In this document: positions 1 to 64,000 of the stretch, in pieces
Numbering within the stretch: the stretch's first letter is position 1
How the letters are laid out: each line of letters opens with the position of its first letter
Assembly (NCBI GenBank): GCA_023213395.1
Contig: CM041465.1
Span: forward strand, 59,341,741 to 59,405,740
Source of the DNA: Cycas panzhihuaensis
Lineage: Eukaryota; Plantae; Cycadophyta
Length of the DNA: 64,000 bases
Reading direction: 5' to 3'
Program-made: the position numbers and the translations under genes
Notes under the pieces: model-generated
The model's input: the letters and a program-made list of their open reading frames with translations, nothing else
Database searches by the model: none
What the model was told of the DNA's origin: nothing

Positions 1-600
1 ATTTCTCACAAGGCTTGCTCTCCCTATTATCCCTAAGCCAATGGCCAAGTTGAATCATTCAACAAAACCCTCATAAATATTTTAAAGAAAACCATAGCCC
101 AATCTGAAGGAGATTGGTATATCTATCTCCCTTCTGCTCTATGGGCATATTGCATGTCTATCTGCATGACTACAGGAATGACTCCTTTCTTCCTAGTCTA
201 TGGAATAGAGGTGGTTCTCCCATTGGAAGTGGAGATTCCTTCCTTACGAGTCTCTCTCTGAGGTTTTGTTGATGAAGAGTCTATTCGCTAGGCTTGCCTC
301 TTAGACCTCGAGGCCTTAGATGAGAAGTGCTTGACCGCCTACCAAGTGAACCTCGCTTCTAAGGCCAGGGTATGTGGGACATATGATAAACACCTTCATT
401 CATACCCTTTACATCCCAGGGACTACGTCCTTAAGATAGAGTATCTCCATAACCACCTGACCAAATTCGAGCCCAAATGGGTTGGCCCCTTCGTCGTCCT
501 TGAGAGCCTCGGTAATGGCGCTTATAGGATAGCAACCCTGGAGGGTCTCAAATTTGAGAAGGTCATCAATGGGAAATTCCTGAAAAAGAATTATGTATGA
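1..600 (+). pseudogene. C-terminal integrase of a Tat/Ogre-type Ty3/gypsy pol (truncated by the window edge)
   Basis: Manual translation from 19 gives SPYYP*ANGQVESFNKTLINILKK...W..YLPSALWAY...TGMTPFFLVYGIEVVLPLEVEIPSLR. ORF 331-600 ends with the GPY/F motif KFEPKWVGPF...GAYRIATLEG...VINGKFLKKNYV*. There are in-frame stops and no chromodomain. Confidence 0.93.
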
Positions 601-1964
601 CTACTTCTTTCTTTGCACTCTAAAATGAGCCTAAACTACCACCCTAGGCATGTCTCCATTCCCCCTAGTCATAGGTGGAATGGCAATTTAGGGTAGCCTC
701 CTAGCTTCTTCTGGGTTCCTCTTGTGGAACCCCTTATCCCCCTCTCTTTGGGGGCCCCATCCTCCTAATTGGGTGTGTTGTCCTTGTCACTTCTGAGCCT
801 AGAAACATTCCCCAACTAGGATAGCATGTTGGAGTATCATCACTCTCTTTTTCATTAGTGCTTCCTTTGCATATCCCGCTATGCTCCTATGTGGACATGT
901 GTGCCTCCTTGATTCCTAGCCTCACATATACCTATGGTTGATGCTCTTGGTGATTGTGTATGCACCCTTTGGGAGTGTGGCCCTACATGAAAGGAAATGT
1001 GTGCAACTCAAATAAACCTCAAACAAAAACCATATGATAATCAACTCAAAACATCATGATCTATAGCTCCTAGTTCATATGTGCAACCTCACACAATATA
1101 CACACAAATATACATATAAAAGCAAATGCAACATCATCCATCATTGTGTGTCATCATACATAGCATCATATATCAAATGGGGTACCAATGGCCTCATCTA
1201 TATACATAAAATCATAATGTGTCATATCATACAAATGGTATGGTACATCATCCATGGGAAGCCAAATCCTTACAGGGAGGAGTATAATCATGTGGTGACA
1301 TATGGTGACTCCCTGGAGGTCTAGTGCTTTCCCAAATCAAAACTGGTATCTCTTATTCTCTAATGCTATCCTACTCCTAGGGTATCATCTCATGGTCTAT
1401 GTGATCCCTCTCCTAGGGACCACATGCCTCCCAAACTCCTCCTGTGCGTATGGTAGCTCCCTGCTTCGGTCCCCTTATCCTGAGGCCTCCTCAGGGTCGT
1501 CGCCACTGTATGAGTATGAGTCTTGCTCCGTGATGACCTCGACATCATCTGGTCTACCACCTAATCATATCAAGCCTGGATATAATCCCTCTCCCTCTCT
1601 ATCCTCCAGAGCATCTCCTCCACCCCTCGGAGCTACTCCTCCATCACCGCTACCATGATATCACTCTCTACATCACCACCTACTCCTCCTTGAGCCTCTA
1701 GTGCCTGGACCTAGCCTCATAGAGCATCTCTCTCTGCTATGGTCCTATCTAGCTTGCCCTGTAGTTGCCCTACTCATTCCTTGTGCTCCTGTGACTCCAC
1801 CACCCATATATCTCTGACCATGACTAATGGGGTAAATGCTGCCATATAGTCCCCTACCAACCGTGGCTCCTCTCTTACTTGGATGGGAGGTTGCCCCTTC
1901 ACGTAGGCCTAGGGAAACATCTCTTGGACTACCGCCTCGACCAAACTCCTAATATTCACTACTC

Positions 1965-2085
1965 CTGTAAAATCCAACATGCCATATGTTAGTATATAAT
2001 CCATACATACACCAAACAAACCAAACAAAATAAAGCAACTAGATATCTAGTGATCGAAAGGTGACAGGAAAAGGTAGCATCTCAC
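1965..2085 (-). other. Intron 2 of the PMD gene (121 nt, phase 1)
   Basis: Donor AAG|GTGAGA at 2085, a T-rich body (TTTGTTTGGTTTGTTTGG), and acceptor TTTTACAG|GA at 1965. Composition shifts sharply against the purine-rich flanking exons and the frame is preserved. Confidence 0.8.
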
Positions 2086-3304
2086 CTTATGGGACTATTG
2101 GCTCTCCAACTCAGATGATCACCTCCTCCTTAGGTCCTCCTCCCACCGCCGGTACCTCCTCATCCTCTGGTACCACCTCACCAATCACTTGGCCCACCAA
2201 GGCACCTCTACCCTCCTCCATTTGTGTTGTTGCTGCCCAGGCTCTCCCCACTATCCTCAACCTCTAGACTGGTATCTAGGGTGCTCCACTGCTCCCTGCA
2301 GTCCCTGAAGGACCCGCCTCTTCTCCTGTAGCTCTGGATAGTCCTGCCTCTCCTCCTATGGTCCTTGATGAACTTGTCTCTCCACCTTTTGTTATTTATA
2401 GGCTGGCCCCATCACCTTCATCATCATAATCTCCATCACCATGGGTACCTCCTACTCCTCCTACCTTATCATTACTATCCCACCTCACCCCTCTATATAG
2501 ATCCACTGTATAGTCTTCCATGGTAAGGAGGTCTAGTGATGTCGCCTCTATTGAGCGTTAGACGTGTGCCTGGTCCTCGATTCCCCCGAACCAAGTCTGC
2601 CACCTGTGGACCATGAGAGCCTATGCTGAGATCATATGTGGTCCTCCTACTAGTGCCACTGCCTTAAAATGATCCAAGAACCAACACTACAATAACATGC
2701 TATATGATAATCCTCCTCTCCCATCCACCCTAATGGCATCTAGCTGGGTGATCAAGTTCGTCGCTATTAGTGTAGCCCAATCTAACCTCTCCCCAGCCTC
2801 CCATCTCGTCATAGTGTCCATCCACCCGTCGGGTATATCCCTATAATTCTATTTCCAGGATATCTGAAATAGAATGCACAACATAATCAACTTCCTTACC
2901 AGAGAAATCCTAGACATAATCATACTCTACATAGGAATGCCTCTCCTCTCCTACCGATCTTGGCTTGTAAAGTAGGTTAATACCTCCCTGTGTTCCATGT
3001 CATTGTTAGGTAATACCCCTAGCGATGATGGTGATCCTACTATTGGTACCCCTAGGATCCTCTGGATGTCTCCTCGCGTGACAGTGACATCTCCCACTTG
3101 GGGGAGGTGGAATACATACCTCCGTTAATCCCAGTGTGAGACTATATCCACGAGGAGGCACTGATCAGACATATAATGTGGTGTCCAGATGGCCTTTAGT
3201 AGGTCACATCTCCCCAACACTCACCTGTCCCCATGGAACATCATCTCAATAAAACTAAGCATGGCCACCCCTATGTTCTCGCGGTTATCCAACGTAATGA
3301 CCAC

Positions 3305-3803
3305 CTACAAAACACCCCAAAAATCAGTCAAAACGCATCTAAACATGTCTGCCTACCTTCATGACTACCCCTCACTCCCTCCTAGTTGAGGTCTAGCACT
3401 CCTGCAGGCCATTCTTTGTGTTTTTAATTATTTGCCTCTACACTACGCTAAACTCTGTAGTACCATAGAGTTTAGCATATGGCTCCGCTTTGTTTTCAGC
3501 ACAAACTCAGTGGCCCTATGGCAAAGTTCGTAGCACCATGATCTTTGTCATGAGGCCAGTAATACCCCCACATTAAGGGGGGTTTTCCACCCAAAAAACT
3601 GAAATTTTTTTGCCCAAGTGGGACATGCTCATGCCCACTAGGACTAGGGTTACCTAATGCCTAGATCCTCCCTCTTGTTAGGTCTAATTCAGACTCCAAG
3701 AAATTGCCATTTTCCCATAAGGGGATAAAACTATATTAAAAAGCGTTAAAAAGTCATTAAACGTAAATGACAAGATGGGTTAGGAAAGGGGTGATCCACT
3801 CAC
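3305..3803 (-). other. Intron 1 of the PMD gene (499 nt, phase 0)
   Basis: Donor CCA|GTGAGT at 3803 follows ATG-GCA-GTA-GTA-AGG-CCA-GAT-CCA. The acceptor is T-rich, ...GGGGTGTTTTGTAG|GTG, at 3305. Splicing puts the ATG in frame with the PMD motifs. Confidence 0.72.
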
Positions 3804-3987
3804 TGGATCTGGCCTTACTACTGCCATCTCATCTTCCTGATCTCGCTAGCTATCTCTGTGTCCTGATCCGATGGTCTGATCTCTCTTTGTATGTCTCTGA
3901 AGTCAGGCGGCGCTCTACTGTATAAGGAGAAGGGCTTTGAATCGATTATGAGTCCATGAAAATGAATCCCATTTTCATCGAGTTTTC

Positions 3988-3997
3988 CTTATATAAG
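3988..3997. promoter_or_regulatory. Palindromic TATA box (CTTATATAAG) between the divergent PMD and RNase H ORFs
   Basis: A perfect 10-bp palindrome gives TATATAA on both strands. It is ~160 nt upstream of the PMD ATG (3827, minus) and ~40 nt upstream of ATG 4036 (plus). Confidence 0.5.
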
Positions 3998-4035
3998 CAG
4001 GGGCCTCGACGAGCACTTCCTCTGTTTCTCTCATC

Positions 4036-4980
4036 ATGATAGCCCTTGGGACCATCGCTCTCCCCTGATCACCTTTGCCTTCTGGGTCTATCTCCTATTT
4101 TACCTTTGTGGCTCTCTTTTCTCCTTACCCTTCAAGTGCATTTATGGTGCCCCTCTCCTTGGCCCTGAAAGGCCCCTTCTATCTTATTTTACGTGCCACC
4201 TCCATATATACTCGACTTTATACTCATTTGGCTTATTTTTCCATCCTGAACCCATTTTTGCTGCTTGTTCACGCCTCTACGGCTCCCAAAGGAAGCATCC
4301 CCTCACTTGGGACCGTGCGTCAGTTCCTTAAGCAAGCTTTGGCACCTTCAGAGGGGCCTATTCACTATTGGTTCATTCCTATCCACCAAATAGTCTTCTT
4401 CACCCTTGGGTAATCTCATCTCTATGTCTTCCTACCTTTCACGACCTTTGTTGATAGCCACTTGATCATGCCCTATGACTGTTTCACATCACCGAGTTCT
4501 TTTGATCCATTGATCTTATCAGCATTTTCTCCGCCAAGACCTTCACTCCTTTTTTCATGGCATTACTCATCTTTATCGATGGTGGAAGCCACGATAACCC
4601 AGGCCCTTCCACCACCACGTGGATTTTTTGTGACCCTTCTAGACACAACTTTATGCGTTCTAGGATCTTCCTTCCCGAGGCCACCAATAATGAAGCTAAG
4701 TACATAGCTATTATTGAGGCCCTCAATGATGTGCTTCACTTCCACCGTGGACCCATCATTCTCCTCTATGACTCTTAGGTTATGGTGTCCTATCTCACCT
4801 AGGTTTATCAAGTATGATGCCCATGACTGAGAGCCCTCACCTCGACCGCTAGATCCTTGTTAGCTTGTTTTTTCATCTATTGATATCCGACACATTCCTC
4901 AGACTCTCAACATCAAGGCAGATATCCTGGTTCATCTCATCCTTGAGCGTTGCCTCCCTCTCCTTAGTAACCCACCTTGA
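4036..4980 (+). pseudogene. Stand-alone additional (archaeal-type, aRH) RNase H ORF with an uncharacterised ~170-aa N-terminal region
   Basis: ORF 4557-4778 reads IFIDGGSHDNPGP...EATNNEAKYIAIIEAL...IILLYDS, and the downstream sequence reads HIPQTLNIKADIL (RNase HI D/E/D/D pattern, E decayed to K). Upstream ORFs 4075-4413 and 4462 onward share a frame with ATG 4036. A frameshift separates them from the aRH frame. Confidence 0.82.
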
Positions 4981-5388
4981 GAGGCTTGTCTGGTCACCCG
5001 AGTGCCTAAGTCTTGGGTCATCTTGTCTTTCACATCACGATCCATTCGCACCTCTGAAAATTGATCGTTAATGAGGCTAAACTATGGCAACCACCAGGTT
5101 TATTTTCCTTACTCTACTCTTAGCATCTCTCTTAGCACATAACTCCCACTAATGTTAACTTACCTTTTGTGCATAGCACCTTATTCATGACATCTGTCTA
5201 ATCTTATGTGTATTCATCACCACCCTTCCATTATACTCTTACGATGGGGGCATCCCCCTCATTCGCTATCATTGCCTGTTGTCTATACGATGACATATAG
5301 GCAGCCCTTATATTGTCTCACCCTTGCCTCTACACCCACGTGTTCCACCATGTCACTCATTGTCTCCCTTGGCTCGCACCATTGTTAT

Positions 5389-5391
<3 letters not shown>

Positions 5392-5434
<43 letters not shown>
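5392..5434. repeat. (TA)n microsatellite
   Basis: About 21 perfect TA units. Confidence 0.97.
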
Positions 5435-5437
<3 letters not shown>

Positions 5438-5501
5438 ACTAATATTGTGTTGCCAACATTCACCATTGTATTATGCCTTTGAGATGCGAGGCTCTGATAC
5501 C

Positions 5502-5511
5502 AAGGGGGCAG
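5502..5511 (+). other. Polypurine tract of the Tat-type element
   Basis: AAGGGGGCAG lies immediately before TGTTTCC, the putative LTR start. Confidence 0.65.
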
Positions 5512-8500
5512 TGTTTCCTAGCTATTAGGAATAGGTTCTTAGCAAGTTAACTCAGGTAAGTACAGGTATACTTCTATCCTTTTCCTTTGCTACTTTTATA
5601 GAAAGGTAAATCGAAGTGTCCTTTTATTGCATGATTGATTGATACATTTGAGTGATCATCTTGCATCCATTGCTTGCTCATATTGCTTGACATTCTTTCA
5701 GCCTATGACAATTTACAGGACATGTATTCCCATGGCACTTCACAAGCCTCCTATGCACCTCCATGTTGTCTTAAGTGTTACTTAGCCTGTGTGATCCATT
5801 CATACCCACTTTACCATATCATAGCTCTTAGCGTCATGCTAGGTATGATTGGTGTATTCCTATCTGTTTGTCAGGTTCCTGGGAATCTTACCTCCCTCGT
5901 ACTCCATTTGGTCTAGGTCATCCTCTCCATATGACTATCCCCAGCCACCTAGATAGAGGGTGAGCCCCTCCTAGGCTTGGGGTACCCTTATTTAGGTCTC
6001 CTAGGTACCTTTTCTTCTCTCATTTTTACTTTTGTCACCACACTGTGGAAAATGTCATGGTATTATGGTAAACTTCATGGTACTGCGAAGTTTTCCATGG
6101 GGCGACTATTATAAAATATTTTTTCTAATATGCCATGGTAAATTTCACTTTTTTTGTGAAATTGCCATGTGGATTAGTCATCCCTTGAGTCCTAGCCTAA
6201 CCCTAATTATCCAATTAAGCTAGGGTTAGGTATAAAACCCAAAAAGACTTTATTTTCCCTCCTCTTCTTCCATCTATTCTCCTCTTTTCTCCTACTTTCA
6301 CAAGTAGTTTTCTATAGGAACACCCTGCAACATTTGAGATACCTATATCTTAGCTTGAGATCTACCTTCTTCAACTCATATCCATGGTAGTAGGCTTAAG
6401 AACAAGCTTCTCCAAGCAAGGATGCACTTCAAGTCTCACCTCCACGTGTGATCATCAAGTTTCATCAAGATTCTCTTTAGGTTTCATAGCCCTTGTAGGG
6501 AGCACCACATATCTATCCTTTTCTACCATTTTCTCAGGCAGACTTATGACTAATCTAGCCTCAATAGGTACCACCTCATGTTTATTTTATTTTATTCCTT
6601 TTAGAATCCCTAAAAGAGATTGCATTACTTCGTATACCTTTCATTTTAGAGCTTTCTAGTATATACAAGAGGCATCCCCTCCATTCTTCTGTTTCTGTCC
6701 ACATTACCTTCCTTCTTTCTCCTAGTTTCTCTAAGGAGGCTATGAGGAGAGGTCCTTAAAGAGTGAGAGAAAGGAGCCAAGGTGTGTTTCACACCTACTA
6801 GGCCTGCTCCTCAAGGGCAACCCCCTTCTCCTCTTTTCCTCTATTTCTCTTGTGCCTTTCTTGTACTACCAGGGAGCTCTCGGAAGAAGGCCATTGCTGG
6901 TATTAGTGTACGCAACCTCACTTGGGAAGAGTTTCCAACTGTGAGTTATGTCACATATTAACTTTGGGTTTTGGCTTGGTCAAAGTTACAAAACGCTGCA
7001 CATTGCAACATTTGCAACATAGATAGTATTTACAAACCCTATGATATCTATTTCTCCCATTGTTTGCTACCATTAGGCTATCCCAATTTACTGCTCTTGT
7101 GCTTAGAGGTAGCTTGGAGGTGTATATATTAGAGGACTAGCCATTCCAAGGCTAACCATCCACGTCCTTTGTCTTGTATTGCTTGTATAAAGGAGATTAG
7201 AAGTTGTTCCTTAGTTGGAAATTTACTTGATTTAAAGTGATATGCTTACAACATTCTTAGCATTTTGCATCTACGTATATATATATTTGTTTGGCACTCT
7301 AGTAGCCCCTTGGATAAGGGTAGATAAACTTTGTGATTGCAGGCTTCACCATGTCACTCACAAAGAAGGAAGAACCACTTCAATCTAGGTATGTCTCTTA
7401 CCCTTCCTTTCCTTAGTCATTTCTGCTTCTAGCATAGTCTTTCATTTTACCTTTCTTGCCTTTTCTTTTCAATTCAAGGAAGGTAAGGGAGCCCCAACTC
7501 CATTGCTCTACACTACCCATGCATTGGGAGAAGGAAAGGGACAAGCAATCATGGCATAAGATAGCATCCTTGTTTTAGCTGCATAACTTTCCAGGTACAC
7601 TGCCCTCCTTTTTTCATAACTGTTTCCCTTTTCTTTTCTTAAGTTTGCTTGCTTGCATAACCAAAACATAAAAAGAAAAGAGGAAAGGAACTTATTTACA
7701 CCTACCTTTTGTATATGTATGCTATGCTTGCATCCTTAGGAAAGAGCATGAGATAGGACTATCCCCTCTTTCTTTCCGCTTGATTGCATACCACCCTTTT
7801 AGGCTTTACATCTTTAGTATGCATGTGCGTGCTTGCATGGTTTTCCTTCTCTATGCCCTTTTTCTATTCAAAGTGAAAAGAGAGTAAGGATGTGCATTCA
7901 AGGGAAAATAACAGAGTATATTTGTTATTTTTATATACGTCTTCCATTTCTTATCTACAAATACTGCTAGGTGGATATCATTTCACCCTCATATACCAAA
8001 AGTTGAATGTTTTACTTGTGAGATGGTGAAAGCTACTTTTTCCATCATCCTTTATCCCCTCCAAACTCACTTTAGGTGGGTTAGCCTAGGAGGATTCGTC
8101 CTCTAGCACATCCTCCTCTAACCCCATTGTACTCACCTTGCCTAAATCATATTGACACCTTCTCCTTTAGGTTGGTCTCATGCGTGAGGTGGTTATTCAA
8201 CACCACCCTTACAAGTGTGTACCTCCCGTGCCACTTGTCTACGCACATTCTATTCATATTTCTTCACTTCCCATGAGGATCCATTCCCTCGTTTGGTATT
8301 TCCCTTCCCTTCCGGATATCCAAGGGTAGGAAGACCTACATCTTGAGGTTACTCAGGAAACCAAGGATATCCCTCATATGTGCTACCCCCAAAACCAAAA
8401 TCAAGTTACCTAGAGAGAAGTTGTGTGCCATTTGTGGGTCCCGAACCTATGTTCCAATGCACAGATGCCCTGTGTGGGTGATTTCCTTACTTATTGGATT

Positions 8501-8669
8501 GACTATATTCTCTAGATCCTTTTTTTGACCAACTTAATCCTAACCAGGTGTAGTTACCATCCCATAGACGCGATTCCATCTTCTTAGAGGTTGGTTGAAA
8601 GGTCCACGCTTGAGACATCTTACCATTAGTTCCTTTTCATATAGATCTAATAGGTGGTTAGTCCCAACA
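5512..8669 (+). repeat. Probable 3' LTR (~3.1 kb) of the Tat-type element
   Basis: Starts with TG after the PPT and has TATAAAA at ~6231 followed by a CT-rich leader. It is non-coding and ends ...GTCCCAACA, just where unrelated chromoviral RT sequence begins. The partner LTR is outside the window, so the ends are unverified. Confidence 0.55.
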
Positions 8670-11387
8670 TACAAAACCACTCATCATGGTCATTTTAAGT
8701 TCCAAGTAATGCCTTTTAGTCTTTATAATATCCCCTACCTTGTAAGTCTTAATTAATAAAATTTTTACTACCCACCTTAAAAAAATTATCTTTATTTTTT
8801 TGATGATATACTACTTTATAGTTCTTATTTAGCTTATACCTTCATCATCTAGAAATTATTCTTTAAATTCTACACTAATATCAGTTGTATGCTAAACTTT
8901 CAAAATGTGAATTTAGTAAATTTGAATTATAATACTTAGGTCATATCATTTTATCAATAGGTATACAAGTAGATACTAATAAAATTTTAATTATCTCCAT
9001 TTGGTCAACCCCTATAAACCTCACCTAACTACATGTCTTTCTTGGCCTCATAAGATTTTACTACAACTTTGTTTGTAACTATGCTTCTCTTACTATCTCT
9101 CTAAATAACCTCTTATATAAAGGCTCATTCTAGTGGTCCCTAATTATAGAAGTTATCTTTAACTAGCTAAAAGTAGTTATGAACTCAACTCCTATCTTTA
9201 CTACTTTAAATTTTTTATAACCCTTTCAAATTGAGTGTGATGCTTTAGGATTTTGCATAGGAGCACTCCTTATGTGAAATTTTCATCCTATTACCTTTGG
9301 AAGCCATAAAGTTAAGGATTATGAATGTCAACTATTAACTTATCAAAAGGAAATGAAAGTGATTTTGCATGTAGTAGATAAATGACAATAATATCTCTTA
9401 GGCTCCATATTCATAATCCTCACCAATCACCATAGTCTCTATCATCTTTTGGATCAACCTGTACTATTAGAAGAACATGTTAAGTGGATTAACTACTTAT
9501 AAGTATTCAACTTCACCATATCCTATAAGAAAGGTAAATATAATAGTATTTTCGATACTCTATCATGATTACCTTTTGATTCAAACATTCCTACTCTTAC
9601 CATTCATGCCATCTCTAAATCCCATCCTATATGGTTAAAGGATTTGGTAATAGAAAACTTGTCCCAATTAAACTATCTATAGTGGGTCATAAAAGCCCAT
9701 AACCAAAAGGACTAGTCAACCTATAATAATTATGTCCTATTCATATTTTTGTCCACTTTGTCTCCTCCTTCATTCCTTGCATCTTATTTAAATACCATTC
9801 TATTCCTTTAGGTGGTTATTCTGAGTTTGATAAGATATATCAACATATTCTTGCAAGATTATTTTGGCCTCTTATTAAGTTAATCATCCTTACCTTTATG
9901 TCTAAGTGTGTCACTTATCAAAGAAAGAATATGGACATTAAGGATCTACTAGGTCTTCTCTAGCCCTTGCACATTCCCTAGGGTCATTGGAAAGACATAG
10001 CCATGGATTTTATTAAATGTCTACTAATATCTATTGGATCTTATTCAATCTTAGTTATCATTAATAGACTAACTACGTATGCCTATTTCCTTCTAGTACA
10101 CATTTCATATAAGGCATCCTGTCTTACACACCTTTATACTCTATTCATCTTTGCCTATATAGGTTTCCCTCATCTATCCTTTATGACCAAGACCCTAAAT
10201 TCATTAGGTCTTTCTATCAAAAACTCTTTCAAGCATTAGGAACCTCATTTAACATGAGCATGACCTAGTATCCATAAACTAATGGCTAGTTAAAAGTTAT
10301 AAATAAAACATTAAAAACTTATTTACATTATTTTACTTTTAGCCATTAAGCTAAGTAGATTTCCTAGCTATTATTTTTGAATATTAGTACAACTCATCTC
10401 ATCATTTAATTATACGTATGTCCTTATTCATGGCTCTTTATGGGTACCTCTACCATCCCACCAAACTATAGCTACTAATCTTTGAACTACTTCTATCTAA
10501 CAAAAACTTCAAGATATGGACCAAATCCTACACACTCTTAAGTTAATCCTAGAAAATATGTAGAATCATATGAAGTAACTTATCAATCATCATTATTTTG
10601 ATCATTGTTTCTTTGTTGGTGACCTAGTATTCCTTCATCTTCAAACTTATAAATAGTATTCTCTCAAGAGCTATACAAGCCACATGTTAAGCCCATACTA
10701 CTATGTCCTATATAAAGTTCTACAAAAGATTGGTCAAGTTACCTACATACTCAAACTCTCATGGGATATAAAAATTCATAATATATTCCATGCCTCCTAC
10801 TTAAAGAAATAACTTAGCAAGAATAGTATTCTCTAGACCACTCTTCCCATCATTAATGATGAGTAGTTACTCATAATTCCCCTAGTTATATCATCGTTAA
10901 TTTATAATACCACCTTCAAAACTAGACCATCTCTAAGCATTTGGCATAGTGGGTCAGTTGTGATTTAGAGGAAGTAACATGGGAATTAGATGCTTTCCAA
11001 GTAATACCCTCATCTTCTAAGCTTTGAGGACTTACCATCTTAAATGGGGGGCACTTATTATATAATCATATGCCACTATTAAAATTAAGTTGTTCATTCA
11101 TGTGATTAAGGTGTGTGATGGTTAGAGTTTCTTCTAAACTAGTGTGCATGGGGCCACTTATATCCTCTAATAGGAATGAGGGTTAATTTTCCTCCAATTG
11201 AATTCTATAAGTAAGGGCCATACTTGCCTATTTAAGGCCCAACATTTGTAAAGGAAGGTTACATCTAGAGTTTATTTATAATATCATACTATAATATGAA
11301 TTTAATGATCTTTACTATACTTTCAAGTGTCCCCTTTTATAAATTTTGGTGCATAAATCAATAATCTGTCATTATGCTCTTGTAACA
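8670..11387 (+). mobile_element. 3' half of a degenerate chromoviral Ty3/gypsy element: RT-RNaseH-integrase-chromodomain, PPT, 3' LTR 11056-11387
   Basis: HHGHFKFQVMPFSLYN and FFDDILLYS (RT), PFQIECDALGFCIGA (RH), WKDIAMDFIKCL (INT, ORF 10003), IHNIFHASYLKK and W....EEVTWE (chromodomain). The PPT AAATGGGGGG is at 11042-11051. The LTR runs TATTATA...TGTAACA, a decayed TGTTACA inverted end. Confidence 0.88.
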
Positions 11388-12553
11388 AATTGGTGTAATT
11401 ACTTATAGAACCCTTTTAAACATAGTCAACAATATGATCGATTAATGAAATATTATGTTTATTAGTATAATATTGAGATATTTTGGCAATCCTTTTTACA
11501 CCAATAATACCAATCATTCCATGTTGATATTGATGACAAATGACAAATTATCAATGCTAGATCACCAAGTTGACATTATATGCTAAGTAATTTCCAAGTC
11601 AAGTCGATGATATAATTAGTATTAACAAAATAACCATTAACATAATAATAAGAATAAATTAATGATATATGTAGTCAATAGCTAACAAGATATTAAATGA
11701 CATAGATTATGATGGGAATGAGTAAGATTCCATGTCAATGATGTAATACTCTTTAGTTGATGATAAAGAAATGGTGATGACAAGGTCGATAATATGAATT
11801 TGGTGCCAATAGCTTTCGTATTGAGAATCTTCCAATCAACAACTATTATTTACTTGCTACAATGAGTTCACAATGTGAGACAAAAATATTTATCTTTTTT
11901 ATTTATAGGTCATTATTTTAACATCATTATAAGGTGATCTATATGCATATATGACAATAACCAAGTAGATTGACTAAGTCAACATTGATGGAAAGAGTGC
12001 ATTTGATTAATGTTAGGTCAACATCAATAGAGGAAGTGAGGAATGCTCTATAGGTGTAGATAATATATACCTTAAACATTGTTTTGTAGTTATAGCCTTA
12101 AATATAGATGACAAATTGATACTAAGTAACTTATTAGCAAGAGATATTCTAATCCAACCATGCATAATGATAAGAAATTAAGGCCATGACAAGAGGAAGC
12201 AACATCATAAATAATGCTTTAACTCTTAGTAATAATCTATAAGAATGCTAGGTCAGTATATGATTAAAGACATTTAAGATTATCTAGTACATTTAGCGAA
12301 AAATAATTCGAATAATATTTTTAATCTTTAGTTGAGAAAATATAAATGTCAAATAAGTCAAGGATAATAACAAGTTGAAATTGGCATAATTACATTAGAA
12401 GTTTCATTAATTATTAAAATATAATAATGAAAATATGCTTTAGCATATTATACACCATAATATGCATTAGAGGAAAGACATAAATTCATTGTGATTGTAG
12501 TATATAAAGCTTTTGACGATATGTAATAATGTTAAGGAAGTTAGATCCCTTTG

Positions 12554-15167
12554 TATTAGGAAACACCTTGATGTAAATAGGATGATAGAATATTTAACAC
12601 ATAACATATCTTAAAAGAAAAAATACACACAAGAAACTAGATTTGAGGTGGGAAACCCTCTTAAGTAAAAACCTACTAAAATGATATTATTTCACATTTT
12701 TGACAACTCTAGAATAATACATAGATGGACTTTGATCTTTATTTATAGATCCAAAGTGCCTTGATAATATTATATTATGTGATTACATTTGTCAGCTCAT
12801 CTAATATTATATCAAGAATATTCTACATATTAACTCACTAGACATTAACATTAGTTAGTATGGTAATATATTCCAATATCCTCTCTTAATGTAAATGTGG
12901 GGTATTAAGGTTTATCCTTGGCAATAGATCCCCTCTTAAGGATAACATCACCTAATATGCATAAACATCAATGTAGCAATCTTCAGTTGGGGCTTGGTGA
13001 ACACATTCTGAAGTTGATCTCCACTTGGACAAACTTCAACCTACATTTTCCCTAATATGATCTTCTCTTGGATGTAATGGTGCTATACCTTGTATATACG
13101 TAATTCTGTAGAAATTCTTCAACAGTCCCTACAACCATACAACTCTCTCTCACACTAATACTTTGTCCATAAAACTCAACCATTTTCCTTTGACTAAATG
13201 AAGAGGTTGAGCCACTTGAGCCATGTGAATCTTCTCTTTAAGTCTCCATTAAAGAATGCTAATATGATATGATGTGACTTCCAACTATCTAAAGTCGCTA
13301 AAGTAAGGATCAAACATACCAATAACATAAAGACTAGTGTATAATGTCTTTGCATACCTAAATCCTTCTTTCTACTTGAAATCCTATGCAACAAGCTTTT
13401 CTAACTTGTAAACTAACTAAGTTCTTTAAGGGAGGTAAGGGACCCAAATCCCACACATCACTCTCTATTAATACAACTCTCCGTTACAAATCTCTACTTG
13501 TTGAAACAATGGTGTCTATCTCAAGTTTTAACTAGCATGTTGATTCATATTCTTTCATCATCTTCTAGGTGTTCAACTATCAATAGAACATGGAGTTGCA
13601 ATCCATGTCTCTTCAAATAATGACTGCCCATCATCACTCCTACTAAGTCCTGCTTCTATCTCAAATATAATGTTAGGCAAACAAACCTCCACACCTACTG
13701 AATCATGAGTTGGAAATGGTAAGAAATGAAAGATAAAACCTATAATTAGATGACACTCAATACGATACGCCAATAACTCATTTAATCTTGACATCTAGAC
13801 TAATCACAATGCTTTTCTCCTTTAGATCACACTATTTATAAGCCCTATTCACTTCAAACTCTTGTAGTATTGTTAATATAATTTTTCTCTAAGATGAGTG
13901 CACTACATGCACTTCAAACAACAAATGGAAGGCTTTTGACTTGGTCTAATATATAACACTAAGGGAATATACCACAAACAACTTTAACAATGTACCTAAT
14001 ACCCATCCTCTATAGCTTTAGCCATAAATCTATGGGAGGCAAACCATAACATGTACCAATCTCACCATTTTCATCATGATATTGACTTATAATGCAAACG
14101 TATGGAGTTTATAGGACAACCATTCTATGCCATTATAAAGGTATAACTAATTTTTAAGGCATCTTGTTATAGACTTTTCCATTCACACTTCAAATTTTTA
14201 TCAAACACTCTATCAATTCCATATTATATTTGTTCAGATATGTACACATGTTGAATTGACATCAAATAAGCCATAAATCCTCATGCTAACATTAGTCCAA
14301 CTAGCAAAGTATAATGGTTCACTATCACTGATAACCACTTATACAAGTAGCAAATTTTGAACCTCTTGTCACCTCATATATATCTAATGCAGTAGAACTC
14401 GAATATACACGAATAAAACACATCATTTTATAATGAGTAACCACACTTATAATAACATATGTGCAATGATCTATGCCATACTAATAATAGAGTTTACTTT
14501 CCTATAGCTTAGGTATCTCGATCAAACTCGCCCTTCTTCACCCTCTCTTTCCCTTCTCTTACCTATTCTTACCTTCTTTGTCAATTAGTGATAATTCACT
14601 ACCTTAACATCTTCACTCAACAAGCTCTACCATGTAACCACATGTAATAAGAGTCTTATCCCCTCATCTCACCCTTCTTCACCCATTAACTCCCTCATGT
14701 AAAACATACACTAGAGAGCATCATTTTGCCTCACTCGCTTTCTCATACAATCATATGTAAGAGAACAAATAGTTGCCTCTTCACCTATTTTACCCTATCA
14801 TGTAATTGCATGCAACATGGCCTATTCACCACATCACCAATAATCTATCAAAAACCCATCACCATAACATACTCACTTAATCCAAGTATCTTTCAAGGTT
14901 ATTATAAACCACTCAATATACTGATGGCTGTAATTAATAACACTAATGATCTTTGGTTAAAGGGCAAAACATATGATATGAAATATATGGGCAAATGACA
15001 TTAGTAACTTAATATATGAAATGGTGAATATATATCAAATGAAGGGATGATTAAAAACTATTAATACAAAGGCAACTTCATCATCTAACATATGGGCAAT
15101 TAAATATTAAAACAATGAATGGAATATGTCAACACTGGGCGATGAAAATCAATGCCATAAATATATG

Positions 15168-15223
<56 letters not shown>

Positions 15224-16348
15224 TATATATAGATGGATAGATAGTTGCAATAATAATGTACGTAGGCCATAAACATCATAATGATGTAACTATATAACAT
15301 AACTACAAATGAATAAGTTACTCTAAATTATTATGCATACTATTACAACTGATGATATTAAATGATCAGTGATGAAATATCACTATGCAGGCTTTAAATC
15401 AACTAGGTGGCTCATACATTCATCATGTGGATATTAATTTCAATGCATGGTAAATAAAATATCATTACTCAAGGTGTTTACAATCATATACATAATATAT
15501 ATTTCAAAATATATTGATATATATGGGCATACCTTTATTTCATTACAGGTGTTGCAACAGCTTCATCATGGCTTTGCACTCTCTCACTACTTGTTTCACA
15601 TCAATAAAGAGCTAGTAGTCACTTACAACTAGGTGTATGACATCTCTCCTCACATGGGGAGCCTTAAACACCTTTAAAACCTGATTAATAGACTTCAAAA
15701 TCACCTTTAGGGCTTTACAAACTTAATGGCACATGAAACAATAGATCTAACACCTTCAATAGGCTCAAAATAGGCTCCTATGGATAATAATAGAGTAACT
15801 AGGCCTGTATATTATCTACACACTTCCATAGGGCTTTAAAATATTGTAAAATAGAAATAGAAGGCTTTCAAGATCTGATAATGATCATCTACATCTCTAT
15901 GGCAATTTTGCAGGTCATCAAATAAGCCAATCCTCATCGAGTAAGCTAACATGACCTGGCACCAATGATTAGATGATCTAAATAATGACCATATGCTTGT
16001 GCACCTCCTATAGCTTTGATACCATATTAGAAAACACCTCTATGTAAATAGGACAACATAATCTAAACACATAATATATCTAAATAGAAAAAATTAACAT
16101 AGGACACCAAATTTGAGGTGAGAAACCCTCTTAGGTGAAAACTCACCAAAATGATATTATTTCATAATTTTGACAAATCTAGCATACTACATAGATGGAC
16201 TTTGATCTTTATTTATAGATATAAAGTGCCTTGATAATATTATATTATGTGATTATATTCGTTGGCTCATCCAATATTACATTGAGAATATTCTGCACAT
16301 TAACTCACCATACATTAGCATTAGTTAGTATGGTAATATATTATAATA
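12554..16348 (-). mobile_element. Internally deleted Ty1/copia element with both LTRs (12554-12878, 16025-16348)
   Basis: Two ~325-bp direct repeats (TATTAG.AAACACC...TGGTAATATATT..AATA). The minus-strand PBS TGGTATCAAAGC is at 16013-16024 and the PPT TAAGAGAGGA at 12879-12888. An RT remnant (AFFNGDLK, ORF 13194) and an RNase H tail (HHYIQEKI) remain. The internal region is only ~3.1 kb. Confidence 0.88.
15179..15219. repeat. (AG)n microsatellite flanked by TA runs
   Basis: About 20 AG units inside the copia internal region. Confidence 0.97.
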
Positions 16349-17799
16349 TTTTCTTGTTTTATAAAATGAATAGCATTTTTATTGGCCTAGCTAGCTAAAA
16401 ATTATATCTAGCCATGTTAGGAGATTATGTATAATATTAATAAGTGACTACAATATGTATCATTAATAAGACTCCAACACAACTATAAATAAGAATAAAC
16501 CCATGTATTGAGGGAGAAATTAAAACATAAGTGAAGACATAGGTAGTAGGTACATAAATTTTTCATCTCAACCCAAGTTGATGCTTTTCTCATTTACTAA
16601 TAATATGCAACGACAAATTTAAAGCCAACAACCTCATGTAGTATTATTTCTACTTAACTAATAATGATCCTAATGAATGATTACTTGATGTGATGCAATT
16701 ACTCTCTCTAGTAATTATTCCCTATATGACAATTAATTCTATTATTAAAAAGAGTATGGATGAAGTAGGCCTTTTAAATCGAAGGGGATAGTAAATTCCT
16801 AGGCACAATGAGGTACCAAAGGCACCACAAATTAGCCATAAAGTTAATTATTATAGATTGAGGAATGCCCTATTAGGCTTGGAAAAAGACCTTGGTAAAA
16901 AGAGTATGAACTCTTTTGTTGGGCATGGTCCAAGAAAAAAGTAGAGAAATTAGTAATCTTAAACATGGGTCTAGAGCAGGTTAACATCTAGGAAACCCGT
17001 TTAACTTAAGAAATCATGATGGTGAACTAGAATTTTTACTCTTTATATAGAAGTTGGCATTGTATTAACAATAGTTCTAAAAGTACCTTAAAAATTATAT
17101 ACTCTCTTAATCACTATTAGTGAACTATATATCTAAAGGACTTCCTAAAGAACTAATAGATGCAATGACTAGTTACCTATATAAATTGGTGGATGGATGA
17201 TCTTTCATATAGATATCATCATATTTCTTATAATTTTTATAGTCTTATGTGACTTTTAAAGTATAAGAGAGATGTTGGATTTGAAGTAATTCTAGGACAA
17301 AATATAATTAAATCCCAAGAGAGATGTTGGCCTATAGAAGGGCCATGGTCATAATATATAATGATTTGTAATACATTAGAAAAAAGTGGATAAATTAATA
17401 CTTGTATTAAATAAGGGTTAATTAATATAAATGATTACATTAAAGAAGTGTTAATAGAGGATTAGTTAGGTAGTTGATTGATGTATAAATGAGCTACATG
17501 AGTGAGGCATTAAAGTAGGTAAGCAACATGTTAGGTATTGTTAGAAGGAGTGATACATTGACCTGAGGCTAATGATCTTTATTGCCTAGTCAACCATGTA
17601 ATCTCTCTCTTATTAATAAATAATACATTGCTACTTATATTTATATTCCATTACCTCTAATACTCTCTCTCCTCTCATGAATGTGGTATTATTTAATGCT
17701 TATTGATATAATTATAAAGAATGTTATTTAATTATATGTGCCATCCTTATGTAATGACATGTTGACAAACTGAGGTAATGAGACCCTAGAATATCCAAT

Positions 17800-20700
17800 A
17801 ACTTATGAGTTGTATTTAGATGTTTTTCAAATAAGGTAAGAAAAAGGCCTAATAATGATTATCCTTATTAGGGCTTTAAGAGATCTATCATATTCTTAAC
17901 ACTTCCATAGAACAAGATCAAGGGCACTAATACCCAACCCTTGAAGCATCTTTGCTAGCATGGAATTCATAGAACACTTTAAACTAATTACTATTTTTTC
18001 TAGGAAACAATTTGGGGTTTCAATTATAATGAAGAAAGGAAAGATAAAATACCTTATCATCTCCTCAATGGAAGGGAGCTCAATTGGATTGAATGTGATG
18101 AGGGATTGGCCTATAGGTTTTACCTTAGTGGAATTAACTTCCCTAGGCTAAAGGATATTAAGGAGAAACTACCTTTGGTTAGGATAACTTTTTAGGGCAT
18201 ATATAATTAAAATTCCTAATAAGATAAATTGAAGCTCCTCAATGATAAGAAAATATTTCCCTTTGCATATGGGTTGGGGAAGAACCATTGTCATATCAAA
18301 TTACCTAGGATAAATAAGAATAATTTTTGGTAACCTAATAACTTCTAAAGGTGGGGGATTGGAGGATGATATATGATCCATTTCTTTTATTACTTGGTCA
18401 TAGGTAGTAATGAATATATGGGAAGCCTCAAATATATAAATCACATACTTACCTTTTACATTATATAATTAGGTGGATTCTTTGATATTTGACATCTTCT
18501 TAAGCTTGGGTTTTAGTGGATGATATATTGGGCTCTTATTTAGGCTTAATAGGCTATTTAAGTTTTTTTTCTTTAGGCTATTAAACCTTGCCATTTCCCT
18601 TTTAATCTTGAGATGGTTTATCATCATGCTTTAGAAAATGTTCTTTATAAATAGGTTGCTTTAAGTCGGGCCTTGATGTTAATTAGTTCTAGAGATTTCA
18701 TAGAGGAGTAAGCTTAGGATATTGGGACTAATAATGAGCATCATCATGGCTACCACTTTGATTAATGGAACACCATCATTTTGGTATGGGTGTACTACTA
18801 TCATTATTCTCCCTTTAAAAGGATGATATTGCTTTATTTGGTGAAATGGCCTAGAATATTTAGGTTCTTAGCCTAACTAGTTCAACCTCTTAAGAGGCCC
18901 TAATTATAGCTTGAAATCTTAAATTACCTACTCAACTAAATAAGTGATAGAGGTGGTAGTGCCTATTTTGGGCACTTCCATATGAGCCTTGGGGTAAATG
19001 GTATTAATAAAGATGTCTCTTGTCAATTCTTTAGGCAACATGGCCTTGGAAGAGTGAATCAAATCATGAAACTATTAGATAAAGTCTTAATTAATATCTT
19101 TAGGGCCTTATTAAAGAGAGAGAATAACCTTAGCCTTACTCTCAAAAAGGTATTAACTATTGGAATATATAAATAGAATAAGAAGATTGCTTATCTAAGA
19201 ACTTAAGTACATCCCTATGAAGTCATCTTGGGAATATTTTTATCATTATATGGTTATGGGGCTAGAAATTAATGTAAGGTAGGTCAAAGGCCTTAATGGA
19301 CATCTTAGGGTCTTGAGCCATGGTTCCCTTAAACTTTAGAATCTCAAGTGGATGTGGCAAAAGATTGGTTTTGATCATATCTAATAAAAGGGAGATATTT
19401 TAGGAGTCAATAAATGGCTAAGTGCTTGATTAGATCAAGAGGTCAATGTCTCCTATATGGGGAAGGTATGGTAGATATGATTGAATAGTAATATGGGGGG
19501 TGTTCCCTTCTAGTATATTTAGTAAGGTGGAGGTTGAATGGATGGATTCAATTAAGTGATATCCCTAGCTAGGTTAGGAATTATCGAATGGAGTGGAGGC
19601 CTTCTATAGTTAGGCATGTCATAAGGTATGTATAGGTAGGAGATAATTGAGTAGGTTCAGAAGGAGTGGGACTAGGCTAGGGGTTTTAGGTGGTTTAAAG
19701 AGAGTATACAAACCCTCTATATATGGGCATTCCCAATGAAGTGCTAAGTTAGTAAGGGTGAGATGCTACCTCTAGTTAGGCTATATAGTTTGGGTTTGCC
19801 AACCTAATTAAACAACTAGAACTAATAGGATGATAGGAGGTTGAACACCAATAAGGAGGTAGGGAAATGGGCCAAGTTAAACCCTAGTAGGTATTCCCAT
19901 AGGTGGAGGTATACAATAATCTTAAGGATGAGGGAGTAAGTTTTATCTATATAGGGAATTTAATGAAGTAATAAACCTATATGGATGTTATAGGTCAAGA
20001 TTATAGAACATATATGGATGTTTTCCTATAGATCCCCAAGACTAGGGTGTGTAATTAGGTGGAAGGTATACATATCTTGAAGGTAGGGCTATAACTTGAG
20101 TATGCTGTGTCATGGCCCCTAGGACACTTTAAGCCATGATGGGATGGGGAGGTAGGATGGATGGCTAGGTAATCATCTAATTTATCCAACTTAAAGTGGA
20201 TTAGGCTAATGTAGGTGGAAGTCCTATACTTAGTTGATTTGTAGTGATTAAATAAGGAAGAGGGATGGGTTCAGGGATACTAGAATAAACTATAAGATAG
20301 GATAATAAATATGGAAGAATGTGAGTAATTATATAAGAGATATCCTCTAGTTAGGACTAGGATGCAAATAAAGATGGGAAGCCATTACTCCTAAATAAGT
20401 AAGTTTCCTAGGTAGGTTATGGATATAGGACAAATGAGGCACCTTAAGAAAGGGCTCTTGAAGTAGCATACCCCTCAACAAGTTTTTGAGGAGTGGGAAT
20501 ATGTTATAGATGTGTAGCTACATCATAATAAGATGCATCTAGTGGATGGGAAAGAGGTGGTGCGAACTCAAGAGTGGTAAGTCTAAACTCATATAGGAAT
20601 GTCAAGTTATCAGGTTGAGCTACTTTAATGATATAAGAGGGAGGCCTAATTGGGTTATTGGAATTAGGATTGGGATTATGTAATATATGTGCTTTGTCTA

Positions 20701-20811
20701 ATTTCTCTAAAAGAGATTACATGGGATCATAAGGGTTATCATAAGGAGTGAAGTTTTATATTTAAGTTAGAATAGGCCCTAAGACCTATTAATAGAGATT
20801 CTATTTTACCA
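17800..20811 (-). pseudogene. Degenerate gag-protease of a non-chromoviral (Tat-like) Ty3/gypsy element
   Basis: The minus strand has a long Pro/Tyr-rich region, then LEILKFKGTMAQDPKMSIKAF...HIMIKIFPR*LHRDVLKF (capsid, ~19200-19350), then PFFIIIETP...SMN...MLQGLGISALDL (protease, ~17900-18040). It parallels 53500-56300. Confidence 0.65.
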
Positions 20812-23800
20812 TGGCTCAGTGGCATGGAAGCTAGGTAAAACAAAAAGTGATCTAAAGGAGGTAAACCTTATAGCCTTTGAGTGAATTAAGGAATACACTA
20901 GATAACAATAAACAGATCAAAAGGAATAGATAGGTCTAAAGGTACTAATTTATAACTCTAACTCAGTACATATGTGTAAGAAGTACTCATGACTCTTGAC
21001 TCATGAAAAATTAATCTACTTTTTTAAATATAAAGCAAAACTAAAATAAAAGCTAAATAGAAAATTTGTCTTGGGTACCAAGTGCCAAATAAAATTATGA
21101 TTAACCCTAAAATAAAACTTACATAATGTGTTAGGGTTCTCCATATTTATAGGTATTAATATGGCACCTTATTAAAAAAATTGACTTCAATAATAACATT
21201 AATAATAAAATACCAACTTCCTAATATAAAAAGCTAACTTAATATTAATTTTAAATTACTATCCCTAAAACCTAACTTCTAATAAAACATTCACCTTTCC
21301 TCAATGGAATAGGATTATTATAATCTATTCCTCCTTTGAAGAAAACTTTACCCATAAAGTATTTATAATTTTGTCACTTAGAAGCCTAGAGGATGTATGC
21401 CCTTTTGCATATATCTTCAATCCTACACCTACAAGGGCTTAGATATCATATGATTTAGGTTCCCTATTTTCTTATCATCTTGAAGCAATCCATATATAAC
21501 CTCTTGCTATTCGTGATACTGCTCTATTTGGAATTATTTTTATATGGGACTCTCTTCTTAATCAATTGTGAGGCTTATGTGTTCTAAGGTCTTACATCAT
21601 GCTTATACATTATATCCACTTATAGTTATCATTAAGAGGAAATTGAGGAATTATAGAGAAAAGATAGGGAATATGAAAATCATATTAGGAAGGTAGATTT
21701 TGGAAATAAGAGGTAGGAATATAAGAGTAGAATTGCATATAAGAAACATAAAATATGAGCTATAGTTTATATGAGGGAAGATATATATGGATACATATTA
21801 AAGAGAGGGAATTAGAAAGTATATAGCATAGATGAGTTATCCTAGGAGGAGAGCTCATGGGAAGCATATATGGGATTTGAGTAGGAAATGGGATATATAA
21901 TCGCTAGATTAGATAAGAGGTAAAAAAGAATTTATGGATGATGAAGGTGATGTTATATAGAATGCAATGTAAATGAATCTAAGCCCATGAGTGAATTTAT
22001 GATTTAATAGAGATAAGGAGAACAAATAGGGAATACAGATTAGGTATTACTTATGGGAAAAGGGCTTTGGTAATGGTATACAAAGATGATTTATATAGTA
22101 ATGTAAAGGGCTAAGGGAAAAATGTATAGGGTAGTAAGAAGGTTGGTGGTGGGAGGAGTGGGGATGCAATGAAGAAAAAGTAGATGCTTTATAGAGGGGT
22201 GGTATAATGATAGTATCAAGGATTGATTCTTGATGAGAGGGGGTTAGAAGATGATGGATATTAAGGTGGTCCCAAAGAGGCTTCCTAAGGATTGGGACAT
22301 GGAAAGGTACCTCAAGTAGAACATGAATTTCACCTACTAGGAGTAGAGAGTCTAGGGCTTTAAGTTTTAGTTTGTTTATATGATTTTAATAAGGGGAAGC
22401 AGATTTTTAAGGATATACAACTTGGAAAATTAAGATAAGTAAGGAAATTTCCAAAAGAAATGGGTAAATTCAAGATAAGATCATAATTTAAAGCAAGTGA
22501 ATTTTTAGGATTGTCTTATATCTCTAATTTTATAAAAGGTAATGTTTTGTTTAATATAATGTTTTATCTAGGATATCTAAAGTACCTTGTAAGGGTCATA
22601 CATCATTTCCCCTTTCATCTCAAAATGACAAGTGTCATAATCTCATTACGTGATTGCCATTTGTCCCGTACACTTTGAATTATATTTATAGATTTACAAA
22701 TGATCAATAAAAACATAGGAGAGAATCATTTTAATATGGTATCAGAGTAGACTATTAAGTCACCCTACCTATAAGAGAATTAGGTCTTTGGGAACCTAAA
22801 GAAGCATTGGGTCAAGGAAGTTGAAGAGGATCAAGATACTCATCAAGCATGAGTCTTAAACAGAGCATTACCATCTATGTATGGATCAGAGTATGCACAT
22901 AGTTTGGAATCATATGGATGCCAAAAATAAAGTCATCTAAATTGTACAAAATATACCCAGATTGTAGACTAGGGCCTCCTCAACATTTTTTGCTTCTAGA
23001 CCAAAGTGATTTGAAGCCATCTTGAAGGACTTTTGGCTAGTTTTATAGGCACACAGGTTTGGAGGTCTTCTTCCTAAAAAACTCTCAAAATTTGACTTAA
23101 ATCATGAGTATTAAGTATCTAAACCCTCTCTTGTTATAAATCAAAGAGTTTGAGTGCATTCTTTCTAAGATTTCTCCTATTTTAAGGGAATTTTCATCAA
23201 TTAAAAAAAAAAAAACTAGGGGCATGGGTTTAGATATTCATCCTATAACTTCTCTCCAATTAGAGGGAGTTTCTAAAAAATAACACCAGATTCAAATACC
23301 CAATTTTGAGATCTATCAATTAACACCCATATTTTCTCCATTCATATACTTTAAGTTTTGTACGAAAATTTGTACAACCCTATTTTCCCTCTCAAAAATT
23401 AAATCTTGTGATTAATCATGGCCTTCTCTATTGGATTATTACCCAAGGGTAATAAATTAACTGAAATGAATTTAAGTATTTGGAAATTTAAGATAGAGGG
23501 TCTCTTAAGAGCAAAGCATACTTGGAAAATCACCATTGGTGATGGAAAACAACCCTCTGATATAGTTGACTTAATGAATTAGGAAGAAAGAAATAACACT
23601 ATTCTATATGTGGTCAAACTTTTAACCTTTAATCCCCTACTAGTTTATGTGGATGGTGTTGAGAGTCCTCATAAAATTTGGAAAATAGTGGCCTCCATGT
23701 TTAGTTAGAAAAATGAAGCCAGAATTATTGCCCTTAAAGAGGAACTCTATAAGTTTAAAATGAAAGAAGGCCAAATTATGTCTAACTTCATAGCCAAGTT

Positions 23801-23924
23801 GACCAATGTCAAAACCACTCTTCTCATAGCCAGAGACAAGATAACTAACACTAAATTAATACATCTTATACTCAACAAGTTATCAAAATCATTTGATAAC
23901 ATGGTAAATATGTTGACAGGAAGA

Positions 23925-26900
23925 GGAAAATGTGTAATAAGATGAATATCTTCTCCCATAACTGAGACTTCTACTATGAGGATAAGATCTATCAATATGA
24001 GATGGCCTTCCTCTTTCTTTATGAGGAGGTGGCTAATCCCTTTGTCTAAGATTTAGAGGATGAATATTTTCCCTTTATAGTGGTATGTCCCTTTAGCAAT
24101 TGGGACAACATTGATGTGGCCCTTGTTGTCTTTCTTCACTTAGATATCTAGTTTTCCTTAAATCTTTTTTATTAGCTCCTTGTCTTTGGTGAGGAGCTTG
24201 GTATCTTGGATGTCTTTATTGGTGTGGCATATGTCTAGGGTTTCTACTCTTTTCTTTTAGAGACTAATCCCTAGATTTAGAAGTCCTTGCTTGAGCATGT
24301 GGTTATGTCCTTATCTTAGTGGCAAAAGCATGCTCAAGTGATTTATTAGATGCCTTCTTCTCTTCAACAACTATTAACATGGCACTCAATTATTCTATTT
24401 TGAGGGTGCTTAAGTCTTTGGAGACTTCAATGTTGGTTGTGACTCTTTCAAAGCTTGGTACGACACTAACACATCATAGAATCCTTTCAATAACTCTTTG
24501 TTCAATTAAGGTCTCTCCAAGAGATCTCATATGATTAACTAGGTATTGTACCTTTGTTATAAAGTCAGTAACTAATTTATTTGAATTTATCCTTAGGTTT
24601 TCAAATTTACTCCTAAGGGTTTGAAGCTTTGATGAAGCCACTTCTTTATAAATTAGTTGTAAAGTATCCCATACTTGCTTTGATGTGGTTGCTTCACTCA
24701 TCCTTGGAAAGATTTTATTATCAATAGCACAAAATAATAATGCTAGAGCTTCATTGTCTTTCTTAACTATTTCTTTAAATACCCTCTTTTATTCATTTGT
24801 GGCTTGGTCACCTAGATCTATATAGACTGTATGAACTATGTCCCATAATTCTTTTGACATAAGGATAGATTTTATTTTTCTACTCTAAATTAGAAAATTT
24901 GTCCCATCGAATATTGGAATAGTTATATTTCCTATGCTTGTTGTCATGTTACTCAACTTGGGTTATGATAGTAATCATTTAGTAAATAAAATATGTTTAT
25001 CCCACCAAGGTTTTAGTTAAATGAATAAAAAAGAAAATCAAGTTTAACCCAAGGTTTTATAAGTGGACTTAGTCCCTAAATGAGGTTTGCTAGGCACTAA
25101 GTTTAAGTTTCTCCTAGGATAACCTTTGGTTGCTATCCTGTCTAGTGGTGCTAGCCCATATATGGCAAAATAGGGACCCAATATACTGGTACATGAGCAC
25201 TATGCTTTATATACCTCAATACGTGGGCTACTAAGAAGGCTTTTACACTCCCTTGAATTGTTGACCCACCTACACAAAACTTATGCCTAGTGATAGATCT
25301 AGCAGTGAAGGTTCTTGAACCAAGGTACTTACCCTCTCTAGTGTTGAGAATACAAGGTCCCAACCCTTTAACCACCACTAAGATCTATTACATTCTCACA
25401 ACTAGTTACAGAAATTGAAACTTAAAATTACATGCAAGTTCTAAAATAAGAGATTATACAATAATATGGAAATAAAAGCTAAACATCATATATACACCCA
25501 ATATAACATGGTAAAACCTTAACAGTGTGCTAGGGAAACATCCACACAAGAAAGATATCGATCTTTATTACTGTAGAATGGAGAAACAATACATCTCCAT
25601 TACAGAGTACTCTTAGGAACAACAACTAATCGCCGCCCTCATCACAGTATATTGCATTACATTACAACATAATAAGAAAAGCCCTAAAACAGGCTATATG
25701 AGAGGAACATCCAAGACCTAAATCTCAATCATAGAATCTAGGGTATTTGTATCAAATGACCCTACTTCTCTTTACAATTTAATAAGGTTTACAGGGCTAA
25801 TTTTTTGGGTTGGGGGCTATCGCCCCTAAACCTCCTCTTAGCGGGGGGTGTTCCACACCCCCATACCCCCCAGCCAAGGGGGGGCCCCGCCCCCCTTAGA
25901 ACCCCCCGAGAAAGATTGCGGGGGGAAACTGCACCGAAAACACACTAAAATTTTAACCCTAAAATATTATTATCATAATATCTAACATCCAGGTCTAGCC
26001 TTAGTCTCTAAACACCACAAATGGAAAGGTTTTGTACCTTAGCCTACCACTGAATACACCTGATAGCCAAAGGCTTTCCTCATCTAATATGAGTAGGCCA
26101 AGTGGCATGTATGGGGTGGTAACTTCAAGGGTCCTAATCATTCCCCTTATAAGGCTAGAAAAAAATGAGGTTTAATTTAGGTAATTTGAAAATAAAAAAT
26201 ACCCTTCCCCTTTGAAGTATTATATTCCTTTGTGAAAAATAATAACTTTTTCCTTTAAAAAATATAAAATAAAGATGAAAATTTTTCTAAATGAAAGCCA
26301 AGTAAGCTCCTTTAATCAAGTTTTATAAGCAAGTTGTGTTGAGAATGGAGGAGGGTAATTATTCTTTAATAATCATAAATAAGTGGAAGTAATTTCTTGA
26401 TCAAGTGCAAAAGGACTTTAAATAAGTTTTAGATTTGATAAAAGTAAAAAATATGATAAGAAATACCTGTTTACCAAATTGAATGAACAAGAGGGGCTCC
26501 TTTTTCTCTAGAGGCCCAAAATTAGTCTAAGTAAGCTATAAAATGGCTTAAAAACTCAATAAATACTAATAAATATTATTGATAATTAGTATTATATAAA
26601 TATCAAGTGGAATATATTCACAATTATAAAGAAATTTGGCTCAAAAAGCTTAAAGAAAGTCTAATTAGGACTTGAATGAAACCTCAACTCTAGGAGCTTT
26701 GAAAGCCTATAAGAAAACTTTAAAATTTATAAGTAAATATGTCAGACCAAAGAGAAATGAGTCAGATTCTCAACGGAACTGATGGATCTAAAATCTGATA
26801 TGAATCAGTAAAGTTATATCGAAAAAGGTAAAATGTACTTTTTATGTTAATAACTCAAAAAAGATTTAGAAAAATGATTGAATTTAACTGATTAAAAATA

Positions 26901-28461
26901 GGTTAGATTAGCTTCAAAAGTAGCAAATAGTGAATTAAAATTATAGCCCATAAAATTTTGGACTCAATAGAACTTGTTTCATTAGAAACCGAGACCCTAA
27001 TAAAAAGATATTACAAAAATGAGCTAGGTACCCTATGTATTAAGGAAAAATTTTTAAAAAGAAAAGTTTTATAAAGGTTAAGTTAGCTATGAGATAGAGG
27101 TCACATAGGGTTAACGTGATCAGGGGTGGAACCCTTAAGGGGCTAAAGTCTTAATACATGAATTTCAACTGATATGAAATATGCTTAAATTTTATAAACT
27201 TAATAATAATATGTTATATATTATATTAATCGATTATAAATAAATAAATAAATAAAAACACTGAGGTGAGAACGACGAGCCTGCGTGCAGAGAGCCAGAG
27301 AAGGAGGCAAGATTGGGAATAAAAAATTAATCGATTCAATTAAAGTGATACTAGATGGAGATGCAAAGAGGACCGCTAAGTAACACAATGAGACTGCACA
27401 TAGTAATGTGTGAGAAAATGAGTCTATGAAAGGGCATCGACCAACAAATTATTGATCCTAAATGACTGTGACATAGAGTGTATAAATGGTAATGTAAACT
27501 ATATAAATTTATAGGTGGAGATGGATCTATTGATTGATATTTAGAGATCAACCTGAAAGCAAGAAAAAAAAATATTTTGAGACACTATGTAGCATATGAA
27601 AATAGGAGGAACAACAGATGAATAGAGGGGACATCATTAGAAAATTAATAAAATAGCTTGTTTAAGATCTGGATTAAACAACTCTGATGGGAAATGGCCT
27701 AGAGGGAGGTGTGCATGGTTCACATATAATCTGAGGAGCCAACTGAGTCAGAAATGAAGGCTAACAGAGAGCTCAACTAAAGAATGATGAAGAAGAGCAA
27801 ACTTCCTGGGAGAAATATCTCCCTTTACAAGGCACAAAATCACAAACAGTTTTTTCTAACAAGTAGACAGTTCAATGACGAATCTAATAAGAAGTCATAT
27901 GCTTGACTTTTGATCAATAATTGGAGAGCTAGATTGATTTGAATGTAGGGTATCACTCTTTGAAAGAACAACGACAAAATATCATGTAAATAAATATGAC
28001 AATTAATCAAATACTTTGATATACTAAAGTTTAAATATAGAGCAATCAAATATGTATCAAAATACAATGAACTGATTATGAATCCATGCAACCACACATG
28101 CTCTGATACTAAATGAAGGTGCAAGGAAGCTAAGCAGGTTAGGATGCCATCATGATTAACTAATTTCCACATAATTGAAGGCAGTGCTAAAAAACACTAG
28201 GGAGGTATTTCCACCCCTTAAATAGATGTTTGGGGGGGTGGCACATGCCATCACTTGACCTACACATTAGTCGACAATATATTCAAATAATATTAAAAAA
28301 ATAATATTTAATAAATATTGCATATACATTAATAATATTGCATCAGTTTTAGGTCCCTTTAGGTGGCCAGTAGGAGGCTCTAGGTGCCCTAGGGAGCCCC
28401 AAAGGTGGCTTTGGGGGCCCTAGGTGCATATATCCTTAGGACATTGGGGGTTATCCCAACA
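23925..28461 (-). mobile_element. Truncated Ty1/copia element B (5' LTR 28114-28461, long leader, gag) nested in element A
   Basis: The LTR runs TGTTGGG...CTTCA, then TT, then PBS TAGTATCAGAGC (28100-28111). gag starts at ATG 24947 (MTTSIGNITIPIFDGTNF; ORF 24474 SKQVWDTLQLIYK..SKLQTLRSKFENL). Leader and gag are homologous to 33720-35300. Confidence 0.87.
25405..25987 (-). repeat. Probable solo LTR inserted in the leader of copia B
   Basis: A ~580-bp block absent from the homologous leader at ~33900. It begins TGTTAGA on the minus strand, contains a GC-rich hairpin cluster and retains more CpG than its flanks. The left boundary is approximate. Confidence 0.6.
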
Positions 28462-31450
28462 CTAAGAATAAAGAAAAACCTTATGTTAGTATCTCAGTTG
28501 AGTGAAAAAAATTAAGAACTAAATTTAATAAAAATAACCATTGTTATATTCTTGACATGAAAAAGAATGGTGATGTAATAACCGAAAGAGAAAAATATAA
28601 TAGGCTTTATAACCTTCTCTCCACTCCTGTGCTGCCTAATAAAGGACCCACAAAATCCCCTCCAATGTAAATTTACTTAATGTGACCAACAATGATACTA
28701 ATGAAATGTGGCATTTGAAGTATAGTCATATCTCCTATGATAGATTAGAAAAACTAAAAAAATCAAATATGGTGAATGGTATATATGATATTTCATTTAA
28801 TTCATTTGTATACAAAGTCTATATGATGGGGAAACAACACAAAATTCTATTTTCAAAAAACACATGGCACGCATAAGATAAGTTGGATTTAATTCATACT
28901 AATTTATATGGTCCATTTACACCAATTTTAATGAATAGAACAAGGTATTTTTTAATTTTCATTGATGACTTCTCCAGAAAAACATAGGTGTACTTTTTAT
29001 TTAGCAAATTAGAGGTATTTAGTTATTTCAAAGAATTCAAAGCTAAATCAAAACTAGAAAGTAGCAAGAAAATCAAATGTATTCATTCAGATGGAGGTGG
29101 TAAGTTTGTATCTAATGAATTTCTTCATTTCTATAAGATGTATGGAATCCAAAAATAAGTCACAACTTCATATACACCTTAATCAAATGGGGTAGTGGAG
29201 AGAATGAATAGAACAATTGTAGAATTGGCTCAATGTATGTTAAATGCTAGTGAGGTCATAAAGAAATACTAGGCAGAGGCTGTAAACATAGTTGTTTACT
29301 TTATTAATGAATGGTAATTACAATTACTGCTTAGAAAGGATGGAAGATTTATTAGATGGATGTTAGAAGTGCCTTCCCAAATGGAGATCTATAAGGGCTA
29401 ACTTCCATCATAGTGGTATATATAGATGACATGCTAATCATAAGAGATGATGAATACTTGATCACGCTCATTAAGAAGTGATTTGAAAAGGTATTTGAAA
29501 TGATAGGTCTCAAAATGTTGCACTATTAACTCATAATAGAAATAAGACAAAATAATAATTCTATTATCCTATCATAATCAAAATATATCAAAAACGTATT
29601 AAACAAGTTTAATATAGAAAGCTACAATAGTGTTACCACTCCAATGGAAATTGGATATGTGTTAAATACTAAACAAGAAGCATAACCAATTGATGTAATT
29701 TTATATAAATAATTGATTAGAAGTCTAATTTACCTCACAACTACATGACCAAACATTTCCTATGTAGTTGGTGTAGTTTCTAGGTTTATGGAAGATCCCA
29801 AAATACCTCACTAGAATGCTACAAAAAGAATCTTGTGATATCTAAAAGGAACCATAAATCTTGGGTTAGAATATAGAAGGGATAATAATATGCAGCTAAC
29901 AGACTTTTGTGATTCTAATTGGGCTAGAGATAGAACAAATAGAAAATCAACATCAGGATATTATTTCTTTCTAGGAACATCATTAATTTCCTAGAGTAGC
30001 AAAAAGTAATATACAATTGCTTTGTCTTCAACAAAAGCTGAGTACAAGTTAACAGTCAATGCAGCATGTGAAAGAGTTTGGATCAGACAACTCCTTAGGG
30101 ATCTTAAACAAGAATAGGCAATGCCTACTCAGTTATTCTGTGACAACCAAAGTACAATAAAAATGACCAAGAATCTAGTGCTACATGTAAGAACCAAGCA
30201 TATAGAAGTGCATCACCATTTCATCAGGGAAAAAGTATAGAATAAAAAGTTAAACTTTTGTATTATATAATAGAAAATCAAACTAATGATATCCTCACCA
30301 AACCTCTTAGCAGGAAAAAAAAATTTAGCTCTAGAAATCATTTAGGACTAAAACAGATAAAACATTAAGAGGGGGTGTAAAAGGTAATGTTTTGCCTAGT
30401 ATAATGATTTATCTAGGATATCTAAGGTACCTTGTAAGGGTCATGCATAATTACCCCCTTACAAGTGGCACAATCTCATTAAGTAGTTGCCATTTGTCCC
30501 GTATACTTTGAATTATATTTATAGACTTGTAAATGATCAATAAAGATGCAAGAGAGAATCCTTTTGATAGATTCTTCCTTGATTTGCTTACTAATGGATA
30601 TTTCCTTACTTAATTTATCATCATCATATTACTCATGGGTAGATTTCTTATTAAATTATTCTTCACTTTGATCACCTAATTCTTCGTGTGTGCCACTTAT
30701 CTTCTCTTTATGTTACTCCTCAGTAGACTTCTCACTACATTATTTTTCTTCTTGACTAACTATTTTTGTGTAATCTTTTATATCCTCCTTAAGATCTTTC
30801 AATCTAGATAATATTTTTTAAAGTGCATGTTAATGGTCTTTTTTTTAATCTTCCTTTTAATATTTATTCTTTAAGTTCATAAATTTTCCATTAATGTAGT
30901 TTCTCTAATGTTCATACCACCACTTTATAATTCTTTCTTTAAACCTTATGAAAAAAGATTATGAAAAATGTTCCCAATTAGGGTAATAATCAAAAAGCCT
31001 TTTAATGGCCCACTCTTGAGCTTATTTACCCATATATTTCTAAATATATGAGGAAAATAACTTTATTTCCATATGGAGTTGAATATTAAATCTTTTCTAA
31101 ACTTTGTCTGACCACTCTATAGGTCAAACTCATCCATCTTTAATAGAAATAAGAATATCTAACTCTATCTTTAGACATTCAATTTGAAATATAATTATAA
31201 TATTAAATCGGCTCCAAAATACATCAAATAGTATCTCAAAATAATGGCATATGAATCAATGTTTCAATTCCTTAGATGAAATCAAATTTTGATACTTATA
31301 ATAGAAGTTATGGCCCTTGTAATATAGGTCACAATTAGAGTTTTAGGGATTAAAATAATACCTATTATTAAAATGTCAATATTTTTTTACTCTAGTATAT
31401 ATTGGATCTAAAACCACTTAAAACAAATAGTAGATATTAAGACGTATAGA

Positions 31451-34400
31451 TATTAGCATATAATATTCATTTTGTATTAGAAGTGTGTATAATGGTATTG
31501 GAACTCTGTGAGGCTACCTCTAGTTGTCATTAGCTAATATAGGGAAAAGCTACGTATTATTTTATTTATTTTTTATTAATATTTAATTTAAAAAAAGTGT
31601 TGGTCAATGGTGGGATTGCCTAACGTCTTGACTATAATTATAAGATGAAAATATTCACTAGTGTTATTTAACACCACCATTTATTAGAAATTTTGTTAAT
31701 ATTTCATCAATATGGCTTAATTCCTATTCTGTTCTATCTCTGCATTTGCTTCATTTGGTATTAGAGTGGTGATTTATTTCAAAATGATATATGACAAGCT
31801 ATTATATTGAATATTTATTTATTTTCCAAAGTTTCATCAATAGTTTTTCTATAGTTTTATTAAATATTTGTCTGATTTTGCTACATATGCTCCATATAAT
31901 TAATATTTTTTCAAATTTATGTTGTAATTATAGGTAGATTCAACCCAACAGTCATTTGGAGTAATTCTATTAAAGTTTTATTTAATATTTCATAAGTTTT
32001 TATTTTTTATTTTTATCTTTATTTTTAATTTTTTCCATAAACTTGATCTTCTATGGGGTGGTGTGCTCTCATTTTCAAATGAAATTGCATCGAGTGGCTA
32101 CTCATTAGAATCCTCTCTAAGTCCTCTCTACATCAGAATAGACAGTTTCAAAAATCGTCGCTTCTATAGTGAGATATAGCCCCCGAAAGCTTATCCTCTC
32201 CTATTGTCTACTGAAACCCCATTCCACAAGCTTGAAAAACCATTCATGTTATCTCTATTTCTCTTTAAATCCCTCTACAACTAGGTCATAGGGCTATTTT
32301 TGGCTAGTTGAGACTCTCCTTGATTAATTATAGATCCTATTTTAGCTATACAGCTTCCATGTCACCATGCACCCTCCTCAACCTTCGCAAGCTAATAATC
32401 AATTCTTTTAATTAATCTTCTCTAAGATTTCTTCTCTGTATATGATATGTGAGTAGTTTATGCGCATTTTGGTTGATCTCTAAAGAGTCTTGAATCATTT
32501 TAATCAAGTTTTACTCGATCTGTTCCTCTTTATATATGAGCAAACCTACGTGTCTATGTGAAATCCATTCTTTTATTTTTTCTATTCATTTCATATATCA
32601 AATTATTATAAAGTTTAATAAAATTTAATTTGTTTTGATATTTTTTGGGTTACAACCCCTTTTTTGGTTATTTGTCAGTCCTATTAAGCCCCCATACAAC
32701 CCTATTTTTAGTTATAAAGGAGCAAATTTAAAAATCTTATCTATTATTTTTAATAATTATGGTTTTTAAGAGACTAAGCTACTTTTTATAAATTTTGGAG
32801 TACACTAGCTCCTTGCGTAAGCCAATGGTAGGTTTATACACTATCCAGATGACTAGAAGCTTCGATAAAAAGGGCTTAAGACCCCCCCAACCCTTCTTTA
32901 ATTTTTTATCATAACAAACATGCTTCACTATTTTGCTAATATCTTTTTATTCAGGAGTCTATTTTTCAAACGGTTGTATCTACTAGAAAGCTGACTTAGT
33001 GATCTATATCCTAAAGTTAGTTTCATAGTGATTTGAAGTTGTTTTGTAGGTGTTCTAGGCTACTAAAATTAGCCCTCTTATTTGATCCCAGTTTGAGATT
33101 CTTTCATTATTTTTTGAGCAATTTATCAACTTTATTCAAGTATATTTATTTCATATTGATATCCTAATATATTTTCGGCAGATTTCACCTTGTTTTTTAA
33201 GGCTTACATATATTTTTTGGTAGAATATTGTGTAGATTTATCTCTTAAAGAAGAAGATAATATTTGGACAACATTTTATAAATAAAGAGCTTTCTAACCC
33301 TTTATTTATTTTATTTTAAGCCTTCTATTTCATTTTACTTCATTTTAGCTCATTCAAATTTTTTTAAAGGCTTATATTAAGCTTATTTTACCTCATTTAA
33401 AGGTAATTTTACTTTATTATTAAAGCTCATTTCAATGTTTATTTAAACCTTCTTTATTACATTTTAAAAGCTCATATAAAGTGTATTTTTATTGTATTTT
33501 AAATCTTATTTAAAGGATCCTTTATTTCCTTTTCATTTCATATCATTTTAGAGCTTATTTGTATTATTGAGAAGGCTCATTTTATTTCATATTTATTTTA
33601 TTTAAAAGGCTTATTTTATTTTATTTTTTAAAGTTTCTTTCATTTTAATATTAAAAGGAACCTTATTTATTAAACAAGACCATATCTAAAATTAATTTTC
33701 ACATTCAAGAGATAATTTTATGAAAGAACATCCTTTTTCTAGCCTTGCAAGGGGAATGATTAGGACCTCTAAAGTTACCACCCTGCACATGCCCTTGGCC
33801 TACTCACATTGGATGAGGAACATCATTAGATATCATGTATAATAGGTGCTAGACTGAGATGTAGTACCCTATCTTTTGGGGTTTGAAGACTAGTCTAGAC
33901 CAAGGGGGGTAAGTGCCTTAGTTTAAAACGCCATCACTACTAAATCTGTCATTCAACATAAGTCCAATGTACATGGATTAATAGATTAGAGGGGTCTTGT
34001 ACCTTCTTAATAGCCTATGTACTAAGGTATATACAGCCTAGAACTTACGTACCGATATATTAGGCCCTAATTTTCCACTTATGGGCATTTTTCACTAGAT
34101 AAAATAGTAATTGAAAGCTTCCCTTGGATACCCATAAACTTAGATCCTAGTAACCTTTTAGGTAATAGGACACATTATTTTTAAAACTATCCTTGGGGGA
34201 ACACTTGAATAGACTTAATTTTAAAACATTATGGCTACAAAAGTTGGTAACATCATTATTCTTAAGTTTTATAGATTAAATTTTTTGAATTTGAGTAATA
34301 GGATGAGACCCATCCTCACATCTAAAGATATATGGGATGTTGTGAAGATAGGGTATATAAAACTTGGCTAGAATGCCATTAAAGCAGAAAAGCAAGCCTT

Positions 34401-37400
34401 TAAAGAATGTATGAAGAAGGACAATGAAGTATTAGCATTAATTTTCTATGCCTTATAAGACCATATCTTTCTAAGAGTTAATGAGCCATTAAAGTCCAAA
34501 GAAGCATGGGACATGTTACAACTTATCTATAAAGGAGTAGCCTCATCAAAATTCCAAATACTAAGGAGTAAATTTAAAAACTTGAGGACATTGCTTAATG
34601 AGACCATCAATGAGTTCATAACAAAAGTCTAAGATCTTATGAATCAAATTAGATCTCTTGGAGAAACCCTTATTGAATAAAGGGTTGTAGAAAGGATACT
34701 TAGGTATGTTGGTAAAGTTAAAAGGTTTGAGATGGTAGCCACAAGTATAGAAGTCTCTAAGGACCTAAGTACCTTGAAGATTAAATAATTAAGTTCCATG
34801 TTGATGGCTTTTGAAGAAAAGGAAAGCATAAATAAATCCTTAGAACGTGCTTTTGCAACAAAGGATAGGATAAAATCTAATATCCAAGTTGAAAGCTCAA
34901 GGATAAGGAATCAATCCCTAAGGGGGAGAGATAGGAATCCTAGAAAAGAGATATACTAAGATCATCAACTTGGATACCAAGCTCCTCATGAAATATATCA
35001 AGGAGCTAATCAAAGATACCTAAGTCAACATCGGTATCAAATTCAAGAAAGACATCAAGAAGCTAGTTAATGTTGTCATAACTACCAAGGCCATAATGGT
35101 TTTCAAAGGCCTAATTTAAATTATCCAAGCAATATACAAAGAGACAATTAAGGCCCATACTTGGAAAGGGGTAGTATACTCTCTATGGATAGAGGACACC
35201 CTAGAAGTAAGAGTCTAAGTCAAAAAGGAAGGGATCCAATCCATTGTATATTTTATAACAAAGTTAGCCATACTAAAGATAGATGCTTTGCTAAAAATGG
35301 CTCTCTAACAAGAGGAAGTGCTACTGCAGTCATTGAAAATAGAGAGAATAATCATATATTTTTAGAAGGCTTTATTGACCATAAAAAATAAGATTATTGG
35401 TATATAGACTCTAGTTGCTCCACATATATGACACATAAAGAAGAGATAATCCAAACTATTATTAGGTCTAGGAAGGGCACAATCATATTTGGTGATGATA
35501 CATTATATGAATCTAGTAGAAGGGGTAAATTCATTATCATAATAGATTCAACAAAAAACATATATCTTGATGATGTTCTCCACATACCAACTCTTAAGAA
35601 AAATCTCCTATCTATGGGACAAATAATAGAATAGGACTATAAGGTTGTGTTTGACAATGGTGAATGTAGTATTAAGGACAAAAAGAAAAATAAAGATGTT
35701 ATTGCTAAAGGAAAGATGATTAGCGATAGACTCTTCAAGTTAGTCATATCCCCTTTGGATAACTACATGTTAAAGACAATAATTAAGATAGACAGTGACA
35801 TGTGGCATAAAAGGTTTGGCCACTTAAACTATGGAAGCTTGGCCCTTATGAAAAGAATGAATATAGTTGAAGGTCTACCACAAATTGAGGCTGATAAGGA
35901 CATTTGTAAGGGATGCCTCTTAGGTAAGCTACATAGAGAAAGTTTTCCTGATGGAAGCTATAGAGCTAAGGGGCCACTTCAATTAATCTACATAGATCTT
36001 TGTGGTATAATGGACGTCCTATCTCTAGCTAGTGTAAAGTATTTCTTCACCTTTATTGATGATTATACAAGAAAGACATGGGTCTATTTTCTAAAATTTA
36101 AGTCATATGCATTTCAATGCTTTATGGATTTCAAAACATTTATGGAGAAGCAAAGTGGCCATAAGATACTTTCTTTAAGATTAGATAATAGGGGGGAGTT
36201 TATTTCTAATGACTTTAATACTTATTATACCTACCATGGCATTAGAAGGGAATATATAAACCCCTACACACCACAATAGAATGGGGTTACTAAATGCAAA
36301 AATTGCACCATAGTTAAAATGGCTAGATGCATGATCAAAGATAAGAAATTAGAACATGAATTTAGAAGAAGCTATGAATACTATAGTTTACCTCCTAAAT
36401 GGGTGTATCACCAGGGCCCTTAGGTGGATAATACTAGAAGAAGCATGGACAAGTTACAAACCTAACGTTCATCACTTGAGAATTTTTGGATGCCTAGCCT
36501 ATGCCCACATTCCAGAATAAAAAAGGACTAAACTTGATGATAAGAGTACTAAGTGTATATTTATTAGGTATAGTGATATATCAAAATTATATAATGTGTA
36601 TGACCCAAAGGAAAGAAAGGTTATTATTAGTAAAGATGTATCTAAAGAAGATGATTACTATCAATTAGATTATATCTAAGATAAACAGAAAAATATTATA
36701 ATCAACTTTGATCCATCTCCAAGTTCCATATATATGCCACTTAGATAGGATTCATGGTAAAATGTTGGTGTATTAAGGCCAAGTGATAAGGAAACCTCCA
36801 CTCAACTTTAAAGGTTTCCCAAATAGGTCCAAAGAAGCCATGACTTAAACAACATATTCGATAATAACTTTGACAGGAGATTTACTTACTCAGGGTAAGT
36901 TAACTTCACCCTTATGAATAAAGTGATGGAAGTCAATCAACCTCACACTTTTGAAGAGGTAGATATTCATGATAAATGGAGAAAAGATATAGGAGTATAA
37001 TTTTATAGTAAAAAATAATACATGGGAACTCGTTAATCTTCCTCCCAACAAAATAGCCATTGGAAACAAATGGGTCTATAAGACCAAGTTCAAATTTAAT
37101 GGGTACATTGAAAAACATAAGATTAAACTTATTACCAAAGATATATTCAAAGAGAAGTCATAGATTATAATAAAACCTTTACCCCTATTACTTGGATGGA
37201 GACTGTTTATATGATATTAAGTCTAATAGCCCAAAAAGATTAGGATGTTCACCAAGTGGACATCAAGAGTGCCTTTCTCAATGGATACATTGAAGAGAAA
37301 ATGTATGTTCAACAACCAAAAGGTATTAAAATCAGGGGGGAAGAAAATAAAATGTATAAACTTAGAAAGGCACTTTATGGTTTGAAGTAAATACCTAGAG

Positions 37401-38774
37401 CATGGTACTCTAAGATAGATAAATATTTCAAAGATCAAGGATTTGAGAGAACCTAATCGGATCTAAATCTATACATCAAAATCAAAGGAGACTCCATATT
37501 GATTATGGGACTTTATGCTGATTATTTGGTCTATATAGGAAATGACCCATATTTTTCTCAAAAGTTTAAGGATGATATGTGCAAGGAGTTCAAAATGATA
37601 AACTTGGGGTTAATACATTGCTTCCTAGGATTGGAAGTTTGGTAAGATGATGATGGTATCTTTGTCTCCTGAAGGAAACATACCTTGGACTTCCTCTAAA
37701 AGTTCAAGATGAGTGACTGCAAGGCCTTGCCCATACTAGTAGAAGTTGGAATCAAACTATCCAAGCTTGATTACTCTACTCTTATTGATCCTACATTATA
37801 TACATAGTTGATTGAAAGCCTACTATATTTGCTATTAATATGACTAAATAACATGCATGTAGCTAATGTGTGTTAAGGTTTATGCAAGATCATAAAACCA
37901 CTCATTGGCAAGTGACTAAACAAATCCTACGATATCTAAAAGGTACAATAAACTATGGGTTATATTACAAATTTTCATTAAAATTTAGATTGATTAGGTA
38001 TATAGATTTTGATTAGGTAGGTGATGTTGATGATAGAAAGTCTAGTTTTGGATGCACCTTTAGTTTAGGTTCAACAACTATAACATGAAGTACTAAAATG
38101 TAGAATACTATCTCCTTATCTACAACTAAAGTAGAATATAAGGTAGCAGTATCAGGTGCATGCAAAATAGTTTAGCTACATCATCTACTTCATGATCTCC
38201 AATTGAAACATGATGGACCTACCAAAATATGGTGTGATAATTAGAGCACTATTCAAATGACATGTAATTTGGTTTTCCATAAAAGAACTAAACATATTGA
38301 GATGCATCATCACTTCATTTAGGAACTTGTCTAAGTAAGAGAAATAGAGTTATTTTATTACATCACAAAAGATTAGATAACAAATATTTTTATAAAGGCA
38401 CTTAGGAAAGTTAAATTTCACAAATTTAGAAATAAGCTTGGAGTTACACCAATGAATATTATGGGGGAGAATGTTAGCATATAATATTTATTTTATATTA
38501 AAAGTATATATAATGGCATTGGAACTCTGTGGGGCTACCTCCAGCTATCATCAGCTAGCATAGGGAAAAAGTATATATTATTTTATTCATTTTTTAATTA
38601 ATATTTGATTTGAAAAAAAAATCAATCAATGACAGGCTTTCTCAAATCTCGACTATAAATATAAGGTAAAAATACTCACTAGTGTTCTTTAACACCACCA
38701 TTTATTAGAAATTTTGTTAATATTTCATCAATATGGCTTAATTCTTTTTTTGCTCTATCTCTATATTTGCTTCA
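31451..38774 (+). mobile_element. Full-length degenerate Ty1/copia element C (LTRs 31451-31753, 38472-38774)
   Basis: A 303-bp LTR pair, TSD ATAGA/ATGGA, PBS TGGTATTAGAG at 31756 and PPT GGGGGAGAA at 38463-38471. gag starts at ATG 34231. Protease (WYIDSSCSTYM), integrase (ORF 35647: WHKRFGHLN, CKGCLLGK, FIDDYTRKTWVYFL), RT (VDIKSAFLNG) and RH (KRTKHIEMHHHF) are present. Confidence 0.95.
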
Positions 38775-40553
38775 ATGGATTTATAAAATAATTAAGATTA
38801 ATCAAATACTCATATCCAAAGTTATAGCCATTTGAATTTATAGTAATAAATTTTAAGCCCTAAAAAAAGTGATAGATAATAGACCAAAACTAAATTCCTT
38901 ATAATTTTGTAATTTTGCTCCAAAAATTATGGTATAACCATTTAAAAGTTTCAAAATAAGATTTTTCAACTTAAATTCATAATTATATTTTTGAATTTCT
39001 TCTATTTATACTCTTAAAAATGCAAATAATTCATATACTAAAAAAAAATCTCTAATACCACTTAATGTGATCTTAAATTGGATCCACTTTTTCAAACATA
39101 AAAGAAAACTGAAATGAAAATTGAATAACAAAAATTTCCCTAGGCATAAATTACTAAATCAAATTAGGTTTAAACCAAAAATAAAACTTACATAATGAGT
39201 TAGGGGGCTCTTTTATTTATAGGTGCTAATAAGGCTCCCTATTAAAAAAAAACTTTAATAATAATATTAATAATAAAATATCAACTTCCTAATATAAAAA
39301 ATTAACTTCATATTAATTTTAAAGTACTATCTATAAAAATTAACTTTTAATAAAACACCACTTCTCTTTAATAAAATAGGATTGGTAGATAATCTCTAGT
39401 ATGGTCACTAGAGATGTAATCTTGAGAGGGTAATGAGACTCATACAACTTAATTAAAGACTGAAGACTAAAGGCCCAAGTCAATGAAGGAAGGTCCAACA
39501 ACCTCTCTTAAGATTCTATGCACCTCAAGGGCATAGATATAGGTGTGAAGGATGTGCAAAAGAAGAGGATCTCATATGCTAAAGGAGAAAGAGGTGAATG
39601 GAGATGTTGCAAATAAAATACAAGATATCTATCTAAGCTACTCAACAAGTATAAAACTCATAAACTATACTTAAAAGAAAACATCAATCTCACATGAGTA
39701 AAGCAAAATAAATACCTAGTTATGCTAACCCTCTTAGAAGAGGAATACAACACCCAAAAAAACCCTAAATATTAAGAGAGTCACCAAGGCATGAATGGCC
39801 TAAATATTATTGAAATCTTATGATCTTATCCATTATTCTACTTTCCAAAATTAATGACCTATCTTAAACCCACCCACCTAATGGATATGTACATTGAACT
39901 AAACTAGACTAAAGAGGGGTGATTATTTAAGAGAAGGAAACTATATGGAGCTAAATCATGGGGTAGAGACAGTAATCTAGTGATCAAGCATTTGGAAACA
40001 AAATATACCAATCCTATCCTAAGTGTATATGGTGGCTAAGGTACTACTTGAATTTAACTCTATATAATATACTCCTTAAGGAAGAAATAGATAAAAAATA
40101 ATAATTTTAATAGGTCTAACAATGTTCAATTAACTTCTAGTCATAATAGTTTTCCATAATTGACCTATATAGATAGCAACAAGAGTAGCCTAATCTTTAG
40201 GTGTAAGACTAGTATAATGGCTGATAATAAAATCCAACTTGTTACTAACTAGTTGCTCCTCTAACTAGGTGACATTATATCCCAAATAGGCAAAAGAGAA
40301 AATAAAAAGTACTATATATAATCTAATATGTGATTACATTTTGTATTCATACAATAATTAAATATAACTAATATACAAACCTATAACCCTTGGGTTTAGG
40401 GACTTGCAACTCTGTGTGGCAATCCCATTTTCACCATAGATCTCTTATGCAATAAAGGCCCTCTATCTAAGACCTAATTCTTTTTACTTCTTTTATTTTA
40501 GTGATTTAATTAAGTTATTAAAATACAAAAAGATAATAGGACAATATACCTCC

Positions 40554-40592
<39 letters not shown>

Positions 40593-40635
40593 GAAGTATA
40601 TGCATATACTTCTATGTGTGTGTGTATGCATATAC

Positions 40636-40672
<37 letters not shown>

Positions 40673-40717
40673 TACACACACACACACACACACACACATA
40701 TATGTATGTATGTATGC
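40554..40717. repeat. Compound microsatellite (GT)n-(TA)n-core-(TA)n-(CA)n with a palindromic core
   Basis: Read directly. It contains the perfect 26-bp palindrome ATAGAAGTATATGCATATACTTCTAT at 40590-40615. Confidence 0.95.
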
Positions 40718-41293
40718 AAATGTGAAATACATGCAACTAAAATTCATTTCTTTTATTTTATATTAGAAGTGAAGATTATAAGAAAGAAAAATATAATTAC
40801 TCTTTAAAATACAATGTATAGAATTGACTTCTTTTCCCCTTTTTTCTTTTAAGAAAATTAAACTCAAAATAATAAGGAGAGATGGAGTTATACCTATTAG
40901 AACTATGCCCAAATTTATCACCCCTTTTTTTTTTTTGCCCTTTCCTTTTTCACCACACCAAATAAGATAATCACTTAGATTCACTCATTAGATATTAGTA
41001 AAAACTAGGCAAAACCTGACAATACTTTTACTTTCTAGATTAATCTATGATAGAAGAAGGTTTATAAAGCTTAATAAAAATGCCAAAAACAACATTTAAA
41101 TATGATTTTGATATTAATGGAATGTAATCATACCTAAAATAATTTGGGCAACATTTCCCCTATTTAGGTAGGTGAATTTCATACGAGGGTCACTTGGAGT
41201 TTGAGTATTCTTCCCTTTACTACTTACAGTTGGAAAACTTATAGATCACTCCTCTTCTTATAATGTTAGCTAAAAAGAGGTGAAGTCTGTTTA

Positions 41294-41343
41294 TCTCTCT
41301 CTCTCTCTCTCTCTACATATGCGCACGCACACACACATACATA
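41294..41343. repeat. (TC)n followed by short (CA)n microsatellite
   Basis: About 10 TC units, then CACACACACATACATAC. Confidence 0.9.
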
Positions 41344-42789
41344 CAATGTAATAATAATTAATTTCAAAACTTTAATTGCTAGATTTCAAAACATAAAATA
41401 AGTTATTCTAAAGGCCTCATGTATGGTTTACCATCACCACCAATGGGTCCTAAGTAATTAAAAAATCTCCTTTAATCGTAAATGACTCCTTTGGTAAAGG
41501 AAGAATGATAGATATAGGAATAAATAGAACAAAGATAAAGTAATAAATAAGTTGAAGTAAGCAACCAAATTAGCAAATAAAAGAGATGAATGATGAAGCA
41601 AAAGTCATTAGTTGAAGTTGAGAATAATAAGTGGATTTTACCATAGAATTACCCATAGTCATTGGCATAATGGCTTGATGATTTAGGGTCCTAGTTATTT
41701 GCTTCTCAATCTATACTCTAGTCTCCTCCAAAGTCTCTTTCAAATGACTTTTAACAAAGCATGAAATAAGGTAAAAGATCAATAGAGAATATGATAACAC
41801 TTTATTACAAATTTTTTCTTCCTCCTCCAAATGAAAATGTGGTTCTATTTATAGAATTTAAGGGATGGAAACAAGCCAATTATTTTGACAACTGTCATGG
41901 GTGAAGCCTGTGATATTTACCTATGGTTTTGAAAATTAAAGATTAAAGATTTAATTACAGTGAGTGAAGAATTTTAAGACATTTCCTTCCATGTATTGAG
42001 AGGGACATGGTTTTGGATGAAAATAAGAGGTAATACCATGTGTTCCTTTTCTAAAAAAGGTTGTAGTGGGTGGGGAGGTACATGCACATTGGAGTAATTC
42101 CATGTTTGCTCCCATGAGACTAAGCAATAAATTCATGGTTGAAAAGTAAGTCAAAATATAATAAATTTATAAAAGTAACATGCTCTCAAATTTAGAATGG
42201 TGCATGATGTACTATTTTAAAATTTAGAAAGCTATGCCACATCATATTTTATTATTTACAATGGTACATTTTCTATTGTTTTATTTTTTTTATAGTACCA
42301 ATATACCATTGTAGAAAATGAAATGGTATATGATGCATTATTATTTTTCACATTATGCCATTGTAAATGAGGACCTCATGTTGTTATATAAAGGTTCATG
42401 TTATCATTTTTCAAAATAGTACATCTAGTACCATTACATTTTTCATAAGGGTATATGGTATACCATTATGAAAAATGAAATGATATGACTCTAAGTAAAA
42501 GATTGAAAAATGGAAAACTTTTAAAGAATACAAAAATAAAAAATGATCAAGTGGGAAAAAGATGGAAGAGGTCATTTAGGACATAAAAAGGATTCCTTTT
42601 TTGTCAAATGGGGCCTGAGCATATAATTTATATTGTACCACTTATAGTTATTTATTATCATAGGTCAAGTTCTCATACACTCTCACCAAATAATACACAA
42701 GCATTAGTTCACATATATATTAAAGCATACAATCAAATGGAAATGGTAATATCAAGTACATACCTATGTTACCTATGTATTGACAAATG

Positions 42790-45193
42790 TTGAAATTCTT
42801 GATTCTAGGAAACACAACATTTGTGGCTTTTATGTGAGTTGTTACCAAAGCATAGCTTGCTAACCTTGGTGGAGGCTTTCTCACTTTACTTAACTTCTTG
42901 AGGACTAGTTTTATGCATGCGCTTACTTTACCACTCCTTCATGGATTTCTTTTACTTGTGAGCTTGAAGTCTCTTTTACTAAAGATCGTGGTATCATTAT
43001 AACTCCCACTTCTTGACTGTGTGGTATAACTTCATTGAAGATCATATCTCAACCATTTAAAACTTAATTTGTGTCAAAGTTACACAACCTATAATCTTTA
43101 GTATCTTTACAAAATCTCAAAAAATTACAACATTCACTGTTTACATCCAAATTTAAGCATTTTTCTTTGGGAATACAAACATAGGCTTTCCACCCAAATA
43201 TCTTTGAGTGTGCAACTAAAAGCTTATTACCACCCGATGCTTGCATAATCTTCATATTCAATACCTTTTCTAATAATATATTGTTGATGCAGGCTATTAT
43301 AGATATTATTTTAACTCTGAAGTAATTATCAAGTGTTATATACTTTAACATGTGTCTTATATTTTCTATCAATGTTGTGTTATTCTAGCCACTCTATTTT
43401 TTTTAGGAGAATATGGTATGTTTATCTACTTGACTATGCCATTATTTTTCATAAATTTTTGTTAAGTCCTTTAAGATATACTCCCCATTATTGTCACTTT
43501 GGAGAATCTTTACCTTCTTCCTAATTTAATTTTCCACCAATACCTTAAATGCTATGAACTTTTCTAAAATTTTTCATTTTTTTTAATGAAATAAACAAAA
43601 ATCATTTTAGAAAAAGCATCAATGAAGGTGAGAAAACAATTAACACTACCACGTCATATGATCTTCATTAGTTTACATATATTTGTATGAATAAGCTCTA
43701 ACAAATATTTGGTTCTCTTAGCACCCTTTTGTGGAAATTCTTGGCTATGTTGCTTACCATAAATATACTCTTGGTAAAAATTTATCTTTCCTCCATTTTC
43801 AAGTTCTAAATCAAGAATGAGCTAGCATTGATACATTTTCTTCAAACCTTGTATATTGAGATGATGAGGTATATAATTCCATATGTTAATTTTATTTCTT
43901 TCAACCACATTTATACTTTTAATTGTAATTAATGGGGAATAAAGAAAATTGTACAAGCTCCCCATAGCTATTTGCCCTTTATTAATGACCAACATGAACT
44001 TTTCCTTATGAAATTAAACTTTAAAACTACCATTCAAGATTTTTTTAAATGATCAAAGATACTTTGTCAAGATCAAGAATATAAAGTATATATTTTATAG
44101 TTTTTCAAGCAATATTTTCAAGATAAATAGAAATAACACCCTTACATTCAAAATTATGAGTTGCTTCATCATCTAAGTAGACTTCTCCATTAGAATTTAA
44201 CTACTTATTGGTAGAGAAATACTCTTTATGTGGTGTTAACATAAGAAATACAATAGTTATTTTATAGTCATAAGCATTACTATAAGAAATAAATCTCTAA
44301 TGCCACCAAATTTATTTTCTTATGGTGCTTTCTTATGTTCTTATATCTTTTTTAATAAATCTTTCTCATGGTGCCTAGCCATCTTATGGTAGTAGTGCAC
44401 TTCTTTCTTCTTCTTTCACTTACTAGAAGATTAACATGGGCCACAAGGATCTTTTTCCCTTTGATTCTTTGAAATTTAACCTAAGAGTAGTAATGATTCT
44501 CTAGTGCTTGAGCCAAGCATACTCTTTCCTCTTATCCCCTCTTGAAAAATTAGACCATTAACCTTGCTCATTGTAAGCTAATCCATTTTACTTCTTAGAG
44601 AGACAATCAAATTCCTATATAAGTTTAAAAGACTTCCTAATAATATCATCATAATACCATCTTTAACAATCTTTGAAGCAACTATAATTAATGGATCCAC
44701 AAATGATTTCATAATATTGATGTTAGTTGTAATATTCTCTCCTTCATTTATCTTCAAGGTGAAGAATTCTTTTCTTGAAATTATGTAAAGTATCCCATAT
44801 ATCTTTTGAAAATGCTACATGGCCAACATGGAGCAACTAGGAATCCTTAAGGTTAAGCAAAACTTCTAGCAGTGCTTTTCATCCTTACTCTTGTATTCTC
44901 TAAACTTTGGATTTGCTTTAGTTAGCATCTCTAAATCTCCATTTGTAATGCTCCATAGATCCATTCTATAAGAACTATATGTATTTTAAGCTTATAAAGA
45001 GAACACGTTTCTCCATTAAACTTCTCAATAATGTGTTGTTATACCAATCTTATAATTATTTCTATACAATACCTAAACAAATAACTTATATATTTTAAAA
45101 AGCTTTCTCATGGTCCCATTGAATTAGTAACTTTTTCAATTCAAACTTTGGAAACTTTTAATTCTCTAAATTAGAAACGAGGCTCTCATACCA
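42790..45193 (-). mobile_element. Truncated Ty1/copia element D (PBS, gag to integrase)
   Basis: The minus-strand PBS TGGTATGAGAGCC is at 45181-45193 and gag starts FNGETCSLYKLKI at ~45020. Integrase motifs are FLTFIDAF (~43620) and ORF 43064 (KIFGWKAYVCIPKEKC..LD....C.FL...DTKDYRL). No RT is visible. Confidence 0.82.
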
Positions 45194-45269
45194 TATCAAA
45201 AGTAAAAAGAACCTAAAGGTACACAATGATATAAAGAATATTTAAAAAATATAAGAATAAAAAAAATGG

Positions 45270-45270
45270 G

Positions 45271-45324
<54 letters not shown>
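45270..45324. repeat. (CA)n microsatellite in the presumed LTR of copia D
   Basis: Interrupted CA run. Confidence 0.95.
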
Positions 45325-45429
45325 AATTTAGCATGTAAACTACCATATAAATTGACATGCATAGATGCAAATTGACATGCATTCTAATATGTAAACTAAA
45401 CCTCCATTAGATTTAATTGTTTTATACTT

Positions 45430-48400
45430 TCTAAGATATAAGAGAGCTATTAAATATAGGAATAAATATAGAAGCATTGAGTTAGTGATGAGAGAGTATA
45501 CCATTATATCTCAAATGTATGCCATTCCAATTGGGGTTGTGGATGTAATATTGAATTGACAATGATTGTAGGCATTACCATATTTGCTATGATCTTTAAA
45601 AAATTATTTATCAAATTTAACATGAAGGGTAGAAAAATTGGGTGAACTGTTAGATCAAAAAGTGGAATAAGATAACCTATGGGGGCATCTTTGATATTAA
45701 GATCTAGACACTGGAGGAATTAAAGGATCTTGAGGAGAAAATTCAGGATCAAGGGAGGACTCCTTCCTTAGACCAAAATGCAAGGGGTCTTCTTACCAAG
45801 CTAGAGGGTGTTTTGGCTAAGGAGGAAACATTCTAGAAATAAAAATCTAGAGCCTTATGGCTTACTAAAGGAGATAGAAACACAAAAAATTTCCATATGA
45901 CAACGTTAAAACATAGAGCCTATAATCAAATTAAATCTCTAGTTAATAAGGATGGGGAGGAGATATCAGAGTAAAAAGCTATGAAGTAGTAGTCAAGTAT
46001 TTTAATAAGCTATTTAAGGAACTAGATTGCATAGATAAGGAAGCCATAATGGAGATGCTGGCATTAATCCCTAAGAAGGTTGGTATGGGCATGAATAGAG
46101 CTTTAGAAGAACCTTTCTCAATGGAAGAGGTGAGGAAAGCTGTATTTGGTATGAAGAGGGATAAAGCCCCTAGACCTAATGGATTCCCTCCTAGCTTTTA
46201 TCAGGAATACTGGGACATCATTAAAAATGACCTCCTGGATGTTGTGAAAGAATTATCAAAGAATAAGAAGATTCATGGAGAATGGTAGGGCACTTTTTTT
46301 GTTCTGATCCCAAAGAAAGGTGATACTAAGAGAATGGGGGATTTTAGGCCTATTAGTTTGTGTAATGTGAAGTAAAAAATTTTAGCTAAGATCCTAGCTA
46401 GTAGCCTTAAGGAAATTCTCCCTTTGATCATAGGCCCAAATTAGGATGGGTTTGTAAAAGGAAGATAAATTCTAGATGGTATTATTATGGTCCACGAGAT
46501 AATGCACTTTATCTCTTAGAGGAAAGAGGTTGGTATGATAGTCAAGATCAATCTTTTAGAGGCCTATGATAGGGTCTCATAGGGGTGCTTGATAGAATAT
46601 AATGGAGCCTTTGGCTTTAGTGAACAATTGAGGAAATAGATTGAGAGTTGTATCAACAAGACAAGCTTCTTAGTGATTGTTAACAACACTTATTTTGCCT
46701 TCTTTCTAGGCTATAGGGGCTTAAGACAATGGGACCCTCTAGCTCCATACTTATTTATGATCATGGCCAAATTAATAGGTAGATCCATGGAGGAGACTAG
46801 GAGAATTGGTAAGATTATGGGATTAAGACCCACCTCGAGTATTAATAATGCAATCCATCAACATTTTATAGATGACAACATGTTCTTGAGAAGAGCATCT
46901 ATAAAGGAAGCAAAAGCTATCAAGACGGAGCTGTAAAAATTTGAGGCAACAATGAATCAGAAGGTAAACCTTGATAAGAGTAATATTTTCTTTTTGAACA
47001 CTCTAGAGAGGACCCAAAGAGTTATTAGTAGGATCCTAGAAATTCCAACCAAGTTGCTTCCTACTTGGTACCTTAGACTATCTCTTTTTATAGGTAGAGT
47101 AGAGAAGGACCTTTAAGACCTAATAATTAATAGGGTACAAGGGAAATTATTAGGTTAGAAGGGGGCCTTACTAAGCCAAGTAGGGAAACTCCAACGTTTG
47201 GTGGCCTCCCTCTAGAACATTTCTAGTTACATGATGTCTTTGTTTAGGTGCCTAGGGAAGGTCATAAGTTCCTTAGAATCCATTCAGAAAAGATTTTTAC
47301 GGTCTAAGGGTGAAGACAGGGAGAGGATCCATTTAGTGTCATGGGAGAGAGTTTACCTCCGTAAATAGACAAGTGGTTCGAATGTTAAGGATATTCCTAG
47401 TTTCAATAAATCCCTGATCACTAAATTAGGGTGAAGCCTTGTTGTAAAGGAGGAAAGATCTTGGTGCAATATTGTTTCCTAAAAATATCTTAGAGATAAT
47501 TATTAATTCAAGCATAATGCCCCAGGTAAGTAGGGTTGATAATTTGGAGGAGTCTAGTATATGCGAGGAAGATGCTAGTACTAGGGGATTATTAGTGCCT
47601 TGAGGATGGAAAGATAATTGACTTTTAGGAGGATATCTGGTGCGACCAGACCCAACTAAATAAAAGATCATCCTTGTGCCTATACATGCTATTTATGACA
47701 GTAATTATGGGAAAAAGGTGGAGGGTTACTGGGAGGTCTATAAGGACAAGAAGGTATGGAAAAATATCAAAGGAATCCCTTGTGAAAGTGTTGGAGAGTA
47801 GCATAAGGTAGCCCTCAAGAAGGAGATAAATAAAATGTATATTCCTAGATTCTCAAAAAATGACTCTATGGTTTAGCTTGGCATCCCCTCAAGGAGCTAC
47901 ATGGTTAAATCTAGTTACTTATTCTTGATATCTGAGAAAGGTATAAGTGAAGATAAGCTCCTTGGGAAAATTAGGAACATGGGTTTAATTCCTAAGATTG
48001 CCATATTTTGGTGGCTATGCTTCAAGAATAAGATTCTCACCCTAGATAATTTAAGGAAGAGAGGTTTTTTACTAGAAAATAGATGTACTCTCTGCCTTGA
48101 AGAGGAGGAGACCCTAGATCATATTTCTATACATTGGCCCTATACTTGGGAGGTGTGGACAAAGTTATGGAGCTCCCTTGGGGTATCCTAGGTCCTTCCT
48201 GGGACTATGAAGGACCTAACTACTACTTAGGTAAGCCCTTATAGGATCAGGACCTTGAGTTCCTTGTGGTTAACCTCTTTACCCATGCTATTATGGAATA
48301 TTTAGAAAGAAAGGAATAACCGTATATTTCAAGATAGAAGTTTGAACAAATCAAAACTATTAGGGATCATTAAGGTAGCCCTGAAAGAGTCCCTCAAGGA

Positions 48401-50400
48401 AAAGGAGGAAGGTTTAATCTCACCCAAGGAATAGAAGATTCTAGCAAGCTAGGGTATAGTAAACCTTAAACAAAAGGCAAAAACTAAGAGGCAAGGAGTA
48501 TGGGGCCTCCCATCGGAGGACTGGGTTAAAGTTAATTTTGATGATGCATTAAAAGGTAACCTTAGTGAGGTAGAGGGAGGTAAGTTATATAGAGATATAG
48601 ATGGTAAGGTTCCTTGGGACTTTGCAAAATATTATGGTAGTTAGACAAACCATAGGGTGGAGCTTGAAGTGATGGAAAAGCTATGGACTTAGCTGCCAAA
48701 GAGGGGTACTCGAAAGTTATAGTGGAAGGAGAGTCCCTAAATATGATAAAACTAATCAAAGGAGAAGTAGAGCTATACTGGAAGCATAGGTCCATGATTA
48801 ACGATGTTAAGGTGATGATTCAAGGGAGAGAAAATTCCCATATGGATCATATCTACAGGGAAGGAAATGAGGTTGCAGATTGGCTAGAAAACTAGGGGGG
48901 TTCAGTTTAGGAGGAATGTAGTGTGGAGGGATGATTTACCTGAGGAGATGATGGGTCTAGTCAGGAAAGATCTAGGGGGTATAAGCTTTAGCTAAGTCTA
49001 GGATGTATAAAGCTATCCATCAGGCTTTTCATGGCTAGGGGAGACTATAGCATGATAGGTAGAGTTCCTAGGGATAGCTAGGCCGTGGGCTTGTCACGAT
49101 GGATCTATGTAGCTAATAATGGAAGCCTTTGTATAGGGGTTGGGGTCCCCTTTTAATCCCCTCATTTATTTAGACTAAATAAAAAAAAATAGGAGGGGGG
49201 GGGGGGGGGTAGAAACTATAAACTCTAAGGTTTTAAACCTCTAGAAATGTAGTTAGTATCATCCTTAAAATAGAAAATATACTAAGGGTGGGTTTCTAAA
49301 GTCTTATTGTAAGATATTACTCCCTTGAGGCTAAAATATAGATGGAGATGTATGCTTAAAATATATCAAAAGTTTTAAAGAAATATTCAAAAGTATTATA
49401 GGATTTACTAATTGAATTACCATGAGATTAGGGGATAGAACTTGTAGTTTGATTACAATTTAAGTCCATTCTAATCAATGTTATACCATGTCATCATTCA
49501 TACATCATAAAAAATAGTTATAAATAATCATTTAAGATCTACTAAAAATAGGAATAATATCATATAACAAAAGTCCATATACTGTACCTATGGTATTAGC
49601 ACAAAAAAAAGATGGCTTATTTTGTATATAGATAAACATTAAGATATTAAATAAAATAATGACTTAAATTAGTTTTCTAATTCATAAGTTTGACAAACTC
49701 TTAGATGAGTTACATGAGGCATAGTACTTCACTAAGCTAGAAGTATATTCAAGATATTGTCAAATATATATCTACTATAAAGACACCCCCAAAGTATTTT
49801 TTAACTCTCATATAGGATATTATGAATTCATCATCATAACCTTTATATTAATCAATGCACTAGCTATGTTTTAAATTATTATGGATAATATATTCCACCT
49901 TATTTTAAAGAAATTATCCTTGATTTCTTTGATGATATCTTAGTATACAATAGGAATTAGAAGAAACATTTAAGACATATTAACACTATTTTATAAGTGT
50001 TTAAAGAGAATGAATCTATGGAAAAATATCTAAATGAAATTTTAAAAAATAAGAGGTCAAATACCTAGGTCATGTTATATAATTTACGTTAGTAAAAGTA
50101 AAACCTAAGAAAAGTAATCTATATTAGACTAGTTAACCTCTAAAAATGTGTTTAAATTAAAAAACATTTTTAGTTATATATGATATTACTAAAAATTTGC
50201 CAAATTTTATATTCACCTCTTTATAACTTTGAAGTAATTTGATAAAAAAGATTTATTCTAATGGAATAAGGAAGTGTTAGACTTTTTTAAATAATTAAAA
50301 TAATAAATGATGATACTTTTAGTTCTTCATATTTCTCTAAAACCTTCTTCCTAGAATATAATGCTTTAGTAATAGTTATTGGGGTAATGATTATGCAAGA
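45430..50400 (+). mobile_element. Chromoviral Ty3/gypsy protease-RT-RNase H remnant, split by a LINE at 45636-49189
   Basis: Before the LINE it reads MYAIPIGVVDVIL..Q*L. After it come RT motifs (SHIGYYEFII; FFDDILVY at ~49925; EVKYLGHVI) and the RH start (FFLEYNA...IGV). The frame FIKFNMKGRNYKL*G is restored across the LINE. Confidence 0.8.
45636..49189 (+). mobile_element. 5'-truncated L1-clade LINE: ORF2 RT, zf-RVT, RNase H, poly(A)
   Basis: WLTKGDRNTK, KAPRPNGFPPSFYQEYWDII, FRPISLCNV, GLRQWDPLAPYLF and QHFIDDNMF (RT); KILTLDNLRKRG..CTLCLEEEETLDH (zf-RVT); WVKVNFDDA..GN, VIVEGES and HIYREGNEVADWL (RNase H). The A-tail is at 49177-49189 and the TSD core GGGTAGAAA is on both sides. Confidence 0.95.
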
Positions 50401-50404
50401 ATAG

Positions 50405-53400
50405 CTATTCCAACTAACTACACCCACTTTTGGCATCAACTAGGTCTCGTACCTTATACTATTTATTGTTTGGGTTTGATTGCATAATTACATGGTAATT
50501 TAGTAGACTTATTGGCATGATAGATGAATGATTTCATATTGATTATGCCTATTCTTAACCAATATTACTAATGATATAAAGACCATAAAAGTGCCTAATA
50601 AAATTGTCTTATTCCAACTCCCTTAAAAGCTCCATCTTGCTTTCATGATTACACTCTTTCTAGCTCATATTTAACATGATGAATCTTACTTTCTTACTTA
50701 TTTTTTCCTTTCAAGATTCACTTTGTACTTTTTATAGCCCTATGTTGCTTCCAAATTTCACTTTCTAACCATTTATTATTCACTATCTTTTGATTTTTTT
50801 AATGAAACTTTTAGTTTTCAATTCTCTTTGGCAAATTGCATTTTTCAATATATGTTATGTTTTTTGTGTTGAAAACATTTTACCAATCTCATGGACTATG
50901 ACCACCTTATAACTAAAAATATGGCCTACTCATAGGTTGCATTTTCAGAGCATTTTATGTTGTGTTTCTTACTTAACTTATGATTTTTACTGAAGGTTGT
51001 ATTTTTCATCTTCTTTCATGAAAAGTTACATATAGTGATAAGTTATTTTTTCTCATCTTATGAACATTGATTTGTGGGAAACTATGACCTTGCCTTCCCA
51101 TGATTTTCTACCTTCTCTCCCTCTAGTTTTTCCTATAAAAATCCATCCATTTTCCTAAGAAAAATAGAGAACATTTTAGAATGGAGTGCTATTAGATTTG
51201 AGATTCATTTGAAGCCATTTGTTAGAGAAATCAAAGACTTTGAGCTACTCAAACTTTCCTTTATTCTCTTTTCTTATCTTAGCTACTTTTCTTTTATATT
51301 TTACCTCCTTCTTCAAGTGCCATTCTCTACTCTCACTCCTTCCTTTCTCTTATATTTTGATCCTTTTATTTGCTATAATTATTTAGGGGATTTAATTTAA
51401 AGGGCTTGGAAAGGCAAGGCATAGATTTGAGGCACAATCCTATATTCTCCTCAAGTAAGTGCTTCTTTATTGGTAAGTTTATTTATTTTATTTCAAGTTT
51501 GTTTCTTATTCCTTACTAAATAGTTACTTGGGTTACAATTTTAGTTAATCTTACAATATAGATTAGATTACTCTCATGATCTTCTTTACTTGTTGTAAGT
51601 CTACTTATTCTTTGAGTCTCTATTCAAGAGTGGGAAACTCCTAAGTCTTTAAATTCCTACTCATAACTTAGAGAAAAGCCCATACATCTAGTATTTGTGC
51701 TAAGGAGCTCTTTAGGGAGGTGAGTTACTTGACTTTAGAATATGGGATATGGTGGCATAAACCCTCCCTCCATAGGGTTTTAAGCTCCTTTTTCCTCTTT
51801 TATTTATCCTCTTATAACCCTTTATATGTAGCTAAAATGTTATTAGGGTTTGAAGAGTATATACAATTTCGAATAATAATTCTAGGATAATCTTTCAATT
51901 ATGTGGCTTCTAATATATATTACAATGAGTACAACTATCTCATTCATAGTAGAGCCTTAAATGGAAGACGAAGCTATTGTTCAAAGACTCTTGTGGTGAA
52001 TTCTTGTAAAGTTGGTCCCTCTTTACCTATTATTTTCCCCTTATTTTGCTCTATCTTTTAGTAAAAGAAATATACACATAAAGAAAAGGGAAAAGGCAAC
52101 TAGAAGAGATGTTTATTAAGTGATTATTATTATTCTAGATTGTTTAGTTAGATGTTAGCTTGAAAATGTTATTTTCTTTTCTTTTCCTTAAGAAAAAACA
52201 AAAAAGAGAAAAGTAACTAGGATAAGCATAAGAGGACCCTTATTTTTCTCTCTCTAAATATATATTGAATGCAAATTTGATTTCTCATTTTCTCAAAAAA
52301 AAAGAAGAAAAATACAGATGAATTATTTGCATTAGTTAGGATCATATCAAAGTAGGTTAGTTCCTTTTATAATTAATAAAGTTAATTTCTATTTGTTGTT
52401 TGTATATAAAAGAAAGTTTTATTCTAGATCTATATTAGGATTTGTATTTTCTTATGTGGTACCTCTACAATCAGTCTCATCCTTTTGCTTAGGACTTGTT
52501 TTATTGATTGGGACTTGAAATCCGTAATATATAAACTCATCCTCTCTTCTAGATAAATACCTTTTAATGTAAAGGGATTTTTTATTAACTAAGGCTTAAC
52601 ATCCTTGGAATATAAACTTCCCTTTCCTTGGGATTATTTTTCTTCCTACCATATTTTGAACACTAAATGTGTTAACTTATCATTATACTTTGGGTTAAGA
52701 GTGGCCTTTCTTCTTCAGCTATATTCTCCTTTAAGTGTAAAAACCTTCTAGAATTAAATGTTGGCATCCTTAAGTTATCAATCCTCATATGTGGATCATC
52801 TTTATTTAATAGTGTTCCCAGTGGCTAACTCCTAATAGGGTTGTTAATCTTGGATACAAACTCTCCTAGGTTCTTTACACTCATCAATCCTCCCATACTC
52901 TAGTTAGATCAATATTGATTCATCACCTTTTAGGGTTTTTCTTATAGTAAGACTTTTCAAAGGGTAGATGAATAAGAAAACTTAGGTTAATTATTCTGGG
53001 GTTGGGTCCCCTATCGATCCTCCCATATATTAGAAGGTTATTTGATTTTTTTCCTAAACTAGAAAAAGACTTTACTTGTTTATATTAATTTGATTTAAAT
53101 TATTTGTATTTATTTTTAACTTAGATGTGTTACTTCTTTATTTTGATTTATCTTTTAAATAATGGAATTGGTAAACAATGAACTTTGAGATCTTATATTT
53201 ATTGGATACATACTTATGGGGTCATCTCTTCTTATCGAGAGAAGGATCAAGGGTTCCCCTTGAGCCATGTCACATTTACCCTCATACACCTATAATCTTT
53301 CTTAGGTGGTTTATTTTAAGTCTTTTTAGGTGATTTTCCCTAAGACCCAAAAACATTTTGGTAACCATAATAGGAAGTTGTCAAAACTTCCTAGTTACTT

Positions 53401-56304
53401 ATTAACTTTGCTAGTTTATTAAGCCATTCATTGGACACTCATTTACCCCATTGGTTGCACTTCATCATTTACCTTGAGTGAGCCTTTTTCTCTCAGCTTT
53501 CCCCCTCTTCTTTTAGATTCTACTTACACATTCCTTTTACATTTTTCATGGAGCCCTTCCATGCACATCCTAAGTGATCAAGGAGGATATAGGGCCTTCC
53601 CCTTAAAGACCCCTTACCTTCTTCTTATGTCACCACTCTTGCACTTCATGAAGGGTATGCAACCTTAATTATAGATCTTGATACTTTGTTTAAGACTTCT
53701 AATACCATTAATCCTTTTGAATATTAGAAAGATCCACTTATATATGAGATCCTTGTGAGAGAAGCCCTTCACCTCTTTTGAAATGCACCATTTGAGGGAG
53801 TTATCATGCCTTCTCATGCCCATTATATAGACCATGAGAGACCCACTACTCGTGATGAGGGACATGAAGCATCCATGGTATATCCTCCTTCTATGACGAC
53901 ACATCCCTTTGAGTAAGCTATAGGCCTTATTTCTTTAACTCATGGTGGCTCATACAACACTGCCTAAGAGTGAGGAAACCACATACTTATACTACTCCTC
54001 TTCTCATTAAGCATTGATCTTAATAATCATACTCAAGGTCCTTATACTCTACCCTCTATGGCTTGGTAGTCAACTTCTCCTTTTAAGACTTTTCATATGG
54101 GTCCTTAAGGGAGACTTACTCTACTTACTTAGGACATTGTATCTAGCCCTTTGCTTCCACATGACCCTATCCTCCCTCCACCATCTAGATATGCTAGTCC
54201 ACCTATTAAAGATGGTCATTCATCACAAATTAATCCTTTCACCCAAGTTACCCAAGCATATGAACCTCTGACCTAACTTTTTACCTCTTAACCATCTTCA
54301 CATACCTATCCTACATAACCTTCATACATGTGAAGAACTAATTAATAAGTCCTATAATTATATGTTTCACATCCTTAGTAAGCCCCCATAACTTCTTATG
54401 GCTAACCACCTATAATTATCTAATGATCTCATTTAGACCAACCTACTAGCTATGGCCCATATCCTCTTTACATGTCTCATCACTTAGGAGACTTCCTATC
54501 CTAGGGGGCATTCACTTTTCACATTACCACCATACCTCATTCTAGACTTATAGGACCTCATCCTCACCCCTCTTATCCCATGTATCCCCCTTTGTTCTTG
54601 AGCTACCTAAGTTCATAGGTGAATAAACCTAGGATCCAACTACTTATGTTTAGGCATTTTTACTTTCATATACTAATTATCTATCCTATGACTATATGAT
54701 GATGTGACTCCTTTCTAAGACTCTTTAAGGTGATGCCTTAAATTATTTCTACTAATTAAAGCCCACATCTATCTACTCTTTCTAATAATTTGTAGATACC
54801 TTCATTAGTTACTTTAATGTTACTTATCCTTTTGATATTGGGATTAAATCCTTGTTGTTTATTAATGGAGTGGAGGAGTCTTCCCATGACTTTATTTATT
54901 ATTTTCAAGACTTAGTCTATGCCTCTTAAGCCCCTTTGGATGATAAATTACTCTATGACCTATTCACTAGTACCTTGAGACCATAAGCCCACTTGGAGGT
55001 CCTCAAGTTAATGCCCATATTATATGAGGATATCATCAAGAAGTGCCCTACCTTTGAGGGCTTTAAAACCTAATTAGGAATCAAAAAGCTAACTAAACCC
55101 CCCATTTCTAAAGATAAATATAGTGCTTCAATGGAATCTAAGTCACCTTAAAGTAATCACGTATACAATCATCTTACTTCTACTGTTTGACCCTTTGAAA
55201 GGTCAATCAATACTAAGTTTCATGCCAACTTTATTACCATTCCTAAACCTAAGAACGAAGCAAGATTCATTCAATTTACTGAGCAAAAGAAAAGTTAATC
55301 TTTGAATACTACTCCCCTTAAGAAGGTGCCATGGTACTCTTACCACTAAATAGATACCCATAATCATGAGTATTATAACAAGATTAAGGCTATGATTTAT
55401 CATGGTTAAGCTAACGAAAAACCTACTTCTAGGCCTAATCAAGACCAATTAATCCATAAGGACCCATTGGCTATTCCTACAAAGAAGGCACCAAAAGATA
55501 AAGTTAAGGCTAAAACTCAACATGATAAAGACTCCTCTGAATCAAATTCTAAGCTTGCAACCAAAATCTCTCCCTCTAAGAGGTATAATCCTAAAAGGGT
55601 TAATGCTCAAAATAAATTGCCTACAAAATAGGAAGATCCTAAGAATACCATTAACATGGTGGAATCTTACAAAGCCTCTACCTTAACTAAATCCCATGAT
55701 ATAGATTACCCACCAAAAGATAAATCTTCAGACTTCCCTCTTAATTTCTAGTCATATCTATTTGCTTTAGGTCTACACTACAATTTACCAAGGAAGGCTC
55801 TTTATCACTTATATGGAAACTAAAAACTATTCTTACCTTAATCAAAGGTAACTTCTTTTGGACACTCTTAAGGTCCATAGGTCTAGTTTACTTAGAAACC
55901 CTAGCTTGATTTTTAACCACACTATTTTGCCCAATGAAGAAAAAAGAAATAACAATAAGACTACTCCTTTCTACATTGAGATCATGAAGGTTAATAGTAA
56001 AATCAAAATAAGTATAATAGATGAAGGATCTTATATTAATATTATCCCTTTAAACCTCTTAGAAGAGTTAGGAATCTTAGCCTATGAACTAGTTAATTAG
56101 GTTTGTTAGGTCTATGATAAGAATTAAAAAAACCCCAATTGACTAATGGACTCTTCCTTTTACTCTAATAGGTAAGACTATCATGGATAAAGTCATTATT
56201 GTTGACTTCTATTTTGAGTTAAATGTGTTGTTCAGTCAATCATAGATTAATCAAATATTGATAGTTTTTTCTTCATTATTTGGTAAACTCAAGTTTGTGA
56301 TAGA
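50405..56304 (+). mobile_element. 5' part of a Tat-like Ty3/gypsy element: LTR/leader, Pro-rich gag, protease
   Basis: CCTATAAAA at ~51132; a Pro/Tyr-rich region at 53500-54600; capsid LPKFIGE..DP...TL*GDALNYF (~54600-54750); protease PFYIEI...IIDEGSYINIIPLNLLEELG (ORF 55858). It is cut by a copia LTR at 56305. LTR limits were not resolved. Confidence 0.68.
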
Positions 56305-59300
56305 TGTTAATGCATCAAGGTCATTAGATTAATTATATGAAGGTGACTTTAAGTTAGCTAAGTCACATAGTTAAATGTAATTTCATTTATATTTAAGTAT
56401 AATTTTGGGATTATGTCATTAGGTTGGAAACTCCTTTAGAAACCTAAATGCACATCCTCTGACATATAAGGCTAAATGTGAAAGGGAGAGTTATAATTCT
56501 CACCTCTCATTTTTTCTCTCAATCTTGTTCTCTCTATTTTTCTCTTATTATGTGCCACTGTTTTAGTGTAGTAGATTGTGGCAAATAGATCGTTCACTCA
56601 ACAACTGGTATCAGAGCTATTATTGACCACATTTTACTAGTAGGCTTACACAAAGCCATTAATGCCTCTTACTCATAATTCATGTGAGGTTGAGAGATTA
56701 TTTGAGAATATTATTTTATATTAGAGAGATTTAAATTATATTATTTTATATGTTACTATATTTGATATGTGTGCAAAATTTTAGAGGTAAAAATACTTAT
56801 TTTTGAAGTTGTTTGGTTGTTAAAACAACCTTGAAGGTATTGAAGGCCTAAAATTTTATGAAACATTTGACCATATCAAATTTTGATGAAGTTTGGTATG
56901 TAGGGTCACCCAACTAAGATGATCATTTTTGTCTTCTAGAGTATCTTTAGATTCAGCTTGCAATAGCCAATTTTGGCTAAAATAAAAGGTCAAAATTTAT
57001 AGATAAGTAACCTAGGGCATTTTCCTCAATGAAATCCTTTAAATATGAGCTAAAAATTTGAAATCATTTTTGAGGGATCTAGTAGATTTATGTTTCTAGA
57101 GCATTTTGAGATAAATCTTATCAAATTTTATCCACTGGTTAATGAGATTTTTGTAGTTTATTAATAGATACTGAATCTACTTATTTAACCCCACAAAAAA
57201 TGTTTCAAAGGTATTTTGGATAGCTTTTTGGCCATTTTTGGAGCTACTATAGAAGAAAAAGTTGATGTATGTATCAAGATGAAGCTTTTGACATACTGAA
57301 GTTTGGATTCTAAGATAATGAATATGGCAAGATTCTACTTTTATGTTATTTTTGGGCAGAAAAAATTTATGCATTTTTATAAATTTGACTTCATTATCTT
57401 ATCATAAATAATTTTATAAACATTTTTTTCTTCTATCATAAATTTAAATTCTATCATTTAGGCCTCCATATTTGTAATTTTTAGAAAATTTTACCCATTT
57501 ATTATTATTTATAAATTTTGTGAAAAAAATCATAAAATATGGCAAAATAGCATGCATCTAGATTTTTTAAAATTAGCCTTTTAGTGGTAATTTGATCCAC
57601 TTTTTGGACCTTTGTGGATTTTGTATTAAAATTTCTAAAATTATATTTGGAAAACATTGTACCAAAGTAAGGGAAACTTTTGATCGAAAACAACATCTAG
57701 TTCTCCTACTAAATCTAGTATACTCTTTCTATTTCCATACATAGCATAAAGAAACAACATCAATAAAGCAAACACATAAGGTAAGTATATTTGCCATTTT
57801 TCTATTTTAATTTTTAGTTCATATTATTTAAAAATAACTTATACTATTTCCTAAAAGGAATCTCATCTATACAATTTATACCGTTAGTTCTTGCCTTATG
57901 CACACACTCACCTTAGTTGAAATAGACCATGGTTGGCTAAAGTCTGGGTCCTAAGGGAGGTGTGAGTTTTATACTGAGTTTAATCTTAATTGAAATAGTG
58001 GTGGAGGGATAGGTTAGCCATACCTACAACTTCCAATTAGGGATAATCCTAATAACTGCCCAAGAACATTGAAATATTTAATCAAGATTAAAATATACCC
58101 AGTCTAATATCCATCATAGCCATGGGATACACACGTACCATTTGACTCTTTAGAGGATATATATAGTTGCTTACTAGTGAACTAGGTGAGGAATAAGAGT
58201 ACATGGGCTCCATTATAGCTTGGGTTTTATCACCAAGCACAGGTGTAGGTATTATAGGTGAAGGCCCTAATACGTTTATTAGAAGCCCCCTTAAGCATCG
58301 ACACCTCAACTACTTTGGACTTGAGATAAAGATTTGGGTTTGATCATACATCCTATATTAGACTTGGTTTTTTAGTTGTATGTACCCATATGCTGGCTTC
58401 TACATGGACATAATCTTGATTTTATAATCACATGATACATCATTTATCTTTGTGATCCTTATATTGCCATTTGTACATATCATCAAACCCTACTATGTTA
58501 GGAGTATTTGCCATAAGTATTGGTAGCCTATTATCATTACTTGCTACTAAATCATATTTCCCCCTATTATGCCATATGTATTAGCCACACATATTAATGT
58601 AATTTTTATTTACTATTTCTTCACTATCTCTTTTACTTCATCATCTTCACCATGTCTTCTTAATTTAAACAAAATATAAATTGCATCTTAAAAAGAAAAT
58701 ATAATTGGGATCAATGGTATACTAGAGTCAAGAATACTACTAAGTATAAAGGCCTTTGGAGAGCCCATTTGCAACTTACACCTGTCATCCATGCGATAGC
58801 CATAGCACCTTCCTCTAGAGGAATACCACCTGTAGCTCTAATAGATCTTGTAGCTAAATTACAATCATAAATCAATGATGAGAAGATTCATGCATGTATT
58901 CTATTAGTGACTAATCACTTTCTACATAATCTAATTGATGAAGAATAACACAATACATCCTGGAAAGTCCTCAAGATTCTTAAAAGGAATTTCAATGCAA
59001 AGTCTGACCTTGAATTTGTTCATCTAGTCTTAAAGATGAATAAGATAAAGATGCATAAAGGACATGCACATGAAACAATCAACCTCTTTTAACTAATCAA
59101 ATAAGTAATAGGCAAAGATTTTAAGACCCAATATATTACATAAGCATTCCTCATATAGTCCTTTCTACACATACCTAATTATAAGAACTTGCTTGGGAGT
59201 CTTTAATTAAATGGAACATTGAAGACACTTAGCTTTAAAGCTCTTGTAAAGAAGTTTATAAAATTTGATAAGACCTTTGATGCTAATTTTACAACTTCAG

Positions 59301-62300
59301 ATCCTCTTCCAGATGTAGCTTTTGACATGAAAGAAGAAGTATGCTTCTAAAAGAATCAGGGTCCCTCTTATGGTAGAGGAAATAACTAAGCAAGGGATAG
59401 AGGATGAGGTAGAGGAAACTAACCACAAGGTTAATAAAATCCTTAATAACAATATCCTAGACAATCTCAAGGCCAAGCACCACCTTTTAATGTAAGATAG
59501 TCAGACCAAACTAGTACCTTAGGAACTAAAAATTATATTATCATGTGTGAAAGGTACAATAGGAAAGGACACCTTATAAAGAATTATCATATACCTACAT
59601 ACAAGTTGACTAAGTTTTAACAAAAATACAAGGCTTATAATATTGATGAAACATGTGAAGAATAGTTTGGTATCATAGGTTTTACTTAAGCACATATTCA
59701 AAGACTTAAGAGAAGAACCATTAATCAAACTAAGAGGTATTTCAAAGCCTATTGTGGCTATGCCACTTGTGATCTTGAATCACCAATGTAAAACTCTCTT
59801 GGAGTCACAAATAGTATAAGTTTAAATACCTCCTCATGGATCATGGATATAGGAGTCATATAACATATGACCTACAATTAGAAACTATATCAAACTTTTG
59901 ATTCCAATGTATATGGTATCATTCACAAGGCCAACAAATCCTAACAATCAGTCAGAGGTATTGGAAACATATGCTTAAAACTCTAAGGCTTAAGAGACTT
60001 TACATTACTTGATGTCCTATATATTCCTAACCTAAAATAAAACCTACTCTCCTTATCTACTCTTGTCTCCTATGGATTCAATCTTAGTATTACTGTAAAT
60101 GATCAAACTCTCTAGGTCATGCACCCTCCAACAAATTGAGTGGTCTTGATTGGAGTGCTTACTTATAAATTATTTAGATTGAATGACTCCCTATTTTTTA
60201 AACCCAACTATGCTCAAAGCCCTTGTGTTGATGAAGAGTTTACTTTTAATACCACTTTGACACACCCTAAGCTATCCCAAGAAGCTCTTTAGCATGGTCA
60301 CATGGGCCATGTTTATATTAATTGACTTAGAGATCTTTGTCATATCCTTCTAGGTCTACCTAAGTTCTTCTCCGAGCCATTTAAATGTAAATCCTATATT
60401 ATAGCCAAATCTCATAGATAATCCTTTGTTGATAGTCATTGGAAATCAAGTTATCCACTTCAATTGGTACACTCTAATCTATGTAAACCAATGCCTATTC
60501 CATTATTAAAGTAGAAATTATATTATATAACTTTCATTGATGATTTTACTAGGAAAGTATAGGTGGTTTTTCTAACTAAGAAAGATGAGTCATTTGGTAT
60601 CTTTAAAGCTTTTAAAGCTTACACTAAAAAGGAGTCAAGTTATAGGATTAAGTATCTATGAACAAATAATAGCAAAGAATATACCTCTATTGAGTTTAAA
60701 ACATATCTACGAGACAACAACATCAAGCATCACACTACAATAGCAGACATCCCCTAATAGAATAGAGTTGCTAAGTGTATAAATAGGTCTATTATAAATA
60801 TGGCTCAAGCTATATTGGTTTATAAAAATGTACCTACTTACCTATAGGCAGATGTAATTTGGATAACTATTTATTGCATTATTATTATTAGCCTATTTAA
60901 AGGAAGAACTTGTCCTAATGAAAAGTGGACTGGACAAGCCCCCGCTGCCTATCACTTCAAAATATTTCACTCAACATGTTATGCCCATATATTGGATGGA
61001 GATAGAAATAAACTCTAGCCTAAGGCACTTAAAGGTATCTTTGTTGGAGACCCTATGGATAAGAAATGGTACAAGGTCTTTATACCTTCATAATAGAAGA
61101 TTATTATCACCAGGGATGTGGTGTTTACTGAAATAGAGGATTAATTATTACAATTAGACTCTAAAATTCCTAGCTATCATTATTATGATACTATTCAATA
61201 TGATATATAGATTCTAAAATTTAGGGAGGGGAGACACTTAAGAGTTACACAAACTATTAGAATTTGACAATAGAGCCATAGAGGATAGTAGCTATGACTC
61301 TGAACTAATGAGTGTACATCATGTACTACCATTCAAGAACAACAAAGTTGACAAAGGTAAAGTAGTGACAAATAGACCATGCTCCCTAGATGCATCAACA
61401 TCCTCCTCAACAAATATGTAAAATGATCTTTTTCAAGATCCAAATGAAGATCGTATAATAGAAATGAAGACCTCATTCCCAACTCAAGGTTCTCGTGAAG
61501 CCCACTAGCTAAATAAGGATATATGACCTAATGAGATGGGCAAAATTGGAACTCAAAGTGCCTATAGAGCTAAGATATAGGAATTACTTTTCATTGAGTT
61601 AGAACTAGCATAACTTCATCTTACTCTCAATGAAGAGCCCCTCTTATACCAAGAAGCTATAAAACACATAGCTTGGAGGAATTCCATAAATGAAGAGTAT
61701 CAATCTCTTATTAAAAATAGTACATGGGAGCTCATTGACCTACCACTTAGAAGAAAGCTAATTTAAAATAAATAGGTGTATAAAAATAAATACAGATCTG
61801 ATGGCACTTTAAAAAATATAAGGTGAGGTTGTTAGCAAAGGGATTCACATAAAGGAAAGGAATCGACTACACTGACATCTTTGCACCTATGACCAAGTGG
61901 ATTATAATTACAACTCTTATGGCCTTCACAGCTCAACAAGGCTGAAAGATTCATTAGCTCAATATGAAAACCACATTTCTCAATGGTGATCTTAAAAAAG
62001 AAATCTACATGGCTCAGCTTGAAGGATTTGAGATCATTGGTCTAGAGCATAAGGTGTGTAGGCTCAAAAAGTCCTTATACAACCTTAAACAAGTCCCTTC
62101 TACTTTGTTCACCAAGTTGTCAGAAAGAATGAGTCAACTTGGATATGAGGTTTGTGACTACCTGGATATTGATGCAACATTGTTCATAAAACACTAAAAG
62201 GATAAAGTCATTTATCTCTTAATCTTTGTGGATAATATACTTATAATGAGGAACTATGAACATGCAATCAGCTAATTAAAGAAGGACTTAGTTAAAATAT

Positions 62301-62800
62301 TTGAACTGTCTAACCTTGGGTTATAAAATACTACTTAGAGATTAAATTCACTCAAAAAGATGGAAAAATCTTTTTTTCTCAAGAAAAATACAACAACGAT
62401 CTTCTAACAAAGTTTTAGTTGGAAGATTCTCAAACTATAGCCACTCCAATCAACCTAATGTTAAATTGATAGCTGATGGAAATGCTTAAGAGGTAGACGC
62501 AACACTTTATAGGCAACTTGTAGGTAGTCTCATTTATACTATTAATACAAGACTTGATATTACACACTCTATCAGCATTCTTACTCATTACATAATAAAT
62601 CCTAAGCAAAATTATTAGCAGGTAGCAATGTGAGTTTTGAGGTACCTTAAGACAACCAACAAATATGGTTTATTGTATGAACCCAATTCAGAGTTTAAAC
62701 TATATGCATATACAGACTCACATTCTGCTAGAGGTAAAGACATAAGGAGATTCATGTATAAGTATATAACATTTCTTGGAATAACACCAATATCATGGAG
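56305..62800 (+). mobile_element. Ty1/copia element E (5' LTR 56305-56603), truncated in RNase H
   Basis: LTR TGTTAA...TCAACA with a perfect PBS TGGTATCAGAGC at 56606-56617 and a ~2 kb leader. gag starts at ATG 58652. Protease (SWIMDIG), integrase (ITFIDDFTRK), RT (ORF 61964: MKTTFLNGDLKKEIYM..VCRLKKSLYNLKQ) and the RH start (YTDSHSA..FLGITPISWS) are present. Confidence 0.93.
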
Positions 62801-64000
62801 TGTAGTAAATAGATCCTTCACCTAATAGTTTATCCTTTAAGTGTCTATCCCATTGGTTGAAACCATCCAAGAGGAAGAAGAATCTCTATCCCCTTTTGTC
62901 TCTTTAAGATTTATGCAGTACTTTAATAAGGAATCTATACTTTAAACTAGTTAAGAAGAAGTGAAATAGTTTTACATGATTACCACTATCTTTATACAAG
63001 ATAATTGCCCTCCTAACCATATTGAAACTTACCCCTTACTAAATTAATTAGAACTTTATCCTTGATTATTGATTTTCTTAATCATGCTACACCCCAACCA
63101 AGTGTGGAGTCCTAATTTGATTTGCTAGAACAACTTGACTAGAGTTTCCCTACCTAAATAACCCCTTCATAGAGGGTACTTATCCTTGTAGATATTATCC
63201 CCTTTACTTTTATTTCTTCATCATTAAAGTTAACCTCTTTGTGCTAATTACCCCACTTTCCTCTTTGTAATTAGTAATTAGTCCTTAAGAGTATTCTTTA
63301 CTTGGACCATTTTGAGAATGATAAGGCTATTCTTGAGCATTTGGTAGGAACCTTTCGTATCCTCCCACTGAATCATTATAAATTCTTTTTTGCTAAATAT
63401 ATTCAACCTAACTCACCTTCATTAATCCAAGATCATGGCATCACTTCTTTATCTTTATCACTCAACCTAGCCCCTCCTCACTTTGAAGAGGAAAATACCT
63501 TGTTGGTTGAAGACATTATTAGTATAAACCTTAGAGCTTAGAAGGAGCCTAAGATAATTAAAGTTGGCACTACTTGTTTCCCCTCATAGGTTGAACATGA
63601 ATAGAAAATGTAACTATGAAAGCCATATATTAAGAAGACTCTAAATCATGTAAAGAACAAATAATATAAATAAACTAAGCATACAACAAAGAATACTAGG
63701 AGATTTTAGTTTAAGCATAGACCTTTTATTAATTTAAGCAATAGTTAAAGAATTACTGAGATAAAAATACCAACTCTTCTCATCAACTCATCTAACATTT
63801 TTACATGCGCCATTATATAAGAATATATAGACACAACTTTATAAGATACCACCTTATATTTTTACAATATAATGAGCATAAACCATGGGTCAAAAAATAT
63901 CCCTATAAGACATAAAAAAAATTATTTTGGGGCTCTTGCCCCTAAATCCCTACTTAGGGGGTTGCTAGCCCCCTAGAACACCCTAGTCGAGGTCCCTACA
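62801..64000. other. Unassigned insertion or rearranged sequence interrupting copia E; LTR-like toward the window end
   Basis: RNase H homology stops abruptly at TGTAGT (62801). A GC-rich hairpin cassette at 63929-63990 resembles the one in the solo LTR at 25813. No confident domain was found. Confidence 0.3.

What the first reader, a model, noticed from the sequence alone, without database searches (positions are those of the whole stretch)
1288..4980. Divergent two-gene accessory cassette (spliced PMD gene and stand-alone RNase H) inside a Tat retrotransposon
Seen: between the integrase stop (600) and the PPT (5502), two ORFs point away from each other. Their ATGs (3827 minus, 4036 plus) are ~210 bp apart around a palindromic TATA. 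Established: PMDs occur in some Ty3/gypsy elements and MULEs and in Arabidopsis MAIN/MAIL1, which act in silencing and genome stability. Tat elements carry an extra archaeal-type RNase H, which lies after integrase in some non-angiosperm lineages. Inference: the pair is a co-regulated, LTR-independent module, like retroviral accessory genes, combining a chromatin-acting protein with an RNA:DNA hybrid nuclease, possibly for counter-silencing or R-loop control. I do not know of this arrangement being described as a unit, but could not search.
Basis: partly seen in the sequence, partly recalled or inferred. Interest (0 to 1): 0.85.

Follow-up and report, generated by a model that had tools for sequence, protein, structure and literature searches.

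The report
Back-to-back gene pair in plant retrotransposon
A decayed copy of a plant retrotransposon carries, behind its integrase, a plant-mobile-domain gene and a free-standing RNase H gene that point away from each other and likely share one internal promoter; both genes were already reported for this kind of element, but the back-to-back layout would explain how the displaced RNase H gets made.

Summary
The two genes are real, but both are broken in this copy. An antisense PMD frame (Pfam PF10536, E 8.7e-9) and a sense archaeal-type RNase H lie between the integrase stop (600) and the polypurine tract (5502), around a palindromic TATA (3988-3997). Related sequence covers 30 of 30 bins in five DNA-like runs from five species labels. 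No TIRs were found at the borders. So this is family anatomy, not a private insertion.

One correction: the ATG at 4036 is not supported as the RNase H start. ATG 4557 fits, so the two starts are about 730 nt apart, not 210.

Post-integrase RNase H plus an antisense PMD ORF is the published TatIII (lineage III, structure 3) design. In seven paper searches I did not find the head-to-head order, the likely three-exon PMD-coiled-coil gene or a shared promoter; the key figures could not be seen.

Most likely the RNase H replaces the element's degraded native RNase H during reverse transcription, rather than controlling R-loops, and the PMD protein is a regulator. The promoter, splicing and selection are not shown. 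New variant of a known kind; interest 0.4.

The parts
1..600 (+). 3' end of pol: integrase C-terminal part, 3 in-frame stops, terminal stop 598-600
   Evidence: (SH3_Tf2-1 E 6.9e-5, rve_3 E 0.013, both under cut-off)
624..674 (+). short motif behind the pol stop, repeated behind the aRH stop; the surrounding 615-715 folds as a hairpin
   Evidence: local alignment, P=0.007 against mononucleotide shuffles; z -2.7
1288..1964 (-). predicted exon 3 of the PMD gene, long helices typical of a coiled coil; true end uncertain (between about 1392 and 1288)
   Evidence: acceptor AG 1966-1965 and phase match; helices at residues 61-156 of the 1962-1393 translation, block pLDDT 60-78 for residues 61-140; stop depletion only P=0.08
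1965..2085 (-). predicted intron 2, 121 nt, GT-AG
   Evidence: an RNA-like contig is 134 nt shorter than the window across this span; no exact joint seen
2086..3304 (-). predicted exon 2: PMD domain (about 3180-2510) plus acidic, Gly-rich linker; 13 stops
   Evidence: natural relative P0001, 59% identical, has a residue at 5 of 5 aligned stops
3305..3803 (-). predicted intron 1, 499 nt, GTGAGT...TAG
   Evidence: 15 stops in frame; no depth in bins 3388-3673 in both RNA-like runs, a weak hint
3804..3827 (-). predicted exon 1 of the PMD gene, 8 codons from ATG 3827
   Evidence: sequence and phase only; conservation in the family not tested
3918..3927 (.). second TATA-like box, mirror image of the first
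   Evidence: sequence only
3988..3997 (.). palindromic TATA box, candidate bidirectional core promoter; pyrimidine-rich stretch (79%) at 4012-4035 on the plus side
   Evidence: TATA core also present in a family loose-end group of 16 contigs (X7 3985)
4020..4556 (+). probable non-coding leader of the RNase H gene; family-shared to about 4250, poorly shared 4321-4530; AG at 4521-4522 is a candidate splice acceptor
4557..4980 (+). stand-alone archaeal-type RNase H (aRH); 4 stops, one frameshift near 4875; 3 of 4 acidic core residues kept in this copy
5070..5123 (+). second copy of the post-stop motif
5502..5511 (+). polypurine tract
   Evidence: sequence
5512..8669 (+). 3' LTR, about 3.16 kb, TGTT...AACA; right end read from sequence only
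   Evidence: directly followed by an RT-like motif of an older element (motif recalled; no Pfam hit on the 32-aa piece)

Best explanation
This is the 3' part of a decayed Tat-type LTR retrotransposon in which an antisense PMD gene and a sense stand-alone RNase H gene sit head to head, likely both read from one internal two-way promoter, with the RNase H predicted to supply in trans the RNA-removal step of reverse transcription and the PMD protein predicted to act as a regulator of the element.

Shown: the domains, their order and strands; the TATA palindrome; family-wide presence of every segment; no TIRs at the borders. Inferred from sequence: three exons for PMD plus a coiled coil; RNase H start at 4557. 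Introns of an antisense gene survive copying because their splice signals are not read on the genomic RNA; this is established logic for antisense retrocargo and was not tested here. Inferred from literature: the native RH of such elements is degraded, so the solo aRH would be a displaced core enzyme, not an extra. Untested: both transcription starts, how the aRH reaches the reverse-transcription complex, and what PMD does (counter-silencing is the leading idea).
For: Domains.

Family: 70,970, 63,915 and 62,134 contigs laid from X1, X2 and X6 with 30 of 30 bins covered; 14,648 and 11,332 from X7 and X10 with 30 of 30 bins. Only 1-2% of them run on into unlike sequence. Listed pieces bridge the PMD 5' end and the TATA region (3727-3946, 3845-4131, 3864-4083, 4024-4212).

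Former coding constraint: PMD stop depletion P=0.007; P0001 has residues at 5 of 5 aligned stops. The RNase H core site lost in this copy is kept in most laid contigs, including all the depth of RNA-like run X22 at that site (table 3). Loose ends in X22 (4 contigs) and X24 (1) carry the Arg typical of archaeal-type RNase H (table 7; marker from PMC4408406).

Possible transcript: one 2138-nt contig of X22 joins PMD exon 2 to exon 3. It is 134 nt shorter than the window over the 121-nt intron, and its end extrapolates to about 1261; two other contigs (X22, X24) end at 1266 and 1264. Both RNA-like runs have no depth in the bins 1958-2100 and 3388-3673, which X7 and X10 cover.

Promoter: the palindrome, a pyrimidine patch on the plus side, and the summed depth of bin 3961-4140 above both neighbours in 3 of 3 deep runs (depth is only a hint).

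Literature: native RH degraded in all aRH structures, and the authors ask how a separate-ORF aRH can work (PMC10508981).
Against: No transcription start was seen; contigs cannot show starts or strand, and X22 is RNA only by guess. No clean GT-AG joint is listed in either run. The empty intron bins may reflect divergence, because X22 also has no depth in the coding linker bin 2244-2386. One X24 contig runs on at 3310 into intron-like letters, and both RNA-like runs have some depth in 3674-3816, mostly intron 1. One X22 contig (3979-4264) crosses the TATA itself.

The conserved stretch 4000-4250 could be the upstream promoter of the PMD gene alone. The leader from TATA to ATG 4557 is about 530 nt with 5 upstream ATGs in this copy, which is poor for scanning translation. 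No listed piece bridges 4318-4596 or the whole cassette, so synteny in other single copies is not shown. The stop count in the aRH frame is at chance level, P=0.47. Third-position bias among 20 listed PMD differences is 10 of 20, P=0.09, from rows the tool selected; this is not a dN/dS test. RT and native RH lie outside the window.
Confidence: 0.55

Rival explanations
1. Same element and genes, but the internal promoter drives only the antisense PMD gene. The RNase H is made from LTR-driven RNA spliced to the acceptor at 4522, either as an env-like subgenomic message or as a Pol fusion.
For: An AG with a pyrimidine tract at 4521-4522 lies 34 nt before ATG 4557, and the frame is open from 4506. 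The leader is poorly shared at 4321-4530. A Pol fusion would solve packaging and would fit the 2015 view of aRNH at the C-terminus of Pol; the 2026 paper calls that point controversial.
Against: No joint into 4523 is among the listed joints of either call (15 shown of 339; 15 of 72). X22 has some depth in 4389-4531. The TATA is symmetric and has a pyrimidine patch on its plus side.
Confidence: 0.27
2. One reading: a co-regulated accessory module in which the RNase H clears R-loops or RNA:DNA hybrids at the element's chromatin and works with PMD against silencing.
For: Head-to-head layout. PMD-C proteins counteract Polycomb and resemble the VANC anti-silencing domain (bioRxiv 2024.09.27.615353). 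A free RNase H could reach the nucleus.
Against: The same aRH sits inside pol in other Tat lineages, and the native RH is degraded wherever aRH is present, so a replication role explains it without a new function. No data here link the two proteins. The VANC likeness is reported for PMD-C, while retrotransposon PMDs are PMD-A.
Confidence: 0.1
3. The PMD gene, with or without the RNase H, is a later independent insertion (MULE fragment or captured host gene) that only rides along.
For: PMDs occur in MULEs and host genes. A short motif flanks the cassette on both sides, and one contig in each of three runs joins 638 to 5069 (side 22 nt, letters between not known).
Against: No TIR pair at the borders; the best long-range inverted repeats are 16-28 nt at 71-88%. 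All segments are shared across five species labels with 1-2% run-off. The PMD-plus-aRH design is published for the lineage.
Confidence: 0.06

Closest known systems
Tat lineage III (Ustyantsev 2015, PMC4408406) = TatIII (Neumann 2019, PMC6317226) = structure 3, clusters Tat H and I (Biryukov and Ustyantsev 2023, PMC10508981; PMC13468544)
   Same: aRH after integrase; antisense PMD eORF in the 3' part; large element with long LTR (TatIII: 39 elements, mean 14.7 kb, aRH 92%, eORF-3'R 18%). The 2023 and 2026 papers treat the aRH as a separate ORF.
   Different: The 2015 text puts aRNH at the C-terminus of Pol and the PMD ORF at the element's 3' end. Here about 4 kb with the PMD gene lie between integrase and aRH, so the genes diverge. 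The 2015 text gives lineage III a PMD without coiled coil; here a predicted third exon adds one. The 2026 paper does not mention PMD in its main text (0 hits); I saw none on reading the 2023 text, and its supplement has 0 hits. Figures were not visible, so the order may be drawn there.
PMD-CC eORFs of Ogre-type Tat lineages IV and V (PMC4408406)
   Same: PMD followed by a coiled coil; antisense and 3' in lineage V
   Different: Their aRH is inside pol between RH and integrase; there is no divergent partner gene
Maize Grande gene23 and Retand antisense ORFs (PMC7264820, PMC11963269)
   Same: Antisense gene between pol and the 3' LTR; Grande's has its own internal promoter and a nuclear product
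   Different: Retand ORFs mostly carry TRP28 instead of PMD; no sense gene is reported on the other side of the promoter in the passages read
Arabidopsis MAIN/MAIL1/MAIL2 (PMD-C) and VANC anti-silencing proteins
   Same: PMD family match; possible chromatin role
   Different: Host or MULE-type PMD-C. The clade of this PMD was not tested; no usable structure model was obtained.

Membership tests
TatIII / structure 3 Tat | additional RNase H located after integrase | tested here: met
   integrase stop at 600, RNase H at 4557-4980
TatIII / structure 3 Tat | additional RNase H is of the archaeal type | tested here: met
   RVT_3 above cut-off; best PDB hits 3u3g, 4e19, 4h8k, 3hst (that these are archaeal-type is recalled); marker Arg in RNA-like contigs but not in this copy; no tree built
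TatIII / structure 3 Tat | aRH in a separate ORF outside pol | tested here: met
   about 4 kb and many stops separate it from pol in DNA; a spliced fusion is not excluded
TatIII / lineage III | antisense PMD eORF in the 3' region | tested here: met
   PF10536 on the minus strand
TatIII / structure 3 Tat | RT/RH/INT phylogeny within Tat H or I | not testable with these tools
   RT and RH lie outside the window, no genome is held, and the REXdb sequence file is too large to read
TatIII / structure 3 Tat | degraded native RH; tRNA-Arg primer site; 5-bp target duplication | not testable with these tools
   the 5' half of the element is outside the window
TatIII / structure 3 Tat | gymnosperm host | not tested
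   organism names are coded; strong CG and CHG depletion fits a large methylated plant genome; gymnosperm is an inference from the element's structure
TIR transposon (MULE) carrying PMD | terminal inverted repeats around the PMD gene | tested here: not met
   in one decayed copy; old TIRs could be eroded
PMD-A (retrotransposon clade) | placement in the PMD tree | not testable with these tools
   only one relative found; no reference set

The most novel reading that the evidence does not exclude
A retrotransposon has moved an essential reverse-transcription enzyme out of pol and put it, back to back with a spliced chromatin factor, under one LTR-independent two-way promoter. The switch that makes the counter-silencing protein would then also license reverse transcription of the whole family in trans.
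Probability: 0.25. Interest if true: 0.68.

Novelty: new variant of a known kind. Interest (0 to 1): 0.4.

Why it matters
Biryukov and Ustyantsev (PMC10508981) state the open question of how an RNase H placed outside pol can work and still go with decay of the native one. The layout here gives a concrete, testable answer: an internal promoter shared with the PMD gene, or a splice acceptor just before the aRH. It also gives a candidate full structure for a non-angiosperm-type retrotransposon PMD gene, which bears on where host PMD silencing regulators came from. The parts themselves are known, and this copy is dead.

Tried and rejected
No whole genome is held, so full-length copies, LTR dating and dN/dS could not be done.

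Searches for long relatives. Viral contigs with the integrase tail and with P0001: no relatives. Metagenome contigs with P0001: one 16-aa match, L001, with no other similarity to the element; rejected as chance. No second copy in the window.

Protein searches. PMD: 1 hit of 689 candidates. aRH: 0 of 1. P0001 against longer proteins: 0 of 173. The 4036-4410 frame: 0 hits. These libraries may simply hold few such plant proteins.

Structures. The P0001 model had pLDDT 37.5 and was not used for a fold search. The exon 3 model had mean pLDDT 52 and was used only for helix content. The protein atlas gave no answer. Complex prediction was not run, because RT is outside the window.

Runs. No RNA holder was listed. 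RAD run X16 laid 5 reads, 4 of 30 bins, and is uninformative. X24 covered 21 and X22 26 of 30 bins. 8 of the 24 listed runs were laid.

Considered and rejected. An extra intron at 2899-2864: too short, and P0001 is coding through it. A plus-strand intron 4410-4522 joining ATG 4036 to the RNase H: it fits the phase, but the upstream frame has no support and a sense intron would tend to be lost on copying. Rfam: 2 matches, both far below the gathering score. Earlier scan findings: none in 4 look-ups.
Full report
1. Setting. The first 8.7 kb of the window are richer in G+C than most of the rest (0.38-0.48), and the whole window is depleted in CG and CHG, as in a large methylated plant genome. Bases 1-600 are the end of a Ty3-type integrase. 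A polypurine tract at 5502 precedes an LTR of about 3.16 kb, 5512 to about 8669 (the right end is read from sequence only). The 5' half of the element is outside the window and no genome is held.

2. The minus-strand gene. Read with X at stops, 3304-2450 matches Pfam PMD above the cut-off (E 8.7e-9). It has half the stops expected from shuffles (8 against 16.8, P=0.007). One natural relative was found among 689 candidates (P0001, 59% identical), and it has a residue at all 5 aligned stops. GT-AG sites give a phase-consistent model: exon 1 3827-3804, exon 2 3304-2086, exon 3 from 1964. Exon 2 ends in an acidic, Gly-rich linker. Exon 3 is predicted to form long helices (mean pLDDT 52) with heptad spacing, which matches the PMD-coiled-coil design of Tat lineages IV and V. 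Exon 3's stop depletion alone is not significant (P=0.08) and its end is uncertain.

3. The plus-strand gene. 4557-4980 is an RNase H of the RVT_3 type, and its 4 PDB hits are RNase H proteins. This copy has 4 stops, a frameshift near 4875, and has lost one acidic core residue and the marker Arg. Its frame is interrupted and out of phase, has no homologue, is no more open than chance (P=0.105), and three groups of family contigs lack an ATG there. These groups are diverged loose ends, not a count of the majority. The start codons are thus about 730 nt apart, with the TATA palindrome 160 nt from the PMD ATG and 560 nt from the RNase H ATG.

4. Family evidence. 24 runs were listed; 15 hold part of the stretch, under 10 organism labels, all at shares of 0.20 or less. 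I laid 8. At 80% likeness, X1, X2 and X6 (DNA by guess) and X7 and X10 (kind not on record, very short contigs) cover 30 of 30 bins, and only 1-2% of laid contigs run on into unlike sequence. Most laid contigs are under 95% alike, so the family is diverse or this copy is old. Short pieces bridge the PMD 5' end and the TATA region. No listed piece bridges 4318-4596, the least shared part, and none spans the cassette. No TIRs were found. So each part belongs to the family, but order in other single copies is inferred from tiling.

5. RNA-like evidence. X22 (RNA by guess) and X24 (kind not on record) laid 98 and 22 contigs, mostly under 90% alike. One 2138-nt X22 contig carries PMD exon 2 and exon 3. 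It is 134 nt shorter than the window across the span holding the 121-nt intron, and has 228 nt upstream of the exon 2 acceptor that are not placed in the listed pieces. Both runs are empty in the bins 1958-2100 and 3388-3673. Against this: no exact GT-AG joint is listed, a coding linker bin is also empty in X22, one X24 contig continues into intron-like letters, and one X22 contig crosses the TATA. RNase H contigs in X22 keep the core site lost here, and loose ends in both runs keep the marker Arg. Splicing and expression are therefore suggested, not shown; strand and starts cannot be read from contigs.

6. What is known. PMC4408406 (section 6 whole; passages; supplement legends, file 1 not searchable) describes gymnosperm lineage III with aRNH at the far end of Pol and an antisense 3' PMD eORF. 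PMC6317226 (passages; one supplement row) defines TatIII with aRH after INT; its element table and sequence file were too large to read and may show the gene order. [quoted passage not shown] Its text says 'upstream of pol', while PMC13468544 (passages) calls structure 3 post-integrase. It reports the native RH degraded in all aRH structures and asks how a separate ORF could work. PMC7264820 (passages) reports Grande's own antisense promoter. PMC11963269 (passages) covers Retand antisense ORFs. PMC5418596 and bioRxiv 2024.09.27.615353 (passages) raise anti-silencing roles for TE-encoded PMD-C. PMC9289625 (passages) confirms PMD as the commonest extra Gypsy domain. Steinbauerova 2011 was not read. 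Seven searches gave no paper that, in the parts I read, describes the head-to-head order or a shared promoter. Figures are not held and most subscription papers are missing, so absence from print is not established.

7. Mechanism. Most likely (0.55): a two-way internal promoter near 3990 makes a spliced antisense PMD-coiled-coil message and a sense aRH message. The aRH would stand in for the degraded native RH in reverse transcription, and PMD would regulate the element, perhaps against silencing. Main rival (0.27): the promoter serves PMD only and aRH comes from LTR-driven RNA spliced to 4522.

8. Verdict. The element works like, and by every structural feature testable here fits, TatIII; phylogeny, primer site and native RH could not be tested. 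The parts and their co-occurrence are published. The divergent order, the exon structure and the promoter idea are the possible additions. New variant of a known kind, interest 0.4.

Noticed in passing
window 624-674 and 5070-5123: The same short motif (14 of 15 letters at its core) follows the pol stop and the aRH stop; the first copy lies in a hairpin (z -2.7). One contig in each of three runs joins 638 to 5069, which may be a cassette-free derivative or a mis-laid repeat.
   Followed up: partly
window 1261-1520: By far the deepest stretch in all five DNA-like runs; it holds small hairpins (minus strand 1400-1520, z -2.45), and three RNA-like contigs end near 1261-1266. It may be a cis element or the 3' end of the antisense message.
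   Followed up: partly
window 5490-5502: Directly before the polypurine tract the sequence reads like the complement of the usual initiator-tRNA primer site (motif recalled, from no call). Unexplained.
   Followed up: no
window 8670-11050: The LTR appears to be inserted into the RT region of an older, heavily decayed Ty3-type element (RT motif recalled).
   Followed up: no
window 3918-3927: A second TATA-like box mirrors the first, so the two starts could come from two facing boxes instead of one palindrome.
   Followed up: no
window 5392-5434 and 40544-40715: (TA)n microsatellite inside the element's 3' region, and a larger TA/AC array further on.
   Followed up: no
window 29782-29873, 37876-37967, 24093-24567, 34611-35088: Pairs of diverged direct and inverted repeats, probably further decayed retroelements.
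   Followed up: no

What the first reader, a model, noticed from the sequence alone, without database searches (positions are those of the whole stretch)
1288..3827. Retroelement-borne gene keeps two introns, consistent with its antisense orientation
Seen: canonical GT-AG introns (3803-3305 and 2085-1965) and a 24-nt first coding exon (MAVVRPDP). The exons sum to 1920 nt, or 640 codons, with no net frameshift. The ORF track misses the gene because of many C>T-type stops. Established: sense introns tend to be lost through the RNA intermediate, while antisense introns survive reverse transcription. Inference: this was a real, separately transcribed ~640-aa protein (PMD, acidic/Gly linker, coiled coil) that was functional at insertion.
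Basis: partly seen in the sequence, partly recalled or inferred. Interest (0 to 1): 0.75.

Follow-up and report, generated by a model that had tools for sequence, protein, structure and literature searches.

The report
Spliced antisense gene in plant retrotransposon
A decayed copy of a very abundant plant jumping gene carries, on its reverse strand, a gene for a plant-mobile-domain protein that is likely split by two introns, and this protein would likely have helped the element resist silencing by its host.

Summary
The observation largely holds. On the minus strand lie a 24-nt first exon, two GT-AG introns (3803-3305, 2085-1965), a plant mobile domain (Pfam PMD, 35.4 bits, cut-off 34.9), an acidic/Gly linker and a helical last exon. 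Integrase, an archaeal-type RNase H (aRH) and a purine tract lie on the plus strand, so the gene is antisense in a Tat-type Ty3/gypsy element resembling gymnosperm TatIII. Tens of thousands of related contigs cover the region in four public runs. Across copies the ATG-to-donor stretch is a conserved island, and divergent relatives keep the acceptor-1 and donor-2 signatures. Not shown: any spliced read, and the C-terminal end. '640 codons' is no evidence, since any in-frame stop gives a multiple of three and coding signal fades below about 1540. An antisense PMD ORF in TatIII is published (2015). What I did not find in print: its exon-intron structure, a helical exon behind intron 2, and aRH as a separate ORF beyond the antisense gene. 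Spliced antisense genes are known in other LTR retroelements (HTLV hbz). Likely role: nuclear anti-silencing accessory factor (inferred). New variant of a known kind; interest 0.45.

The parts
1..600 (+). 3' end of pol: integrase core end and SH3-like C-terminal part, stop at 598-600
   Evidence: Pfam SH3_Tf2-1 E 7.4e-5 and rve_3 E 0.013, both below curated cut-offs; 3 stops in 199 codons
1000..1287 (-). T-rich (40% T) stretch downstream of the gene, likely 3' UTR
   Evidence: composition; inference
1288..1539 (-). claimed end of exon 3; reading frame and true stop not established
   Evidence: 4 further in-frame stops, codon signal lost or shifted; no homolog tested positive
1540..1964 (-). 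exon 3, coding part: predicted long helices (coiled-coil-like)
   Evidence: codon bias; AlphaFold2 single sequence mean pLDDT 64.7, helices 33-61, 65-80, 98-108, 112-129; heptad score highest in residues 106-140; no database homolog
1965..2085 (-). intron 2, 121 nt, phase 1, GTGAGA...CTAAC...TTTTACAG, 45% T
   Evidence: relatives P0010 and P0011 end in G-E-I at the donor position
2086..3304 (-). exon 2: PMD (about 3178-2507) followed by acidic/Gly-rich linker; 13 stops
   Evidence: Pfam PF10536 35.4 bits; 17 protein hits, fragments 43-64% identical all in this frame
3305..3803 (-). intron 1, 499 nt, phase 0, GTGAGT...CTGAT...TTTTGTAG
   Evidence: relative P0014 reads ..ILQ|VVI across the acceptor; donor invariant at the 15% level across copies
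3804..3827 (-). exon 1 coding part (8 codons)
   Evidence: conserved island 3794-3830 across copies, ATG invariant at the 15% level, no indels
3989..3995 (-). TATA-like box about 160 nt upstream of the ATG
   Evidence: sequence; function inferred
4036..4950 (+). decayed sense ORF with archaeal-type RNase H (aRH, about 4563-4880), head to head with the PMD gene; frame differs between its N-terminal part and aRH
   Evidence: Pfam RVT_3 22.8 bits, cut-off 21.6; PDB RNase H 3u3g E 9.8e-10, 4e19 E 1.8e-9, Rv2228c 3hst E 6.8e-8
5502..5511 (+). short purine-rich tract (PPT candidate) directly before TG at 5512, the likely start of the 3' LTR
   Evidence: sequence; no second LTR in the window, so the LTR is inferred

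Best explanation
This is a decayed copy of an antisense plant-mobile-domain (PMD) gene inside a high-copy Tat-type Ty3/gypsy retrotransposon, likely spliced at two GT-AG introns from its own promoter, and its protein likely acted as a nuclear accessory factor that counters host silencing of the element. Shown: antisense position between integrase and aRH, PMD, splice-like signals, family-wide presence and conservation of the ATG-donor island. Inferred: the integrated copy is transcribed on the minus strand from a TATA-like promoter near 3990; the spliceosome removes 3803-3305 and 2085-1965; the mRNA gives a PMD - acidic linker - helical (coiled-coil-like) protein of about 555-639 aa. The genomic RNA is the plus strand, on which the intron ends read CT..AC and are not splice sites, so every new copy inherits both introns. 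Function by analogy: host PMD-C proteins bind promoter motifs and oppose Polycomb silencing, and their domain is predicted to resemble the transposon anti-silencing protein VANC; the helical part would mediate dimer or partner binding. Split odds: gene structure about 0.8, protein made by active ancestors about 0.8, anti-silencing role about 0.45.
For: Splice signals at unique positions and frame logic. PMD above cut-off. INT, aRH and purine tract on plus. High copy: 83,062, 72,768, 69,734 and 24,421 contigs laid in 4 of 4 runs, all 30 bins covered; 4 of the 32 listed records cross acceptor 1 unspliced. On 3765-3870 (1056, 1265, 217 and 5 contigs; all 17 variant rows shown) 9 of 21 exon-interior positions vary at 15% or more but 0 of 9 in ATG + GTGAGT (Fisher p 0.029); depth peaks at the donor, the 18 listed loose ends of the three large runs all fall at 3792-3794 or 3829-3834, no indels; a nearby out-of-frame ATG varies in 30-51% (ratios). 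Relatives 57-63% identical keep the exon-2 frame; P0014 keeps the acceptor-1 signature and P0010/P0011 end in G-E-I at donor 2. Literature: PMC4408406 section 6; bioRxiv 10.1101/2024.09.27.615353 Discussion; PMC7264820 on Grande gene23, own promoter, nuclear.
Against: No spliced read: the 5 contigs of the one run guessed to be RNA include two that cross donor 1 unspliced; they may be DNA or the sense genomic RNA. The 33 intronic positions 3765-3797 also show no 15% variant, because divergent contigs are clipped there, so the ATG/donor contrast is not specific on its own, and edge effects shape the depth profile. Only 15 of 396 joints were listed, so intron-less copies are not excluded. Donor 2 and acceptor 1 rest on 2 and 1 translated relatives, acceptor 2 on the window alone. 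Exon 3 has no homolog (13 candidates, none passed; no match to P0018 or P0021). No full-length relative found. The exon-2 model is low confidence (pLDDT 49) and gave no fold match (0 of 35 rows at E 0.001), so VANC likeness is untested here. Function is analogy only.
Confidence: 0.68

Rival explanations
1. Intron 1 is not used: translation starts at the in-frame ATG at 3346 (or a later Met) and the element carries an unspliced PMD ORF, with 'exon 3' a separate ORF or frameshifted remnant.
For: An in-frame ATG lies 14 codons before exon 2; relative P0014 also has a Met 13 codons upstream with several matching residues; Grande gene23-type aORFs are described without mention of introns (0 occurrences of 'intron' in PMC7264820).
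Against: The conserved island begins at the 3827 ATG and ends 10 nt past a GTGAGT donor; both acceptors are the only TTTTN[CT]AG sites; two relatives' ORFs stop just after G-E-I at donor 2; no indel at 20% or more is listed in 1288-3304 (7 rows, all elsewhere).
Confidence: 0.12
2. The gene is a passenger: a host or MULE PMD gene captured backwards with its introns, carried along without use to the element.
For: PMD occurs in host genes and MULEs (PMC5418596 passages); gymnosperm genic PMDs exist (Cryptomeria NAM-PMD); antisense capture keeps introns whether or not they work.
Against: Relatives only 43-64% identical keep one frame over exon 2; start and donor are conserved across copies; antisense PMD ORFs persist in Tat lineages III and V; the nearest named genic PMDs are only 21-24% identical.
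Confidence: 0.1
3. The antisense transcript matters mainly as RNA: it pairs with genomic RNA, makes siRNA and limits copy number; the protein is secondary or acts as a repressor, as HBZ does for HTLV-1.
For: Proposed for 3' antisense ORFs in PMC7264820; hbz RNA and protein both restrain the sense programme (PMC10186651 passages); MAIN/MAIL1 were first described as silencing factors.
Against: Coding frame, start codon and splice sites are what is conserved; the family reached very high copy number.
Confidence: 0.06
4. The gene is sense to a second, minus-strand non-autonomous element whose primer-binding site is the perfect 12-nt initiator-Met-type PBS at 5502-5491; the plus-strand pol pieces belong to neighbours.
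For: The PBS-like 12-mer lies 9 nt from a CA that could end a minus-strand LTR, and a purine tract lies on minus at 749-737; short contigs cannot prove linkage, and cover is thinnest at 4348-4554.
Against: No LTR pair on either side; INT and aRH both on plus with the order known for TatIII; one contig joins 5119 to 5502, lacking the PBS-like piece but keeping the purine tract; listed contigs chain 3841-4318 across the promoter/aRH-ORF border.
Confidence: 0.04

Closest known systems
Antisense PMD eORF of gymnosperm Tat lineage III / TatIII (Ustyantsev 2015, PMC4408406; Neumann 2019, PMC6317226)
   Same: Antisense PMD ORF in the 3' part of a Tat-type element; aRH downstream of integrase.
   Different: The paper's text describes a PMD-only ORF for lineage III and aRH at the C-terminus of Pol, with no introns mentioned; here there are two likely introns, a helical third exon, and aRH in a separate ORF beyond the antisense gene. 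Its figures were not visible to me.
PMD-CC eORFs of Ogre (Tat IV, V); PMD-A clade (Ikeda 2017, PMC5418596)
   Same: PMD followed by a coiled coil, retrotransposon-encoded; antisense 3' position in lineage V.
   Different: Angiosperm elements, aRH between RH and INT; clade of this PMD not determined.
Grande gene23, RIRE2, Retand TRP28 aORF-3R (PMC7264820, PMC11963269)
   Same: Antisense accessory gene between pol and 3' LTR; gene23 has its own promoter and a nuclear product.
   Different: Different domain (TRP28/SMC-like); no introns reported in the texts read.
HTLV-1 hbz (PMC10186651) and Botrytis Boty brtn (Zhao 2011; multi-exon structure recalled, paper not held)
   Same: Spliced antisense gene carried by an LTR retroelement.
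   Different: Unrelated proteins; hbz is driven from the 3' LTR, this gene likely from an internal promoter.
Arabidopsis MAIN/MAIL1/MAIL2 (PMD-C)
   Same: PMD; source of the functional analogy (promoter motifs, anti-Polycomb).
   Different: Host genes; a soybean MAIN-LIKE protein is 24% identical over 174 columns; no function tested here.

Membership tests
PMD (PF10536) | Pfam score above the gathering cut-off | tested here: met
   35.4 vs 34.9 bits, profile 12-240 of 347
PMD clades A1/A2/B/C | phylogenetic placement | not tested
   only fragments and three named distant proteins were held; no tree built
Tat clade (Ty3/gypsy OTA) | additional archaeal-type RNase H | tested here: met
   RVT_3 above cut-off; best PDB hits are RNase H 3u3g/4e19 and Rv2228c
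TatIII | aRH located after integrase | tested here: met
   INT ends at 600, aRH at about 4563-4880, same strand; linkage in one element inferred from short contigs
TatIII | aRH at the C-terminus of the Pol protein (as worded in PMC4408406) | tested here: not met
   integrase frame stops at 598-600 and aRH lies 4 kb later, beyond the antisense gene
TatIII | antisense 3' PMD eORF | tested here: met
   described
TatIII | RT/RH/INT phylogeny; tRNA-Arg or tRNA-His PBS; 5-bp TSD; paired LTRs | not testable with these tools
   RT, 5' LTR and PBS lie outside the window and no genome is held; features from PMC6317226 supplement row
TatIII | gymnosperm host | not tested
   host not named; inferred from the arrangement only
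U2 spliceosomal introns | GT-AG ends, branch-like motif, T-rich acceptor | tested here: met
U2 spliceosomal introns | splice signals conserved across copies | tested here: inconclusive
   donor 1 and ATG conserved (with clipping caveat); acceptor 1 and donor 2 from 1 and 2 translated relatives; acceptor 2 not tested
U2 spliceosomal introns | removal shown in RNA | tested here: inconclusive
   only 5 contigs from one run guessed to be RNA, none spliced
VANC-like anti-silencing factors | fold likeness to DUF1985 and effect on silencing | not testable with these tools
   model too poor

The most novel reading that the evidence does not exclude
Gymnosperm Tat retrotransposons amplified with their own three-exon anti-silencing gene: a PMD-coiled-coil factor that ORF-based surveys saw only as a PMD fragment because introns hide its first and last exons, placed head to head with a detached aRH gene that shares its promoter region; such spliced cassettes would be the source from which host PMD regulators and NAC-PMD-type fusions were domesticated, and a driver of giant conifer-type genomes.
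Probability: 0.25. Interest if true: 0.72.

Novelty: new variant of a known kind. Interest (0 to 1): 0.45.

Why it matters
Plant surveys of extra ORFs use uninterrupted ORFs of 250 codons or more (PMC6317226) and found a 3' antisense eORF in only 18% of 39 TatIII elements; a 2020 review asks for antisense and spliced transcripts to be looked for. A spliced model means these accessory genes are under-counted and mis-modelled, puts the PMD + coiled-coil architecture earlier than the angiosperm Ogre lineages, and gives concrete junctions to test. If the protein opposes silencing, it bears on how retrotransposons reached huge copy numbers in giant plant genomes and on whether host PMD regulators came from retrotransposons.

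Tried and rejected
No genome is held for this window. No RNA holder listed. Word-index protein searches: exon 2, none of 7991 candidates; exon 3, none of 13; profile A1, 2 of 7996, both already known. DNA loci of relatives: 0 confirmed of 97 (viral), of 122 and of 89 (metagenome). No second copy in the window. PDB sequence search with A1: one row at E 0.85, chance level. AlphaFold2 on exon 2 with stops as X: pLDDT 49; Foldseek 0 of 35 rows at E 0.001; VIA searches not run on so poor a model. An apparent likeness of exon 3 to the Cryptomeria NAM-PMD tail was not borne out. Exon 3 was not compared with the ESM Atlas, so distant look-alikes stay open. An env-like sense splice that would remove the whole PMD gene and join pol to aRH was considered; no TTTTN[CT]AG acceptor and no GTRAG donor near the integrase end on plus, so unsupported. 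No PMD tree: too few full-length sequences. '1920 nt = 640 codons' rejected as evidence. Earlier-findings look-ups by place, by first word set and by sequence were empty. Papers not held: Steinbauerova 2011 and Zhao 2011; the first may already describe introns in PMD eORFs.

Full report
Setting. The window is a repeat-filled plant-like sequence without long ORFs (15 ORFs of 100 aa or more, longest 214 aa); 4 of 11 of these scanned are retroelement remnants. No genome is held.

Observation. Exon 1 (3827-3804, MAVVRPDP), intron 1 (499 nt, GTGAGT..TTTTGTAG), exon 2 (1219 nt), intron 2 (121 nt, GTGAGA..TTTTACAG) and 677 nt to the TGA at 1288 are as stated and sum to 1920. TTTTN[CT]AG occurs only at the two acceptors in 2.9 kb (0.51 per shuffle), each with a CTRAY motif 22-27 nt upstream; intron 2 is 45% T against 20-23% in the exons. 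GTRAG is common (10 seen, 8.8 expected). Exon 2 has 13 stops in its frame against 33 and 26 in the others. The codon-position signal moves from the exon-2 frame to the exon-3 frame across intron 2, whose 3n+1 length reconciles them. Below about 1590-1540 the signal leaves that frame and four more in-frame stops occur before 1288, so the end is open and the 3n sum proves nothing. PMD scores 35.4 bits against a cut-off of 34.9. Exon 3 (1962-1540) is predicted as long helices (pLDDT 64.7) but has no homolog.

Orientation. On plus lie the end of an integrase (1-600; weak Pfam hits), an archaeal-type RNase H at about 4563-4880 (RVT_3 above cut-off; PDB E 1e-9) and a short purine tract before TG at 5512. 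The second LTR is not in the window. On plus both intron ends read CT..AC. The gene is therefore antisense to the element, between integrase and aRH.

Family. Fifteen of 24 listed runs hold part of the stretch. At 80% likeness 83,062, 72,768, 69,734 and 24,421 contigs were laid on 1-6200 in 4 of 4 runs (three read to about 46%), covering all 30 bins, thinnest at 4348-4554. Four of 32 listed records cross acceptor 1 without a skip. None of the 15 joints listed (of 396) removes an intron exactly; the rest were hidden. The 7 indel rows lie outside 1288-3304. On 3765-3870 (all 17 variant rows shown) 9 of 21 exon-interior positions vary in 15% or more of depth, 0 of 9 in ATG plus GTGAGT (p 0.029), and the out-of-frame ATG at 3832 varies in 30-51%. 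Depth peaks at 3801-3804, 3.4-5.4 times the 3785-3788 bin and 6.2-8.5 times the 3833-3836 bin, and the 18 listed loose ends of the three large runs (188 more hidden) all fall at 3792-3794 or 3829-3834: divergent copies match only from just before the ATG to 10 nt past the donor. Caveats: 3765-3797 also shows no variant row because poor matches are clipped, and a 106-nt stretch has edge effects. The run guessed to be RNA gave 5 contigs, none spliced.

Protein relatives. A full HMMER scan gave 17 hits. Twelve are fragments 43-64% identical that fall in the exon-2 frame (one has a second piece in another frame); 7 of the 10 looked up are single Logan records, the others a JGI protein, a soybean MAIN-LIKE and a Cryptomeria NAM-PMD protein. 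P0014 reads ..ILQ|VVI at acceptor 1; P0010 and P0011 end in G-E-I, matching the window's G-E-M over the donor-2 bases, and stop within three residues. This is compatible with, not proof of, conserved splice sites. Seven of 12 covered stops face Q, R or W. Decay is similar in integrase, PMD and exon 3 (stop shares 0.30, 0.30, 0.35) and higher in three small samples (0.62-0.71), which fits a gene intact at insertion but has little power.

Mechanism. Shown: position, strand, domain, splice-like signals, family-wide conservation of the start-donor island. Inferred: transcription from a TATA-like box at 3995-3989, removal of both introns, a PMD-linker-helical protein of about 555-639 aa; the plus-strand genomic RNA cannot splice these introns, so they are copied. 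The rule is not absolute in reverse: Ogre keeps a partly spliced sense intron. Function by analogy: Arabidopsis PMD-C proteins associate with promoter motifs and oppose Polycomb, their domain is predicted to resemble the VANC anti-silencing domain, and the authors raise an anti-silencing role for TE-encoded PMDs. My exon-2 model, made on the decayed copy with stops as X, was too poor to test this. I put the anti-silencing role at about 0.45.

Known and new. PMC4408406 (passages, section 6 and supplementary legends read; figures not visible) reports an antisense 3' PMD eORF first appearing in gymnosperm Tat lineage III, PMD alone there, a coiled coil added in lineages IV-V, and aRH at the Pol C-terminus. 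PMC6317226 (passages, one supplementary row) defines TatIII by aRH after INT and found eORF-3'R in 18% of 39 elements with an unspliced-ORF method. PMC7264820 (parts 1-2 of 3, covering the main text) reviews antisense aORFs and asks for spliced antisense transcripts to be sought. PMC5418596, PMC11963269, PMC9289625, PMC12786077 and PMC10186651 were seen as passages; bioRxiv 10.1101/2024.09.27.615353 as passages and Discussion, supplements unseen. Ten full-text searches listed no paper on introns in retrotransposon PMD genes, but Steinbauerova 2011 and Zhao 2011 are not held, and figure 2B of PMC4408406 may show the aRH order. Spliced antisense genes are established for HTLV hbz and, by recall, for Boty brtn; eight unchecked notes of this scan describe intron-bearing antisense genes in fungal and animal gypsy elements, which lowers the surprise but is not evidence.

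Verdict. Real feature; a spliced, three-exon reading of a known TatIII-type antisense PMD gene, with a hidden helical exon and a detached aRH ORF. New variant of a known kind; interest 0.45.

Noticed in passing
window 5491-5502: A perfect 12-nt initiator-Met-type primer-binding sequence (identity recalled) on the minus strand sits directly before the purine tract of the plus-strand element; TatIII elements use tRNA-Arg/His. One contig lacks 5120-5501. Possibly a captured leader of another element. Unexplained.
   Followed up: partly
window 4036-4950 (+): aRH lies in its own decayed ORF whose first ATG is about 40 nt from the PMD gene's TATA-like box, head to head; how it would be translated is unexplained.
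   Followed up: partly
window 624-638 and 5070-5084: A 15-nt motif (14 of 15 identical) follows both the integrase stop and the aRH ORF; weak joints 638-5069 in 3 of 4 runs (side 21-22 nt) may be copies without the PMD-aRH cassette or an artefact of this repeat.
   Followed up: partly
window about 9160-10810 (+): A second, AT-richer gypsy pol remnant (RT_RNaseH E 6.5e-14, Integrase_H2C2, SH3_Tf2-1), probably another element.
   Followed up: no
window 24474-24788, 35635-36279, 43064-43384, 47877-48191: Copia-type gag, integrase and SH3 remnants and a zf-RVT remnant; 4 of 11 ORFs scanned had hits.
   Followed up: no
proteins P0017/P0021 and P0005/P0018: Cryptomeria LOC131063168 is a NAM (NAC) + PMD fusion. 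P0018 joins 100 residues shared at 93% with P0019 (RRM-like, resembling ALKBH8 by recall) to a PMD. Both suggest PMD exons being recruited behind host exons.
   Followed up: partly
window 5392-5435 and 40544-40715: (TA)n run inside the element's 3' region; a compound (GT)n/(TA)n/(AC)n palindromic microsatellite.
   Followed up: no
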